From positions 31,672-95,671 of the forward strand of contig CAVRGY010000002.1 in the NCBI GenBank assembly GCA_963720825.1: a DNA stretch of 64,000 nt, in the 5' to 3' direction. Every line of letters begins with the position of its first letter. Positions within the stretch are counted from its first letter, which is position 1. This document shows, piece by piece, positions 1 through 64,000 of this stretch. Origin of the DNA: an uncultured Chloroflexia bacterium. GTDB taxonomy: Bacteria; Chloroflexota; Limnocylindria; Limnocylindrales; CSP1-4. The notes under the pieces were generated by a model. The model saw only the letters and a program-made list of their open reading frames with translations, made no database searches and was not told the DNA's origin. Position numbers and translations under genes: made by a program.

Positions 1-116
1 TAATCCCCGGGGAGGCGGATCCCTCGCTGTTCCACCGCGTCCCCGCACCGCTCGCAGGCTGATCCGGGCACGCGGGCCCGACCGTCCGGGGCGTCGCGCC
101 ACCCTACAATCGATCC

Positions 117-1632
117 ATGTCCTCAGACGTCCGCGTCCGTATCGCCCCCAGCCCGACGGGCCCCCTCCACATCGGGACGGCGCGCACGGCGCTGTTCAAC
201 TACCTCTACGCGCGGCGCGTGGGCGGCACGTTCGTGCTCCGGCTCGAGGACACGGACGTGGCCCGCAGCACGGCGGCGTACGAGACGGACATCCTCGACG
301 GCCTCCACTGGCTGGGGATCAGCTGGGACGAGGGGCCCGGGCGTGGCCGGCCTGGAGGAGGCCGGACCGTACGCCCCGTACCGCCAGATGCAGCGGCTCG
401 ATATCTACGCCGCGGCCGCGGCGCGACTGCTGGCCGCGGACCAGGCGTACCCGTGCTTCTGCACGGCCGATGAGCTGGCCGCCGCCCGCCGGGCGCAGGA
501 GATCGCGAAGGAGCCGCCGCGCTACAACGGGCGGTGTGCGCGGCTGACCCCGGCCGAGCGCGCGGAACAGGTCGCCGAGGGACGCCGCTCCGCAACCCGG
601 TTCCGGGTCCGTCCCGGTGTCGTCGGCTGGAACGACCTGGTCCGGGACCGGATCGAGATCGACACCGACAACCTGGGCGGCGACTTCGTCATCGAGCGCG
701 CCGACGGGACCCCGCTGTACCACTTCACGGTCGTCGTGGACGACGCCGCGATGGAGATCAGCCACGTGATCCGTGGCGAGGACCACATCAGCAACACGCC
801 CAAGCACATCCTGCTGTTCGAGGCGCTGGGATACCCAGTGCCGGCGTTTGCCCACCTGCCGCTCATCCTCAACCCCGACGGGACCAAGATGAGCAAGCGC
901 AAGAGCCAGACCGCGGTCGCCGACTACATCGCCCAGGGCTTCATCCGCGAGGCGCTCGTCAACTACTTCGCGTTCCTCGGCTGGTCGCCCGGGACCGAGG
1001 AGGAGGTGTTCACGCTGGCGGAGCTCGAGCAGCGGTTCGAGCTGGACAAGGTCCAGAAGGGCGGCGCCCGGTTCGACCGTGACCGGCTCGAATGGCTCAA
1101 CGGCCAGTGGATCCGGCGGCTCGACGACGACGACCTGGTCGATCGGCTGCGACCGTTCATCGAGGCCGCGGCCGTCGCCGGCCAGATCGACCGAACGCCG
1201 GACGAGGGCGAGCTGCGGGCCTTGCTGCCGATCGTGCGCGAGCGGCTGCCCACGCTCGCGGCGATCGTCGACCTGGTGGGCTTCCTGTGGGTCGACGACA
1301 TCGACGTGGACCCGGCCCTCATCCAACCCAAGCGCTGGGATGCCGAGACCACGATCAGCGGCCTGGTCGCCGCGCGCGATGTGCTCGCCGCCCACGACGC
1401 GGTGACCTGGGAGGCCGACGAGCTCGAGCCGCCGCTCCGCGCCCTGGGTGAGGCACGCGGCTGGAAGGCCGGCGACCTGTTCATGGCGATCCGCGTGGCG
1501 ACGACCGGCCGCACGGCAACGCCGCCGCTGTTCGACACGCTCGTCGCGCTCGGCCGGGACCGGACGCTCGTGCGGCTCGACGCCGCGATCGCGCGGCTCG
1601 GCGCGGCTGGCCGACCGTCGGGCGAGGCGTGA
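117..1632 (+). CDS. gltX: Glutamyl-tRNA synthetase. An apparent +1 frame break near nt 336-345 splits it into ORFs 117..473 and 343..1632.
   Basis: N-terminus [22 protein letters not shown]...LRLEDTD...[10 protein letters not shown], then in the other frame [12 protein letters not shown] and a KMSKR motif. These are class I GluRS signatures. The two pieces are adjacent and collinear. Confidence 0.85.
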
Positions 1633-2369
1633 ACACGGCGTTAACCGAAGCCGGGCACGCTCCTGCGCACATGACCCGCACCATCCTCGTCGTCGATGAC
1701 GAGACCACGCTGCGCGAGACGCTGGTCGAGGCCCTCGAGATCGAGGGCTATCGGGCGATCCCTGCGGCCGACGGGCGCGAGGCGCTCGAGCGGTTCCGGT
1801 CGGATCGGCCCGACCTCGTCCTGCTCGACCTGATGCTGCCCCTGCTGTCCGGGGTCGAGGTGTGCCGCATCCTCCGCGCGGAGTCGTCGGTGCCGATCAT
1901 CATGCTCACCGCCAAGGACGCCGAGGTCGACAAGGTCGTCGGCCTCGAGCTGGGTGCGGACGACTACGTGACCAAGCCGTTCAGCCTGCGCGAGCTCACC
2001 GCGCGGATCCGGGCGATCTTCCGCCGGGCGGACCAGGCAGCCGCGGCCGCCGCAACCGATGCGCCGGCGCTCATCGACCTGGGGCGCGTCCAGCTCGACC
2101 TTGCCGGCCACCGCCTCGTCCGCGACGGCGAGCGCGTCGCGGTCAAGCCAAAGGCGTTCGAGCTGCTCGCGTTCCTGGTCCGCAACCCGGGCCAGGTGTT
2201 CACCCGGGACCAGCTGCTGGAGCGTGTCTGGGGCTACGACTACGCGGGCGAGACCCGGACCGTGGACGTGCACATCCACTGGCTGCGCAGCGAGATCGAG
2301 CTCGATCCGGGGGCGCCGCGGTTGCTGCACACGGTGCGTGGCGTGGGCTACGCGTTCCGGCGCGATTGA
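1629..2369 (+). CDS. OmpR-family response regulator, RegX3/PhoP-like (receiver domain plus winged helix). GTG start overlaps the gltX stop.
   Basis: TILVVDDETTLRE...DLVLLDLMLP...VPIIMLTAKDAEVDKVVGLELGADDYVTKPFSLRELTARIRAIFRR, then a winged-helix C-terminus (VFTRDQLLERVWGYDY). Very similar to phosphate-responsive RegX3-type regulators. Confidence 0.85.
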   Translation: MNTALTEAGHAPAHMTRTILVVDDETTLRETLVEALEIEGYRAIPAADGREALERFRSDRPDLVLLDLMLPLLSGVEVCRILRAESSVPIIMLTAKDAEVDKVVGLELGADDYVTKPFSLRELTARIRAIFRRADQAAAAAATDAPALIDLGRVQLDLAGHRLVRDGERVAVKPKAFELLAFLVRNPGQVFTRDQLLERVWGYDYAGETRTVDVHIHWLRSEIELDPGAPRLLHTVRGVGYAFRRD

Positions 2370-2392
2370 CGCGGCTGCGATCATCGGTGGCC

Positions 2393-3055
2393 ATGGGAAC
2401 CAGATCGATCGGCCTGCCGGCGAATGTCGACGCGTACGTCCGGCGCTGGGGCGTCCGCGAACCGGAGATCCTCGGACGCCTTCGGGAGGAGACCGCATCG
2501 CACCCGCGCGCCGGGATGCAGATCTCGCCCGACCAGGGTGCGCTCCTGGGGCTCCTGGTCTAGCTGCTCGACGCGCGCCGGTGCCTCGAGATCGGGACGT
2601 TCACCGGGTACTCGTCGCTCGCGGTGGCGCTGGCCATGCCGGACGACGGCACGATGGTGTGCTGCGACGTCTCGGATGAGTACACCTCGATCGCCCGCCG
2701 CTACTGGGCGGACGCCGGCGTCGCGCACAAGGTTGACCTCCGGCTGGGACCGGCGGTGGACACCCTGGACCGGCTGCTCGCCGATGGCGAGGCTGGGACC
2801 TTCGACCTCGCGTTCATCGATGCCGACAAGCCCGGCTATGCCGCCTACTGGGAGCGCTGTGTCGCCCTCGTCCGGCCGGGCGGCGTGATCGCGATCGACA
2901 ACGTCCTGTGGGGCGGCGCGGTCGCCGACCCGTCGGTCGATGATGCCGCCACGCGAGCGATCCGTGAGGTCAACGAGCTCGTCGCCTCGGACACCCGGGT
3001 GCGGCACGTGATGCTCGCCATCGCGGACGGCATGACGATCGCCCGCAGGCAGTAG
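2393..3055 (+). CDS. Class I SAM-dependent O-methyltransferase (family 3, caffeoyl-CoA OMT-like), interrupted by an in-frame TAG at 2561-2563.
   Basis: The N-terminal part (…MQISPDQGALLGLLV) and the C-terminal part (LLDARRCLEIGTFTGYSSLAVALAMPDDG…FIDADK…) are in the same frame, separated only by a TAG codon. The motifs match the SAM-binding fold of OMT family 3. Confidence 0.7.
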
Positions 3056-3118
3056 GGCACCCGACCCAGGGCCGGCAATTGCCCGACGTGGGAAACTGCA
3101 GGTCCGCGGAGGCCGGAT

Positions 3119-5234
3119 TTGCAGATCGATCGCAAGGCGCCGGAACAGCCGCTCGACGCGCCCGCAGCGGACGCGCTCGAGAAGTTCGACGCGCCCGCCG
3201 GCTCAACGTCCAGCCGGCCCGACCCCCGCCGAGGACCCGCCCGCGGAGCACGACGCGTTCGCCGGATCCGCGTTCCCGCCGATCGGTGACTACGCCTTCC
3301 TGTCCGACGGCGAGGTCACGGCGCTGGTTGCTCCCAGCGGCACCGTCGAGTGGATGTGCCTGCCGCGGTTCGACTCCCCGAGCGTGTTCGGCGCGATCCT
3401 GGATCGGGACGCCGGCGGATTCCGCCTGGGGCCCGCGGACGTCATGGTCCCCGTCGCGCGGCGCTACCTGCCGGGCACGATGGTGCTCGAGACGAGCTGG
3501 GGGACGCCGGGCGGCGGCTGGGTGATCATCCGCGACGTGCTGCTCATGGGACCGTGGCACAACACCCAAGAGCGGTCGCATACCCAGCGCCGGGCACCGA
3601 CCGACTATGACGCCGAGCACGTGCTGCTGCGGACCGTCCGCTGCGTCAACGGCGAGGTGCAGCTGACCCTCGACTGCGAGCCGGTGTTCGACTACGGGCG
3701 AGCCCTGGGCGTCTGGAGCTTCACCGGCGCCGACTACAGCCAGGGCATCTGTCGCGGGCCGGACGACGTGTCGGTCACGCTCACGAGCGACATGCGCATG
3801 GGCTTCGAGGGACCCCGGGCGATCGCACGGACGCTGATCAAGGAGGGCGAGACGCGCTTCGCGGCGCTGTCGTGGGGCGCCGGCCGGCCGCCGCGCACGG
3901 TCGAGGAGGGGATCGGGCGGCTGACCTGGACCGCGCACCACTGGCAGCACTGGCTGGCCCGTGGCCGGTTCCCGGACCATCCCTGGCGGTCGCACCTCCA
4001 GCGCTCGGCGCTGACGCTCAAGGGCCTGGCCTACGCGCCGACGGGCGCGATCGCGGCGGCTGCGACGACATCGCTGCCCGAGGCGCCCGGCGGCGCGCGC
4101 AACTGGGACTATCGCTACAGCTGGGTCCGCGACTCGACCTTCGCCCTGTGGGGCCTGTACACGCTCGGCTTCGACTGGGAGGCGAACGACTTCTTCTACT
4201 TCCTCGCCGACATGGCCGGGGCGGACGGCAGCATCCAGGTCATGTACGGCGTAGGGGGCGAGCGGACGCTCACCGAGCAGACGCTCGACCACCTGTCCGG
4301 CTACGAGGGCTCACGCCCGGTCCGCATCGGCAATGCGGCGTACAGCCAGCAGCAGCACGACGTGTGGGGCGCGATCCTCGACTCGTTCTATCTCCACACC
4401 ACGTCGCGCGACCGGCTCGACGATCGCATGTGGCCCATCCTCAGCGGGCTCGTCGAGGCGGCCATCAGGCACTGGCGAGAGCCGGATCGCGGGATCTGGG
4501 AGGTGCGCGGTGAGCCGAAGCACTTCACCTCGTCCAAGGTGATGTGCTGGGTTGCGGCGGATCGCGGTGTCCGGCTCGCACACCTGCGCGGCGAGGCGGA
4601 GATCGCGAAGCGCTGGCAGGCGGCTGCAGACGAGATCCGGGCGGACGTCCTGGCCAATGCCGTCGATGCGCGCGGCGTGTTCACCCAGCACTACGACACG
4701 ACGGCGCTCGACGCGTCGCTGCTGCTGCTGCCCCTGGTCCGGTTCCTGCCCGCAGACGACGAACGGATCCGGCGAACGGTGCTCGCCATCGCGGACGAGC
4801 TGACCGAGGACGGGCTGGTCCTGCGCTACCGCACCGAGCACACCGACGACGGACTGTCCGGCGACGAGGGGAGCTTCACGATCTGCTCGTTCTGGCTGGT
4901 GTCCGCGCTGGTCCAGATCGGGGAGATCGCCCGCGGCCGGCGCCTGTGCGAGCGGCTGCTGTCGCTGGCGAGCTCGCTCGACCTGTACGGCGAGGAGATC
5001 GACGCGGAGACCGGCCGACAGCTGGGCAACTTTCCGCAGGCGTTCACCCATCTCGCGCTGATCAACGCGGTGATGCACGTGATCGACGCCGAGGGCCGGC
5101 ACCCGCACGCGGGCATGCGCTCGTCGGCGTCCCGGGACGTCCGGATGGAGCGCGCCAAGTCGGCATCGATGGGCCCCCGGTCCGAGGACGAGGACGAGGT
5201 CGTGGACGAGGACGACGCGTCCTCGGACGACTGA
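3119..5234 (+). CDS. GH15 glycoside hydrolase (glucoamylase/trehalase-like). Inferred TTG start with a GGAGG RBS; frame break at the C5 run 3223-3227.
   Basis: Conserved GH15 N-terminus FPPIGDYAFLSDGEVTALVAPSGTVEWMCLPRFDSPSVF continues upstream of the listed ATG with no in-frame start. The adjacent frame offers TTG at 3119, six nt after GGAGG. It joins the main frame if one C of 'gaccccc' is removed. The core carries WDYRYSWVRD and the (alpha/alpha)6 toroid region. The C-terminal tail is acidic. Confidence 0.75.
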
Positions 5235-5276
5235 CCCGGCGGTCGTACCCCGCGCGTCCGCCCCGCCCCGTGAGGC

Positions 5277-5888
5277 TCAGCTCTTGGCGAGGATCCGCTC
5301 GATGACCTCGGCCGCGTCCTCGGCCGCGTCGATCGTCTCCTCGAGCGTCCGGTACAGGTCGCGGAGCTTGATCACCTCGAGCGGGTCAAGCTTGCCGTGG
5401 AACAGCCGACCGATGGCCGACCTCGACAGCCCGTCCGCCTGGTGCTCGAGGTCGTGGACGATGGCCAGGTGGCGGCCGATGTCCTTGCCACGTTCGAGCT
5501 TGCGCAGCGCCTCGACCAGCTGGACCGCCTGGGCGGTGAGGATGCCGACCAGCTGCCTGGCTGCATCGTCGGGCTCCGTGATGCGGTAGATCGTGAACGT
5601 CTCCGCGGCCGCCTGGATGCCGTCGACGACATCGTCGAGCAGGACACCGAGCTCGTGGATGTCCTCGCGATCGAAGGGGGTGATGAAGCTCCGTTCGAGA
5701 CGGCCCGCGAGCTCGTCGTCGATCTCGTCGCCGCGCTTCTCCAGCGCCTGGATCTCGGCGATGCGCTCGTCAAGACGGTCGTACGTCGCGACCATCTCCT
5801 CGAGCTTGCGGGCGGCCTCGAGCAGGTTCTCGCCGTCCCTGATGAACAGCTCGAAGAACTTCTCGTCGCGTGGGATCAGGCGGACCAT
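5277..5888 (-). CDS. DUF47 / PhoU-like phosphate transport regulator (YkaA/PitR-like).
   Basis: 203-aa helical protein whose overall pattern resembles DUF47. It lies immediately downstream of the Pit transporter on the same strand. Confidence 0.7.
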   Translation of the reverse strand: MVRLIPRDEKFFELFIRDGENLLEAARKLEEMVATYDRLDERIAEIQALEKRGDEIDDELAGRLERSFITPFDREDIHELGVLLDDVVDGIQAAAETFTIYRITEPDDAARQLVGILTAQAVQLVEALRKLERGKDIGRHLAIVHDLEHQADGLSRSAIGRLFHGKLDPLEVIKLRDLYRTLEETIDAAEDAAEVIERILAKS

Positions 5889-5949
5889 CGCGGGCCTCCG
5901 GTGGCGTGCTGGGGTGGGGTGAGGATCGAGCGGGTCGAGCGGATGGTGA

Positions 5950-6933
5950 TCATCGGAGCCCGATCGCGTTGAGCACGACCCAGGTCAGGCCGCCGACGAG
6001 CGCTGCGGCGGGGATCGTGAGCACCCAGGCGACCAGGATCCGGCGTGCGACGCCCCAGCGAACGGCGCGCACGCCCCGGCTGGCACCGACGCCCATGATC
6101 GCGCTCGAGATCACGTGCGTGGTGGACACGGGCATGCCCAGGTGGGCCGTGACCAGCAGGACGGTCGCCGCGGTCGTCTCGGCGGCGAAGCCGTGGATCG
6201 GCTCGAGCTGGACCACGCGCTGGCCCATCGTGTGCATGATCCGCCAGCCGCCAATGGCCGTGCCCAGCGAGATCGCCGACGCCGCGATCACGATCACCCA
6301 GGCGGGCACGTCGTTGGTCGGGATGACCCCCGCCGAAAACAGGGCGAGCGTGATGATGCCCATCGTCTTCTGCGCATCGTTGGAGCCGTGCGCGAACGCC
6401 ATGTAGCCGGCGGAGAACACCTGTAATCGTCGGAACGCGGTACCCAGCGGCTTGCGCGCCGCTCCCCGGAAGATCCACGTGAGCGCGACCATCAGGACCA
6501 GCGCCAGGACGAAGCCCGCGATCGGGGACGTGATCAGCGGGACCACCACCTTGCTGAAGATCCCGTCGAGCTTGAACGAGCCGGTGCCCACCGCCGTGGC
6601 CGTCGCCCCCAGCAGGCCGCCGATGAGGGCGTGGCTGCTCGAGCTCGGCAGGCCCAGCAGCCACGTGATGAGGTTCCAGGCGATCGCGCCGATGAGCGCA
6701 GCGGCGACCACGACCTGGGTCGTCGTCTGCTCGTCCACCAGCCCGGCACCGATCGTCTTGGCCACCGCGGTGCCCGCAAACGCACCGATGAAGTTGAACG
6801 CGGTCGCCATCAACAGGGCGTACTGGGGACGCAATGCGCGAGTCGCCACCGACGTCGCGATGGCGTTTGCCGTGTCGTGGAAGCCGTTGATGTAGTCGAA
6901 CACCACCGCCAGGGCGAGCACGGCGAGCAGCAT
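5950..6933 (-). CDS. Inorganic phosphate transporter, PiT family.
   Basis: LLAVLALAVVFDYINGFHDTANAIATSV…GSNDAQKTMGII… Both GxNDxxN halves of PHO4/PiT permeases are present. The start is placed at the MLLAV methionine. Confidence 0.85.
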   Translation of the reverse strand: MLLAVLALAVVFDYINGFHDTANAIATSVATRALRPQYALLMATAFNFIGAFAGTAVAKTIGAGLVDEQTTTQVVVAAALIGAIAWNLITWLLGLPSSSSHALIGGLLGATATAVGTGSFKLDGIFSKVVVPLITSPIAGFVLALVLMVALTWIFRGAARKPLGTAFRRLQVFSAGYMAFAHGSNDAQKTMGIITLALFSAGVIPTNDVPAWVIVIAASAISLGTAIGGWRIMHTMGQRVVQLEPIHGFAAETTAATVLLVTAHLGMPVSTTHVISSAIMGVGASRGVRAVRWGVARRILVAWVLTIPAAALVGGLTWVVLNAIGLR

Positions 6934-7198
6934 CAGGTTCAGGGATTCGATCGAACGATCCTCGGGCGCTTGGGCCGCGCGGTGGGTGGGTACCGCGACC
7001 CAAGGATATCGCTGGACGCCGCCATCGTTGACCCGCCGACGTACCCGCGTTGGCCATGACGGGTCATGGCGTGAGCGTGCCGAACGCACTCGGCGGGGCT
7101 CGGAAACCCACGGTTCTCCGGCCGAGCGCAGCTGACCTCAGCCGCGTCTCGACGGCCGCAGCGACGCGGGACGCCCGGTCGCCGGTATCCTTCGCGCC

Positions 7199-8918
7199 AT
7201 GCGCCTGAGCCACCTGTTCTTCACCACGCTTCGCGACGATCCGGCCGACGTCGAGATGCCGTCGCACCGGCTGCTGCTCCGGGCGGGCTACATCCGGCCG
7301 CTGGGCTCCGGTATCTACTCGCTGCTGCCGCTGGGCAAGCGCGTCAACGACCGCGTGGAGCAGGTGATTCGCGAGGAGCAGGACCGGATCGGCGGCCAGG
7401 AGATGGAGATGCCGGTCGTCCACCCCGCCGACATCTGGCGGGCGAGCGGCCGCTACGACGCGATCGGGCCCGAGCTGACGCGCTTCAAGGACCGCAACGG
7501 GCGGGACATGGTGCTCGCGATGACCCACGAGGAGGTCGTCGGCATCCTGCTGTCCGAGATCGTGCGGTCGTACCGCCAGCTGCCGATGATGGTCTACCAC
7601 TTCCAGACCAAGTGGCGGGACGAGCCAAGGGCTCGCGCCGGGCTGATCCGGGTGCGCGAGTTCGTGATGAAGGACGCCTACAGCTGCGATCGGGACGCGG
7701 CCGGGCTCGAGGTGAGCTACCAGGCGCAGTACGAGGCCTATACGCGAACCTTCGAACGGCTGGGGCTCGAGACGGTCGCAGTCGCGAGCGACGTCGGGAT
7801 CATGGGTGGCAGCCAGGCGCACGAGTTCATGGTCCTCAACCCGGCCGGCGAGGACGTCCTCGTGCTGTGCGAGGCATGCGGGTACGCGGCGAACCGCCAG
7901 GTCGCCCGGATCACCCGCCCGGCGGGCGGCGACGAGGCGCCCCTCGCCCTCGAGGAGGTCGCGACGCCCGGGACCACGACCATCGCCAGCCTCGCCGCGT
8001 TCCTGGACATCCCCGAAACCCGCACCGCGAAGGCCGCGTTCTTCATGACCGGCGATGGACGCCTGGTGACCGCGATCGTGCGCGGCGACCTCGAGGTCAA
8101 CGAGACCAAGCTGGCCAACGCGGTGGGCGCCAGCACCGGGCTCCGGCCGGCGACCGCCGAGGAGATCCAGGCCGCCGGGATGGAGCCGGGATACGGGTCG
8201 CCGATCGGGGCGCACGGCACGGTCGTCGTGGTCGACGAGCTCGTCGCCCGCTCGCCGAACCTCGTCGCGGGCGCCAACCGCGTCGGGTTCCACTACCGCA
8301 ACGTCAACGTCGGGCGCGACTTCACGCCCGACACGACCGCGGACATCACGAACGCCCGCGAGGGCGACCCGTGCCCCACCTGCGGCGAAGCCCGTGATCC
8401 TGCGCAACGGGATCGAGGTCGGCAACATCTTCAAGCTCGGCACCAAGTTCACCGACGCCGCCGGCTCGACCTACCTCGGCGAGGATGGCCAGGCCCATCC
8501 CATCGTCATGGGCTCATACGGGATCGGTGTCGGGCGAAACGTCGCCTGCATCGTCGAGGCCCACCACGATGAGAAGGGGATCGCCTGGCCGGCCGAGGTG
8601 GCGCCGTATCCCGCGCACCTGGTCGCCCTGGGCGCGAACCGGGAGCCGAAGGTGACGGAGGTCGCGGAGGCGCTGCACGCGGCGGCCGCGGCCGCAGGCC
8701 CGAAACACGAGATCCTGTACGACGACCGCGACGAGTCGCCGGGTGTCAAGCTGACCGACGCGGAGCTGCTGGGGATGCCCTGGATCCTGACCGTGAGCCC
8801 GCGGTCGCTTGCGGCGGGCGGGATCGAGGTCACCAACCGGGCGACCGGCGAGCGATCGGTCCGCAGCGTGGACGACGTCACCGCGTTCCTCACCGGGCAG
8901 GCGGCGACCCCGGCCTGA
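7199..8918 (+). CDS. proS: Prolyl-tRNA synthetase. One-base frame break near 8388-8393 (ccc run) splits it into ORFs 7199..8572 and 8394..8918.
   Basis: Class II aaRS motifs (…RPLGSGIYSLLPLG…, MVLAMTHEEV…, FQTKWRDEPRARAGLIRVREF). The C-terminal piece ILRNGIEVGNIFKLGTKF…SYGIGVGR continues directly after DPCPTCGEA in the other frame. Confidence 0.85.
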
Positions 8919-8945
8919 GGCCGGCGCCCGGGACGATCCGGCCCG

Positions 8946-10055
8946 ATGCCGCGCCCCCTGGTACCCGACGAGGACCTGTACGCCCGGCTCGAGGTGGACG
9001 TCGACGCCTCGCCCGAGGCGATCGAGCTTGCCTGGCGCGCGCTGCTCAAACGGCATCACCCGGACATCGCGGGCGAGGATGCGGCATCGCTGGAGCGGGC
9101 GAAGCGGATCAACGTCGCCCACGACTGGCTGAGCGACCCGGGTCTCCGGGGGCGCTACGACCGTGAGCATCTCGGGCTCACCGGCGGCCGGACCGGTGTC
9201 CGGCACGGGCGGTCACCGCGCCGGGCCGCGTGGCCGGCCGCGTCGTCGCCTCCGTCCGCCCGAGCGCCGGCGTCCCGTCGGGCACCGGCGGCTCGTCCCA
9301 GCCTGTTCCGCGGCGACCCCACGACCGTGCTTGCCCGGTTCCTCGCGCGGGTCGAGCGCCTGACCGGCGATGAATTGGACCGGCTTGCCGAGTCGGACCC
9401 GCCGCCGATCGCGTTCCTGGCCACGATCCGCCGCTTCCTCGCGCCCGATGCCCGGACCGCCTTCGCGGATGCGGAGGCCGTGCTCGTCACGCGGGTGCCG
9501 CACGAGCGCTGGGCCGAGGTGGGCGTGCGCGAGGGCCTGCTGGGGGTCGCCGCGGAGGTGGTGCTGGCGGAGTTCCTCGACGACCTGCTGGCGGAGCCCT
9601 TCCGCGGACGCGCCCGCGAGCGCCTGCTGCGAGCGTGGGAGGCCTCCATCGACCAGCCCCGATACGGCCCCAACGGAGCCGACGTGATTGCGCTCCGCGC
9701 GAGGGCCGGGATGATCACCGCCGCCGAGGTCGCCTCGCTGATCCGCCGATCGCAGGGGATCGCCGGCGACGACCGCCCGTGGCCGGCTGCGCTCAGCCGC
9801 GATGAGGACGAGGCGCTCAGGATCTCGGCGCTGCTCGCTGCGCGGGACGTGGCGGCCGCGATGCCCGCCGCGGGACTTTCTCCGGCCACGGCGACCCGCG
9901 GCCGGCGGCTCCTCGCACGCCTGGGCCATGTGGTCGCGCTCCGACACGCGTTCCCGCGCGCGGCCTACGCGACGCTGCTCGCGCCGTTCGCCGAGGCGAC
10001 GGGCGCGGAGACGACGCGCCCGGTGCCGCCCCCCGGGGTGTCGCGGACGCGCTGA
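8946..10055 (+). CDS. J-domain (DnaJ-like) protein with a long, uncharacterised C-terminal region.
   Basis: N-terminal J domain with an HPD motif (DLYARLEVDVDASPEAIELAWRALLKRHHPDIAG…RAKRINVAHDWLSD). Confidence 0.6.
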   Translation: MPRPLVPDEDLYARLEVDVDASPEAIELAWRALLKRHHPDIAGEDAASLERAKRINVAHDWLSDPGLRGRYDREHLGLTGGRTGVRHGRSPRRAAWPAASSPPSARAPASRRAPAARPSLFRGDPTTVLARFLARVERLTGDELDRLAESDPPPIAFLATIRRFLAPDARTAFADAEAVLVTRVPHERWAEVGVREGLLGVAAEVVLAEFLDDLLAEPFRGRARERLLRAWEASIDQPRYGPNGADVIALRARAGMITAAEVASLIRRSQGIAGDDRPWPAALSRDEDEALRISALLAARDVAAAMPAAGLSPATATRGRRLLARLGHVVALRHAFPRAAYATLLAPFAEATGAETTRPVPPPGVSRTR

Positions 10056-10114
10056 AGCGCCCGCCCGGCGACGGCCGCCCTGCCATGGCTGCGCCGATGG
10101 CACGCGCTGAGCTC

Positions 10115-10159
10115 ACGCGCCGAACGCAGGCGCTGAACGCACGCGCCGAACGCAGGCGC
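10115..10159. repeat. Two copies of a 19-bp perfect direct repeat (acgcgccgaacgcaggcgc), in a 26-bp period, in the intergenic region upstream of the histidine kinase.
   Basis: Read directly: 10115-10133 and 10141-10159 are identical. Confidence 0.6.
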
Positions 10160-10184
10160 AGGTGTCACGCGCCCGGCCACCCCC

Positions 10185-11486
10185 GTGCGATCCTGTTGCC
10201 CGATGGAGGCCGTGTTCGTCATCGCCGTCGCAGGGCTCTCGCTCGCGCTCGTCGCGGCGCTGGTTGCCCTGCGCAATCGCGCCGCGGAGATGGACGACCT
10301 CATCGCGGCCGCGGGATCGCGAGGAGCCGCCGCGTCAGGCGCACTAACCGGGTCAACGGCACCCGCCGGGTCGGGGATAGCCGCCGGGTCAACGGCCCCC
10401 ACCGCGTCGTTGCCGCCCCTCGCCGGCATCCGTCCAGGGCCAGTGGTGCCCGGTGACGCGCAACCCGACCCGCTCGACGGCCTGATGCCGGTCGGGGTGC
10501 TCCATTTCGACGCAGACCGGCGCGTCGACCGGGCAAGCGCCCGGGCACACGTCCTGCTGGAGATCCGTCCCGGCCGGCTCATCGGCCGGACCGTGATGGA
10601 GACGTTCCTCGACGCCCGCGTCGAGGCGCTGGTCGACGGCGTCCCCGATGGCGGCACGGCGACCGGCGAGGCGAGGGTCGGCGTGCGCGAGCCACGCACG
10701 GTGGTCCTCCGGATCCATCGACCCCTCGACGGCACCTGGATCGTGCTCGAGGACGTGACCGAGCTCCGCCGCCTGCAGCAGATCCGGGCCGAGTTCATCG
10801 ACAACCTGAGCCACGAGCTGCGAACGCCGTTGACGACGGTGAGCCTGCTGGCGGAGACCCTGGCCCGTGATGCCGAGGGTGCCGACGTCCCCCCGCGCAT
10901 GCGCGAGCGGATCGCGAAGGTCGAAGTCGAGACCGGCCACCTCGTCCAGATGGTCAACGAGCTGCTCGACCTCGCGAGGATCGAGGGCGGCACCGAGATC
11001 CGCCTGGCCGACGACGTGGACCTCGGCCTGCTGGCCCCCGCGTCGACGGACCGGCTGCGGCTGTTTGCCGAGCGCCAGGGCGTGGAGCTGGCCGTGGAGG
11101 TGGACCCGGCCGCGCCGCCGGTCCGTGGCGACGAAGAGCGGTTGGGGCAGGTGATCGTGAACCTGGTCCACAACGCGGTCAAGTTCAGCCCCGGCGGTGG
11201 CGTGGTCACCGTCGATGTCCGAGCGGACGCCAGTGACGTGATCGTCTCGGTCACGGATCACGGGATCGGGATCTCGGCCACCGATGCCGCCCGGATCTTC
11301 GAGCGCTTCTACAAGGCCGACCGCGCCCGCGTGCGCGGCGGTGGGACGGGCCTGGGCCTCGCGATCGCCCGCCACGTCGTCGAACGTCACGGCGGCCGGA
11401 TCTGGGTGGAGTCCGAGGAGGGACAAGGCTCCACGTTTGCATTCGCGATCCCGGCGCTTCCGGTCGCGCCGCACCCCGATCGATGA
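10185..11486 (+). CDS. Sensor histidine kinase, SenX3/PhoR-like (N-terminal TM helix, HisKA, HATPase_c).
   Basis: H-box HELRTPLTTVSLLAETL, N-box VIVNLVHNAVKFSP, G-boxes DHGIGI and GTGLGLAIARHVVERHGGRIWVESEEGQGSTFAFAIP. The N-terminus is hydrophobic. Confidence 0.8.
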   Translation: MRSCCPMEAVFVIAVAGLSLALVAALVALRNRAAEMDDLIAAAGSRGAAASGALTGSTAPAGSGIAAGSTAPTASLPPLAGIRPGPVVPGDAQPDPLDGLMPVGVLHFDADRRVDRASARAHVLLEIRPGRLIGRTVMETFLDARVEALVDGVPDGGTATGEARVGVREPRTVVLRIHRPLDGTWIVLEDVTELRRLQQIRAEFIDNLSHELRTPLTTVSLLAETLARDAEGADVPPRMRERIAKVEVETGHLVQMVNELLDLARIEGGTEIRLADDVDLGLLAPASTDRLRLFAERQGVELAVEVDPAAPPVRGDEERLGQVIVNLVHNAVKFSPGGGVVTVDVRADASDVIVSVTDHGIGISATDAARIFERFYKADRARVRGGGTGLGLAIARHVVERHGGRIWVESEEGQGSTFAFAIPALPVAPHPDR

Positions 11487-12274
11487 ACCCGGCAGCACGC
11501 CATGGAGGGCCGATGGACCACCTGCTCGTCGCCACGCTCAACATCCTCAACCTCGCGGATCGCTGGGCTGAGCGGCTGCCGCTGCTGCTGGCGGACATGG
11601 CGGCCCTCCAGCCGGACCTGATCGGGCTCCAGGAGGCGGTCTACCCGATGCAGCAGGACCGGCTGCTCGGTGCGGCGGGTGAGGCCAGCTACGAGGCCGT
11701 CCGGGGCTGGGCGGGGCGGCCCGAGTACGGCAACAGCCTGCTGGTGCACTCACCGCTCGCCGTGACCGACGTCGATCGGCTTGACCTGGGCCTCTCGCGC
11801 GCGGCACACCGCGTCCGGATCGTGCTTTCCGAAGGCTCCACGCTGGTGTTCGCGGTCACCCATCTCCACCACCTGACCGGCGATCACGAGGCGCGCCTGC
11901 GTCAGGTCGATGCGCTGCTGCCGTGGCTGGATGATTCGCCCGCCCACGACGCGATGATCGTCGTCGGCGACTTCAACGCGCGACCGGGCGACCCGGCCCA
12001 CGCCCGGATGGCCGCCGCCGGCTTCCGGTCCGCGTTTGCCGAGGCGAACGGCGCCGAGCCCGAGGTCACCTGGCCGTCCGGGCTCCAGGCGCCGGCGATG
12101 GACGCGGATGGAGAACCCGGCTGCCTCGACTACATCTGGGTCCGCGGGGCCGTGCAGGTGGACGACGCCCGGCTCGTGTTCGACCGGCCCGCCGTGGGCG
12201 ACCCGACGCTCTACCCGTCGGACCACCTGGGGATCGCCGCGCACGTCGCGATCGGGCGGGGGACCGGGGCCTGA
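11483..12274 (+). CDS. Endonuclease/exonuclease/phosphatase (EEP) family protein.
   Basis: LLVATLNILN…LQEA…GDFNARPGD…SDHLGIAAHV. Typical EEP fold motifs. The ATG overlaps the kinase stop. Confidence 0.7.
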   Translation: MNPAARHGGPMDHLLVATLNILNLADRWAERLPLLLADMAALQPDLIGLQEAVYPMQQDRLLGAAGEASYEAVRGWAGRPEYGNSLLVHSPLAVTDVDRLDLGLSRAAHRVRIVLSEGSTLVFAVTHLHHLTGDHEARLRQVDALLPWLDDSPAHDAMIVVGDFNARPGDPAHARMAAAGFRSAFAEANGAEPEVTWPSGLQAPAMDADGEPGCLDYIWVRGAVQVDDARLVFDRPAVGDPTLYPSDHLGIAAHVAIGRGTGA

Positions 12275-12312
12275 GCGCGGGCGACCCGGGCCCGGACGCG
12301 GGCGATCGGGGC

Positions 12313-13032
12313 CTGAACGAGGGGACCAGGATCCTCCGGCTGGCCCATCGCGGCGACTGGCGGCGCGCCCCGGAGAACACGCTCGAGGCCCTCCTCGCGG
12401 CCACCGCGATCGCGGGCTGCGACGGGGTGGAGCTCGACGTCCGGGTCGCGCGCGACGGCGTCCCGGTGCTGCTCCACGACCAGACCCTCGCGCGTGTCCA
12501 GCACCGTCCGGGCCGGGTGGACGAGCTCACCGCGGCGGAGCTCGGTGCGGCCGGCATCCCCGACCTCGCAACGGTGCTTCGTGCGCTCCGTCCCCCGACA
12601 TTCCTCGATGTCGAGCTCAAGGGGACGGATCACGGGTCGGCGACCGCGACGATCCTGCGCGAAGCCCGTGGCGAGCGGCCCGGCACGGCCGTGATCTCGT
12701 CCTTCGAGGACTCGACGCTGGCGGCCATGGCCGTGCACCTGCCCGGCTGGACGCGCTGGCTCAACGCCGATGACCTGGCGCCGGCGACGATCGCCCGCGC
12801 GGTCCACCTCGGCTGCCGGGTGATCTCCGTTCGCTGGACCGCGATCACGCCCGCAACGCTGGCTCGCGTTCGCACGGCCGGACTCGAGCTGGCGGCGTGG
12901 CCCGTGCGCAGCCGCGAGGCCTTCGCACGCCTGGCCGCGCTGGGCGTGGCGGCAGCGTGCGTGGAGGGCGACGCGCTCGGCGCCGGGCGATCGCCGCATC
13001 GCGGTCGCCGCGAGGCCGGCCGCCGCGGATGA
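12313..13032 (+). CDS. Glycerophosphodiester phosphodiesterase (GDPD) family protein. Start unresolved: no ATG/GTG/TTG upstream of the conserved HRG motif.
   Basis: RILRLAHRGDWRRAPENTLEA…VELDVRVARDGVPVLLHDQTL… This is the GDPD N-terminal catalytic motif. The frame is open upstream but has no canonical start, so the lower coordinate is a guess. Confidence 0.65.
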   Translation: MNEGTRILRLAHRGDWRRAPENTLEALLAATAIAGCDGVELDVRVARDGVPVLLHDQTLARVQHRPGRVDELTAAELGAAGIPDLATVLRALRPPTFLDVELKGTDHGSATATILREARGERPGTAVISSFEDSTLAAMAVHLPGWTRWLNADDLAPATIARAVHLGCRVISVRWTAITPATLARVRTAGLELAAWPVRSREAFARLAALGVAAACVEGDALGAGRSPHRGRREAGRRG

Positions 13033-13048
13033 TCGGATACCGTGAACG

Positions 13049-13945
13049 GTGATGACCAGACAACGACGCCCGCGGGTGAACACAAGCGGGTCCGCCCGCC
13101 ACGAACGGAGCGCGAACATGGCGATCAATCGGGCAGGGGTGCGCGATAGCGGCCGGGGAGCGGAGGGCCTCGTCCTCGAAGCGGCCGGCGCACGCGCGAT
13201 CGTCGATGCACACAACGGTGGCCGGCTCGCCTCCGTGCTCGTCGCGGGCCGGGAGCTCCTGGTGACGGACCGCGAGCGCGGGTCCATGTACTGGGGCGCG
13301 TTTCCGATGGCACCGTGGGCGGGCCGGGTCCGCCACGGCCGGTTCTCGTTCGCCGGCCGCGAGCACCAGCTCCCGTTGGGCATGCCGCCGCACGCCATCC
13401 ACGGCGTCGCCCATGACCGGCCGTGGCGCGTGGTGGACGCCGCGACGATCGCGATCGACCTCGACGGCAGGTGGCCGTTCCAGGGTTCGGTGACGCAGCG
13501 GTTTGCACTGGACGAGGATGGGCTCGAGGTGGCGATGACGCTCGAAGCCGTGGAGCCGATGCCCGCGACGATCGGCTGGCACCCCTGGTTCCGCAGGGCC
13601 CTCGAGCCCGGCGACGTCCCGGTCGCGCTCGACTTCGCCGCCGACGAGATGCTCGTCCGCGATGCGGAGGGGATGCCCAGCGGCCGGCGGGTGCCGCCGC
13701 CGGCGGGCCCGTGGGACGATGCGTTCACCGGCATCCGGCACGACCCCGTGCTCGTGTGGCCCGGCCTTCTGCGGCTCGAGCTTTCGTCGAGCTGTGCCTG
13801 GTGGGTCGTGTACACGGAGCCCGAGGACGCGATCTGCGTGGAGCCCCAGAGCGGGCCGCCGGACTCCTTCAACGGGGACGCGGACGTCGTCCGCCCTGGG
13901 TCACCGCTGACACACCTGATGCGCTGGCGCTGGACACGCGGCTGA
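13049..13945 (+). CDS. Aldose 1-epimerase (galactose mutarotase-like) family protein.
   Basis: Mutarotase-like pattern: …GGRLASVLVAGRELLV…HGVAHDRPWRV…WHPWF… The true start may be the internal MAINRAG. Confidence 0.6.
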   Translation: MMTRQRRPRVNTSGSARHERSANMAINRAGVRDSGRGAEGLVLEAAGARAIVDAHNGGRLASVLVAGRELLVTDRERGSMYWGAFPMAPWAGRVRHGRFSFAGREHQLPLGMPPHAIHGVAHDRPWRVVDAATIAIDLDGRWPFQGSVTQRFALDEDGLEVAMTLEAVEPMPATIGWHPWFRRALEPGDVPVALDFAADEMLVRDAEGMPSGRRVPPPAGPWDDAFTGIRHDPVLVWPGLLRLELSSSCAWWVVYTEPEDAICVEPQSGPPDSFNGDADVVRPGSPLTHLMRWRWTRG

Positions 13946-13980
13946 CACGTCACCGACGGACGCCGACGGATGCGCGCGTC

Positions 13981-14484
13981 CTATCCGCCCGGCAGCAGCT
14001 CCGGTGGCAGCAGGTAGCGGAGGACCCCGCGTCCGGCCGACGGGGCACGGCTCGGCAGGTCTACCCGGGCGAGCGCCCCCTTGCGCATCGGCAGGCCCGG
14101 CAGCCCGACCAGCTCGCCCAGCAGCTCCGAGAAGTCGGGGTCGTGGCCGACGATGCACGGTCGCTCGGCGGGGCCGGCGGCGAGCAGGATGTCCGCCAGC
14201 ACCGACGCGTCCAGCGGGCCGGTCAGGCGCGCGTCGACAGCGACCGGGGCGCCGACCGCCGCCGCCACGATCCGTGCCGTCTCGTCCGCACGCACCTTGG
14301 GCGAGGTGATGAACAGGTCCGGTGACACGTCGATGGCGGCGAGCAGCCGGCCCAGCCGCTCGGCCTGGCCGCGTCCCTTGTCCGAGAGGGGACGGGCCGC
14401 GTCGTCGCCGCGCCAGCGCTCGGGGTTGCCGGCGTGGGCATGGCGGAGCAGGAACACGGGGTGGACGCCGGGATCGTCGGTCAC
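13981..14484 (-). CDS. sixA: Phosphohistidine phosphatase SixA (histidine phosphatase superfamily). GTG start overlaps the phoU stop.
   Basis: VFLLRHAHAG…RPLSDKGRGQAERLGRLLA…ITSPKVRADETA… RHG phosphatase motif. About 165 aa. Confidence 0.7.
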   Translation of the reverse strand: MTDDPGVHPVFLLRHAHAGNPERWRGDDAARPLSDKGRGQAERLGRLLAAIDVSPDLFITSPKVRADETARIVAAAVGAPVAVDARLTGPLDASVLADILLAAGPAERPCIVGHDPDFSELLGELVGLPGLPMRKGALARVDLPSRAPSAGRGVLRYLLPPELLPGG

Positions 14485-15245
14485 GGGTTGAGGTCCTCGA
14501 CCTCGCCGGAGGCCAGGAACACGATGTCCTCCGCGATGTTCGTGACCCGGTCCCCGATGCGCTCGAGGTAGTGCGAGGCGAACAGGATCCGGGTGCCGGG
14601 CTCCACGTTCGCGGGATCGTCGCGCATCAGCACGAGAACCCGGTCGAAGATCGCGTGGTACAGGTCGTCGACCTGGTCGTCCAGCCGGGCGACCTCGCGC
14701 GCCTGGGCCTCGTCCACCTCGACCAGCGCGCGAATGATCCCGTGCACCAGCTCGGCCACCCGCTCGCCGAGGGTCGGGAGGTCCACGAAGTTCCCCATCG
14801 GGGGATACGGGGCCAGCTTGCGCGCCTGCTTGGCGACCGAGCCGGCATGGTCGCCCATCCGCTCCAGCTCGTACGAGACGTGGTCCAGGGTGAGCAGGTA
14901 CCGGAGGTCCCGAGCCACCGGGTTCTGGGTCGCGATCACGGCCGCGATCATCGCGGTCGCCTTGCGCTGGACCTCGTTGATCTGCCGGTCATCGAGGATC
15001 ACCCGCAGCGCCGCATCCGCGTCGTGGGCGATGAGCGCGGCGATCGCCGCACGGATCTGGGACTCGACCAGCGAGCCCATCCGCAGGACGTTGTCCTTGA
15101 CCTCGCCGATCTCGCGGTCGTAGGTCGATCGGATCGGGTGCCGCGGCTCAGCCGGCAGGGGGACGGTCGCGTCGCGGGCCGCCTCGGCCAGGGCGGCGAC
15201 CTCCGCCTCGAGGCTGGCCGCGGTCGGCGTCTCGTTGTCCGTCAT
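14481..15245 (-). CDS. phoU: Phosphate signalling complex protein PhoU.
   Basis: Two PhoU repeats, each with an E(R)xGD motif (ELERMGDHAGSVAKQA and YLERIGDRVTNIAEDIVF). The listed ORF runs further upstream, but the MTDNETP start fits the pstB spacing. Confidence 0.85.
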   Translation of the reverse strand: MTDNETPTAASLEAEVAALAEAARDATVPLPAEPRHPIRSTYDREIGEVKDNVLRMGSLVESQIRAAIAALIAHDADAALRVILDDRQINEVQRKATAMIAAVIATQNPVARDLRYLLTLDHVSYELERMGDHAGSVAKQARKLAPYPPMGNFVDLPTLGERVAELVHGIIRALVEVDEAQAREVARLDDQVDDLYHAIFDRVLVLMRDDPANVEPGTRILFASHYLERIGDRVTNIAEDIVFLASGEVEDLNP

Positions 15246-15259
15246 CGTCGCCTCCCGTC

Positions 15260-16192
15260 TCAGCCGAACCGGCCGGACACGTAGTCCTCGGTCAGCCGGT
15301 CGGCCGGGTTGGTGAAGATCGTGGTCGTGTCCGCCATCTCCACAAGGTAGCCCGCCCGGTCGTCGCCCATGTTGAAGAACGCCGTCTGATCGCTCACCCG
15401 GGCAGCCTGCTGCATGTTGTGGGTCACGATCACGATCGTGTAGTTGGCCCGCAGCTCGTGCATCAGCTCCTCGATCCGCAGCGTGGCGACAGGGTCGAGC
15501 GCCGACGCCGGCTCGTCCATCAGCAGCACGGCCGGGTCCACCGCGAGGGCGCGCGCGATGCACAGCCGCTGCTGCTGGCCACCCGACAGCGACGTCCCGG
15601 GCTGCCGGAGCTTGTCCTTCACGTCGTCCCACAGGGCCGCGGACCGGAGGCAGCGCTCGACCGTCTCGTCGAGCAATGACCGGGAGTGACGACCCGTGAG
15701 CCGCAGCCCGGCGACCACGTTGTCGTGGATCGACATCGTGGGGAACGGGTTCGGCCGCTGGAACACCATCCCGATCACCCGCCGCAGCTGGACCGGGTCC
15801 ACGTCCTCGCCGTACAGGTCGACACCGTCGAGCAGCAGCTGGCCCTCGATATGGGCCCCGGGGACCAGCTCGTGCATCCGGTTGAGGCTTCGCAGGAACG
15901 TGCTCTTGCCACAGCCGGACGGCCCGATGATCGCGGTGACCGCGTGCGGCCGGATGGTCATCGAGACGTCGCGCACCGCCCTGAACGAGCCGTAGTACGC
16001 GGACAGGCCCTTGATCTCGATCCTGCCGCTCGTCGCCTCGGCGGCACCCGGCGCCGGCGTGTCGGCGGCAGCCGGGTCCGGCGGCACCGCGCGCCGGACG
16101 ACGGCGCCCTCCGACGCTGACGGGGTCGCGGGATCGGTCCCCGGCTCGGGCGACGGCTCGAGGTTCGGCGGTGTGGTCAGGTTCACGGTCAT
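15260..16192 (-). CDS. pstB: Phosphate ABC transporter ATP-binding protein PstB, with a Pro/Ala-rich N-terminal extension.
   Basis: Walker [10 protein letters not shown], signature [15 protein letters not shown], Walker [12 protein letters not shown]. High similarity to PstB. Confidence 0.9.
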
Positions 16193-16199
16193 GGCTCCC

Positions 16200-17087
16200 T
16201 CAACCGGCCCGCTGGCCCCAGGTGCGGAACCGCACCAGGACGTTGATCACGAGCACGAATGCCAGCAGCAGGAATGCCGCACCCCAGGCCTGCTGGTTCA
16301 GCGCCTCGTACGGCTGCCGGGCATTGACATAGATGAAGATCGGCAGGGCGTCCATCGGCCGCCCGAAGTCACCCACGTTGACGAGGCGGCTGCCGAGCGC
16401 CGTGAACAGCAGGGGAGCAGTCTCGCCCATCGCGCGGGCGATGGCCAGCATCAGGCCGGTCAGGATCCCGGACAGCCCGGTGGGGATGACGACCGAGAGC
16501 ACGGTCCGCCACACCGGGATGCCCAGCGACAGCGACGCCTCCCGGAGCGTGCCGGGGACGATCTTGAGGATCTCCTCGGTCGTGCGCATGATCACCGGGA
16601 CCATGATCACGGCCAGGGCCACCGCGCCGGCGAACGCGTTGAACTGCTTGAACGGCAGCACCAGGAAGCTGAACACGAAGATCCCGACCAGGATCGACGG
16701 GACGCCCACCAGGACGTCGGCCGCGAACCGGATCACGCGGGCGGACCGCCGGTCGCTGAACTCGTTGACGTAGACGCCGGCGAGGATCCCGAACGGGACC
16801 GCCAGCAGCGTGGCCAGGCCGACCAGCTGGAGCGAGCCCAGGATCGCCGCCAGCGCACCCCCGCCGACGCCCAGGGCCTTCGGTGGCCTGGTCAGCAGGT
16901 CGAGGTTGAGGGCCCCGATGCCGTTGATCGTGACGAACGCGACGATGAACACGAGCGGCACGATCCCGCTGATCGCCGCGAGCAGCGCGATGGCGCGGAA
17001 CGCGCGATCGACGAGGCTGCGGCGACGGTCCGACGCCGATCGGGTGAGCACGCCCCGGACGGCGACGGCGGGCGACGCTGCGGTCAT
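16200..17087 (-). CDS. pstA: Phosphate ABC transporter permease PstA.
   Basis: Multi-TM permease between PstB and PstC, with an EAA-like loop ([10 protein letters not shown]). Confidence 0.85.
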
Positions 17088-17091
17088 GCCA

Positions 17092-18054
17092 TCACTCCGT
17101 GCCGACCGCGCCGGCGACCCGCCAGACCAGCAGCCGGGCCACGATGTTGAGCCCGATCGTCAGCACCAGGAGGATCAGGCCGAGCGCGATGAGGCTCGAT
17201 GTCTGGAGCCCGACCGACGCCTCGTTGAAGGTCGTCGCGATCTTGGACGCGATGGTCTGCGACTGGTCGAACAGCGATGTCGGGATGTCCTGCGCGTTGC
17301 CGATGACCATCGTCACGGCCATCGTCTCGCCCAGCGCCCGGCCCAGGCCCAGGATGACCGCCCCGGCGATGCCCGACCGCGCTGCCGGCAGGACCGCCTT
17401 GGTCACGACCTCCCAGCGCGTGGCGCCGAGGGCGAACATCGCCTCGCGCTGGGCCATCGGCACCGAGGTGATGACCTCGCGCGAGACGGACACGATGGTG
17501 GGCAGGATCATGATCGCGAGGATCACGCCGGCGGCGAACAGCCCGATCCCCAGCGGCGGGCCCTCGAAGATGCTGATCGAGCCGCCCAGGGTGCCCACGA
17601 AGAAGGACTCGACCGTCAGCTTGAGGAACGGCGTCAGGACGAACACGCCCCACAGGCCGATGACCACGGACGGGACCGCTGCGATCAGCTCGACCAGGAA
17701 CGTCAACGGGATCGCTACCCGGCGTGGTGCGAGCTCCGCGAGGTAGATCGCGGTGAGCAGCGCGATCGGCGTGGCGATGACCAGCGCGATCGCGGCGGAC
17801 AGCAGCGTGCCCACGATGTACGGCAGCGCCCCGAAGATCCGGTTGACCGGATCCCAGGTCGTGCCGGTGATGAAGTCGAGGATCCCGAAATGGGTGAGGG
17901 CCTCGGTGCTGCTCAGCGTCAGCATCGCCGCCAGCAGGATGAGGATCCCGATGACCGCATACGCGGCGAGGCCCGATCCGCCACGGAACAGGCGGTCGGC
18001 GACCTTGCCCGAGCCGGAGGCAAGCCGTCGTCCGGGAACCTGGAGCGTCGTCAT
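17092..18054 (-). CDS. pstC: Phosphate ABC transporter permease PstC.
   Basis: Multi-TM permease. The motif GLGRALGETMAVTMVIGN is typical of PstC. Confidence 0.85.
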   Translation of the reverse strand: MTTLQVPGRRLASGSGKVADRLFRGGSGLAAYAVIGILILLAAMLTLSSTEALTHFGILDFITGTTWDPVNRIFGALPYIVGTLLSAAIALVIATPIALLTAIYLAELAPRRVAIPLTFLVELIAAVPSVVIGLWGVFVLTPFLKLTVESFFVGTLGGSISIFEGPPLGIGLFAAGVILAIMILPTIVSVSREVITSVPMAQREAMFALGATRWEVVTKAVLPAARSGIAGAVILGLGRALGETMAVTMVIGNAQDIPTSLFDQSQTIASKIATTFNEASVGLQTSSLIALGLILLVLTIGLNIVARLLVWRVAGAVGTE

Positions 18055-18178
18055 GCGGTGATCCTCGAGTCGCGGGGAAGGGTCACGTCGCCAAGGGTAG
18101 TGCCCACGAACGGGACCGACCGGTCCCGCTCCGAGATGCGGGACCGGTCGGCGGAGGAGGGAGCTGCGAGGGGTTGGC

Positions 18179-19331
18179 TCAGGGCCAGACGGCCGACCCG
18201 TTGGCCATGACCTTGTGGAGCTCGTCGAGCGACTTCTGCTGGATCGGGGCGGGGAGCGGTGCGTAGCCCAGCCCGTCCTCGTCGGCCTGGCCGTCGGTCA
18301 GCGCCCAGTAGGTGAAGGCGACCATCGCCTGCGCCTTGTCGGCGTCCGTCCAGTCGACCGGGATCAGCAGGTAGGTGTAGGACGCGATCGGGTAGGTCGA
18401 GGCGCCCGCGCCGTTGATGATCGGGGCCTGGCGGAAGTCGGCCGGGAAGCTCGCGGCGGCGGCCTCGGCGGCTGCGGTGACGCCCGCGGTCGAGCCGGCG
18501 ACGAACTGGCCGTCCGCGTTCTTGACCTTGGCCGACGTCAGGCCGGCCTGCGCGGCGTAGTTGAGCTCGACGTAGCCCACCGTCCCGTCGGTCTGCTTGA
18601 CGCCGCCGGCGACGCCGTCGTTGCCCGGGGCGCCGATGCCCACCGGCCAGTCGACCTCCTTGCCCGCACCGGGTCCGGCGTGCCAGTCGGGGCTCACCGT
18701 GTCCAGGTACGTGGTGAACGCGTTGGTCGTGCCCGAGCCGTCACTGCGATGGACGACCGTGACGGCGAGGTCGGGGAGCGTGGCGCCGGGGTTGAGCGCC
18801 GCGATCTTCGGCATCGTTCCAGTTGGTGATCGTGCCCAGGAAGATCCCGGCCACCGCGTCGGCGTCGAGGTTCAGGTCCGTCACGCCGGGGATGTTGAAG
18901 ATCACCACGACGGCGCCCAGCGCGGTCGGGACGTGGAGCAGCGTGACGCCGGCCGGGAGGGCGGAGATCTCGCTGTCCTTCATCGCCGCGTCGGATGCGC
19001 CGAAGTCGACGGTCTGCTCGGTGATCGCCTTGATGCCGCCGCCGGAGCCGATCGCCTGGTAGTCGAACTGGATGTTGCCGTGCAGCTCGGTGTACTTCTC
19101 GAACCAGACCTGGTACAGCGGGGCCGGGAAGGTGGCGCCGGCTCCCTGGAGCACGAGGCTCGCCGTGCCGGGCTCGGGTCCGGTCATCGCGTCGCTCGAT
19201 GATCCGGGCGCCGTGCTCGCTGCGGGCTGGCCGGTGGGCTCGGTGGTGGCGCCGGAGCCGCCGCAGGCTGCGACGAACATGGTCGCGACGAGGGCGATCG
19301 CGCCGAGGCGCCTCGCAGGGGTGATCGTCAT
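18179..19331 (-). CDS. pstS: Phosphate-binding lipoprotein PstS. One-base frame break near 18808-18816 splits it into ORFs 18741..19400 and 18179..18814.
   Basis: Lipobox LVATMFVAACGGS. PstS motifs GAGATFPAPLYQVWF and …SDGSGTTNAFTTYL… appear in consecutive frames. GGAGGAG RBS six nt before the ATG at 19331. Confidence 0.8.
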
Positions 19332-19412
19332 CAGGACTCCTCCATGGGATGGGCCGGCGCCACGCGCCGTCACAGTGATTCCGTCTCTTGCCGCTCTCAC
19401 GTTCGAGCCGGG

Positions 19413-19454
19413 CCGTCAACGATTGATGTGCGGACTGTTAAGTGCGGGTTAACG
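19413..19454 (-). promoter_or_regulatory. Candidate PHO box: four 11-nt direct-repeat units (GTTAACCcgca CTTAACAgtcc GCACATCaatc GTTGACGgccc), 80-120 nt upstream of pstS and shared with the divergent Ppx gene.
   Basis: Read on the minus strand. Units 1, 2 and 4 resemble the actinobacterial PhoP/RegX3 GTTCACC core at 11-nt spacing. Confidence 0.4.
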
Positions 19455-19570
19455 CTTCGGCGGCGCCGGCTGGGTCCATGCACGGGTCACGTTCCCGCCT
19501 CCGGGCCGGTCCTCGAACGCGAGCGATCGGCCGCCGCACCTCATGGGGTCACGCCGGCCTCGCAGGGTCG

Positions 19571-20699
19571 CCGCGGGTGGGGCAGACTTGTGCGGTGGGC
19601 GATCACGACAGGACCGACTGGCGTCGGAGTGGCGAGACGAGCGGGCTCGACGACCCGTTTGCGCGCGCGCCAGGTGGTCTGGACGTCCCGCCGACGGGCG
19701 CAGGGTCGCTGGCTGCGGGCGGCGTGCGCGAGACGCCGGACCATGAGCCGGCCGGCGACGCGACCTCGAAGCGCGAGGCAAAGGCCGCGAAGCGCGCCGC
19801 GAAGAAGGAGAAAGCCGCGCGCAAGGCAGCGCGCAAGGCGGAACGGAAGGCCGTCCGGAAGGAAGCAAAACGGCGGGCCAGGGCGGCGCGGCGGGAGGCG
19901 GCAGCAGCCGAGAAGGCGGCGCAACGGGCGGCCAAGGCAGCAAAGCGGGCGGCGAGAGCCGCCCGAAGGGTCGAACGAACGGCCGCGGACGTTGCCGCAA
20001 CGGCGGTGGACGTTCACGCGGACGCCCGGCGGGTCAGACGAGTGCGCGCGGCGCGGGTCGCCGTGCCCGAGCCGGTGCCGGAGCAGGCAGAGCGACCGGG
20101 CGAGATGGCCGCGGCTGCCGAAGCAGTGCTCCAGGAGGTCGCCGATCTCGTCCGCCAGACGGCCGAGCCGGCCGCGTCGCGGATCGTCGACCGTGTCGGG
20201 CGGCGCGAGCGCGGACCCGAACCGGAGGCCGAGCCCGAACGCGAGCCGGCCGTCGAGCCTGGACCCGAGGCGGCCCTCGACCCTGAACCTCAGCCGGAGC
20301 CGGAGCCGGAACCCGGACTTGAGCCCGAACCCGAGCCCGAACCGGAACCCGAGCTGGAACCGGAGCCCGAACCGGAACCGGAGCCCGAACCCGAGCCCGA
20401 GCCGGAACCGGAGCCCGAGCCCGAGCCACGACCGTTCACCGAGCGGTCCGATCCGTGGCCGGTCGAGACGCCGTTCACGACGTCCGCCGATCGGACGAGG
20501 TTCGCGTTTGACGCCCGGATCCCACCCACGCACGTGCCCGATCTGGACCTCGACGTGCAGGACGGCGCTCCCGACGCCGGCCCCGTCGCGCCCGCGGCAG
20601 AACCTGAACTCGCCCCCGATCCGGCAGCCGTGCCCCAGCCCGCAGCCGAGTCCGAGCCGGAGCGACCGTCGGTGAGCGTGAGGGCGATTCTCGCAGCCC
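19571..20699 (+). CDS. Lys/Ala-rich basic region followed by an acidic Glu-Pro repeat region. Probably the N-terminal part of the downstream Ppx/GppA polypeptide. Start uncertain.
   Basis: Frame with a strong GC3 bias encodes [43 protein letters not shown]…, then (EP)n: [43 protein letters not shown]. No stop separates it from the Ppx domain frame once the single-base slip at 20697-20700 is allowed. Confidence 0.5.
20213..20436 (+). repeat. Tandem hexanucleotide (gagccn/gaaccg) repeat array encoding the (Glu-Pro)n tract.
   Basis: Read directly: near-perfect 6-nt periodicity over about 220 bp. Confidence 0.7.
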
Positions 20700-21656
20700 C
20701 TGCTGGCGACCGGCGCCGAGCTCGTCGTCGGCGCATCCATCGACATCGGAGCCAACAGCGTCCATCTCCTCGTCGCCGCGGCCGGCGCCCACCAGCTCGA
20801 CCCGCTGCTCGACGAATTGGTGTTTCTCGGGCTCGGGGATCGGGTCGCGACGGACGGCTTCCTCGGCTCGGCCGCGCGCGAGGACCTTGTCGCCGCCCTG
20901 GCGACGTACGCGGATGCCGCCCGGAACCTCGGTGCCGTCGAGGTCGTGCTGATGGGCACCGAGCCGATCCGGCGCGCCGCTGACGCCGCGATCCTTGTCC
21001 GCGATGTCGAAGCGCGAACCGGCCTCCCGCTGTACGTCCTTGACCACCGCGAAGAGGGCATGCTCACGCTGGCAGGCGTCACGATGGGGCGCGCCGCCGG
21101 CCGCGAGATCATGGTCTTCGACATCGGCGGCGGCAGCTCCGAGATCGTCGTCTCCTCGCCGGGCGAGCCTGCCCGGTGCATCGGCCTGCCACTCGGATCA
21201 GCGCGCCTGACGCAGGATCACGTTCGATCCGATCCGCCGACCATGGACGAGATCGACGCCATGGTCGTCGAGGCTCGACGCGTCATCGCCGACGCGCCCG
21301 ACGCCCGCCCCGAGGAGATGATCGCGGTCGGCGGAACGGCGTCCAACCTGCTGCGGATCCTGCCGGGAACGACGTCCGACAGCATCCTCACCAGCCGCCG
21401 CGTGACGATCGCGCTCGCGATGCTGACGGTCGGGACCAGTGCCGACACCGCGGCGCGCCACACGCTCCGCCACACCCGGGCCAGGATCCTGCCGGCTGGA
21501 GCCGTGATCGTTGACGCGATCCTGGACCGGTACGGTGTCGACCGCCTGCGCGTCTCCGAGGCGGGCATCCGGGAAGGGGCGATCCTGGTCAGCGCCATCG
21601 CGGGTCGCGCCTGGCGGGACCGGTTGCCCGTCCTGGCCGGCGGCTGGGAGGGCTAG
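20700..21656 (+). CDS. Ppx/GppA family phosphatase (exopolyphosphatase / pppGpp phosphohydrolase) domain. No canonical start in this frame; joined to the upstream frame by a C4 homopolymer slip.
   Basis: [22 protein letters not shown]…[16 protein letters not shown]…[12 protein letters not shown]…[10 protein letters not shown]. These are the actin-like ATPase motifs of Ppx/GppA. The frame is open from the stop at 20679 but carries no ATG/GTG/TTG before the conserved SIDIGANS. Confidence 0.8.
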
Positions 21657-21658
21657 GG

Positions 21659-23447
21659 CTACAGGCCTGCCACGAGCCGGCCGAGCGCTCGACGGAAGGC
21701 GAGGCTTGACAGCCCGCGCCACGGTCCGCCGACGGTCCGCCGGAGCCGCGCCAGCTCCCGCTCGCGGTCGACGAGATAGCGGCCGATCGCCGCGCTCTCG
21801 AGCTCCGTGAGGTCGCCCGCGTGCTCCACCAGGTACTGGCGTGCGAGGGCCGCCGCCACGTCCGCGTCGTGGAGCCAGCCGAGGTGGTCCTGCAGCGCGA
21901 CGATCTTCTCGATGACCAGGCCCGCGTCACGACCGAGCGCCTCGCGCACGAACTCCAGCGTGTAGCGCAGCCACTTGGCCGCGATCCGGAGGTCGTGGAG
22001 GGTGGTCACGTCGGCCCATCGAAGCACTGGCTCGTAGGCCCGAACGCCCTTCGTACGCCGCCCAGATCCGCGACGGCATCGTGTCCCGCACGCGATGGGG
22101 CTGGGTCGGCCCAACCGGGAGGGCGCCCGCTCCCTCCGCCTGGACGAACTCCACGTATGCGTCGACCCACTTGCGGTAGCGACCCGAATCGAGCTCCCGG
22201 AGCAGCACCTCGCGGGCCCCGTCCCGTTGCCCGCGCCATCCCTCGATCAGCCGGTCGAAGGCCGCCGCCTCGCGAGCCGGCAGCTGGTCGCGATGCGTCT
22301 CGGCGGCCCCGATCAGCACATCGAGGTCTCGGACCGCACCCAGGTCCCGGGCGACCTCGCGCAGCCGGACCCGGTGGCGGGCCGTCGCCTTGCGGTCGAA
22401 CGACTCGCCGAACACACGCCAGGCGGCACGCTGTCGCCGGGTGGCCACGCGCATCGCGTGCAGCTCCGCATCGTCGCGGCCGATGCGGGTGCCGGGCTCG
22501 CGGGCGATCATCCGGGCCAGGTGGAACCGCAGCACCTTGCGACCAGCCTCGGCGAGGTGGTCCTCGGCGATGACGCCCGGCGCCTTGGGCACGGTGATCC
22601 GCGGCACGACCGGCTCCGGCGCCTCGGTGGCGGTCGCGTCGGTGCCCGGTGCGGGCACCTCGACCGGTCCGCCGGCCACGCTCGTGCGGGGGCCCTGGGG
22701 CGCTTCGCGGAGGTCGCCGCCGGCCGCTGCCGAACGCTCGTCGGCTCCGTCGCTGCGTTCATCGTCCGCCCCCGGCTCGCCCGTGCCCGCCCGGTCGTGC
22801 TCGACCGCCTCCAGCGCCCGCTCGAGCTTCGACGACTCGGCCGGGACCAGCTCCTCGACCTCGGCGAGCAGGTCCGCCAGCGGCTCGAGGGCCGCCTCGC
22901 CGCCCTCGATGAGCTCCACCTCGAGCTCTGCGAACCGGTCCAGCACCCGCTCGCCGGCGACGATCTCCACGTCATCGACGGACAGCTCGACGACAACCCC
23001 CTCGCGCCCGTAGGTCCGCTTGTGCCGGGTCTGCCGGACGGTCACGAGGTCCGTGAGCGGGGCGCCGCCCAGCAGCTCCAGCACCGCGGTACGAGCCGCC
23101 GAGTCGGGCCACGCATCGGGCGGAACCTCGGCGATCGCCGGGCCTTCCAGCTCCTCGCGCCGGTGGAGCGCGCCGCCGGCGGCGTCCGAGCGAAGGGACT
23201 TGAGCGTGAGCACCGTGACATCGCCCGCCGACCGGAATCGCCCGGCGTAGCCCGCCGCGGCCAGCCGGCCATCGGCCGTGTCGACGTACCGGTCCTCGTG
23301 CTGGACCGTCGCGGCGGGGGCCAGCGCGGTGAACCCGGCCAGGTCGTCGGCGGCGATCAGGCGCGTTCCGGCGCCGGTCCCCGACATGCGGAACTTGAGC
23401 TCGACCTCGACCGCGCCGCCGGGTCGCGGGACAGCGACATCGGTCAC
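21659..23447 (-). CDS. CYTH-CHAD protein: triphosphate tunnel metalloenzyme domain plus a conserved-histidine alpha-helical (CHAD) domain. Frame break near 22040-22055. GTG start overlaps the ppk1 stop.
   Basis: N-terminal VEVELKF…ELEV… CYTH beta-barrel motifs. CHAD helices follow (…LHAMRVATRRQRAAWRVF…). The final CHAD part (…LHDLRIAAKWLRYTLEF…IEKIVALQDHLG…) continues in ORF 21659..22114. Confidence 0.75.
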
Positions 23448-25615
23448 GCGCGCGGGTCCATCGATCCGACGTTCGAGTGGGGCCGTCTCGGCACATCCGC
23501 GGCGGCGGCTGCGGCTGCGGCATCCTGCTTGAGCACGGCGAACGTGTCGATCTCGCCGGCGGCCGACGTCAGCACCTCGGTCCGGACCCATCGCCCGTCG
23601 GACTGCAGCTGCCACGAGCGACGGTCATCGGACAGCATGACCTCGATGATGCGCGCGAGCCGGACCTGCGCCTCGTGATCCTCGACCGGGGTCACCACCT
23701 CGACCCGGCGATCGAGATTGCGCTCCATCAGGTCCGCCGACCCGATGTACCACTCGGGGCGCCCGCCATTGGCGAACATCCAGATCCGCGAGTGCTCCAG
23801 GAACTCGCCGATGATCGAGCGCACGCGGGCCTGCTCGGAGGCGCCGGGCACGCCGGGAACCAGGCAGCACGCGCCACGGATGATGCACTCGATCTCGACG
23901 CCCGCCCGCGCCGCCTCGTACAGCGCCTCGACCACCTGGGTGTCGACCAGGGAGTTCACCTTGAGCACGATCCGCGCCTGCTGGCCCGCGCGGGCGTTCG
24001 CCGCCTCCCGCTCGACCAGCTCGAGGAACCGCGACCGGAGCGTCATCGGCGCCACGAGCAGCCGGCGGAACACGCTCTGGCGTGACAGCCCGGTCAGCAC
24101 GTTGAACAGGTCCGTGACGTCCGCGCCCAGCTCCTCGCGGCAGGAAAGCAGGCCGAGATCCACGTACAGGCGAGCCGTCCGCGAGTTGTAGTTGCCGGTG
24201 CCGATGTGGACGTAGCGCCGGAGCCCGTTGCCCTCGCGCCGGACGACGAGCGCGACCTTGCAATGGGTCTTGAGGCCGACCAGCCCGTACACGACGTGGG
24301 CGCCCGCCTGCTCCAGCTTGCGCGCCCAGACGATGTTGACCTCCTCGTCGAAGCGCGCCTTGATCTCGACCAGGACCACGACCTGCTTGCCCTGCTCCGC
24401 CGCGCGGATCAACGCCTTGACGATGGGCGAGTCGCCCGACGTCCGGTACAGGGTCTGTTTGATGGTCAGCACCAGGGGGTCATCCGCGGCCTGCGAGATG
24501 AACCGCTCGACGGAGGCGGTGAACGAGTCGTACGGGTGATGGAGGAGCAGGTCCCCGGCGCGCATCTGCGCGAACACGTCGACCGGCTCGTCCTCGTCCG
24601 GCGGCAGCAGGCGCTGGGGCACGACCGGCGTGAAGGCCGGCGCCTTGAGGTCGGGGCGGTCGAGCTCGGCGAGCTGCCACAGCGCCGTGAGGTCCATCAT
24701 CCCGGCGACCTCGAAGCTGTCGTCCTCGCGCAGGCCGATGCCGTTGATCAGGATCTTGCGCGTCAGCTCCGGCATCGAGCGCTCGACCTCGAGCCGGACC
24801 GCCTCGCCGAAGCGACGCCGCCGGACCTCCTCCTCGATCGCGAGCAGCAGGTCGTCGGCCTCGTCCTCCTCGATCGCGATGTCCGCGTCGCGGGTGACCC
24901 GGAACAGGTGTGTCTCGAGGATCTCCATGCCCCGGAACAGCTCGTCGAGGTTGGCCTCGATGACCTGGTCCAGGAGCACGAACCGGTCGCGCTCGACCTC
25001 GAACAGGCGGGGCAGGATCGGCGGGATCTTGACCCGCGCGAACCGCTTCTCGCCGGTCTCGGGGTCCCGCAGCCCGACCGCGATCGACAGCGACAGGGTG
25101 CTGATGTACGGGAACGGGTGGCCAGGATCCACCGCGAGCGGCGTCAGCACCGGGAAGATCTCGTCGTGGAAGCGGCGCCGGAGCGTGTCGTGGTGCTCGG
25201 GCACGTCGTCGTAGTCCACGATCTCGACGCCCTCGGCGGCGAGCTCCTCGCGGATGGTCGTGAAGATCAGGGAGTGCTCGGCGACCAGGTCACGGACCCG
25301 GGCCCGGATCGCGTCCAGCTGCTGTGCGGGGGTCAGGCCGTCCGAGGACAGGTGCTGCGAGCCCGCCAGGTCCTGCCGCCGCAGCCCGGACACGCGAACC
25401 TGGAAGAACTCGTCGAGGTTGGACGCGAAGATCGCCAGGAACTTGACGCGCTCGAGGATCGGGTTGCGCGCGTCCCGTGCCTCGTGGAGCACGCGCGCAT
25501 TGAACTCGATCCACGACAGCTCGCGGTTGAGGATCGGGGCCTTGTGGTCGTGCACCGCCCGCCGTCGTCCGCGGGGCGCGGCGCGGGGTCCGGGAGCGGG
25601 TCGAACGGCGGTCAT
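23444..25615 (-). CDS. ppk: Polyphosphate kinase 1.
   Basis: ILNRELSWIEFNARVLHEA…FLAIFASNLDEFFQVRVSGL… and two PLD-like HKD regions. About 720 aa, typical of PPK1. GAGAGG RBS. Confidence 0.9.
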   Translation of the reverse strand: MTAVRPAPGPRAAPRGRRRAVHDHKAPILNRELSWIEFNARVLHEARDARNPILERVKFLAIFASNLDEFFQVRVSGLRRQDLAGSQHLSSDGLTPAQQLDAIRARVRDLVAEHSLIFTTIREELAAEGVEIVDYDDVPEHHDTLRRRFHDEIFPVLTPLAVDPGHPFPYISTLSLSIAVGLRDPETGEKRFARVKIPPILPRLFEVERDRFVLLDQVIEANLDELFRGMEILETHLFRVTRDADIAIEEDEADDLLLAIEEEVRRRRFGEAVRLEVERSMPELTRKILINGIGLREDDSFEVAGMMDLTALWQLAELDRPDLKAPAFTPVVPQRLLPPDEDEPVDVFAQMRAGDLLLHHPYDSFTASVERFISQAADDPLVLTIKQTLYRTSGDSPIVKALIRAAEQGKQVVVLVEIKARFDEEVNIVWARKLEQAGAHVVYGLVGLKTHCKVALVVRREGNGLRRYVHIGTGNYNSRTARLYVDLGLLSCREELGADVTDLFNVLTGLSRQSVFRRLLVAPMTLRSRFLELVEREAANARAGQQARIVLKVNSLVDTQVVEALYEAARAGVEIECIIRGACCLVPGVPGASEQARVRSIIGEFLEHSRIWMFANGGRPEWYIGSADLMERNLDRRVEVVTPVEDHEAQVRLARIIEVMLSDDRRSWQLQSDGRWVRTEVLTSAAGEIDTFAVLKQDAAAAAAAADVPRRPHSNVGSMDPRA

Positions 25616-25670
25616 GATCCTCTCGCAGGCGTGCCCGCCGGGCGCGAGACGGGGGACGCGAGCGTGACGC

Positions 25671-25736
25671 GAGCCACGTCACCCGAACCCGGTTGGGCCG
25701 CCGAGAATAGCATGCGGCGGTGCGCGGGCCCGGTGG
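25671..25736. repeat. Left copy of an imperfect ~65-bp direct repeat that bounds the RHS/IS3 island. Contains an extended -10-like TGCTATTCT on the minus strand, upstream of ppk1.
   Basis: gagccacgtcacccgaacccggttgggccgccgagaatagcatgcggcggtgcgcgggcccggtgg aligns to 35438-35503 at about 85% identity. Confidence 0.65.
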
Positions 25737-26061
25737 CAAACGTTCTTCGGGTACGACGCCGACGGGCGCCTGGAAGTCCCGCGAGGCTCAAGCCTGATGG
25801 CGAATAGGTATCGAATAGGTACCGGCCCGCAACGCCCGAAGTTGGTGGGCCGAAGGCCCCATTGCGTCCGCCGGTCCCGGCCGAATCCTGCGTGATTAGA
25901 CCGACGGTCGCCTCTCAACGGGGGCGGATCGGTCGCCTGGACTGGGGAGGACGCGGCGATCGTCCGAAGCTCGTCGGCTTCCGTCGAGATGCACCGGATC
26001 CGGTCGTGCCCGTCATCCCTGCCTTGCCCAGGTCGCGCTGGCCAATGGGAGGGAAATCGCG

Positions 26062-27036
26062 ATGGCACGGCACGTGCGTCGGGTGGCCGGTGTGGCTTCC
26101 CGCATGGCCCTGAGAATTGTCCGGATCGCACACGGTGCAATCACGCTGGTGCTGCCGGTTGTGCTTGTGGCGGGCCTGGCGCTTGTCCGGGCTGGCGGAA
26201 TCAGCGCCGGCTCCGCCAGCGGGCCTGCCCTCAACGCCGGCGCTCAGCAGTCCGGACTCTCCGCCCGCGCCCAGCTGGACCGCGGCGCGACCCAGATGAC
26301 GGCGTCGCTGTCGTCTGGCTTCGATTTCACGGTGGTCGCCCGCTCGACGCTGTACGCGAAGCCCGACGGTCCGAAGATCGAGGTGCCCGACCCAGCCGAT
26401 CCGTACACGGTTGCCGGCGTCGCCGACAGCTACGACCTCGGCGCAACGGCCGCCATCGGCACCGTCAAGGGGGAGGACTTCTTCCTTCAGCTGTACGACG
26501 GCCCGACGGACCCCGGAAAGCCGGTCGACCTGGCGACGCTTGCGCCCTCGCTCGCGGCCCTGGTGCGCGACGGCCACACCTGGCGCAACGACGGCGACGG
26601 GTGGTATGTGACCGATCAGCCGCCCGGCATCGGGCTCGACCCGCGCACCGCCGCGCTGCTGCCCGCGATGCTGCGCAACACGACCGCGGCGAAGGATGCG
26701 CCTGCGACGCTCCTCGCCGGTCAGCAGCTGCCGACCGTGGCAGCGGCCGCCGCCGTCGCCGACGCACCCGGGTTGATGGCGATCGATGCGGCCCCGTTCA
26801 CCGTGTTCGCGCAGCCGCTCTCGTTCGCGTTCGATGCCAGCGGCCGGCTGGCCCAGCTGACGGCGACCATGCGCAACACGCGGATGGCCGACTTCGACCT
26901 CATCGTGGTGACCACGATCACCTTCGACTACGACCATCTCAGCGCGTTCCCGGACGCCTCGCCCACGGCGCCACCACCACCGACGCTGGCGCCGGATCCG
27001 ATCGGTGCGGTCGGGCAGCCGGAGGCCTCGCGATGA
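26062..27036 (+). CDS. Membrane-anchored hypothetical protein. Its stop overlaps the RHS start (ATGA).
   Basis: N-terminal TM segment AITLVLPVVLVAGLALV. GC3-biased frame. A GGAGG RBS for the downstream RHS gene lies in its 3' end. Confidence 0.5.
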   Translation: MARHVRRVAGVASRMALRIVRIAHGAITLVLPVVLVAGLALVRAGGISAGSASGPALNAGAQQSGLSARAQLDRGATQMTASLSSGFDFTVVARSTLYAKPDGPKIEVPDPADPYTVAGVADSYDLGATAAIGTVKGEDFFLQLYDGPTDPGKPVDLATLAPSLAALVRDGHTWRNDGDGWYVTDQPPGIGLDPRTAALLPAMLRNTTAAKDAPATLLAGQQLPTVAAAAAVADAPGLMAIDAAPFTVFAQPLSFAFDASGRLAQLTATMRNTRMADFDLIVVTTITFDYDHLSAFPDASPTAPPPPTLAPDPIGAVGQPEASR

Positions 27037-30000
27037 CCGCCCGTCCGCGCCTGCTACCGCGCCTGCGCGTGGTGGCGATGACGATCGTCCTGACCGTCAC
27101 CGGCGTTGCGGTCCAGGCGGCTCCGGTCGCCCCGTCCCACGACATCCCGGATCACCCCTTCAGCCTGCCCCTGCCGTTCGGGCTGGGTCCGCAGACGGCG
27201 CTCGCCGCCTACTGCGCGAGCGGCCCCTCGTTCCAGGGCAAGCTCACCCAGCAGCTCGTCAACTCGGGCACCCCGTCGACCGCGGCCTGGATCACCAGCA
27301 ACACCGTCTACGGCTGGATCAGCCGTGTCGACGCCGCGTGGAGCTGCACCCTCTACCGCCGCTACTCCGGGCTCACCTGGAACGTGACCTCGACTCTGGG
27401 CATCTTCGACTACGGGACGATCATCAACTCGACGTCAGTGTCCTGCAACTGGGGCGTCGGCTCGACCGATTACCTCAAGGCGAACGGCACCCAGGTCTGT
27501 CCGTCGACCGACACCTCGAACGTGCTCTCGATCCAGCTCACCAAGGAGCGCGTCTACCAAGCTGACGCCTCGCACAACGGCGAGGGCGACTACAGCTTCG
27601 TCCACTCGGACTGCGCCACGACCCCCTACTACGGAGCCGAGGTCCAGAAGGGGTCCGAGGCGTCGCCGACCTCGTTCAGCACCGGGACGACCAACAACCG
27701 CCCGGGCGCGAACTGCGACCCGATCGCGCTCGACAGCACCAACACGAGCCAGACCGTCACCTACGACGCGACCGTGCCCACGATCGCGATCAGCAGCCCG
27801 TCGACCGGGACCCCGGCCGCTCCTGCGGTCGTGCCGTCGGCCTTTGCCACGGTCGAGTTCGACGCGACCGACGCCGTCGCGGGCTTCGGCGGCACCAATG
27901 GCTGGAGCCTGCAGCGCAAGGTGGCGACCCCCTCGGGCGGTGCCTGCGGCACGTTCGCGAACGACGGCGCCGCGGTGACCGGGACGAGTGCCGGCACCGG
28001 TCAGCACAGCGGTCAGAGCCTGACGGTCGGCAAGTGCTACCAGTGGGTGCTCACCGCCGCCGACCAGAACGGCAACGCGGCGACCGCGGTCACGTCGGGG
28101 ACGATCCTGACGGACACCAGCGCCGTACTGGGGTCACAGCCCCAGCTGCGGACCGAGTCCTGGGACCTCGGCGCTGGCGACAGCCTCGCTGTCAGCGTCG
28201 GCTCGGGCAACGTGCTCATCAACCACCCGATCGTGAGCCTGCCGATGCGCGGCAGCTCGCTCGACATCGGGCTCACGTACAACAGCCAGGATGCCGGGAA
28301 CGTCGGGTTCGGGGCCGGCTGGCGGCTCAACGTCCAGCGCCGGCTCACGCTCAACGCCGACAACACGGTCACGTTCATCGACGGCAGCGGCGCACGGTAC
28401 ACGTTCACCAACCCGCAGACCAACGGCACCGTCACCACCTACCCGCGGCCGTCCAACCTGTACGCGACCCTCGTGAAGGACACGAGCCAGCAGGTCGAGT
28501 TCACGCTCACCTACAGCGGCCAGAGCCTCGACATGTTCGACATCGCGGGCTCCGAGGGCCTGCTGACGCGTGAGCAGGACCGGTTCGGTAACGGGGTGAC
28601 TCTCGCGTACGTGTCCGGGACCAACCGGATCACGACGATCACCGACACGGCGGCCTCGCCCAACCGGGTCGTCAACTTCGCCTATGACGGCTCCAACCGC
28701 CTGACCTCGATCACCGACTGGGCATATGTGTCGGGGGGCGTCGTCCAGACGGGCGCGACCGGCAGCCGCCGGGTCAGCCGCTTCTTCTACGACGGCTCGT
28801 CCAACCTCGCAGGCTGGGCCGACCCGCTCAACACGACCGGATCCTGCCCAACCGGCGGCAGCCACCTCACCTGCCTCACGCTCACCAACGGACTGGTGAC
28901 CCGGGTCGGCAAGACCCAGACCTACGAGACGCTGGCGTCCGGCGTCCTGGGTTCCGCGACCCGGGCGATGAACACCGACGTCGTGTACTCAGGCTCCGAC
29001 GTCGCCGCGGTCAAGGACGCCGAGCAGGTCGCAGCCAGCGGCAGCGGGGCGACCTTCAGCCACCTCAATCCCGGCCAGACACAGGTCGTCCGCCCCGGGA
29101 CCCCCGCCTCCACAACCCGATATACGCTCGCCTCGCCCACCGACGCATACGGGCGGATCACCTCGGTCAAGCGCCTGCTCGGCGCATCGACCTGGATCGA
29201 GCAGCGGACGGCGTACAACAGCACGTACCCGATCGAGCCTGCCTCAATCACGGACAACTACGTCGACGGGACCCCGTCGGACACCGCGCCCGACGAGGAC
29301 CGGATCACCGCCTACACGTACGTCACGAGCTCGCTGGGCCTCGTGTCGCGGCTGACCGAGCCGCTGACCGCGTCCACCCACCGCACGACCGACTACACCT
29401 ACAACGCCCACAACGACGTGACCCAGCAGATCGTCGCGCTCGATGGCTCAGGCTCGATCCGGACGATCACCAGGTTCTGCTACGACGCGTCGTGCACGAC
29501 ATCGGGCAACGGGCTCACGCTGCTCAGGCGGATCGACAACTACGTTGACGGAACGGCCGGCAACGGTGCCGCCAACGTCGAGGACGTCACCACGAGCTTC
29601 ACGTATGACACGGCCTGCGCGGGCGGCGCGACCTGCGGCCAGGTCACCCGCGAGACGCGTGCCAACTACACCACGGCCGGCACGCTGCTCGACTCGCGCG
29701 CGATCGGGCACACCTACGATGACAAGGGCGACGTCACCTCGGACATCGCGAACTACGTCAATGGCACGGTGACCAGCCCGGGCGACGACATCACGCCCAA
29801 CGCCACCACCGGCGCGCGCACCGACCTCACGATCGCGCACATCTACGACACCGCTGGCAACAGAGTGTCTACTGCCGACCCGCGGCGCGCGATCGAGTCA
29901 GCCAAGGGCACGGCCCTCAACGCCGACGACTTCATCGGCCGCTCGACCTTCGATCCGCTGGGCCAGACCCTCACCAGCACGACCGCGACGACGCCCGGGA

Positions 30001-32678
30001 TCTTGATCACCCAGAAGACCGCGAGCTCCGTCTACGACGAACTGGGCAGAGTCCGCCAGGCAACGGACTTCGGTGGTCTCGTGACCGGGACCGAGTACGA
30101 CCGAACTGGGCGTGGCACGAAGACGTTCGAGGACACCGATGGCGCCGGCGCCATGGCCGCCGTCCAGACCGGCGCGACGACGCACGACGCCGCCGGACGC
30201 GTCCTGACGATGAAAGATCAGCGCCAGGTCGCATCGGGCAGTCTCGGCTACAACCAGATGACCTACGACGAGCTGGGCCGCGAGATCGACGTGACTGAAG
30301 CTGCGGGGAGCAGCCCGAGCGTGGCCTCCACAACCCACTTGGCGTACGACACTCTCGACCGCAAGACCGCCGAGGTGACCGCGTACGGGACGGCGACCGC
30401 GCAGACCACGAGCTACACGTACGACCTGGGCGGCCGGACGACAGCGGTCGACGACGAGTTTACGTGCACGACCGAGTCGTTCGACTACCGGGACCTCGTG
30501 ACCCAGACCGTTCAGGGCCACACAGGCGGCGGCTGCGGCACGAGCGGCTCGGAGGTGACGATCAGCCACGCCTACGACGGCCTCGGACGCGCGACGCGCG
30601 ACGAGATCGCCGGCGCCAGCCGCACGCGGGACGACACGTACGACGCTGCTGGCAACCGGCTGACTGCGGCGACGGCATCCTGGAACGGGAGCGCCTGGGT
30701 CAGCGCGAACGCGACGACATACACCCTCAACCCGCTCGACCAAGTGATGACCGAGGCAATCACTGGCGGCACCACGACGAAGCGGACATATGACCCCGCC
30801 GGCAACGTCGCCGATGTCTGCCGCTGGGAGGCCGGGGCGACCGTGGGCTTGTGCCTGTCCGCCGGCACGACCCCCTGGACCAACCCGCCGACCCACGTCG
30901 CTTCGAGCGCCTATGACGCCCGCAATCAGCGGGTCAGCCTGACCGACGGCACGACGGGCGCGACCACGACCTACGACGCGGACCACAACTACCAGGTGAA
31001 CGCGGTCTACGTGCCCACCGGCTCGGGCCGCGAGCATCAGACCCTCTACGGCTATGACGGCCGTCATCGGGTTACCTCGATCAGCCAGCAGCTGTGCGTC
31101 ATCAGCTCGGGCCACGCCTGCAGCTCGACCACCGCGACGGGCTCCGACATCTACGCCTACGACACGACCGACAACCGAACCCGCGTCGACGAGTCCAACG
31201 GCACGGCGTCGTCCGATCGCTACTACTGCTACGACGCCCGGGGCCAGCTCACGCGCGTCGACACGGCCGCCGGCTGCTCAAGTGGGTCGCTCGAGACGGG
31301 CACGTACGACACGGCGGGCAACCGGACCGACTGGACGATCAACGGTGGACTCCGGGTCCGCTCGGCATACGACGGCGAGGGTCAGCTGTGCGACGTCGAG
31401 TCCGGAGCGTCGCCGGGTGCGCCGTCATGCACCGGCGGCAACATCGCCTACGACGAGGCCGGACGAACCGCCGAGATCCCCAATGGTGAGGGCTTCTGGC
31501 GGATCCTGGCCTACGACGGTGAGGGCCGGATCACCGAGATCTGCGACGCGGCATGCACCGGGATGTCGACGCACCTCAATTTCACCTATGACGCAGATGG
31601 GCGGCGCACGTCGATCGACTTCAGCGAGGGCGGCACTGGCGAGAGCGTCACATTCCGATACGACGGCGACGTGGTCACAGCCGAGTATCTCGACGGCGTG
31701 CTCAACCGCGAGTACCTGACCGACGAGTCCGGGGCGATCGTCAAGATGGTAATCCCGACCGGCCAGTCAAACCCGGGCACGTACATCGTCGTCTGGAACG
31801 GGCACGGCGACGCGACCGGGCTGTGGCGGGTCAAGGCCGACGGCAGCCTCGAGCGCGCCAACACGTTCACCTACGGCACCTGGGGCGAGCCCGGCATCAG
31901 CTGGGGCACGAACAGCGACAACGCCAGCCAGCCGTACGGCGACCTCGGCTTCCGCTTCCTCTACGCCGGTCACTATGGCGTCATGTGGGACGATCGCAAC
32001 GGTCCGCCCCTCTACCTAATGGGCGCTCGCCACTACGACGCAGAGTACGGGCGGTTCCTCCAGCCGGACCCAAGTGCGGCGGAGGCGAACCTGTACGGGT
32101 ACGCCGGGAACGGGCCGGTCTCACGGGTTGATTCCTCGGGTGGATCCTGGTGTGCGTTGCTGCTCTCTGCCACTGCCACCGGTCCGGTTGGCATTGGAGC
32201 CGAGGCCCTCTGCTGGGGTATCACGGGCCTGCTAGCTCTGGCTCTCATCCCGCCCGTATCATCCCTGACCACTGAAATCGTACGCGCCGCCGAGAAGGCA
32301 GCTCGCCAGAATCGTCCGAGCCCCCGAAAATGCGCGGTAATCGGCGAGAACGCGCTGCGTGTCGAGGTTAAGGCAAGGATTTGGCATTGCGAGACCTACT
32401 CCCCGCAGATGAACCTGTGGCGAGGATACCGTGGTCCGAGCATCTCTGAGAAGTACGTACGCCAAGCGCAACTGCGAGACAATGCCAAATGGATAAGCAG
32501 GATGATGGCAGAGGGCAGGATCATCTTCGATATCGGGCCGGACCTAGTGGCGAGAGCTCGGGGGCAGCGCGATTTCCTCAGCCCCTATTACTTCCTCGAG
32601 TACCGGTTGACTTACAGCTATCCGGGCAGGGTCCCGTTGTGGAGGGGTTCGCTGTGGCGAGGGCTCCATCGTGGCTGA
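27033..32678 (+). CDS. Secreted RHS/YD-repeat polymorphic toxin. Has a Sec signal peptide, an RHS-repeat shell, an RHS-associated core domain and a ~180-aa C-terminal toxin tip of unrecognised family.
   Basis: Signal peptide MTARPRLLPRLRVVAMTIVLTVTGVAVQAAP. Dozens of YD repeats (YTYDxxGNR, YDALGR, YAYDGSNRLTS…). RHS core RHYDAEYGRFLQPDP…LYGYAGNGPVSRVDSSG. The GC content of the last ~500 nt is lower. Confidence 0.85.
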   Translation: MTARPRLLPRLRVVAMTIVLTVTGVAVQAAPVAPSHDIPDHPFSLPLPFGLGPQTALAAYCASGPSFQGKLTQQLVNSGTPSTAAWITSNTVYGWISRVDAAWSCTLYRRYSGLTWNVTSTLGIFDYGTIINSTSVSCNWGVGSTDYLKANGTQVCPSTDTSNVLSIQLTKERVYQADASHNGEGDYSFVHSDCATTPYYGAEVQKGSEASPTSFSTGTTNNRPGANCDPIALDSTNTSQTVTYDATVPTIAISSPSTGTPAAPAVVPSAFATVEFDATDAVAGFGGTNGWSLQRKVATPSGGACGTFANDGAAVTGTSAGTGQHSGQSLTVGKCYQWVLTAADQNGNAATAVTSGTILTDTSAVLGSQPQLRTESWDLGAGDSLAVSVGSGNVLINHPIVSLPMRGSSLDIGLTYNSQDAGNVGFGAGWRLNVQRRLTLNADNTVTFIDGSGARYTFTNPQTNGTVTTYPRPSNLYATLVKDTSQQVEFTLTYSGQSLDMFDIAGSEGLLTREQDRFGNGVTLAYVSGTNRITTITDTAASPNRVVNFAYDGSNRLTSITDWAYVSGGVVQTGATGSRRVSRFFYDGSSNLAGWADPLNTTGSCPTGGSHLTCLTLTNGLVTRVGKTQTYETLASGVLGSATRAMNTDVVYSGSDVAAVKDAEQVAASGSGATFSHLNPGQTQVVRPGTPASTTRYTLASPTDAYGRITSVKRLLGASTWIEQRTAYNSTYPIEPASITDNYVDGTPSDTAPDEDRITAYTYVTSSLGLVSRLTEPLTASTHRTTDYTYNAHNDVTQQIVALDGSGSIRTITRFCYDASCTTSGNGLTLLRRIDNYVDGTAGNGAANVEDVTTSFTYDTACAGGATCGQVTRETRANYTTAGTLLDSRAIGHTYDDKGDVTSDIANYVNGTVTSPGDDITPNATTGARTDLTIAHIYDTAGNRVSTADPRRAIESAKGTALNADDFIGRSTFDPLGQTLTSTTATTPGILITQKTASSVYDELGRVRQATDFGGLVTGTEYDRTGRGTKTFEDTDGAGAMAAVQTGATTHDAAGRVLTMKDQRQVASGSLGYNQMTYDELGREIDVTEAAGSSPSVASTTHLAYDTLDRKTAEVTAYGTATAQTTSYTYDLGGRTTAVDDEFTCTTESFDYRDLVTQTVQGHTGGGCGTSGSEVTISHAYDGLGRATRDEIAGASRTRDDTYDAAGNRLTAATASWNGSAWVSANATTYTLNPLDQVMTEAITGGTTTKRTYDPAGNVADVCRWEAGATVGLCLSAGTTPWTNPPTHVASSAYDARNQRVSLTDGTTGATTTYDADHNYQVNAVYVPTGSGREHQTLYGYDGRHRVTSISQQLCVISSGHACSSTTATGSDIYAYDTTDNRTRVDESNGTASSDRYYCYDARGQLTRVDTAAGCSSGSLETGTYDTAGNRTDWTINGGLRVRSAYDGEGQLCDVESGASPGAPSCTGGNIAYDEAGRTAEIPNGEGFWRILAYDGEGRITEICDAACTGMSTHLNFTYDADGRRTSIDFSEGGTGESVTFRYDGDVVTAEYLDGVLNREYLTDESGAIVKMVIPTGQSNPGTYIVVWNGHGDATGLWRVKADGSLERANTFTYGTWGEPGISWGTNSDNASQPYGDLGFRFLYAGHYGVMWDDRNGPPLYLMGARHYDAEYGRFLQPDPSAAEANLYGYAGNGPVSRVDSSGGSWCALLLSATATGPVGIGAEALCWGITGLLALALIPPVSSLTTEIVRAAEKAARQNRPSPRKCAVIGENALRVEVKARIWHCETYSPQMNLWRGYRGPSISEKYVRQAQLRDNAKWISRMMAEGRIIFDIGPDLVARARGQRDFLSPYYFLEYRLTYSYPGRVPLWRGSLWRGLHRG

Positions 32679-33111
32679 TCCAGAGATCACCGCCGCCTGG
32701 ATTGCGGCCGCGGTACGCCGTTGCTTCAGCTTTCTCGAGCGTGATCACAAATACCGCTGGGACGGGTCCACGGCGGACGGGAGGAAGGTCGTCGCGCATT
32801 TCTCCCGACCAGGTTCACAGGTAACTGTTCTGTGGGACGACTGGGAGGGAATGCTCGAAGCGTCGCTCGCTCTGTCAGAGGACTCGGGCACTCGGATTGT
32901 GGACGTGAAGAATCTCCTTTTCGTTCTCGGGCTTGAGCCAACCCAGCGAGGCCCGATCGACGTCCGGAGCCAGAGCGAGATCGACGGCGCAATGCGACTG
33001 ATGGCAGCTGGCCTCGCGGTTGGCCTGGGACCGATATTGGGGGGCGACAGGTCAGCGCTGAGGCAGATCGAGGACTTCGTGGAGGCGGTCGATCCAGGCG
33101 GCATCCGGTGA
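32671..33111 (+). CDS. Candidate cognate immunity protein (146 aa, overlaps the toxin stop by 8 nt).
   Basis: Small ORF translationally coupled to the toxin C-terminus, with lowered GC. Placement is typical of RHS/CDI immunity genes. No recognisable family. Confidence 0.45.
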   Translation: MADPEITAAWIAAAVRRCFSFLERDHKYRWDGSTADGRKVVAHFSRPGSQVTVLWDDWEGMLEASLALSEDSGTRIVDVKNLLFVLGLEPTQRGPIDVRSQSEIDGAMRLMAAGLAVGLGPILGGDRSALRQIEDFVEAVDPGGIR

Positions 33112-33288
33112 AGGGCGATGCCGAGTCGTCGGTTGAGCGCTCGACAATCCGTTGGCACGAGGTGTTGGTTCTATCGGGGCCCGCCGTCGTGGGTGCCCTG
33201 GTCTTGGCACCCACGAAACATCGCCTCTACATCGTCGAGTGCCCGGCTAAGTCGCATCGCGAGGATCTAGTCGCCGCAAATACCGTGA

Positions 33289-33569
33289 TTGGGCCCCGTA
33301 CTTGCCGAGACGTCCGACGCGCTCGGAAATGCCACCACCTACGAGTACGACGCGAACGGCAACCGTGCCTCGAAGACCGACGGCACCGGGACGACGAGCT
33401 ATGCGCGCGACGAGCAGAACCGGCTGACCTCGGTGACCACGCCGGGCCCGGTCACGGTCGGCTACCGCTACGACCTAGACGGCAACCGACGCCGGCTCAT
33501 CTATCCCGACGCCACCGCGGTCGACTACACCTTCGACAAGGCGGACCGGATGGCGTCGCTCAAGAATTC
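33289..33569 (+). pseudogene. RHS (YD-repeat) gene remnant, truncated by the IS3-family insertion.
   Basis: TYEYDANGNRASKTDGTGTTSYARDEQNRLTSVT…YRYDLDGNRRRL…YTFDKADRMASL. Internal YD repeats. The frame runs straight into the IS inverted repeat at 33570. Confidence 0.5.
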
Positions 33570-33599
33570 TTGGACACTTACGGGCTCGGATAGGTGTGA

Positions 33600-34537
33600 T
33601 ACGGGATGCGCCAGGTAGGCCGTGATCGGGGTCGCGAAGTCGAGCGCTTGTGGGGCCGGATCCCGTTGTACAGCTGGCGGAATGCCTCGACCTCGTCGAC
33701 GAGCGCGATCACGTCCGGGATCTCGAGACGGTAGAGGTGCTCGTACTTGAGGGTCTGGTAGAACGCTCGACGACGCGTTGGTCTCGGGCGCGTGGTAGAG
33801 GTTCCGCACGTGGGCGAGCTCCGGCAGACTGGCGATGAAGTGGAGGAAGTCCGAGCTCTTGTACGCGGGACCGTTGTCGGTCACGATGGTCACGGGCTCG
33901 ATCTCGCCGTCTCGTGATCGATGCAGTCCTGGAGGAGGGGATGACCCAGGAGCGTTCGGCGAGCGGCGATTGCGGCCTCGACCGCAGCGATGGCGTAGCG
34001 GGCGCCGGTGGTGCCGCTGACGGGGATCCCGAGGCAACAGCTTGGTCGCGTAGTCGACGACCGGCGCCAGCCGCCAGGTCCCGTGGCGGCTGGTCTCGAA
34101 CTCGGTGAAGTCGGTCTGCCACACGCGGTAGCGGCGTGTAGGCGCCTCGACGAACAGGGCCCGGCGCGCGACCGCGAGCTGCCGTCGTTCGGCCTGGTAG
34201 CGCACGGGCAGGAGCAGATTGCGCCGCGCCAGCGCCCGCAGCACCGAGCTGCGCGACACCGCGCACGCCGTCCGCGCGCAGCATCGCCCAGATCTTGCGG
34301 TGGCCCCATGCTGACCAGCGATACGCCTGCTCGGCCGCACCGGGTCTCGATCGCGTCGACGACCGGGGCCGGCCAGCGGCGAACCGACCGCCCGTGCAGG
34401 TAGCGCAGCCCGCCAGTGGTACCAGGTGGAGCTCGGGATGCCCAAGGCGGGCGAGGAACCGGCGGACCGGGACCGCTCTCTCGGCCCTCAGCTGCTCGAG
34501 CTCTTCGTACGCGGGTAGAGCGCCCCCTTTTTTCGCC
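33600..34537 (-). pseudogene. IS3-family transposase OrfB (rve integrase core), disrupted by at least four frameshifts.
   Basis: Segments (GHRKIWAMLRADGV; RRYRVWQTDFTEFETSRHGTWRLAPVVDYATKLL; IVTDNGPAYKSSDF; PETN…; RPHQALDFATP) follow the correct IS3 OrfB order but alternate among three frames. Confidence 0.6.
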
Positions 34538-34814
34538 ACACGCGGAGCTCCACGTAGGCTTCCCCGAGCGCGGACGTCAGGTCGTCGACCTGGTCCGCGA
34601 GCTCCGTCTCGCGTCTCGAGGCGAGGGAGACCGCGTTGTCGCCCCGGGCGAGGCTCTCTCGGCCGCCTTCGAGGAACTGCTTCTGCCACTTGGCGATCGT
34701 GGTCTGGCTCATCCCGAGCCGACGCGCCACCTCGACCTGGGTGCCCTCTCCCTTGAGCACCGAGAGCACGATGGCGAGCTTCTCGTCGGGCGTCTTGAAC
34801 GGCTTGCGGCCCAC
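34488..34814 (-). CDS. IS3-family transposase OrfA (helix-turn-helix).
   Basis: MGRKPFKTPDEKLAIVLSVLKGEGTQVEVARRLGMSQTTIAKWQKQF… Ends at the AAAAAAG slippery heptamer. Confidence 0.75.
   Translation of the reverse strand: MGRKPFKTPDEKLAIVLSVLKGEGTQVEVARRLGMSQTTIAKWQKQFLEGGRESLARGDNAVSLASRRETELADQVDDLTSALGEAYVELRVWRKKGALYPRTKSSSS
34527..34533 (-). promoter_or_regulatory. Programmed -1 ribosomal frameshift heptamer A AAA AAG of the IS3 element.
   Basis: Minus-strand sequence cgAAAAAAGggggcg at the orfA/orfB junction. Confidence 0.6.
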
Positions 34815-34897
34815 GTCGTCATCACCTCGTCAGGCCCCGGCAGGGATCACAGTGCCGAGTGTCCAACTCAGTCTGACGCAGGACAAATGCCCTAATC

Positions 34898-35247
34898 CTA
34901 TGCTTGGTCTCGTCGCTGTCATCGCGGTCTGGGTACTCCTCCTTGGGTACGGTTGGTCCAAGACAACCGGTCGGCCCAGGGAGCGGCTGGCGGCGATTTG
35001 GTGGCTCCTGGTTGTCATGGCGATTACCCTGGGGTTGCTCGCCATGTTCGCCGCGGTCCCGTGGGCTGGCTCCCTCGTCGTGCCATTCTGCTTGCTGTCG
35101 TTCGGCGCCTACGCGGCGAGGCTTCAGGAGAGCAAAGCAACGATCCGAGGCATCAACCTCCGTCGGAACGGGCCGATTTGGTTCGTTGTGGGGCTCATGT
35201 GGCTGATCGTGGACATCGTCTGGCTCTTGTCGGGTTCACTGACTTGA
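34898..35247 (+). CDS. Small membrane protein with four TM helices and low GC. Possible orphan immunity protein.
   Basis: MLGLVAVIAVWVLLLGYGW…LLVVMAITLGLLAMFAAVPWAGSLVVPFCLLSFGAYAA…IWFVVGLMWLIVDIVWLL. Noticeably lower GC than the surrounding DNA. Confidence 0.4.
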
Positions 35248-35437
35248 GATGTGCGACGTCCCGCCCAAGTCGACGTGGCAGGCGCCAGAACAGCCGTATC
35301 CACAACGGCCTCCCCGTCCAATCCTCCATCCGCCGCCCGATGTCAACGCCGATCCGCATCAGAATCCGACGAGTTTGGTGGGTGCCGGACGGCAACGTCG
35401 GGGCCCGCGTCGGACCAGGCACCCGGCCGGCGGACCT

Positions 35438-35503
35438 GAGCCACGTCACCCGAGCCCGGTCGGACGGCCGAGAATAGCACGCAGCCGTGCCCGGGCCGCG
35501 TTC
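35438..35503. repeat. Right copy of the ~65-bp direct repeat bounding the island, also carrying TGCTATTCT on the minus strand.
   Basis: gagccacgtcacccgagcccggtcggacggccgagaatagcacgcagccgtgcccgggccgcgt aligns with 25671-25736. Confidence 0.65.
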
Positions 35504-35548
35504 GGACACCCGGCCCGAAGCCCCGCCCGGGCCATCGTGAAGCCCCGG

Positions 35549-35902
35549 CTACCGCTCAGCCACGTACCGCCGCTCGCCGGTGCGCGGGTCCACGAACACG
35601 CGCATCGGGACACGGGTTGTGGGATCCACGAACCGCTCGTCGGTCGGTTGGAATCGGGCATCCGGGACGGCGGTCTCGCCGCCCCCCAGGCCGTGGCCGT
35701 CGCCCGACTGCTCGGCCGTGAGCGAGCGGTAGCGGGTCCGCTCGAGGATCACGGCGGCGATCAGCAGCGCGCCGGGAATGAACAGGAACAGGGCCGAGAA
35801 CGCGTCGCCGGTTGGGCCGGTGGTCGCGGCCACGGCAATCCCGCCGACCAGGAGCAGGACGCCGGCCGTCCCGATGACGGCTCGCGCGAGCGCCACGCCC
35901 AT
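35549..35902 (-). CDS. Small membrane protein with two TM helices.
   Basis: Hydrophobic segments VIGTAGVLLLVGGIAVAA and LFLFIPGALLIAAVIL. GC3-biased frame. Confidence 0.4.
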   Translation of the reverse strand: MGVALARAVIGTAGVLLLVGGIAVAATTGPTGDAFSALFLFIPGALLIAAVILERTRYRSLTAEQSGDGHGLGGGETAVPDARFQPTDERFVDPTTRVPMRVFVDPRTGERRYVAER

Positions 35903-35905
35903 GGG

Positions 35906-36250
35906 CTATTCCAGCGGCTGTGCTGCGCCCGCGTCCGGCGTGACCACGACCGCGGTCCCGTAGGCGACGATCTCGGTCATGGTCGATGCCATCTCCGAGG
36001 AGTCGAAGCGCATCGAGATGACGCCGTTGGCGCCCATCATGGTCGCGTTCTGGACCATGCGGTCGACGGCCTGGCGACGGGTGTCCTCGAGCAGGCTCGT
36101 GTACTCGTGGATCTCGCCGCCGGCGATGGAGCGAAGGCTGGCGACGAGGTTCCCGCCCAGGCCGCGGCTGCGGACCACGAGGCCGAACACCTGGCCCTTG
36201 GTCTCGGTCACACGGTGGCCGGCGATGAACGGCGCAGTCGAGATGATCAT
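35906..36250 (-). CDS. YbjQ/UPF0145 (DUF74) family protein.
   Basis: MIISTAPFIAGHRVTETKGQVFGLVVRSRGLGGNLVASLRSIAGGEIHEYTSLLEDTRRQAVDRMVQNA…GANGVISMRFD. This is the UPF0145 signature. Confidence 0.7.
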   Translation of the reverse strand: MIISTAPFIAGHRVTETKGQVFGLVVRSRGLGGNLVASLRSIAGGEIHEYTSLLEDTRRQAVDRMVQNATMMGANGVISMRFDSSEMASTMTEIVAYGTAVVVTPDAGAAQPLE

Positions 36251-36657
36251 CGATCTCCTCCATGCCAGTGGCGGTCGCTCGCCTGAGCGGTCGCGCGGGG
36301 CTCGTGCTCGTGACGCTGGGCGCGGGCTCTTGTGCACTCGGCGCACGGGCAGCGGTCGCGCAGCAGCATGAACGTGTGGTAGCCCGTGTGGTGTCCGTCG
36401 CCCCAGGTCACCTGGACCGCATAGGAGCCCACCAGGGCGACATCGACCAGCGTCGTCTGGTCCGGCGTCAGCGTCGGGTTGGTGTCAAGCCAGCCCGGCT
36501 GGCCCGCCTCGCCGCGGCAGTAGGCGCAGGGGCACAGCCAGCGCAGGGTCGCGGTGTCGTACGCCGTCTGGTGCCCGTCCGCCCACTCGAGGCGAAGCGT
36601 GCCGGTCTTGCGGTCCGCGTCGATGCGGACGGGTGTCGTCGATCGAGGGTCCTGCAC
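36247..36657 (-). CDS. Protein with two DUF971 (gamma-butyrobetaine hydroxylase-like N-terminal) repeats, each with Cys motifs. Stop overlaps the YbjQ start.
   Basis: Two repeats: LRLEWADGHQTAYDTATLRWLCPCAYCRGE and VQVTWGDGHHTGYHTFMLLRDRCPCAECT. Start uncertain. Confidence 0.5.
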   Translation of the reverse strand: MQDPRSTTPVRIDADRKTGTLRLEWADGHQTAYDTATLRWLCPCAYCRGEAGQPGWLDTNPTLTPDQTTLVDVALVGSYAVQVTWGDGHHTGYHTFMLLRDRCPCAECTRARAQRHEHEPRATAQASDRHWHGGDR

Positions 36658-36826
36658 GCTTCGATCGTACTCTCGGCGGGCCGGGTGCACGGTGCCAGGC
36701 GGGGTGCATCGACGCCGGCCGGGTGCACGGCGTCCGGCCGGGCGGCAACCGGGACCTTCATCGGGTCGCCGATGCGGACTATCCCGCAATGGCCTCCGGG
36801 CTGGGCCCCGGTATGCTCGGGCGCGA

Positions 36827-37798
36827 ATGGCGCTCGTGGTCGATCACCTCTCCAAGCGGTTCGGGGCCGTCGTGGCCGTCGACGACCTCACGTTCGAGGT
36901 CGCCCCGGGCCAGGTGTTCGGGTTCCTCGGGGCGAACGGCGCGGGCAAGACGACGACCATGCGGATCGCGGTCGGCGTGCTCGAGCCCGACGCCGGGCAG
37001 GTGACCTGGCGCGGGATACCGAGCACCAGGCTCCCGCGCTCGACCTGGGGCTATCTGCCCGAGGAGCGCGGCCTGTACCCCCGGATGCGGGTGCTCGACC
37101 AGCTGCTGTTCTTCGCCGGGCTCCACGGGATGCCGCGCGAGCGCGCCCGGCGGGAGGCGCTGGCCTGGCTCCGGCGGTTCCGGGCAGAGGATCTCGCCGG
37201 ACGCAAGGCCGAGCAGCTGTCCAAGGGCAACCAGCAGAAGGTCCAGTTCATCGCCGCGGTCCTCCACGACCCGCAGGTGCTGCTCATGGACGAGCCGTTT
37301 TCGGGGCTCGATCCGGTCAACGTGATGCTCCTGCGCGAGGCGTTCCTCGAGCTCCGCGACCGCGGCCGGACCGTCGTGTTCTCCACGCATTCGATGGACG
37401 TCGCGGAATCGCTGTGCGAGGCGGTCGCGATCGTGGACCGGGGCAGGATGGTGGTCGGGGGTCCGGTGCGCGAGGTCCGCCGGTCGACCGGCCGGCGGCT
37501 GGTCCGGATCTCGGTTGCCGGCGACCATCGCCTCCCGTGGCTGAGCGCGGTGCCCGGGACCCGGATCATCCAGGCGGGGATGGATCGCTCGTCGGTGGAG
37601 CTCGATCCCGGGGTCGAGCCGGAGTCGGTGCTGCTGGCGGCCGTCGCCGCCGGCGCCCGCGTCCTCCACTTCGAGGCAGCCGATCCCACCCTCGAGCAGG
37701 TGTTCATCGACCATGTCGGTCATCCCCCGGAGGACGAGCCCCATCTGGCGCCCGGTGCCCCGGAGTCGCCCGTGTCTCGCGTCGGGGATGCGGCATGA
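36827..37798 (+). CDS. ABC transporter ATP-binding protein (ABC-2/NatA-like).
   Basis: Walker A GANGAGKTT, signature LSKGNQQKVQFIAAVL, Walker B LLMDEPFSGLD. Confidence 0.8.
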   Translation: MALVVDHLSKRFGAVVAVDDLTFEVAPGQVFGFLGANGAGKTTTMRIAVGVLEPDAGQVTWRGIPSTRLPRSTWGYLPEERGLYPRMRVLDQLLFFAGLHGMPRERARREALAWLRRFRAEDLAGRKAEQLSKGNQQKVQFIAAVLHDPQVLLMDEPFSGLDPVNVMLLREAFLELRDRGRTVVFSTHSMDVAESLCEAVAIVDRGRMVVGGPVREVRRSTGRRLVRISVAGDHRLPWLSAVPGTRIIQAGMDRSSVELDPGVEPESVLLAAVAAGARVLHFEAADPTLEQVFIDHVGHPPEDEPHLAPGAPESPVSRVGDAA

Positions 37799-39165
37799 GC
37801 GACGAGCGGGATCCCCGCGTCGAGCGGGACGCCGGCGGTGACGTGCGACGCGACGCCGGGCTTGGCAGCATTGGCCTCGGCAACATCGGGCTGGTCGCGC
37901 GGCGCGAGTACGCCGAGCGGGTCCGCGCCCGGGCGTTCGTGTTCTCGACGGTGCTGCTCGCGGGCCTGGCCGTCATGATCGCGCTCATCCCGCTCGCGGT
38001 CCGGTTCGTCGACCAGGTCACGGTGACCCGGATCGCCGTGGTCGCCGACGAGCAGGCGCTGGGGGACCGCGCCGTGTCGGTCATGGACGGCTTCCTCAAC
38101 GCGCGGCTCGACTCCGGCGCCACGGCAAGCCGCCGCTTCGACTTCGAGCGCCAGGACGACGCCGTGGCGGCGGCCGCCGACGTCCGGGACGGATCGCTGG
38201 CCGGCGCCGTGCTGATCGCGCGCGGCGCGGATGGCGGCCTCGACTTCCGGGTTCTGACCGTGGGCGCGCTGAGCCAGGATCGCGCGCAGCTGCTCCAGAT
38301 CGGGGCGTTCGCGGTGGGGATCCTCGACTGGACGGCGACCCAGCCGCCCAGCAGCCGGCAGTTCGTCGCACCCACGTTCAACGTCGTCGATCCGGGCGCC
38401 GCGGGCGGCGCCGGTGGCGGCGACACCATCGACACCGCCGAGTACGCAAGCCGCCGGATCGTGGGCATCGTGTTCGTGGTCCTGTCGTTCCTCACGCTCG
38501 TGTTCTACGGGCTGTGGGTCGCCGCGGGCGTGGTCGCGGAGAAGGCCAGCCGGGTCATGGAGCTGCTCATCTCGGCCGGCACGGCACCCCAGCTGGTGCT
38601 GGGCAAGATCCTCGGGATCGGCCTGTCCGGATTGACCCAGGTGCTGCTCGTGCTGGCACCGGCCCTCGCGGCGCTGCTGCTGTCGGGCAGGATCGGCAAC
38701 GCGCTGCTGGGCGAGGATCCAGGGTCCGTATCGTCCCTGGCCGGGCTGTCGCCCGGGCTCCTGGCGGCGTTCCTCGTGTACTTCGTGCTCGGGTTCGCGC
38801 TGTACGCCTCGCTGTACGCGGGTGCCGGCTCGCTGCTCAGCCGCGCCGAGGATCTCCAGGTCATCGCGCTGCCCCTGTCGATCCCGGCGATCGCCGGGTA
38901 CCTGCCCGCAGTGCTCGCCCTGAGTGGCGGCAGCTCGTCGATCATCAGGATCGCCTCCTACGTCCCGATCTGGAGCCCGTTCGTGATGCTGTCCCGGCTC
39001 TCGGTCGGTCGCGTGGAGCCATGGGAGCTGGTGCTCTCGATCGGGCTGCTGCTGCTGACGGTGCCGCTCGCGATGTGGTTCTCGATCCGCGTGTTCCGTG
39101 CCGGCGTCCTGATGTACGGGCAGCCGCCGGGGCTCCGTGCGTTCGCGCGCGCGGTCCGCGGCTAG
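37795..39165 (+). CDS. ABC-2 family transporter permease (NatB-like). ATG overlaps the ATPase stop.
   Basis: N-terminal TM anchor, a large extracytoplasmic loop, then a C-terminal cluster of five TM helices (…FVVLSFLTLVFYGLWVAAGVV…). Confidence 0.7.
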   Translation: MSDERDPRVERDAGGDVRRDAGLGSIGLGNIGLVARREYAERVRARAFVFSTVLLAGLAVMIALIPLAVRFVDQVTVTRIAVVADEQALGDRAVSVMDGFLNARLDSGATASRRFDFERQDDAVAAAADVRDGSLAGAVLIARGADGGLDFRVLTVGALSQDRAQLLQIGAFAVGILDWTATQPPSSRQFVAPTFNVVDPGAAGGAGGGDTIDTAEYASRRIVGIVFVVLSFLTLVFYGLWVAAGVVAEKASRVMELLISAGTAPQLVLGKILGIGLSGLTQVLLVLAPALAALLLSGRIGNALLGEDPGSVSSLAGLSPGLLAAFLVYFVLGFALYASLYAGAGSLLSRAEDLQVIALPLSIPAIAGYLPAVLALSGGSSSIIRIASYVPIWSPFVMLSRLSVGRVEPWELVLSIGLLLLTVPLAMWFSIRVFRAGVLMYGQPPGLRAFARAVRG

Positions 39166-39222
39166 CGACCGGTCCGCGACCCCACCCCCGCTGCGGCCCA
39201 TTGCGGCCCCCCGGCGGCCCGG

Positions 39223-39990
39223 TTACCCGTCCGGGTCGTCGTCGAACGGGAGTCGTCGGAACAGCGCGAGGACGGGCGCCGTGCCGCTTGCCCCCGGGCC
39301 GTCGGTCGCACCCTCGCCGGTCGTGCCCGCCTCGGCCCCGCCTTCGCTCGCGACCGCACCGGGTGTCGCGAGGATCGACCGCCACAGCATGCTCCGGACG
39401 CCGGGCAGGTACGGGCTCGACCGCCGTCGGGCAAGCACGCCCGCGATGCCCTGGGCGACGACCGCGTCGAACAGCGCCCGGCCCTCGCCGACGATCGCGG
39501 GCACGACGACGACCTCGTCACCCGGGCGCAGGACCGCGCGCAGCTGCTGGCGCCGTTTCTCGAGCGGCTGGTTGAGCAGCCACCGCCCATCGAGATGCAG
39601 GATGTCGAACACCAGGAACGCGACCGGACGCCCCGGCCGCCCGCTCAGCCGCTCGCGCAGCGCCTGGTCGTCGGCCCGGCCCTGTCCGTCCACGAGGACG
39701 AGCTCGCCGTCGAGCACCGCGGAGCGCGCCGCCACCCGCACGGCAAGCCCCGCGAGCTCCGGCAGCCGCTCGACGAGCTCCAGCCCGTTGGGATCGACAA
39801 GCCGGACGTCGCCGGCGCCCGCCCGGTCCGCGGGCCCGACGAAGGCAAGCACCCGGTGGCCGCCCCAGGTCGGCTCGAACAGGAAGTCGGGAGCATCGAA
39901 GGCATCGGCAACGGCCGTGGGCCACATCGGGGCCACGTCACCTGGGCGCGGGAGCGCCGGATCGAGCCGGAGAGAGAGCTGCTCGGCCAT
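39223..39990 (-). CDS. ATP-dependent DNA ligase-like protein (LigD/LigC ligase-domain homolog) in which the catalytic motifs are degenerate.
   Basis: PMWPTAVADAFDAPDFLFEPTWGGHRVLAF aligns with the ligase motif I region, but the KxDG motif is replaced by TWGG. The motif V/VI region GIAGVLARRRSSPYLPGVRSMLW also lacks the usual lysines. Confidence 0.55.
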   Translation of the reverse strand: MAEQLSLRLDPALPRPGDVAPMWPTAVADAFDAPDFLFEPTWGGHRVLAFVGPADRAGAGDVRLVDPNGLELVERLPELAGLAVRVAARSAVLDGELVLVDGQGRADDQALRERLSGRPGRPVAFLVFDILHLDGRWLLNQPLEKRRQQLRAVLRPGDEVVVVPAIVGEGRALFDAVVAQGIAGVLARRRSSPYLPGVRSMLWRSILATPGAVASEGGAEAGTTGEGATDGPGASGTAPVLALFRRLPFDDDPDG

Positions 39991-40094
39991 CGAGCCCCGA
40001 TGGTAGCCCGTCCCTCCGCGCTAGACTGCCGGCAATCCCCGGCGCACCGCTGGCGCCCGCTGCGGGCAGGCCGCCCGCCCACCCGGAGAGGCTC

Positions 40095-42221
40095 GTGCCC
40101 AGACCCGCACGCCCGGAGGACCTGTATCGCCTCCGCATCCCGTTCGACCCCAGACTGTCGCCCGACGGCCGGATGGTCGCCTTCAGCGTCAGGACGACGG
40201 CGCCCGGCAAGGACGCGTATCGGACGGCGATCTGGGCGGCCCCGGCCGACGGCTCGGGCGACGCCCGCCGGCTGACGATCGGCGCCCGGAACGACAGCCA
40301 GGCGCGCTTCTCGCCCGACGGGACCACGCTCGCGTTCGTCAGCGACCGGCGACTGTTCGCCGAGGATGAGCCGGGGCGACCGAAGGACCCGAGGGATCGA
40401 GACGACTGCTTCCAGGTCCACCTGCTCCCGCTCGACGGCGGCGAGGCGCACCGGCTCACGGACCTGCCGCGCGGCATCGAGGCGTTCTCGTGGTCGCCCG
40501 ACGGCCGGATGATCGCGGTGCTGACGTTCTCGGTCGGGGCGACGATGGACGAGGAGCGTCGGCGTCGGCGCCGGCCACCCAAGCCCGCGCCGGGTGCCAC
40601 GCCGCGGTCCGACTTCCGGTACATCGACCGCCTCCAGTACATGGCCAACGGGGCCGGCTTCATCGACGATCGCATCGCTCACCTGTGGCTGGTCGACGTG
40701 GCAACGGGGGCGGCACGCCCGCTCGTCGTCGGTGGTACGTCGGTCGAATCGCCGGCCTGGTCGCCCGATGGGAGCACGATCGCGTTCACCGCCAACCGCA
40801 GCCGGCACCCGGACGTCGAGTCCCGATCGGGGATCTACGCAGTCGACGTCGTCACCGGCACCGTCACCAGCATCGCCAGTGGCCGCGACCCGCTGTTCCG
40901 CGAGCCGGCCTGGCTGCCCGACGGGTCGGCGCTCGTCGCGCTCGGCGACCGGTTTCCGCGCGGTGAGTACCGGACCGGGATCTGGCGGTTCGCCGCCGAC
41001 GGCGCGGATGCCGGCGGAAACGGCGGCGAAGACCTGCTGGCGACCAGCGAGCTCAAGCCCGACGCCGGCATGAACAGCGATGTCGCGCTGGGCGAACGTG
41101 CACGGCTTGCGGTCTCGGCCGATGGGGAGCACGTCCTGTTCACGGCTCCGGTCGAGGGCAGCGTCGAGGCGTGGCGGGTGCCGGTCGGCGGTGGATCCTC
41201 GCCCGAGCGCCTGACCACGGATCGCCACTACCTGTCGGGCTGGGATCATGGCCGGCTTGCCGGCCGCGATGTCCTGGTCGCCGTCCGGTCGACGGCCGTG
41301 TCGTTCCCCGAGGTCGTCGTCTGCGACGTGGATGCCGGCGGTCGCCCTGCCGGTGCGCGGCCGCTGAGCAGCCTCAACGCCGAGCTCGCGGCGGAGATCG
41401 ACTGGGTGGCCCCGGTCGAGCGCCGCTGGACGAGCGACGGACGCGAGATCCAGGGCTGGCTGCTCCCCGCCGGCGCGGGCCGGCGGCCACTCGCGCTCGA
41501 GATCCACGGCGGTCCCCACACGCTCTACGGCTGGGCGCCGGCCCTCGAGTGGCAGATCCTGGCCGGCGCCGGCGTCTCGGTGCTTGCCGCCAATCCGCGC
41601 GGGTCGGAGGGGTACGGCGAGGCCTTCAACCGCGCCAACCTGGGCGACTGGGGCGATGGCCCGATGGCTGACGTGCTCGCCGGCGTCGACCAGGCGATCG
41701 CCGACGGCCTCGCCGACCCGGATCGCCTGGGCGTCACCGGCGGCTCCTACGGCGGCTATCTCACGAACTGGATCGTCGGCCGGACCAACCGGTTCCGCGC
41801 CGCGCTCACGTGTCGCTCGGTCGTGGACATGCGGATGCTGTTCCTGACCGGCGACATCTCGAACGCGGAGTGGGCTTGGACCGAGTTCGGGCGCCGGCCG
41901 TGGGAGGACCCTGCCTACTTCGATTCGATCTCGCCGATCTCGCGAGCTCCCGACATCCGCACGCCGCTGCTGATCCAGCACTCGGAGCGTGACATCCGGA
42001 CGACCATCGGCCAGGCCGAGGCGCTGTTCACCGTCCTGCGCTCGCTGCGGAGGCCGGTGCGCTTCATGCGTGTCCCGGAGGAGACCCACGAGCTCACCCG
42101 CGGCGGGGTGCCGTTCCGCCGTGCCGAGAACCTGGTCCAGGTGCGCGACTGGTTCGTCCACTTCCTGGTCCAGGGCGCCCGGCGCCTGCCGCCCGCCCCC
42201 AGGAACCGCGCCGGCGCCTGA
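40095..42221 (+). CDS. S9 family serine peptidase (acylaminoacyl-peptidase-like): N-terminal beta-propeller plus alpha/beta hydrolase.
   Basis: TolB-like propeller repeats (SPDGRMVAF…, SPDGTTLAF…, SPDGSTIAF…). Catalytic GGSYGGYLTNW nucleophile elbow. Confidence 0.8.
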   Translation: MPRPARPEDLYRLRIPFDPRLSPDGRMVAFSVRTTAPGKDAYRTAIWAAPADGSGDARRLTIGARNDSQARFSPDGTTLAFVSDRRLFAEDEPGRPKDPRDRDDCFQVHLLPLDGGEAHRLTDLPRGIEAFSWSPDGRMIAVLTFSVGATMDEERRRRRRPPKPAPGATPRSDFRYIDRLQYMANGAGFIDDRIAHLWLVDVATGAARPLVVGGTSVESPAWSPDGSTIAFTANRSRHPDVESRSGIYAVDVVTGTVTSIASGRDPLFREPAWLPDGSALVALGDRFPRGEYRTGIWRFAADGADAGGNGGEDLLATSELKPDAGMNSDVALGERARLAVSADGEHVLFTAPVEGSVEAWRVPVGGGSSPERLTTDRHYLSGWDHGRLAGRDVLVAVRSTAVSFPEVVVCDVDAGGRPAGARPLSSLNAELAAEIDWVAPVERRWTSDGREIQGWLLPAGAGRRPLALEIHGGPHTLYGWAPALEWQILAGAGVSVLAANPRGSEGYGEAFNRANLGDWGDGPMADVLAGVDQAIADGLADPDRLGVTGGSYGGYLTNWIVGRTNRFRAALTCRSVVDMRMLFLTGDISNAEWAWTEFGRRPWEDPAYFDSISPISRAPDIRTPLLIQHSERDIRTTIGQAEALFTVLRSLRRPVRFMRVPEETHELTRGGVPFRRAENLVQVRDWFVHFLVQGARRLPPAPRNRAGA

Positions 42222-42305
42222 CGGCCGTCCGCGACCGACGGCCGCCCGCGACCGACGGCCGCCCGCGACCGACGGCCGTCCGTGCCTGACTGCCGTCCGC
42301 GCCTG
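42221..42305. repeat. Five tandem copies of a 17-bp GC-rich unit (acggccgyccgcgaccg), intergenic.
   Basis: Read directly. Three near-perfect and two degenerate copies lie between the S9 peptidase stop and the C45 gene. Confidence 0.6.
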
Positions 42306-42323
42306 GCGTACAGTGGCCATCCG

Positions 42324-43427
42324 ATGTCCACTCGCCGAACCGGCACCGATGCAGGCATCCCGCTCCTGGTCGTGCGGGGATCGCATCGCGAGGTGGGCCG
42401 CCAGGTCGGCGAGGCGACGGCCGAGGTACTGCGGCAGGCGGTGGCGTTCGACGCCGAGCTTCCCGCCGGGCGGACCCGGGACGGGCAGCTCGTGCTCGCG
42501 GCCGCCTACCGCGAAGCGACGCGCCGGGCGACGCCGTGGCTGGTGGACGAGATCGACGGCGCTGCAGAGGGTGCGCGGGTCGATCCAATGGCCCTGTTCG
42601 CTGCCTCGATCGAGGAGATCTGGTCCGTCCGTCCATCGCAGACGACTGGAGGCGCGGTGGTGGACGGCCGCTGCACGGACCTGGTCGCAGGGCCTCCGGC
42701 GACCGCCGACGGCCACGTGTGGGTCGCCCACAACAACGATCTCGCGCCCGCGTCCGAGGGTTCGATCATCGCCATCGAGTGGCGGGTGCCCGGCGAGCCG
42801 ATCGTGCTCTCCCTCGGGATCGGCCCCTGGATCAGCGTCGGCTGGAACGCGGCCGGCCTGTCGCTGACCGGCAACGAGCTATCACCCAACGATGAGCGCG
42901 TCGGGGTCCCCCGGCTGCTGATGGTTCGCGAGCAGCTCACCGCGACGTCGCTCGACGAGGCTGTCCGGATGGCCCTCCGGCCGGACCGCGCGTCGTCGTA
43001 CAACACCGTGCTCGCCCATCGCGACGGACGGGTCGTCAACGTCGAGGGGTCGGCAACCGACGCCGAGCTGAGCGGGCTGAGCGGCAACGGAACGTTCGCG
43101 CACACGAACCATTACGCCTGCGAGCGGATGCTCACCTACGAGGGCGACCCTGCCTACGTGCGGCGCTCCGCGGTCCGCCTGGGACGAGCCCTGGAGCTGC
43201 TGGATGGCCCTCCCGGCGTGGGGCCGACTGCAGGGTCGATCACGCCGGACACGATGCTCGCGGCCCTCTCCGACCACGCGACGACACCCTCGATCTGCCG
43301 TCACGACGACGGGACGGATCCGACGACGACGGCGTTCTGGTGCCTCGCGGACGTCACCTCGGGCGAGATCAGGTACGGCGGCGGGCAGCCCTGCCGCGGC
43401 CAGGAGGACCGCTACCGGTTCCACTGA
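42324..43427 (+). CDS. Peptidase C45 / acyl-CoA:6-APA acyltransferase-like Ntn hydrolase family protein.
   Basis: …VVRGSHREVGRQVGEA… then internal C(103)TD nucleophile context and a …HTNHY… region. Length and order resemble the C45 family. Confidence 0.55.
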   Translation: MSTRRTGTDAGIPLLVVRGSHREVGRQVGEATAEVLRQAVAFDAELPAGRTRDGQLVLAAAYREATRRATPWLVDEIDGAAEGARVDPMALFAASIEEIWSVRPSQTTGGAVVDGRCTDLVAGPPATADGHVWVAHNNDLAPASEGSIIAIEWRVPGEPIVLSLGIGPWISVGWNAAGLSLTGNELSPNDERVGVPRLLMVREQLTATSLDEAVRMALRPDRASSYNTVLAHRDGRVVNVEGSATDAELSGLSGNGTFAHTNHYACERMLTYEGDPAYVRRSAVRLGRALELLDGPPGVGPTAGSITPDTMLAALSDHATTPSICRHDDGTDPTTTAFWCLADVTSGEIRYGGGQPCRGQEDRYRFH

Positions 43428-43521
43428 GGGCCCGCCGGGCGCCTGGCCCTGCGCCGTCGCTCGTACCTGCCCGGGCCGCCGCCGCCGCCCGCAGGGTCCA
43501 CCGCTGCATGCCCTCGATCTG

Positions 43522-45375
43522 CTACGCCGGCGCCGTCTCCAGCGGTGCGTCCAGCCCGTCGAGCCGACGCACGCCCGGCACCGTCCGGACCAGGAACTCG
43601 AGCACGATCCGCGTCTGGCGGACACGTTCCTCGATGTCGTACGACGCATGTCCGGTCGCGTACGTGTACACCTGCGGCTCGACGCCGCGCGCTCGGAGCC
43701 GCTCGACGTAGTTCCACACCTGGCGGATCGGGCAACGGCTGTCATTCTCGCCCGCGAGGATCAGCAGTGGTGCGCGGACATCGTCGGCATACGTGATCGG
43801 ATTGCGCTCCACGAACAGGTCCGGTGCCGTCTCGGGTGAACCGCCGAACAGTGCCCGGTCGAGCGCCTGCAGGGTCGGAGCCTCGTCCTCGTAGGCCGCG
43901 ATGTAGTCGGCCACCGGGACGCCGCCGATTCCCGCGACCCAGCGCTCCGGGTGGCGGCCCATGCCCAGCAGCGTGACGTACCCGCCCCATGACCAGCCGG
44001 CGAGCACCGCTCGAGACGGGTCCGCGAGGCCCCGGTCGACGAGGTCATCGAGCCCGGCAAGGACGTCCTCGAGCTCGAGGAAGCCGACGTTGCCGACGAG
44101 CGCGTCGCGCCACGCGCCGCCGAACCCCTCGGATCCACGGTAGTTGACCATGGCGACCAGGAAGCCCGCGTCCACGTGTGCCTGGATGTCGGGTGCCCAG
44201 CGGTCCATGTCGGTGGATTGCGGGCCACCGTGCACGCGCATCATCACGGGGTGCGGCCCGGGGCCGTCGGGCTGGACGAGGAAGCCGTGCACGCGCTGCC
44301 CGGCGGGATTGCCGAACCACCAGGACTCGAACGGGCGGCCGGCCGGCGCCGGGGTTCCATCGGCGACGAGCAGCGGCGTCGGCGAGCCCACCGCCAGCAG
44401 CATCGCCGGATGCTCGCCGGCATGGACGCGATACCACACGGACCCGTCGGGCCGGACGGCCGCGGCGGTGATCGAGCCCAGCACCGTGTCGAGGGTCTGG
44501 ACGCGACCGCCGGCCAGGTCGTACCGATGGAGGCGGTGGCGGCCCTCGACCAGCTGTTGCAGCAGGAGCGCCGAGCCATCCGGCCACCAGCCGACCGGCT
44601 CAACCGGCCCCTCGAGGTCGATCTCGAGGTCGATGACGTCGCCGCTGTCCGTGTCCCACAGGGCCGGCCGGCGATCGCCGGTCCGCTCGTGCGTGATGGC
44701 GATGCGCCGGTCGCCGGGCACGGGCGAGAAGCCGAACCCCGCGAGCTCGAGCCCCGGATCCCGCAGATCGCGGACGGTCTCGCCGGTGTCGGCGTCGATC
44801 GCCCGCAGCGATGGATGCAGGACGTCGCCGTCCTCCATGATCTCGAGCACGACGACCGCGTCGTCGGCCGACAGGGCGTTGCGATCCACCGACGCGATCA
44901 CGCCCCAGCCTCCGGCCAGCCGGACCGGCTGCCGGTGGGCGTGGATCCGGCGCGCAGCCGAGCCGTTGGCCGCGGTCCACACCGAGAACCCGTCGATCGA
45001 GCTGATCACGGCGACCGAGCGCGTCCGGCCGATCGCGAGGCCCTCGGACCAGGCCTTGGGCAGCCCTTCGATCAACGGTTCCGGCGCGACGTCCTCGTCG
45101 AACGGGGCGATGACGAACGTGCCCGTCTCGTCGCCCGTGTCGTCACGGAACCAGATGACCCCCGTGCCATCGCGGGTCGGCCGGCCCTCGGTGACCCCGA
45201 CGGGGTCGCGGGTGACCTGGCGGCGACGGCCGGTGGCCCGGTCCCAGGCGTGGAGCTGGTAGCTCCCGCTCTCGGTGGAGGCGACGACGATCCTGTCGGG
45301 TGCCTCCGCTGACCATGACGGAAAGGACAGGACGGGCGCGCGGAAACGGCGCTCCCACAACGGAAGGTTCGACAT
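43522..45375 (-). CDS. S9 family serine peptidase (prolyl oligopeptidase / dipeptidyl aminopeptidase-like).
   Basis: GWSWGGYVTLLGMG nucleophile elbow, with Asp/His in the C-terminal alpha/beta hydrolase part. N-terminal propeller. Confidence 0.75.
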   Translation of the reverse strand: MSNLPLWERRFRAPVLSFPSWSAEAPDRIVVASTESGSYQLHAWDRATGRRRQVTRDPVGVTEGRPTRDGTGVIWFRDDTGDETGTFVIAPFDEDVAPEPLIEGLPKAWSEGLAIGRTRSVAVISSIDGFSVWTAANGSAARRIHAHRQPVRLAGGWGVIASVDRNALSADDAVVVLEIMEDGDVLHPSLRAIDADTGETVRDLRDPGLELAGFGFSPVPGDRRIAITHERTGDRRPALWDTDSGDVIDLEIDLEGPVEPVGWWPDGSALLLQQLVEGRHRLHRYDLAGGRVQTLDTVLGSITAAAVRPDGSVWYRVHAGEHPAMLLAVGSPTPLLVADGTPAPAGRPFESWWFGNPAGQRVHGFLVQPDGPGPHPVMMRVHGGPQSTDMDRWAPDIQAHVDAGFLVAMVNYRGSEGFGGAWRDALVGNVGFLELEDVLAGLDDLVDRGLADPSRAVLAGWSWGGYVTLLGMGRHPERWVAGIGGVPVADYIAAYEDEAPTLQALDRALFGGSPETAPDLFVERNPITYADDVRAPLLILAGENDSRCPIRQVWNYVERLRARGVEPQVYTYATGHASYDIEERVRQTRIVLEFLVRTVPGVRRLDGLDAPLETAPA

Positions 45376-45413
45376 TGGGGCAGGGTATCGCGCGGAGGCG
45401 TGCGTCGTTCGGG

Positions 45414-45854
45414 TCATCGACCCATGACGCTGCGCGCCCAACGCAGCAGCCGCGCGGACGGGAGCGCATCGAGCTCGCCGAACGGGATCCACGCCGCCAT
45501 GTCGGAAGATCCGTCGGCCTCATGGCGTATCTCGCCGTCGTCGACGCTCGCCCGGTACACGATCCCGACCGCGTGGATCCGGTCACCGCTCGGGGTCTCC
45601 CCGGGCTCGAGCACCACGGACCGGACCGCGACGAGGCTGCCGACCCTGGCGGTCAAGCCGGTCTCCTCGGTCACCTCGCGGACGACGCCTTCGACCGGGT
45701 CCTCCCCGAACTCGAGCCCGCCGCCGGGCAGCGTCCACCCGCCGGCTCCCGGCGTCCCCGCGGCGACGCGGACCAGGAGCACCCGCCCGGCGTCCTCGAT
45801 CCACGCGTAGGCGGCCAGGCGGACGCGCCGGGGGACCCCGTCGTCCGAGGTCAT
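45414..45854 (-). CDS. NUDIX hydrolase. Its start overlaps the stop of the upstream BMC-P gene.
   Basis: Nudix box GGGLEFGEDPVEGVVREVTEETGL. Confidence 0.75.
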   Translation of the reverse strand: MTSDDGVPRRVRLAAYAWIEDAGRVLLVRVAAGTPGAGGWTLPGGGLEFGEDPVEGVVREVTEETGLTARVGSLVAVRSVVLEPGETPSGDRIHAVGIVYRASVDDGEIRHEADGSSDMAAWIPFGELDALPSARLLRWARSVMGR

Positions 45855-46198
45855 CTCGCCGCGCGGCGGCGTGCGGGTCGAGCCCGCTTGCGCGGCGGCT
45901 GTGCCGCCGTCGACGCATCGGCCGCCGGCCGCGCGAGCTCCACGGCGTCGACGATGCCCACGACCAGCGTCCGGACCGGCGCGTCTCTCGCGTCCAGGAT
46001 CTGGCGTGCGGAGTTCCCCTCGTCCATGAGCAGCACCGTCTCGCCCGGGCCGGCACCCACGGTGTCCACGGCGATCAGGTACCCGCCGGCATCGGCGCCT
46101 TCGGGATCGAGCAGGTCGCACAGGAGCAGCTTGCGGCCGTTGAAGACCGGGACGTTGATCGTCGATGTCACCGTTGCGACCACTCGGGCGAGCTTCAT
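45851..46198 (-). CDS. BMC vertex (pentamer) protein of the EutN/CcmL/PduN family, with a basic Arg-rich C-terminal tail.
   Basis: MKLARVVATVTSTINVPVFNGRKLLLCDLLD…YLIAVDTVGAGPGETVLLMDEGNSARQ…VGIVDAV, then PPRKRARPARRRAAR. Confidence 0.8.
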   Translation of the reverse strand: MKLARVVATVTSTINVPVFNGRKLLLCDLLDPEGADAGGYLIAVDTVGAGPGETVLLMDEGNSARQILDARDAPVRTLVVGIVDAVELARPAADASTAAQPPRKRARPARRRAAR

Positions 46199-46497
46199 CG
46201 CGCGCGCTTCCCGCGTGGAATGCGCTCCCCGTCGGTCGCGACCGCGTCCACGATGCCCACGATCGCATGGTCCACGGGCACGAACGGCTCGTCCAGGGCG
46301 AGCGACGCCTCGCGCGCGGCGACGATGTACACGAGCTCTCCGGGTCCGGCCATCCGGACGGCGTCCGCGGCGACGACCGGCGATCCCTCGGGCTGCTGCC
46401 GGCGATCGAGCGGCTGGACGATCAGCAGCGGCACCCCCTCGAGCCCGGGCGACTTGGTCGACGCCACGACGGTGCCGATGACCCGCGCGAGCTGCAT
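46195..46497 (-). CDS. BMC vertex (pentamer) protein, EutN/CcmL/PduN family.
   Basis: MQLARVIGTVVASTKSPGLEGVPLLIVQPLD…VVAADAVRMAGPGELVYIVAAREAS…IVGIVDAV. Confidence 0.8.
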   Translation of the reverse strand: MQLARVIGTVVASTKSPGLEGVPLLIVQPLDRRQQPEGSPVVAADAVRMAGPGELVYIVAAREASLALDEPFVPVDHAIVGIVDAVATDGERIPRGKRAR

Positions 46498-46498
46498 C

Positions 46499-47089
46499 TC
46501 AGCCGTCCTCGCGGCGCGCGATCCGGTCGCGGAACCGGGAGTCTGCCTCGAGGTTGACACGCATCTCGCCATGCAGCTGGGGGATCACCCGCGAGATCGA
46601 GCGCGCCGCGGCGCCGATCCGGTCCCGGCCCAGCTCGACCGCCGCCTCGACATCGGCGACGCCGCCGCCGAACAGCAGGTATGCCTTGCCGCCGATACCG
46701 TCGGCGAGGCGCAGCTCGAGCAGCCGGACCCGCGCGCCCTTCACCCCGGCGTCGGCCGCATCGATGATCGCGGCCACGGTCTGGGTCTCGATGATGCCCA
46801 GGGCCTCGCCCGTCGACGCGCGCCGGGTGCCGCGGATCGCGGCCACGACCTGGGGGTGGACGTCCGCGAGCAGGACGACATCGAGGATCGACGGGCCGCC
46901 CACGGCGCGTCCTGCCTCGAGCGCCTCCTCGACGTCGGCGACCGCCCCGCCCACGAGCACCAGGTACTTGCCCGGATGGACGGTCCCGGCGTAGATGACG
47001 TCGATGGGGGAGCGCTTGGCCATCGCATCGCCGGTCTCGATCCCGACCGCGATCGAGTCGAGCTCGAGCAGGGCGATGGCCGGCTGCAT
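46499..47089 (-). CDS. BMC-T shell protein with two tandem canonical BMC (PF00936-type) domains.
   Basis: Domain 1 AIALLELDSIAVGIETGDAMAKRSPIDVIYAG…LVLVGGAVADVEEALEAG. Domain 2 ALGIIETQTVAAIIDAADAGVKGARVRLLEL…GGGVADVEAAVELG. Confidence 0.75.
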   Translation of the reverse strand: MQPAIALLELDSIAVGIETGDAMAKRSPIDVIYAGTVHPGKYLVLVGGAVADVEEALEAGRAVGGPSILDVVLLADVHPQVVAAIRGTRRASTGEALGIIETQTVAAIIDAADAGVKGARVRLLELRLADGIGGKAYLLFGGGVADVEAAVELGRDRIGAAARSISRVIPQLHGEMRVNLEADSRFRDRIARREDG

Positions 47090-47091
47090 GG

Positions 47092-48552
47092 TCAGACGAT
47101 CCGGAGCGCGCCGACGACGGTGATCCGCCGCTCGCGCGAGAACGTGCGCGGCCGGGTCAGGCCATCGCCGGTGGGGGAGGCGATCGAGAACGACGAGAAC
47201 CCCTCGCCGCCCTCGCCCAGCCCCGCGAAGTTGGGTCCGTTGGCCACGAAGATGCTGCAGTTCATCGCCCGCGCCATGCGCGTGATCGTGTCCACGTTGG
47301 TCGAGTGGATCGAGGCGGTATGGCGGAACCCGTGCTCGGCGCGGACCGCGAGGTCGATCGCCTGGTCGACGGTCCCGACCCGAACCACGGGCAGCACCGG
47401 CATCATCTGCTCGGTCCACACCAGGCTGTGATCCCGCGGCACCTCCGCGATCAGCAGCCGCGGCTCCGGCTCCACGCTGACCCCGATCTCGGCCAGGATC
47501 TTCGCCGCGTCGCGGCCGATCCAGGCGGGGTTGATCACGCCGGGCTTGCCCGGCTCGCCGAGCTCCCGGAAGATCACCCGCTCCAGGCGCCGGAGCTCGT
47601 GCTCCTTGAGCAGGTAGGCGCCGTTCTGGGTCATCGACCGGATCAGCCGGTCCGCGACCGAATCGACGACCATCACCACCTTCTCGTCGGTGCAGATGAT
47701 GTTGTTGTCGAACGACGCGCCGCGCACGATGTCGCGGCCCGCCCGCTCGACGTCCGCGGTCTGGTCGACCACCGCGGGCGGATTGCCCGGCCCCGCCGTG
47801 ATCGCCCGCTTGTCGGTTCGGAGCGCCTCGCGGACGACGCCCGGGCCGCCGGTGACCAGCAGCACCCGGACGCCGGGGTGGCTCATCAGCGCCCGGGCGC
47901 TGTCGATCGTCGGCTCCACGATCGCGGTGACGAGGTCGGCCGGGCCACCGGCGCCGACAATCGCTCGGTTGATCAGGCGGATCGTCTCGGCCGAGCTGCG
48001 CTTGGCATTGGGGTGGGCGTTGAACACCACGGCGTTGCCGGCGGACACGATGCTGATCGTGTTGTTGATCACCGTCGAGGTCGGGTTCGTGACCGGCGTG
48101 ATCGCGGCCACGACGCCGAACGGAGCCCACTCGGTGACCATCATGCCCAGGCTGCCGGATACCGCCTCGACCTCGAGGTCCTCGGGGCCGGCCGCCTTCA
48201 TCGTCACCAGGCGGTTCTTGACGACCTTGTCCTCGTACCGCCCGAGGTGCGTCTCCTGGTGGGCCATCCGGGCCAGCTGCTCGGCGTGGTCGAGCATCGA
48301 CTGGCGGATGGCCTCGATGATCACGCGCCGCCCGTCGAGACCCATCGACTGGAATGCGCGGAACGCGCCGGTGGCCGCCGCGACGGCGTCGTCGATCGTG
48401 GCGTGGATGCCGTCGCCCAGCTCCGTGGGCGCGGCGGCCAGCTCGGCCTCGGCGCGCAGCGCCGTGCCCAACCGGCCATCGGAGGCGGCGTCGATCCGCC
48501 GCCTGACGCGCTCGATGATGTCCTGGATGTCGCGCTCGCTGAGATCGCTCAT
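47092..48552 (-). CDS. CoA-acylating aldehyde dehydrogenase (PduP/EutE-like) with an N-terminal amphipathic encapsulation-peptide-like helix.
   Basis: AldDH fold with …ITPVTNPTSTVINN…, catalytic region …NIICTDEKV… and the C-terminus GEGGEGFSSFSIASPTGDGLT typical of BMC acylating AldDHs. N-terminal DIQDIIERVRRRI helix. Confidence 0.85.
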   Translation of the reverse strand: MSDLSERDIQDIIERVRRRIDAASDGRLGTALRAEAELAAAPTELGDGIHATIDDAVAAATGAFRAFQSMGLDGRRVIIEAIRQSMLDHAEQLARMAHQETHLGRYEDKVVKNRLVTMKAAGPEDLEVEAVSGSLGMMVTEWAPFGVVAAITPVTNPTSTVINNTISIVSAGNAVVFNAHPNAKRSSAETIRLINRAIVGAGGPADLVTAIVEPTIDSARALMSHPGVRVLLVTGGPGVVREALRTDKRAITAGPGNPPAVVDQTADVERAGRDIVRGASFDNNIICTDEKVVMVVDSVADRLIRSMTQNGAYLLKEHELRRLERVIFRELGEPGKPGVINPAWIGRDAAKILAEIGVSVEPEPRLLIAEVPRDHSLVWTEQMMPVLPVVRVGTVDQAIDLAVRAEHGFRHTASIHSTNVDTITRMARAMNCSIFVANGPNFAGLGEGGEGFSSFSIASPTGDGLTRPRTFSRERRITVVGALRIV

Positions 48553-48555
48553 CGG

Positions 48556-48843
48556 CTACTTCCGGTAAACCTCACGACCGCCGACCTCCCAGGTGTCGAC
48601 GATCGCCATGATCACGGCGTCGCACGGACGATCCTTCGTCATCTCGGTCTGGCGAGCGGAGCTGCCCGTCGCGTACAGGACGACCTCGCCCACACCGGCG
48701 CCCACGGCGTCTGCAGCGACGACGTAGCCGCCGCCCTCGTGGTTGTCGGTATCGAGCTGGCGCACGAGGAGCAACGCCCAGCCCTCGATCAGCGGTTCCT
48801 TGCGGCTGGAGACGACCGTTCCGGCCACCCGTCCAAGGAGCAT
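48556..48843 (-). CDS. BMC vertex (pentamer) protein, EutN/PduN family.
   Basis: [31 protein letters not shown]…[25 protein letters not shown]…VIMAIVD. Confidence 0.8.
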
Positions 48844-48901
48844 GGCTTCCTCCCGGGTCCGGGCCGCGATCGCGCTGCGACCGCGGCCCCTGGTGCGAAC
48901 G

Positions 48902-49210
48902 TCAGTCGTCGCCCTTCTCGCCCTTGGCCTGCTCGGCACGACCGAGCGGGAGCACGAGGTCCACGTTGCTGTGCGGCCGCGCGATGACGTGGCTGGTGAC
49001 CACCTCGCCGACCTTGGCGGCCGCCCGGACGCCGGCCTCGACGGCGGCCTTGACCGCCGCGACGTCGCCGCGCACGACCGCGGTCACGTAGCCGCCGCCG
49101 GTCTTCTCGTAGCTGACGAGCTCGACCTTGGCCGCCTTGACCATCGCGTCGGCCGCCTCGACCATCGCGGCGAACCCGCGGGCCTCGATCATGCCCAGTG
49201 CTTCAGCCAT
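48902..49210 (-). CDS. BMC-H hexameric shell protein (PduA/EutM-like).
   Basis: [78 protein letters not shown]. Canonical BMC-H. Confidence 0.9.
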
Positions 49211-49255
49211 CGATCCTCTCCTTCGTCGTTGTCATTGCCGTGTGGGTGGTGGGTG

Positions 49256-49885
49256 TCAGCTCTTGGCCTCGCGACCGTCGAGGCCCTCGATCGAGGCCAG
49301 CGCCGCGCGCCAGCCGACGTCGATGTCCCGCTCCTCGCCGCCGAGGTAGATCCGGCCCATCGAGCCGAACGTGCGGACCTCGAGGATGTTGATGTGGGCC
49401 GCCTTCTCCGCCTCGTTGGCCGCCAGGGCCGCGTAGGCCGCGGGCTCGAGCTCGAGCACGTACAGCGTCTCGCCCGGGATCAGCATCTGGCCGTGCCGGG
49501 TGCGGTTGATGAGCTGTGCCTGGTGGTCATCGATGCGGCGGATGATCTGGCTGGACAGGATCCGGGGCTTGATCCGGTCCTTCTCCTCGAGGCCGATCTC
49601 GCGCAGGATCGCCGCGCCGGCCGCCCGGACCTCCGCCTGCGAGGGCGAGTGGACCTCGAGCATGCCGTAGTAGCGCTCGATGATCTGCATCCCCGGCTTG
49701 ACCGAGGTGGACTTGAGGGCGATGTCCGTCAGGCGGTTGATCTCGATGCCGGGCGACACCTCGATCGACAGCGACGCGTCGCCGGCCAGCGGCAGGAACC
49801 CCTGCGCGACGGTCCCCAGGAACGCGGCGTACTGCGCCTGGAGGCTGTCGAGGAAGACATAGGCGCGAAGGTCAATATTGCTCAC
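49256..49885 (-). CDS. BMC-T shell protein of the permuted tandem type (EutL/PduB-like).
   Basis: 209 aa with two halves resembling permuted BMC domains (…[27 protein letters not shown]…GMLEVHS…; …[42 protein letters not shown]). Assignment is by pattern similarity to EutL. Confidence 0.5.
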
Positions 49886-50738
49886 GCGCTCCCCTCTCTC
49901 CTGTGACGATCTTGACGCCGGCGGAAGCCCCGATCCGGGTGGCGCCGGCGGCGATCATGTCCTGGACATCCTCGGCGGTGCGGATCCCGCCCGAGGCCTT
50001 GACGCCCATCCGCGAGCCCACGGCCTCGCGCATGAGAGCGACGTCGAACACGGTCGCGCCACCCGATGCGTAGCCCGTCGAGGTCTTGACGAAGTCGGCC
50101 TTGGCCTCCTTCGCGAGGTGGCACGCGACGACCTTCTCCTCGTCGGTGAGGAGCGCGGTCTCGATGATCACCTTGTTCAGGGCGCCCGACTCGTGGCACG
50201 CGTCCGAGACGCGATCGATGTCCTCGCGGACGGTGTCCAGCATGCCGCTCTTGAGCGCCCCGATGTTGATCACCATGTCGATCTCGCGCGCGCCGTCGCG
50301 GATGGCCCGGCGCGCCTCCATGGCCTTGACCTCGGTCGTCGCGGCGCCGAACGGGAAGCCGATCACCGAGGCGACCGCGACATCGGTCCCGCGCACGTTG
50401 TCCGCGGCGCGTCGGATCCAGGTGGGGTTGATGCACACCGCCGCGAAGTGGTGCTCGACCGCCTCGGCGCACAGCCGGTCGATGTCGGCGGCGGTGGCGT
50501 CGGGGCGGAGCAGGGTGTGGTCGATGTACCCGGCGAGGTCCAGCGGCACGTCGCTGCCCCGCCCGTGGTACGCGATCCGGGTGGCGCCGTTGGTCACGAC
50601 GTCGCGGACCTTGTCCGCGCAATGCGCGGCGCACGACCCGCCGCAGTTGATGCACGTCTCGCCGCCCAGCGAGAACGTCGCCAGCACCTCCCGGGTGATC
50701 GTCTCGATCAGCAGGTCCCGGTCATCGATCGTCGTCAT
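49872..50738 (-). CDS. deoC: Deoxyribose-phosphate aldolase (DERA/DeoC) with a ~60-aa N-terminal extension containing an amphipathic helix and a C-x2-C-x3-C-x3-C motif.
   Basis: Core …[11 protein letters not shown]…AAVCINP…, Schiff-base lysine context FVKTSTGY, …KASGGIRT… Extension [43 protein letters not shown] overlaps the rpiB stop. Confidence 0.85.
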
Positions 50739-51358
50739 CGCGTCCCAACCCCGGTGCCGTCCTTCAGGTAGTGCCGCTCGATGGCGGTGATCTTGTCCAC
50801 GCGCGCCGCGTGGCGACCCGGTCCCCAGGGCGTGGCCAGCCACTCGGTCACGATGTCCAGCGCAAGCCCGGCGCCGGTGAGCCGCGCCCCCAGCGTGAGC
50901 ACGTTGGCGTGATTGTGCTCGCGGCTGTTGCGTGCCGTTGACAGGTCGTGGCACATCGCGGCGCGGACGCCGGGCACCTTGTTGGCGGCCATGCACGAGC
51001 CGATGCCGGCGCCGTCGACCACGATCCCGACGGCGCAGGTGCCGTCGGCGACCAGCTTCGCCACGGCCAGCGCGAGATCCGGGTAGTCGACGGCATCCTC
51101 GCTGCCCGTGCCGCAGTCGTGGACCACGTGGCCGCGCTCGGCGAGCGCCTGCCGGAGCTGCTCCTTGAGCCGGTACCCGCCGTGGTCCGCGCCGATGGCG
51201 ATGGAGGGGGGACCCTGCCCGTCGGGGGCACCGGCATCGATGTGCGCGGCAGCCGTCGTCACGGTCGCCGTGGCAGCGGGCACGTACACGGCGTCGACGA
51301 TGCGGCGGACTACGTCCCGGACGTCCTGCTCGGTGGGGCGGACCCGCAGCTCAGCCAT
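50735..51358 (-). CDS. rpiB: Ribose-5-phosphate isomerase B (RpiB/LacAB family) with a ~50-aa N-terminal extension carrying an amphipathic helix.
   Basis: Core [16 protein letters not shown]…[12 protein letters not shown]…[24 protein letters not shown]…HNHANVL. Extension [31 protein letters not shown]. Confidence 0.8.
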
Positions 51359-52377
51359 GCGCAGCCAGCCAGTCCGCGGTGCCTTCGTCGGTGATCAGCG
51401 TGTTCACGCAGCCGGCCCGGATGGCGGCGAGCGCGATGGGCCCGCGCCCGGGTCCGGCGGCGAGCCCGATGGTATGGTCCTTGGTCGCGAGCTCCGCGAG
51501 CGGCAGGCCGACCGTGCGCTGGTCGAGGTCCGGCAGTGCGATGCGGCCTTCGGGGGTGACGAACCGGCCCAGGATGTCGCCCACGGCTCCGGCCTCGCGC
51601 AGGAGCTTCCGGTCCGCGGGCGCCACGAACCCGGACTCGACGAGGACGCTGCCGGGCTCCGGGATGCCGAGGCTGAACACGGCGAACGGGGCGCGCCGGG
51701 CGGCTTCCAGCGTGTCGCCCACGGACGGGTCCGCCTCGAGCGCGACCCGCAGCGCGGCGGACCCCACGATCGCCGGCGCGGGCATCAGCCGGATCGATCC
51801 GCCGCTGGTGACCCCGAACCGGTCCACGATCTCGCCGGCACGGGTCGGGGTCGCCGAGCGGGACGTCGCCCCGTTGAGCTGGACGATCTCGGTGGCGGTC
51901 GTCCAGCCCGGCTCGAGGGCACGGGACAGCTCGAGCATCGTCCGGCCCCACGACACGCCGATCGCGCCCGTCGGCCGGATCTCGGCGAGATAGCGCGGCG
52001 GCAGCCCTCGCGACCGCCTCTCGCGCGACGGCGGTCGCGGCGTCGGCCGAACCCTCCGCGGTGCCCGGACCGGCGCCTGCGTCGGCGACGATCGCCGCAC
52101 GCAGCCCGAAGCGGGCGACCAGCTGTTCCTCGACCTCGACCAGCCGGGCGGCGGGGTGGACGATCTCGATCCGTACGATCGATTCGCGGACGGCCCGGTC
52201 GAGCAGCCGGCCGACCTTGAACCGGCTGAGGCCGAGGCGAGCCCCGATCTCCTCCTGGGTCAGCGCCATGCCGTAGTACATCCGCGCGACGCGGACGAGG
52301 AGCCGCGGATCCGAGGTGCCACGAACCGGGGCAGCGGCGGTCGTCACACGCGCTCCGGATTGCTCATGTGCGTACAT
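51310..52377 (-). CDS. SorC/DeoR-family sugar-binding transcriptional regulator. Apparent frame break near 51960-51995 between the HTH part and the sugar-binding part.
   Basis: N-terminal HTH (…[37 protein letters not shown]…). The SorC-type sugar-binding domain ([26 protein letters not shown]…IVQLNGA…) continues in the adjacent frame (ORF 51351..52100). Confidence 0.7.
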
Positions 52378-52420
52378 TCATGCTCATATGTGCAGATCGC
52401 ATGCTAGGCGTGGCCGGGAC
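52361..52420. promoter_or_regulatory. Divergent promoter region between the SorC regulator and the PfkB kinase, with direct repeats TGCTCATgTGC…TGCTCATaTGTGC and CATGC half-sites. Candidate operator.
   Basis: Read directly. The local GC dip and the repeats sit inside a 145-bp intergenic gap. Confidence 0.35.
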
Positions 52421-52522
52421 CGGTGTCAACCCGGGATTGCGATGGCGCAGCGGGAATCGCGGCAGCAACGGGCTGCGCCTCGCGGGTTGGCGAGGCCCGC
52501 TGCGAGGCAGTAGCCTCCCGAC

Positions 52523-53488
52523 ATGACCAGCCAGGGAACGTCCGGCGAACCCGCGGTGATCGTGGTCGCGGGCGAGGCGCTGATCGACCTCATCGTGCTC
52601 CCGGACGGGCGGCTGGTCCCGGCACCCGGTGGCGGGCCGTACAACACCGCCAGGGCCATCGCCCGCCTGGAGGTCCCGGTGGCCTGGATCGGCGGGCTGT
52701 CGTCGGATCGCTTCGGGCGGATGCTCGAGGCCGGGCTCGTCCGCGACGGCGTGTCGCTCGACCTCGTGCAGCGAACCGACCTGCCGACGACGCTCGCCCT
52801 GGCCGAGCTCGACGAGGACGGCGTCGCCGCGTACCGGTTCTACGTCGATGGGACGTCCGCGCCGGCCGTGGTGACCGGGCCCTTCGAAGGCGGGCTGCCG
52901 GCGGGGACGCGGGCCGTTCACGTGGGCACGCTCGGGCTCGTGCTCGAGCCGATGGCCGCAACGCTGGAATCGCTGGTCGCGATGCTTCCCGATGACGTGA
53001 CCCTCATGGTCGACCCCAACTGCCGGCCGTCGATCACCACCGATCCGGACGCCTACCGGGCGCGGGTGGCGCGCGTGCTGGAGCGGACCGACGTGGTCAA
53101 GGTCAGCGCCGACGACCTCGCCTGGCTGTACCCGGGCGTCCCGCTGTCCGAGGCCGTCGCGCGGCTGGCCGGCGACCGCGACCGCGTCGTCCTGCTCACC
53201 GACGGCGGCCGCTCGGTCACGGTGCACGCCGGGGGCGCGAACCACACGATGCCGGTCCCGTCGGTGCGGGTCGTCGACACGGTGGGTGCGGGCGATACCT
53301 TCGGCGGCGCGTTCCTCGCAGCAATCGTCCGCGCCGGGCTGGGGCGGGCTGACCTGCATGTTGCCGGGGCGGTGCTCGACGCGGTGCGGTTCGCGATCCG
53401 CGCCTCAGCGATGGCCTGCGAGCGCGCCGGCGCCGACCCGCCGACGCTGGCCGAGCTCGGCGGATGGCCGGTGGGCGGCTCCGGGTAG
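52523..53488 (+). CDS. PfkB-family carbohydrate kinase (ribokinase / fructokinase / deoxyribokinase-like).
   Basis: N-terminal GG motif (…VAGEALIDLI…GGGPYNTA), C-terminal anion hole VVDTVGAGDTFGGAFLAA. Confidence 0.8.
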   Translation: MTSQGTSGEPAVIVVAGEALIDLIVLPDGRLVPAPGGGPYNTARAIARLEVPVAWIGGLSSDRFGRMLEAGLVRDGVSLDLVQRTDLPTTLALAELDEDGVAAYRFYVDGTSAPAVVTGPFEGGLPAGTRAVHVGTLGLVLEPMAATLESLVAMLPDDVTLMVDPNCRPSITTDPDAYRARVARVLERTDVVKVSADDLAWLYPGVPLSEAVARLAGDRDRVVLLTDGGRSVTVHAGGANHTMPVPSVRVVDTVGAGDTFGGAFLAAIVRAGLGRADLHVAGAVLDAVRFAIRASAMACERAGADPPTLAELGGWPVGGSG

Positions 53489-53588
53489 CCGGTCCAACAG
53501 CGGGCGCAGACGCGGGCCGGCGCTACCGGTCCGTCGGCCCGGCGGCGAGCGGCCGGTCCGGCGCTTGCGCGGCGCCTAGACTTCGCGC

Positions 53589-54485
53589 GTGGACCCGCTC
53601 GCCCTCGCCTTCATCGCGCTGGCGGCGGTGCTCCACGCCGCGTGGAACGTGCTGCTCAAGACCGCCGACGACCCGCTGTGGACCGCGACGGTCGGGCTCG
53701 TCGCGGTCTCCGTGGTGCTCGTGCCCGCGGTCGCGATCGGGTGGCTGGTCCTGGGGCGGCCCGCGATCCCGACCGACGCGTGGCTGCTCGGCGTGGCCTC
53801 GGGCGGGGTCGAGGTGGTGTACTTCCTGTTCCTCGCGGCGGCCTACCGTCGCGGCGACCTGTCGCTCGTGTACCCGCTCGCGCGCGGCAGCGCGCCGCTG
53901 CTCGCGATCGTGCTGGGTCTCGGGGTCCTGGGCGAGCGACTGGCGCCCGGGGCAATCCTCGGCGTCGCGCTCCTGGTCGCGAGCCTGCTCATCGTCCAGC
54001 GGCCGTGGCGCCTGCTGCGCGCGGCAGAGGCGCGCGACGATCGATCCGCGGCCGGGTTCGCGCTGCTCACGGGCGCGATGATCGCCTCGTACTCGGCCAT
54101 CGATCGCGTCGGCGTCCAGCTCGTGCCACCGTGGCTGTATGCGGGGATCCTGTGGCCGACATGCGCGATCGGCCTTGGCCTGATCGCCGTCGTCCGGGCC
54201 CGGCGCGGCGATGTCCCCATCGCGACGATGGGGGTCATGGCAGCCCGCCGGCGCGCGGTGTCGGCGGGCGTGCTCACGGTCGCCGCGTACGGGCTGGTCC
54301 TGGCGGCGCTGCGGCGCGCGCCGCTGGCGGTGGTTGCCCCGCTCCGCGAGTCGGCCGTGCTGCTCGCCACCACCTGGGGGGTGGTCCGGCTGCGAGAGGC
54401 CCGGGACCCCGGCGAGGTGTCCCGCCGGATCGTCGGGGCTATGCTGGTCCTCGCGGGAGCCGGCGTGCTCGCCATCGCCCGCTGA
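53589..54485 (+). CDS. EamA/DMT-family transporter.
   Basis: Ten predicted TM helices in two EamA halves. Hydrophobic throughout. Confidence 0.65.
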   Translation: MDPLALAFIALAAVLHAAWNVLLKTADDPLWTATVGLVAVSVVLVPAVAIGWLVLGRPAIPTDAWLLGVASGGVEVVYFLFLAAAYRRGDLSLVYPLARGSAPLLAIVLGLGVLGERLAPGAILGVALLVASLLIVQRPWRLLRAAEARDDRSAAGFALLTGAMIASYSAIDRVGVQLVPPWLYAGILWPTCAIGLGLIAVVRARRGDVPIATMGVMAARRRAVSAGVLTVAAYGLVLAALRRAPLAVVAPLRESAVLLATTWGVVRLREARDPGEVSRRIVGAMLVLAGAGVLAIAR

Positions 54486-54512
54486 GCACGCCCAAACGCA
54501 CAGAGGTCCCGA

Positions 54513-55517
54513 ATGCCCCGACTGACCCTCGGCTACAAGGCGTCCGCAGAGCAGTTCCCGCCCCGCCGCCTGCTCGACCTCGCGGTGGCGGCCGAGGCCG
54601 CAGGGTTCGACTCCGTCTGGACCAGCGACCACTTCCAGCCCTGGCGCCACACCGACGGTCATGCCCCCAACGCCCTGGTCTGGCTGGGCGCCGCGACCCA
54701 GGTGACGCAGCGGGTGACGCTGGGCACGAGCGTGCTCACCCCGTCCTTCCGGTACAACCCGGCCATCGTGGCCCAGGCGTTCGCCACCCTGGCCTGCCTC
54801 GCCCCCGGCCGGGTGATCCTGGGCGTGGGCACGGGCGAGTCGATGAACGAGGTCCCGGTGGGCGTGGACTGGCCCGAGCAGAAGGAGCGGTTCGCGCGTC
54901 TCAAGGAGGCGGTGACCCTCATCGGCCGGCTGTGGCGCGAGGAGTTCGTCGACTTCAGCGGTGAGTTCTTCCGCACCCACGAGGCGACCGTCTACGACCG
55001 CCCGGACACCCCCGTGCCGATCTACATCGCGGCCTCGGGTCCGGCCGCGGCGAGGCTGGCCGGGCGGATCGCGGACGGGTTCATCTGCACCAGCGGCAAG
55101 GGTGCCGAGCTGTACACCGACACCCTGCTGCCGGCGCTCGCCGAGGGGGCCGCGAAGGTGGGCCGGGACGCCGCGGCGATGGACCGGATGATCGAGATGA
55201 AGGTCAGCTTCGACCCCGATCGTTCGCGGGCGATGGAGGACACCAAGGAGTGGTCGGCGCTGGCGCTGCCGGGCGAGATGAAGGTCGGCGTCCACGACCC
55301 GCGCCAGATGGAGATCCTCGCCAAGCACGCCGAGCCCTACGCGCACACCCGCTGGCTCGTGTCCGACGATCCCGACGAGCACGTCGATCAGATCGCCCCG
55401 TACCTCTCCTACGGGCTCAACCACCTCGTGTTCCACTTCCCGGGCAACGACCAGGAGACGGCCATCGCGCGCTACGGGAAGGTCATCCTGCCGAGGCTTC
55501 GCGAGCGCTTCGGCTGA
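54513..55517 (+). CDS. fgd: F420-dependent glucose-6-phosphate dehydrogenase-like (luciferase-like monooxygenase family) oxidoreductase.
   Basis: LGYKASAEQFPPRRLLDLAVAAEAAGFDSVWTSDHFQPWRH…LGTSVLTPSFRYNPAIVAQAFATLACLAPGRVILGVGTGE…GFICTSGKG…GLNHLVFH. Close to mycobacterial Fgd1 throughout. Confidence 0.8.
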   Translation: MPRLTLGYKASAEQFPPRRLLDLAVAAEAAGFDSVWTSDHFQPWRHTDGHAPNALVWLGAATQVTQRVTLGTSVLTPSFRYNPAIVAQAFATLACLAPGRVILGVGTGESMNEVPVGVDWPEQKERFARLKEAVTLIGRLWREEFVDFSGEFFRTHEATVYDRPDTPVPIYIAASGPAAARLAGRIADGFICTSGKGAELYTDTLLPALAEGAAKVGRDAAAMDRMIEMKVSFDPDRSRAMEDTKEWSALALPGEMKVGVHDPRQMEILAKHAEPYAHTRWLVSDDPDEHVDQIAPYLSYGLNHLVFHFPGNDQETAIARYGKVILPRLRERFG

Positions 55518-55568
55518 CGCCGCCGCGCCGGCGGCATCCCGCTTCGGCGCCCTCTGGACTGGTCCACG

Positions 55569-56759
55569 ATGGTCCGCATTCGCCTGCTGTTCGTGCTCAA
55601 CGGCGCGGAGATCGCCGTGCTGGGTCCGTTCGCCTCGGTGATCCTCGCGGGCCGCGGGTTCAGCCCGGCCGTGATCGGCCTGGTGACGGCGCTCACCTCG
55701 GTCGCGTTCATCGTGTCGGTGTCCGTGTGGGGCCACCTGGGCGATGTCGTGCTCGGGCGTGCCCGGGCGCTCAGCGTGTCGATCCTGCTGGCGGCGGGAT
55801 TGCTGGTGCTGTTCCTGCTGCCGTTGCCGCCGCTCGCGGTGGGGGCCGCCTATGTCGCATATGCCGCGTGCTACGGTGCCGCGGGGCCGCTGTCCGATGC
55901 GCTGGCGGTCAACGCGATGCGTGACCCCGCGCGCGAGTACGGGCGGGTTCGCAGCGGGTCGAGCGCGGCGTTCGCGGTCGCCGCGGTCGCATTCGGGGTG
56001 CTCTACGGCTCGCTCGGGTACTGGCCGGCCGGGGTCATGTTCCTCGTGCTGGGCATCGCGATCGCGCTGGTCGCGCGTGGGGTCCCGGACCTGGGACGGG
56101 CGCAGCTCACGGCGCACCGTCGCGGGGGCGCGATCCGCGAGGCATTCGCGGTCGACCCTGCCATGCCCCGGGTCCTGGTCGCCGTCGGCCTGGCGTACGT
56201 GGGCGTGTTCGCCGGTTTCACGTTCCTGTCGCTGCGGATCGTCGAGCTCGGCGGTGGGGCGCCCGAGGTGGCGCTGTCATCCGCGGTTGCGGCCGCCGCC
56301 GAGGTCGGCGCCATGGTCGCCGCCGGCCGTGCGGTGCCGCGGATCGGGATCCGGGGACTGTTCGTGGTGTCCGTGGCCCTGTACGTGGTGGCGTTCCTGC
56401 TGTGGGCCGTGCTCGGGTCAGCGCTTGCGATCGTCGCCTCCCGGCTGATCTCGGGCACCGGGTTCGCGGGGCTCTGGATCGCGAGCGTGATGACCATCCA
56501 GCAGGTGATGCCGCCCCGCCTCCAGGGATCGGGGCAGGCGTTGATCTCGATCACCACGGCGGGTGTGGCGGCGTTCCTGGCCAACGTCGTCGGCGGGCTC
56601 CTGTACGCGGAGGGCGGGCCCGAGGTCCTGTTCGGGATCTCCGCGCTGCTCGCCGTGGCCGGCGCCGTGGTGGGCTGGCGCTATCTCCCGGCCAGGGGCG
56701 CCCGTCGATGGCGTCGAGCCGATCTGCCGCTCGGAGACGGCGATGCCCTCCGGGACTGA
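55569..56759 (+). CDS. MFS transporter.
   Basis: Twelve TM segments in a 6+6 arrangement with MFS-like loop motifs. Confidence 0.7.
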   Translation: MVRIRLLFVLNGAEIAVLGPFASVILAGRGFSPAVIGLVTALTSVAFIVSVSVWGHLGDVVLGRARALSVSILLAAGLLVLFLLPLPPLAVGAAYVAYAACYGAAGPLSDALAVNAMRDPAREYGRVRSGSSAAFAVAAVAFGVLYGSLGYWPAGVMFLVLGIAIALVARGVPDLGRAQLTAHRRGGAIREAFAVDPAMPRVLVAVGLAYVGVFAGFTFLSLRIVELGGGAPEVALSSAVAAAAEVGAMVAAGRAVPRIGIRGLFVVSVALYVVAFLLWAVLGSALAIVASRLISGTGFAGLWIASVMTIQQVMPPRLQGSGQALISITTAGVAAFLANVVGGLLYAEGGPEVLFGISALLAVAGAVVGWRYLPARGARRWRRADLPLGDGDALRD

Positions 56760-56888
56760 ACGCCCACATCGACGCGCCGTCCGGACCGCCGCGCGGTGTC
56801 CGGCGGCCCGTGGTCGGCTGCGACGGCGGCCCTAGAATTCATCAACCGACGAATCGCCGGTGGCGGCTTCCCGCACCTGGAGCCAACA

Positions 56889-57654
56889 GTGCACAGCGAC
56901 GCGCCCTCCCCAGCTGACGCGGCGGCCGCGGCCCGGCCCGCGGTCCGCGCGGTCGACCTGGTCAAGGCCTTCGGTCCGTTGCGCGCGGTCGATGGCGTGT
57001 CGTTCGAGCTCGCGCCCGGCCGGATCTACGGGATCCTGGGACCGAACGGCTCCGGCAAGACGACGCTGATCCGGCTGCTGACGGGCATGGCGCGCGCCAC
57101 GTCCGGCCACGCCGAGGTGCTGGGCGTCCGGATGCCGTCGCGGTCCCAACCTCAGCCGGATCGGGTACATGACCCAGAGCGACGGGATCTACCCGGCGCT
57201 GACCGTGGGCGAGAACGCGCGGTTCTTCGCCGCGGTCTACGGGGTCGACGGCGATGCGCCGGTGGTCGAGGCGCTCGAGCTCGTCAACCTGGCCGATCGA
57301 ACCGAGTCGGTCGCGGGCACGCTGTCGGGTGGCCAGCGCCGGCGGCTGTCGCTGGCGTGCGCGCTCGTCCACCGCCCGACGATCCTGTTCCTCGACGAGC
57401 CGACCGTGGGCATCGACCCGCTGCTCCGGGTCGAGTTCTGGACCCACTTCCGCAAGCTCGCCGCGGACGGCGTCACCCTCGTCGTGTCGAGCCACGTGAT
57501 GGACGAGGCCGACCGCTGCGACGAGCTGCTGTTCATGCGCGCGGGCCGGGTCATCGGGCGTGGCACCGGCCGCGACCTGCGGGCCGCGGCCGCCACGGAC
57601 GACCTCGAGCAGGCCTTCCTCCAGTTCGCCGGCGAGACGGAGGCCGCCCGATGA
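56889..57654 (+). CDS. ABC transporter ATP-binding protein. Frame break near 57138-57150 splits it between ORFs 56796.. and 57169..57654.
   Basis: Walker A GPNGSGKTT, then in the next frame NLSRIGYMTQ, signature LSGGQRRRLSLACAL, Walker B ILFLDEPTVGID. Confidence 0.75.
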
Positions 57655-58778
57655 ACCCGCGTCGCCTGCGAGCCCTGTTCCGGCGCGTCGTCCAGGAGAT
57701 CCGGCGCGACCGTCCGTCGCTCGCCCTCCTGTTCATCGCGCCCGTCCTGATGACCGGGCTGCTCACGTTCATCCTGCGCGAGGGCGAAACGCCGGCGGTC
57801 AACGTCGCGGTCGTCGAGACCGGGGTTCCCGCGGCCAGCTTCATCCAGAACCTCAAGCTCAGCCTCGCTGCCGACGGCGGAACGGTGACGCAGGTGCCGG
57901 ACGAGGCAGCCGCGCGGGCCGCCGTTGCGGACGGGACGGCGTCGATCGGGATCATCCTGCCGGCCGACAAGGCAGTCGGCGGGACCATCACGCTCATCAC
58001 CAACGGCCTGGATCCGTTCGCGGAGGCCACGCAGGTGGGCATCGTGACCAAGGCGCTCATCGGCGTGATGACGTCGGGCGCGATGCCGGCGATCGAGCAC
58101 GTCACGGTGTACGGGACGCCCAGCGCGGACCCGATCGCGCCGTACGCACCGGCGATCATCGGGTTCTTCGTCTACTTCTTCGTGTACATCCTGACCGGCG
58201 TGAGCTTCCTGCGCGAGCGGACCGGCGGCACCCTGGAACGCCTGATGGCAACGCCGGTCACGCGCGGCGAGGTCGTCGCCGGGTACACGATGGGCTTTGC
58301 CCTGTTCGCGACGCTCCAGGTCGCGATCCTGCTCACCTGGACTCTCGGCACGGTGCATGTCGCCGCGATCGGGCCGCTGCCCGCGTTCTCGATCGGCCTC
58401 GGGGTGGAGCTGGCGGGCAGCCCCGTGGTCGCGTTCCTGGTCGTGCTGTTGGTCGCCGTCGGCGCCGTCAGCCTGGGCATCTTCCTGTCCACCTTCGCCC
58501 GCACCGAGCTCCAGATCGTGCAGTTCATCCCGATCGTGATCGTCCCCCAGTTCCTGCTGTCGGGGATCCTGATCCCGATCAGCGGCCTGCCGGGGCTGTT
58601 GCAACCGCTGGCCGCCGTGATGCCCGTCACGTATGCGGTGGACGGCCTGCGCCAGGTCCTGATCCGGGGGGCGGACCTCGCGACGCCGGAGCTCCAGCTC
58701 GATCTCGGCGTGCTCGCGCTGATCGCCGTGTTCTTCGCCGTGATCGCGTCGCTCACGATCCGCCGCGACGTGGCGTGA
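57651..58778 (+). CDS. ABC-2 family transporter permease.
   Basis: N-terminal TM, extracytoplasmic domain and a cluster of five C-terminal TM helices. ATG overlaps the ATPase stop. Confidence 0.7.
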   Translation: MNPRRLRALFRRVVQEIRRDRPSLALLFIAPVLMTGLLTFILREGETPAVNVAVVETGVPAASFIQNLKLSLAADGGTVTQVPDEAAARAAVADGTASIGIILPADKAVGGTITLITNGLDPFAEATQVGIVTKALIGVMTSGAMPAIEHVTVYGTPSADPIAPYAPAIIGFFVYFFVYILTGVSFLRERTGGTLERLMATPVTRGEVVAGYTMGFALFATLQVAILLTWTLGTVHVAAIGPLPAFSIGLGVELAGSPVVAFLVVLLVAVGAVSLGIFLSTFARTELQIVQFIPIVIVPQFLLSGILIPISGLPGLLQPLAAVMPVTYAVDGLRQVLIRGADLATPELQLDLGVLALIAVFFAVIASLTIRRDVA

Positions 58779-59983
58779 CGACCCGCGACGCTGCGTCCGA
58801 GGCGGACCTCGCGCGCGACCCCGCGGCCCTGCGTGACGCGCTGGTCGCCATCGACCCGGTCGCCGCCGCCCGGCCGGACGACGTGCGCGTCGTGCATGCG
58901 CCCGGGCGCGTGAACCTGATCGGCGAGCACACGGACTACAACGAGGGGTTCGTGCTCCCGGTCGCGATCGACCTCGGGATCTCGATCGCCCTCGTTCCGA
59001 CCGACGACCCGCGCGTCGAGCTGACGCTGGCGGCAAGCGGCGAGACCGGCGTGTTCGACGTGCACGGGGTGGGCGACCGACAGGGCTTCTGGCTCGACTA
59101 CGTGGCCGGGATGGCCTGGGCGCTGGGCGAGGCGGGCACCGGGCCGCGTGGGTTCCGCGGGTTGCTTGCCTCCGACCTGCCCCAGGGCGCCGGACTGTCC
59201 TCGTCCGCGGCGATCGAGGTCGTGGCGGCCTGGGCGCTATCCGGCGGTGACCGCCCGCCGCTCGACCCGATGCGGCTGGTCCACGTCGTCCAGCGCTCGG
59301 AGAACGGCTACATCGGGCTCAACAACGGGATCATGGACCAGTTCGCGTCCGTTTTCGGCGAGCCGGGCCGCGCGCTGCTGCTCGACTGCCGGTCGCTCGA
59401 GCACCGGTCGGTGCCGCTGCCGCTGGACGACGTCGCGCTGGTCGCCTGCCATTCCGGTTCACCGCGCAAGCTCGAGGCGTCGGCGTACAACGAGCGTCGC
59501 TCGCAATGCGAGGCGGCCGTCGCGGCGATCGCCGCGGTCGAGCCCGGTGTGACCGCCCTGCGCGACGTCACCCCCTCGATGCTCGATCGGGTGCGAGACC
59601 GGCTGGCCCCGGTCGCCGCCCGCCGGGCGGAGCACATCGTGGCCGAGAACCAGCGGGTGCTGGACGTCATCGCGGCATTCGAGGCCGGCGATCTCGACGC
59701 CGTCGGCCGGCTGTTCTACGCCAGCCACGCGTCGCTCCGCGACCTGTACGAGGTCAGCAGCCCGGAGCTCGATGCGCTGGTGGAGATCGCGCGCGCGACG
59801 CCGGGGGTGATCGGCGCCCGGCTCACCGGGGCGGGCTTCGGCGGCTGCACGATCAACCTGGTTCGCCGGGACGCGGTGGAGGCCCTGCGCGAGGCGGTGA
59901 TGCGCGACTACCCTGCCCGGACGGGCCTGGTGCCGCGGGTGTTCCCGGTCGAGGCGAGCGCAGGGGCGCGGCGCCTCGACTGA
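58775..59983 (+). CDS. galK: Galactokinase (GHMP kinase).
   Basis: GRVNLIGEHTDYNEGFVLPVAI (galactokinase signature), GHMP ATP motif PQGAGLSSSAAIEV, C-terminal [12 protein letters not shown]. Confidence 0.85.
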   Translation: MTTRDAASEADLARDPAALRDALVAIDPVAAARPDDVRVVHAPGRVNLIGEHTDYNEGFVLPVAIDLGISIALVPTDDPRVELTLAASGETGVFDVHGVGDRQGFWLDYVAGMAWALGEAGTGPRGFRGLLASDLPQGAGLSSSAAIEVVAAWALSGGDRPPLDPMRLVHVVQRSENGYIGLNNGIMDQFASVFGEPGRALLLDCRSLEHRSVPLPLDDVALVACHSGSPRKLEASAYNERRSQCEAAVAAIAAVEPGVTALRDVTPSMLDRVRDRLAPVAARRAEHIVAENQRVLDVIAAFEAGDLDAVGRLFYASHASLRDLYEVSSPELDALVEIARATPGVIGARLTGAGFGGCTINLVRRDAVEALREAVMRDYPARTGLVPRVFPVEASAGARRLD

Positions 59984-60065
59984 TCGCGGGCAGGGTGGCG
60001 TCCGACGCCGGACGATGGTCCCGTTGACGGCTTCGCACCCGCCTTCCACAGTGGCGAGCGATCCC

Positions 60066-61328
60066 ATGCCGCACATCCTTCCTCCCGCACGACTCGTCGC
60101 CCGCGTCCTGGTGCTCGCGGTCACCATCGCCGCCTGTGGCGCGAGCCCGGCCGCGCCGACCACCAGCCCCACCGCGGCGACCCCGGAACCGGCGGCGAGC
60201 GCCCCGAGCGCCGGCGCACCGACCGCTGCGGCCGGCCCGTGCGCATCGGGCGCGTCAGCGGCGGACGCCATCGGGGACCTTGCTCGCCACGGGCCGGAAA
60301 CGGGCGCCTGGGTGGGGATGAACCTCGACTGGGGATCGCAGACCGTCGCAGACCTCCAGGCCCAGCTCGGCCGGCCACCCGCCGACGTCGTGAGCTTCGT
60401 GTCGTTCCCGCTCACGGCCGGCGACGAGGGCAACCTCGACGCGGCGGCCGACCAGGCGGCGAGCGCCCGGGCCGTCCTGGTCGTCACGCTCGAGCCGTGG
60501 GACGGGCTGTCGGCGGTGACCGAGGCCGTCGCCGTGAACCTCGCGACCCGGCTCGCCCGCTATGGCGCCGCGCGCGTGCCGACGATCGTCCGGTTCGCGC
60601 ACGAGATGAACGGCACCTGGTATCCGTGGGGCCAGGATCCCGCGGCCTACGTCGCGGCCTACCGGCGGGTCGCGGACGCGGTGCACGCCGGCTCACCGAC
60701 GTCCGCGATGCTGTGGGCCCCGAACCAGGGGGACGGCTACCCGTACGCCGGCGGCACGTACGCGGCCGCGCCCGGCAGCCCGGCGGCGTTCGCCCTCGAC
60801 ACCGACGGCGACGGGCTCCTGGACGCGACCGACGATCCGTATGCGCCGTACTGGCCCGGGCCCGGGTACGTGGACTGGGTCGGCATGAGCCTGTACTTCT
60901 GGGGCCTCGAGTACCCGTGGGGCGAGAACGAGCTCCCGCCGGACGGCACGTTCGCGGGCCTGATGACGGGGTCGGGTTCGGTCCCGGACTTCTACGCCGG
61001 CTACGCGGAGCGGTTCTCGAAGCCGATGGCGATCGTGGAGACGGCCGCGTTCTACCGTCCCGGCGCGGGTGGGGCGGCGGAGTCGGAGATCAAGCTCGCC
61101 TGGCTTGGCCAGGTGTTCGGCACGCAGATATCGGCGCGCTTCCCGCGGCTCCGGATGGTCAACTGGTTCGAGTGGCGCAAGACCGAGGCCGAGGTGGGCG
61201 CGGTCGTGGACTGGCGGATCGCTGCGGATCCGACGCTCCGGGCCGCCTTCGTCGCAGCGCTGGGCGAGGGGTTCACGCTCGGCCCGGCGGTGCCGTCCAT
61301 CGCGGCGGGGCCGGGCTGCGGCGGCTGA
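60066..61328 (+). CDS. GH26-family glycoside hydrolase (mannanase-like) lipoprotein.
   Basis: Lipoprotein signal LVLAVTIAACGAS. GH26 catalytic context VRFAHEMNGTWYPWG and …WVGMSLYFW…. Confidence 0.65.
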   Translation: MPHILPPARLVARVLVLAVTIAACGASPAAPTTSPTAATPEPAASAPSAGAPTAAAGPCASGASAADAIGDLARHGPETGAWVGMNLDWGSQTVADLQAQLGRPPADVVSFVSFPLTAGDEGNLDAAADQAASARAVLVVTLEPWDGLSAVTEAVAVNLATRLARYGAARVPTIVRFAHEMNGTWYPWGQDPAAYVAAYRRVADAVHAGSPTSAMLWAPNQGDGYPYAGGTYAAAPGSPAAFALDTDGDGLLDATDDPYAPYWPGPGYVDWVGMSLYFWGLEYPWGENELPPDGTFAGLMTGSGSVPDFYAGYAERFSKPMAIVETAAFYRPGAGGAAESEIKLAWLGQVFGTQISARFPRLRMVNWFEWRKTEAEVGAVVDWRIAADPTLRAAFVAALGEGFTLGPAVPSIAAGPGCGG

Positions 61329-61331
61329 TCC

Positions 61332-63578
61332 TCAGGCTCGATCGAGCTCGAACAGCCGCGCCTCGAAGTCGCCCCGGATCACGCGGATCCCCTCGTGCAT
61401 CCGGACCCCGGCGACGTCCGGCTCACGCGGCTCGATGCCCAGCCCCACCGCCATCAGCTCATCCCCGGCCCGCTCCATCGCGCCGTCGGGCGTGGCGAGC
61501 GTGTCGGACCAGGCCCTGACCCGGTACCGGGCCGCCGGATCGAGGCCGCGCAGCCGCAGCCGGTTGCGCACGGGCAGCGGGTGGGACAGGACCCGGAAGT
61601 GGGCGACGATCGCGCGGCCGCCGTCAGCGTCGACGACCATCCAGGCGGTCTCGTTGCCGTCGCCCTCGAACGGGCTCCGGAGCCGGAGGAACCGGCCGTG
61701 CTGGAGCAGCTCGCGGCGCTCGACATACCACGCGATCTGGTGCCGGACCTCGTCGTGCTCGGCCGCGCTCATCGCGGTCGGATCCAGCTCGTACCCGAAC
61801 ACGCCGAACATCGCGACCGCCGCGCGGGTCGCGATGGGAACGATCCGGCCGGTCTGGTGGTTGGGCACCGCGGACACGTGGGCGGCCATCGAGGACACGG
61901 GGTACACGAGTGACGTTCCCCACTGGATCCGGAGTCGCTCGACGGCGTCCGTGTCGTCGCTCGTCCAGGTCTGCGGGGCGTACGCGAGCATGCCCGGGTC
62001 GAACCGGCCCCCGCCGCTGGCGCACGACTCGAACAGGATGTCCGGGAACCGCTCGATCAGCCGCCGGTACAGCTCGTACACGCCGAGGATGTAGCGGTGG
62101 AGCAGCTCGCCCTGGCGGTCCTCGGGCAGTGACGGCGTCCAGGGCTCGGTGATGTTGCGGTTCATGTCCCACTTGACGTAGTCGATCGGCGCGCTCGAGA
62201 GGACCGCGATCAGCGCGTCCGCGAGGTGGTCGACGACCTCCGGCCGCGACAGGTCGAGGACAAGCTGCTGGCGGCTCTCGGTGTGCGGCCGGCCCGGCAC
62301 GCCGATCGCCCAGTCCGGGTGCGCGCGGTACAGGTCGCTGTCCGGGTTGACCATCTCGGGCTCGATCCACAGGCCGAAGCGCAGCCCGAGCCCGTGCAGG
62401 TCACGCGCCAGCGCCTCGAGCCCGCCGGGCAGCTTGCGCCGGTCGACGATCCAGTCGCCCAGCGACGAGTCGTCGCTGTCGCGGTGGCCGAACCAGCCGT
62501 CGTCGAGCACGAACAGCTCGACGCCCAGGTCGCGCGCCTTGCCGGCCATGGCGACCAGCCGGTCATGGTCGAAGTCGAAGAAGGTGCCCTCCCAGTTGTT
62601 GATCACCACCGGGCGTGGCCGGTCGCGCCACGGGCCGCGGACGAGCCGGGATCCGTACAGGCTGTGGAACGCCTCGCTCAGGCCGCCCAGGCCCTCGCCC
62701 GACCAGGCGAGGACGGCCTCGGGCGTGATGAACGCGGCGCCCGGCTCCAGCCGCCAGGCAAACCCCTCGGGCTGGATGCCGATCCGCAGGCGGGCGGTGC
62801 GCAGCGGCTCCACCTCAGCCTCGGCCAGGAAGCTGCCCGAGTAGACGAGGCTCAGGCCCAGCGCCTCGCCGGCGTCCTCGGTCGTGTGCTCCCGGCGCAG
62901 GGCGAGGAACGGGTTGTGCTCCAGGCCCGACGCGCCCCGCAGGCTGCCCACCGATTGCCGGCCGGGGACCAGCGGGCGGTCCTGGACGTGACGCTCGCGC
63001 GCCCAGGCCCCGCTCAGGGTGACCAGCCGCCAGTCGGCGTCCGGAAGGTCCAGCGACGAGCTCATCGCGCAACGCACCGTCAGCGGCGTCGCGCCGAGGT
63101 TGGCGAGGGTCATCGAGCGCGCCACGACCGGCCGGTCCGCGAACAGCGTGAGGCGAAGCGTGGCGCGCAGCCCGGTTGGCGCGTCGTCGAGGTCGATCTC
63201 GAGCGTCTCCGCCTCGGCGGGCTCCTCGACGTACGTCGAGGGCAGGCCAGCAAGGTCCGGCTTGCCGGCGAGGATCCGATGGCCCGCGTAGCGGAGGTCG
63301 AGGACCGTCGAGCCGTCGGCTGCCTCAACGACCAGCGCGGGGATCCGCCAGTCGCCGACGCCCGGGACGGGGACCTCGAGCGCGACGGGCTCCCCGACGC
63401 GGTTCGAGAACCCGGTGAACTCGTCCGGTCCGAGCTGGCGCAGCGAGGCGCCGGCCTCGAGCGGGGCGCCGGCGTGGAGGTGTCCCAGCCAGCCGTTCTC
63501 GAGCACGCGCAGCGCGTAGCTGATCCGGCCGTTCGCCAGGTGCCACTCGCGGGCGTCCGCGTCCCAGTGGATCGTCAT
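61332..63578 (-). CDS. Alpha-galactosidase (GH36).
   Basis: GH36 core with FVLDDGWFG (catalytic nucleophile region), …WIEPEMVNPDS…, …KWDMNR…. Start placed at MTIHWDADAREW. Confidence 0.8.
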   Translation of the reverse strand: MTIHWDADAREWHLANGRISYALRVLENGWLGHLHAGAPLEAGASLRQLGPDEFTGFSNRVGEPVALEVPVPGVGDWRIPALVVEAADGSTVLDLRYAGHRILAGKPDLAGLPSTYVEEPAEAETLEIDLDDAPTGLRATLRLTLFADRPVVARSMTLANLGATPLTVRCAMSSSLDLPDADWRLVTLSGAWARERHVQDRPLVPGRQSVGSLRGASGLEHNPFLALRREHTTEDAGEALGLSLVYSGSFLAEAEVEPLRTARLRIGIQPEGFAWRLEPGAAFITPEAVLAWSGEGLGGLSEAFHSLYGSRLVRGPWRDRPRPVVINNWEGTFFDFDHDRLVAMAGKARDLGVELFVLDDGWFGHRDSDDSSLGDWIVDRRKLPGGLEALARDLHGLGLRFGLWIEPEMVNPDSDLYRAHPDWAIGVPGRPHTESRQQLVLDLSRPEVVDHLADALIAVLSSAPIDYVKWDMNRNITEPWTPSLPEDRQGELLHRYILGVYELYRRLIERFPDILFESCASGGGRFDPGMLAYAPQTWTSDDTDAVERLRIQWGTSLVYPVSSMAAHVSAVPNHQTGRIVPIATRAAVAMFGVFGYELDPTAMSAAEHDEVRHQIAWYVERRELLQHGRFLRLRSPFEGDGNETAWMVVDADGGRAIVAHFRVLSHPLPVRNRLRLRGLDPAARYRVRAWSDTLATPDGAMERAGDELMAVGLGIEPREPDVAGVRMHEGIRVIRGDFEARLFELDRA

Positions 63579-63591
63579 GCCGGGCGGATCG

Positions 63592-64000
63592 TCATGCGGG
63601 GGTGGGCTCCGTCGAGATCGTCCACGCCCAGCGATGGGTGCCCGGGCGCAGGACGTACGCCTCGAGGGTATCCGGCCCGCAGCTCGCGGTGCCCACGCCA
63701 CGGTGCGCGGCATCGAGCTGGACGATCGTCTCGGGGCACGGCCGCAGCTCGTCGTCATGGGCCGCCGCGTCGAGGTCGGCCGCCCGCAGGTGCGTGACCG
63801 AGACCTGGCGGGGTCGGTCGAGGTCCAGCCGGATCCCGCCGGCCGGCCCGCCGATCCGAAGCCAGCGTGTGTCGGCGTGCCCGCCGTTCTCCTGCGGCCG
63901 CAGATAGTGCGTCGCTGCGTCGGTCACCGTCGACCGCCACCGGCCGACCTGCCCGCCACGCCGGCGGTCGGGATACGTCTCGTGCGGCCCGCGCCCGAAC
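63592..64000 (-). CDS. C-terminal end of a GH2 beta-galactosidase (partial; continues beyond the window).
   Basis: HYLRPQENGGHADTRWLRIGG… is the Bgal small/C-terminal domain motif of LacZ-type enzymes. Confidence 0.55.
   Translation of the reverse strand, partial: FGRGPHETYPDRRRGGQVGRWRSTVTDAATHYLRPQENGGHADTRWLRIGGPAGGIRLDLDRPRQVSVTHLRAADLDAAAHDDELRPCPETIVQLDAAHRGVGTASCGPDTLEAYVLRPGTHRWAWTISTEPTPA

Follow-up and report, generated by a model that had tools for sequence, protein, structure and literature searches.

The DERA, the RpiB-like protein and the aldehyde dehydrogenase encoded here carry N-terminal extensions, and we consider it very probable that this region forms the enzyme-coding end of a sugar-phosphate utilisation (SPU) BMC operon of the SPU3 type, in which these extensions package the cargo. 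All features given coordinates below lie on the minus strand and are numbered within the window, i.e., the whole 64,000-nt stretch of DNA analysed. The operon spans 45414-52377, and on that strand its genes follow the order SorC-type regulator, RpiB, DERA, CcmP-like BMC-Tdp, BMC-H, BMC-P, AldDH, PduT-like BMC-Ts, BMC-P, BMC-P, and NUDIX. The DERA (deoxyribose-phosphate aldolase) gene (49872-50738, 288 aa) matched Pfam PF01791 (E 6e-22) and solved DERAs from the PDB (E 7e-77) with its catalytic residues kept, which is the SPU signature. It adjoins a gene for a 207-aa RpiB-family protein (50735-51358; PF02502, E 2e-52; PDB RpiB, E 4e-45), in which D115 (codon 51014-51016) occupies the position of the catalytic Cys66 in a pairwise alignment with E. 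coli RpiB. The third enzyme is a CoA-acylating aldehyde dehydrogenase (AldDH) of 486 aa (47092-48552; PF00171; PDB 5jfl, E 7e-128). The SPU shell genes are also present, namely a BMC-H hexamer protein of 102 aa (48902-49210; PF00936, E 6e-30) and BMC-P pentamer proteins at 48556-48846 (PF03319, E 6e-28), 46195-46497 (PF03319, E 2e-25), and 45851-46198. The last of these, found by tblastn with the other two (40-43% identity), completes the triplet; it starts with an ATG that shares bases with the stop codon of the second BMC-P, and it is conserved in related loci. The CcmP-like BMC-Tdp (49256-49885, 209 aa) matched CcmP in the PDB (E 1e-86) and, weakly, the Pfam BMC domain, while the PduT-like tandem BMC-Ts (46499-47095) contains two Pfam BMC domains (PDB PduT, E 3e-39) and has a His at the PduT pore-cysteine position ('tvhpgky' aligned with 'tispgkf'). 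No PduS-type Pfam match was obtained in the operon or in the other nearby ORFs scanned.

SPU3 loci are recorded from Chloroflexi, Actinobacteria, Acidobacteria, and other phyla in Supplementary Data 2 of Sutter et al. (2021, Nat Commun). The locus matches the written description given there: a single BMC-H with a BMC-P triplet, a BMC-Tdp of the CcmP-like kind, a BMC-Ts with neither a PduS partner nor a pore cysteine, AldDH, pfam01791 DERA and pfam02502 RPI as the only enzymes, RPI upstream of DERA, and N-terminal encapsulation peptides (EPs) on AldDH and DERA. It differs by its SorC-type regulator and trailing NUDIX gene. The subtype was set by that written description rather than by BMC Caller HMMs or shell-protein colour clades. 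The locus is an ordinary further example of an SPU arrangement already published, extensions included, and it adds little as such: an uncultured high-GC bacterium supplies another SPU case that behaves as the published descriptions predict. Among the points against this reading, a locus devoid of PTAC, alcohol dehydrogenase, and PduS leaves cofactor recycling within the compartment unaccounted for. The same is true of the published SPU2, SPU3, and SPU6 loci.

To delimit the extensions, we aligned the enzymes with Pfam domains and solved homologues. The DeoC domain starts at about aa 71 of the DERA, and solved DERAs of 220-230 aa align from aa 66-68 of the query; the extension is therefore 65 aa long, against a published value of about 70 aa for SPU DERAs. 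In RpiB, the Pfam domain begins at aa 53 and the alignment with solved RpiBs opens at aa 52-53, giving an extension of 52 aa. Both lengths are close to the roughly 60 and 50 additional residues proposed for DERA and RpiB in the first-pass annotation. The remainder of the DERA (aa 66-288, 49875-50543) is a catalytic TIM-barrel core that can be aligned with solved DERAs over its entire length. Its residues D154, K218, and K247, invariant in a 67-sequence alignment, are those which, from our own reading of the motifs, we take to be E. coli D102, K167, and K201.

That the extensions are annotation artefacts, with true starts further downstream (e.g., a GTG near V64 in DERA) and untranslated upstream codons, seems extremely improbable to us. 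By our reading of the sequence, in-frame GTG codons do occur within the DERA extension, and automated annotation is reported to drop these extensions often (PMC11585597). However, GC3 is the same in the extensions (0.97 for DERA, 0.87 for RpiB, and 0.95 for AldDH) as in the respective cores, and each start overlaps the end of the gene before it. The DERA ATG (50738) and the rpiB stop share an ATGA, and the rpiB ATG is placed 8 nt before the regulator reading frame ends. Independent gene callers also gave DERAs of 284-300 aa, and the identical 288-aa product is encoded on a sibling contig (L081). Moreover, the extension is conserved in 120/120 of the closest DERA homologues and in 120/120 of the closest RpiB homologues, and across these 240 sequences the conservation is patterned: helix and motif are kept, whereas the linker varies (in RpiB, in both length and sequence). 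Equal GC3 and conservation together indicate that the extensions are coding. Separately, a 374-aa ORF with a GTG start (49872-50996) was considered as the DERA gene and rejected as spurious, since the initial 86 codons coincide with rpiB sequence read in a different frame.

With the extensions taken as translated, those of RpiB and AldDH are the simpler ones. As modelled by AF2, the RpiB tail is a textbook encapsulation peptide, in which a helix (aa 10-24, 51287-51331; pLDDT ~94) precedes a low-confidence Pro/Ala/Thr-rich linker (aa 25-51, 51206-51286; pLDDT ~45, ranging over 43-56, no secondary structure) that is variable in length among homologues. The hydrophobic moment over 14 residues of this helix is 0.82, a value reached in 40 of 5000 shuffles. 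Among 73 aligned sequences, R14 and V17 are invariant and V13, R18, R19, and V21 are conserved in at least 90%. For AldDH, the N-terminus reads MSDLSERDIQDIIERVRRRI, exactly as the first-pass annotation had given it, and the helix that it had described as amphipathic (aa 6-23, ERDIQDIIERVRRRIDAA, 48484-48537) has a hydrophobic moment of 0.89, reached in 63 of 5000 shuffles and at the 99.8th percentile within its own protein. The closest loci keep the E-I-Q-x-I-I-E-R-V-R-R-R motif in their AldDH. About 20 unaligned residues separate this helix from the core, and 4c3s, a truncated solved homologue, aligns from aa 44. AldDH is thus predicted from its sequence to carry a classical encapsulation peptide, formed by an amphipathic helix and a poorly conserved linker.

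The DERA extension is made of several parts: an EP-like helix, a variable linker, and a cysteine motif with a helix/strand segment that enters the TIM barrel. The helix (aa 5-22, 50673-50726) was predicted by AF2 with a pLDDT of ~58 (44-58 over the whole extension) from a shallow alignment of 67 sequences, all at least 75% identical. Its hydrophobic moment of 0.49-0.56, around the 90th percentile within its own protein, makes it moderately amphipathic; as such a value is unexceptional, the case for the helix lies in conservation and context. In the same 67 sequences, L10 and T15 are invariant, and R7, E12, I14, R16, V18, and A20 are conserved in at least 90%. Its L-L-I-x-x-I-x-x-x-V-L pattern presumably resembles those of PduP and PduD, whose moments we also computed. 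The Gly-rich linker measures 6 residues here (SLGGET) and 0-30 aa among relatives. It leads into a C-x2-C-x3-C-x3-C motif (aa 29-40, 50619-50654) and a conserved 25-residue segment (aa 41-65, 50544-50618), and these two conserved elements make up approximately 40 of the 65 extension residues. This last segment starts with a short helix (H42-49 in AF2), continues as a strand-like stretch into the barrel, and contains invariant V44, G51, A52, R54, G59, V64, and P65; 65 of 80 related loci retain its 'GAxR(I/V/L)' motif.

The proposal that the DERA and RpiB tails each combine a helix with a Gly/Ala/Pro linker, as in EPs, therefore holds for RpiB and fails in part for DERA, where a 6-residue linker is followed by about 40 conserved residues. 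A terminal amphipathic helix of about 15-20 residues, the first mark of an EP, is strong in RpiB and AldDH, and in DERA it combines low pLDDT with a moderate moment. The second mark, a flexible linker, is found in RpiB and may be represented by the unaligned stretch in AldDH. The three tails share with the Pdu/Eut peptides (PduP, PduD, EutC; Fan et al., 2010, 2011; Aussignargues et al., 2015) an amphipathic helix at the terminus, about 18 residues long, and absence from non-BMC homologues; the poorly conserved linker of those peptides has its counterpart in RpiB and probably in AldDH, while in DERA some 40 further conserved residues come after the short linker. The Pdu peptides have reportedly been shown by experiment to target cargo, whereas here targeting is predicted from sequence and models.

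The cysteines of the DERA extension are the sole detail of this locus that is absent from Supplementary Data 2 of Sutter et al. (2021) and from the main text of the SPU6 study (Commun Biol 2024, PMC11585597). C29, C32, and C36 are invariant in both of our alignments (A1 and A3), and the motif occurs in 118 of the 120 closest DERA homologues, with Cys (92) or Ser (26) at the fourth position. DERAs of the Anaerolineae SPU6 type have another four-cysteine spacing, C-x3-C-x4-C-x3-C, at the same place. These observations count in favor of a reading in which the extension is more than a targeting peptide and the three or four cysteines form a metal or Fe-S site, or redox-sensitive disulfides, that would control assembly or activity of the lumenal DERA. 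Other BMC cargo with cysteine-rich, BMC-specific extensions has been listed, namely the MIC3 AldDh, the MIC6 oxidoreductase, and a MUF2 protein (Sutter et al., 2021, Supplementary Data 2). The MIC3 AldDh 4-Cys domain and the 4xCys tail of the MIC6 FAD oxidoreductase are likewise short conserved multi-Cys elements found only in BMC-associated enzymes according to that supplement. They differ in being C-terminal and in belonging to other enzyme families, and no sequence relation to them was found, the extension profile having retrieved DERAs only. A Pfam search of the DERA extension and three variant extensions, with E values up to 10, returned only Fer4_21 (E 0.0085). This weak resemblance agrees with a metal site, but its 16.6 bits fall below the cutoff of 35, and no domain was assigned. 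The number of cysteines also depends on the clade: some have four or five, others three with a Ser, and others two or none, with several shell-associated DERAs (L008, L010, L012, L075, L080) lacking them altogether. Furthermore, the AF2 model is uninformative on a metal site, with no confident fold for the cysteine region (pLDDT <50), and the main text of the 2024 study models this region as two low-confidence strands with no mention of metal (PMC11585597). Taken together, we hold the metal or redox reading to be rather unlikely, and only tentatively suggest from sequence patterns that the SPU DERA extension could work, in addition to being an EP, as a small module for assembly that depends on redox state or metal. 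The motif, conserved yet lineage-variable and undiscussed in those portions of the SPU papers, is worth flagging and could be tested cheaply, and the division of the extension into distinct parts is a further useful outcome.

Packaging by the extensions is the reading that we favor, and their distribution across genomes bears on it. Among the 80 related loci kept for counting, 54/54 shell-adjacent DERAs had the extension or an RpiB-DERA fusion; two of them (L041 and L080) were scored as short by the motif test, and the extension was seen on inspection. Conversely, 7/7 canonical-length DERAs had neither shell genes nor RpiB nearby. The extensions are also missing from the solved non-BMC structures of DERA and RpiB. 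When the extension profile was compared with 1.84 billion representative proteins, no other cargo enzymes were retrieved, only DERAs, RpiB-DERA fusions, and frameshifted calls thereof. These data independently confirm that only DERA and RPI of the SPU type carry the extensions. Absence from non-BMC homologues, the third mark of an EP, is thus observed, though for 19 DERAs with the extension the flanking sequence fetched contained no shell gene, and in 10 of these cases it reached at least 6 kb in each direction. Hence, the extension does not always come with a shell operon next to it, and such DERAs may belong to satellite loci. The first-pass annotation had named two computational tests of its proposal, helicity with amphipathicity and absence from non-BMC orthologues. 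AF2 placed helices in DERA and RpiB, amphipathicity is strong in RpiB and AldDH and moderate in DERA, and the orthologue comparison agrees for both the solved structures and the canonical-length genomic DERAs. Every one of these tests supports the EP-like nature of the extensions.

Reasoning from the homologous Pdu/Eut systems and from the characterized SPU6 enzymes, we infer that the cargo is encapsulated, binds the shell, and carries pathway flux. The helices would mediate self-association of the cargo and docking on the inner face of the shell, so that DERA, the RpiB-like protein, and AldDH are co-packaged. The compartment would take in deoxyribose-5-phosphate, and AldDH would trap the acetaldehyde as acetyl-CoA. 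The RpiB-like protein, with Asp in place of the catalytic Cys, would most likely act as a DERA-binding packaging partner and not as a ribose-5-phosphate isomerase. DERA and RPI from the SPU6 locus of Chloroflexi bacterium GWB2_54_36 are the only SPU enzymes known to have been characterized experimentally. The main text of the 2024 study on them does not report the recovery of cargo from SPU shells, whether native or reconstituted (PMC11585597). It states that every SPU DERA carries an N-extension of about 70 aa lacking in non-BMC DERAs, that all SPU RPIs have the Cys to Asp substitution, and that an RPI with a typical N-terminal EP is standard in most SPU subtypes (PMC11585597). With SPU RPI extensions already published, an encapsulated RpiB is to be expected, and the first-pass view of it as unusual does not stand. 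The suggestion that it bears on the substrate crossing the shell had likewise been anticipated: the SPU6 RPI shows negligible activity on ribose-5-phosphate, binds DERA in a 1:1 complex, and has been proposed as a packaging factor (PMC11585597).

These properties of the SPU6 RPI also fit another view, in which the extensions serve mainly in core aggregation and enzyme-enzyme assembly instead of shell docking, and the RpiB-like protein is a catalytically dead, CcmM-like scaffold that serves solely to nucleate the DERA/AldDH core. Asp stands at the D115 position in 73/73 aligned RpiB homologues as well as here, RpiB-DERA fusions exist among the related loci, and full-length SPU6 DERA aggregates and becomes soluble upon deletion of its N-extension (PMC11585597). 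CcmM and the catalytically dead GRM AldDH copies described in the same text share an enzyme fold, a substituted catalytic residue, a targeting element, and a proposed role as core organizer with this RpiB (PMC11585597). Unlike them, it keeps the rest of its active site, and the invariance of D58, H59, H148, R182, and R186 argues for retained catalysis on some substrate. In addition, the published DERA-RPI complex assembled without the DERA extension (PMC11585597), which implies that the extension does not hold the pair together. We judge the scaffold view to be possible but somewhat improbable. It overlaps with the packaging explanation, and the contrast between them is one of emphasis.

Compared with SPU6, the locus described here has a similar DERA N-extension, with an amphipathic helix and then a low-confidence segment, and a similar RPI, with an N-terminal EP, a linker, Asp for the catalytic Cys, and adjacent rpi and dera genes. 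The DERA cysteines differ, being arranged as C-x3-C-x4-C-x3-C or reduced to two in SPU6 and as C-x2-C-x3-C-x3-C here. The AldDHs of SPU6-type relatives are 30-35% identical to the present one and lack an N-terminal EP; the EP of the SPU6 AldDH has been placed at the C-terminus (PMC11585597). No BMC-Ts was found by tblastn in SPU6-type loci. As for the neighbors of the operon, no NUDIX gene was found at the same position among the related loci, and this gene as well as the divergent PfkB, EamA, luciferase-like, and MFS genes were rejected as parts of the system, not being conserved beside related loci. Scans of the whole window for tRNAs and Rfam families gave no matches. The SorC/DeoR-type sugar-binding regulator (51351-52377) recurs in the closest relatives only. 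One extra base near 51995 splits it over two frames, with the HTH in one and the Sugar-bind domain (PF04198) in the other, and it is intact (331 aa) on contig L081, which is 99.06% identical.

The operon under study, a sugar-phosphate utilisation (SPU) type bacterial microcompartment (BMC) locus, lies in a window with a G+C content of about 72%, which crowded the mechanical ORF list with spurious frames; its genes were delimited by codon-position GC, translation and Pfam. All are tightly packed on the minus strand: a SorC/DeoR-type sugar-binding regulator (51351-52377), the pfam02502 isomerase-family protein RpiB (50735-51358, 207 aa), deoxyribose-phosphate aldolase (DERA; 49872-50738, 288 aa), a CcmP-like BMC-Tdp (49256-49885, 209 aa; CcmP match with E 1e-86), a BMC-H (48902-49210), a BMC-P (48556-48846), AldDH (47092-48552, 486 aa), a PduT-like tandem BMC-Ts (46499-47095), a second and a third BMC-P (46195-46497 and 45851-46198) and a NUDIX hydrolase (45414-45854). 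At several junctions, rpiB/DERA among them, one gene's start codon overlaps the stop of the gene before it as ATGA. The true start of DERA is the ATG at 50738; a 374-aa GTG ORF was ruled out as the DERA gene by its overlap with rpiB.

Assigned by description, this gene content matches published SPU3 loci on every point. The enzymes are AldDH, pfam01791 and pfam02502 only, with pfam02502 upstream and N-terminal encapsulation peptides (EPs) on AldDH and pfam01791. The shell comprises a single BMC-H, a BMC-P triplet, a CcmP-like BMC-Tdp and a BMC-Ts lacking both a PduS partner and the pore cysteine. At the PduT pore-cysteine position, the BMC-Ts carries a His (TVHPGKY); the cluster-binding PduT residue aligned to it is Cys38. 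No PduS gene was found near the BMC-Ts, and both points agree with the SPU3 description, in which the BMC-Ts is purely structural. In contrast, the AldDH of the Anaerolineae relatives is distant and lacks an N-terminal EP, and these relatives have no BMC-Ts, which fits SPU6.

The first-pass annotation had credited DERA and RpiB with about 60 and 50 extra N-terminal residues, and both estimates were close. Solved DERA structures (220-230 aa) align from query residues 66-68 and the Pfam DeoC domain starts at about residue 71, hence an extension of 65 residues; for RpiB, solved structures align from residue 52-53 and Pfam from 53, hence 52 residues. AldDH, whose N-terminus is MSDLSERDIQDIIERVRRRI, aligns from residue 44 with a solved homologue that is itself truncated. 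Third-position GC of the extensions (0.97 in DERA, 0.87 in RpiB, 0.95 in AldDH) equals that of the cores. Using alignments of 67 (DERA) and 73 (RpiB) homologues, AlphaFold2 predicted a helix at RpiB residues 10-24 (pLDDT ~94) and no structure for residues 25-51 after it (pLDDT ~45), and the hydrophobic moment of this helix is high (0.82, equalled in 40 of 5000 shuffles). That of the AldDH helix is also high (0.89, equalled in 63/5000), bearing out the amphipathic N-helix proposed for this enzyme. DERA helices were predicted at 5-22 and 42-49, with low confidence throughout the extension (pLDDT 44-58) and only a moderate moment (0.49-0.56, about the 90th percentile within its own protein). The first-pass observations are right, with one correction: in DERA the Gly-rich linker amounts to SLGGET alone, and what comes next is a conserved element instead of further linker.

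The extension of DERA is conserved among close relatives. All 120 closest homologues (75-93% identical, 284-317 aa) keep four elements: an N-terminal helix (consensus D-E-R-D-x-L-I-E-A-I-T-R-E-V-L-A-A-L), a variable Gly/Ala/Pro linker of about 0 to 30 residues, the motif C-x2-C-x3-C-A-A-x-(C/S) and the segment K-V-R-D-V-V-x-x-G-A-x-R-I-x-Y-H-G-x-x-x-D-V-P. The 120 closest RpiB homologues share a conserved N-terminal stretch opening with E-(E/D), then a Pro/Ala-rich spacer differing in length and sequence, which is the classical EP layout. The AldDH motif E-I-Q-x-I-I-E-R-V-R-R-R is preserved in the closest genome loci.

The cysteine motif of DERA (C-x2-C-x3-C-x3-C/S; 50619-50654, minus strand, residues 29-40) separates the EP-like helix from the core. 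C29, C32 and C36 are invariant in alignments of close homologues, and the motif occurs in 118 of the 120 closest, 92 of which have Cys at the fourth position and 26 Ser. Many Anaerolineae have the cysteines re-spaced to C-x3-C-x4-C-x3-C, others keep the outer two only, and none are present in certain loci of Acidimicrobiia, Thermoanaerobaculia, Anaerolineaceae and Spirochaetes that are associated with shell genes. Pfam returned only a sub-threshold ferredoxin-like match on the extension, and AlphaFold2 gave no confident fold for this region. The motif is unmentioned in the SPU literature searched; in the 2024 SPU paper (PMC11585597), "cysteine" refers to the RPI active site only and "Fe-S" is absent. 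BMC-specific Cys-rich tails on other cargo enzymes have been catalogued (Sutter 2021). A metal or redox function is conceivable, though unsupported, and we consider it unlikely.

To relate the extensions to BMC loci, one genome per species was scanned and 80 DERA loci were kept with flanks of up to 8 kb; these were searched with the shell proteins, RpiB and AldDH of the window, and for every DERA match the reading frame was followed upstream. Seven DERAs (e.g. Fervidibacillus, Arthrobacter, Caldilinea) had the canonical short N-terminus, and none had a shell gene or RpiB neighbour within these flanks. All 54 DERAs with flanking shell genes have an extension or follow an RpiB domain in a fusion that has an EP-like helix internally, a count including two loci scored short by the motif test, L041, where the extension is encoded in a shifted frame, and L080. 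In L080 (a Spirochaetes MAG) and two RpiB-DERA fusions (L073, L077), a plain Ala/Pro/Ser linker is all that stands between EP-like helix and DERA core; the Cys motif and conserved segment are absent from all three, so this part is dispensable in some shell-associated loci. The short DERAs agree with locus-specific extensions, with the caveat that the fetched flanks of 19 extension-bearing DERAs, mostly Acidobacteriota, contained no shell gene (for 10 of these, 6 kb or more was available on each side). Detached pfam01791 genes with the extension have been described for HO-type genomes (Sutter 2021). In a set of DERAs, again mostly Acidobacteriota (L032, L037, L055-L058, L063, L064, L070, L076 and others), the EP-like helix and conserved GAxR segment occur with neither shell genes nor RpiB inside 8 kb; such genes may be satellites that provide cargo to a BMC whose own locus is at another genomic site. 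An extension-only profile gave 102 matches among 1.84 billion representative proteins. Each atypical one that was examined proved to be a DERA, an RpiB-DERA fusion or a frameshifted call of either, so the module is DERA's own and not a common cargo tag. In certain clades, the RpiB genes upstream of DERA (L028, L046, L061, L062, L075, L038, L045, L054, L067) have a different conserved N-terminal module of ~50 aa that replaces or precedes the short EP helix; its motif is (I/V)TPLAR(E/Q)xAxxRGI(R/Q)(L/I), and it is presumably similar to the N-terminus of EutQ-like BMC proteins.

The central first-pass inference, EPs on all three cargo enzymes and hence a predicted encapsulation of RpiB, is correct by the SPU descriptions; the first-pass view that this is unusual fails, as it is the textbook state of the SPU type (PMC11585597). 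The interpretation was right in substance but already known. All SPU DERAs have a ~70-residue N-terminal extension, with an amphipathic helix and two low-confidence strands, that non-BMC DERAs lack; SPU RPIs have a typical N-terminal EP and linker, and SPU AldDH EPs are N-terminal except in SPU6, where they are C-terminal (PMC11585597). The catalytic Cys66 is replaced by Asp in all SPU RPIs, and experimentally the SPU6 RPI has negligible ribose-5-phosphate isomerase activity, forms a 1:1 complex with DERA, and the SPU6 DERA becomes soluble once its extension is removed (PMC11585597). In our RpiB, D115 sits at the Cys66 position, with Asp likewise in 73/73 aligned relatives and the other active-site residues retained. 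EP-dependent recruitment of DERA-containing cargo has been reported from experiments on archaeal SPU-like compartments (2025 preprint, PMC12747264). By analogy with Pdu/Eut systems and SPU6, the helices would drive cargo coalescence and shell docking. Deoxyribose-5-phosphate would enter the compartment, DERA would cleave it, giving glyceraldehyde-3-phosphate plus acetaldehyde, and AldDH would convert the latter to acetyl-CoA; the RpiB-like protein may bind DERA as its packaging partner or may isomerise another substrate. Since PTAC, alcohol dehydrogenase and PduS are all missing from the locus, this pathway leaves cofactor recycling unaccounted for.

The NUDIX hydrolase (45414-45854) is translationally coupled to the last BMC-P through ATGA, and no related locus had such a gene at the same position; it possibly supplies a sugar phosphate. 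A divergent plus-strand cluster (52523-56759) encodes a PfkB-family sugar kinase, an EamA transporter, a luciferase-like monooxygenase and an MFS/nucleoside-symporter-like transporter, and could deliver a phosphorylated (deoxy)sugar, but related SPU loci do not have it conserved at their side. Compared with the sibling contig L081 (ENA ERZ25039495 contig_68594, 99.06% identical), the window contig differs by 7 single-base indels over 10 kb. One extra base near 51995 splits the regulator gene over two frames; the SorC-type regulator is intact on L081 (331 aa), and the frameshift probably reflects an error in assembly, not a pseudogene. In the ABC transporter genes (~56796-58778, plus), single-base indels at 57147 and 57978 accompany ABC_tran Pfam fragments split between two frames; L081 encodes the ATPase and the permease as two genes, each of them intact. 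L081 has indels of its own in the PfkB and luciferase-like genes. Finally, a 2229-aa ORF (25989-32678, plus) with DUF6531 and RHS-repeat matches, typical of polymorphic-toxin-type proteins, is unrelated to the BMC locus; its stretch has a lower G+C (0.64-0.70) and a strong A-over-T skew (~0.2).
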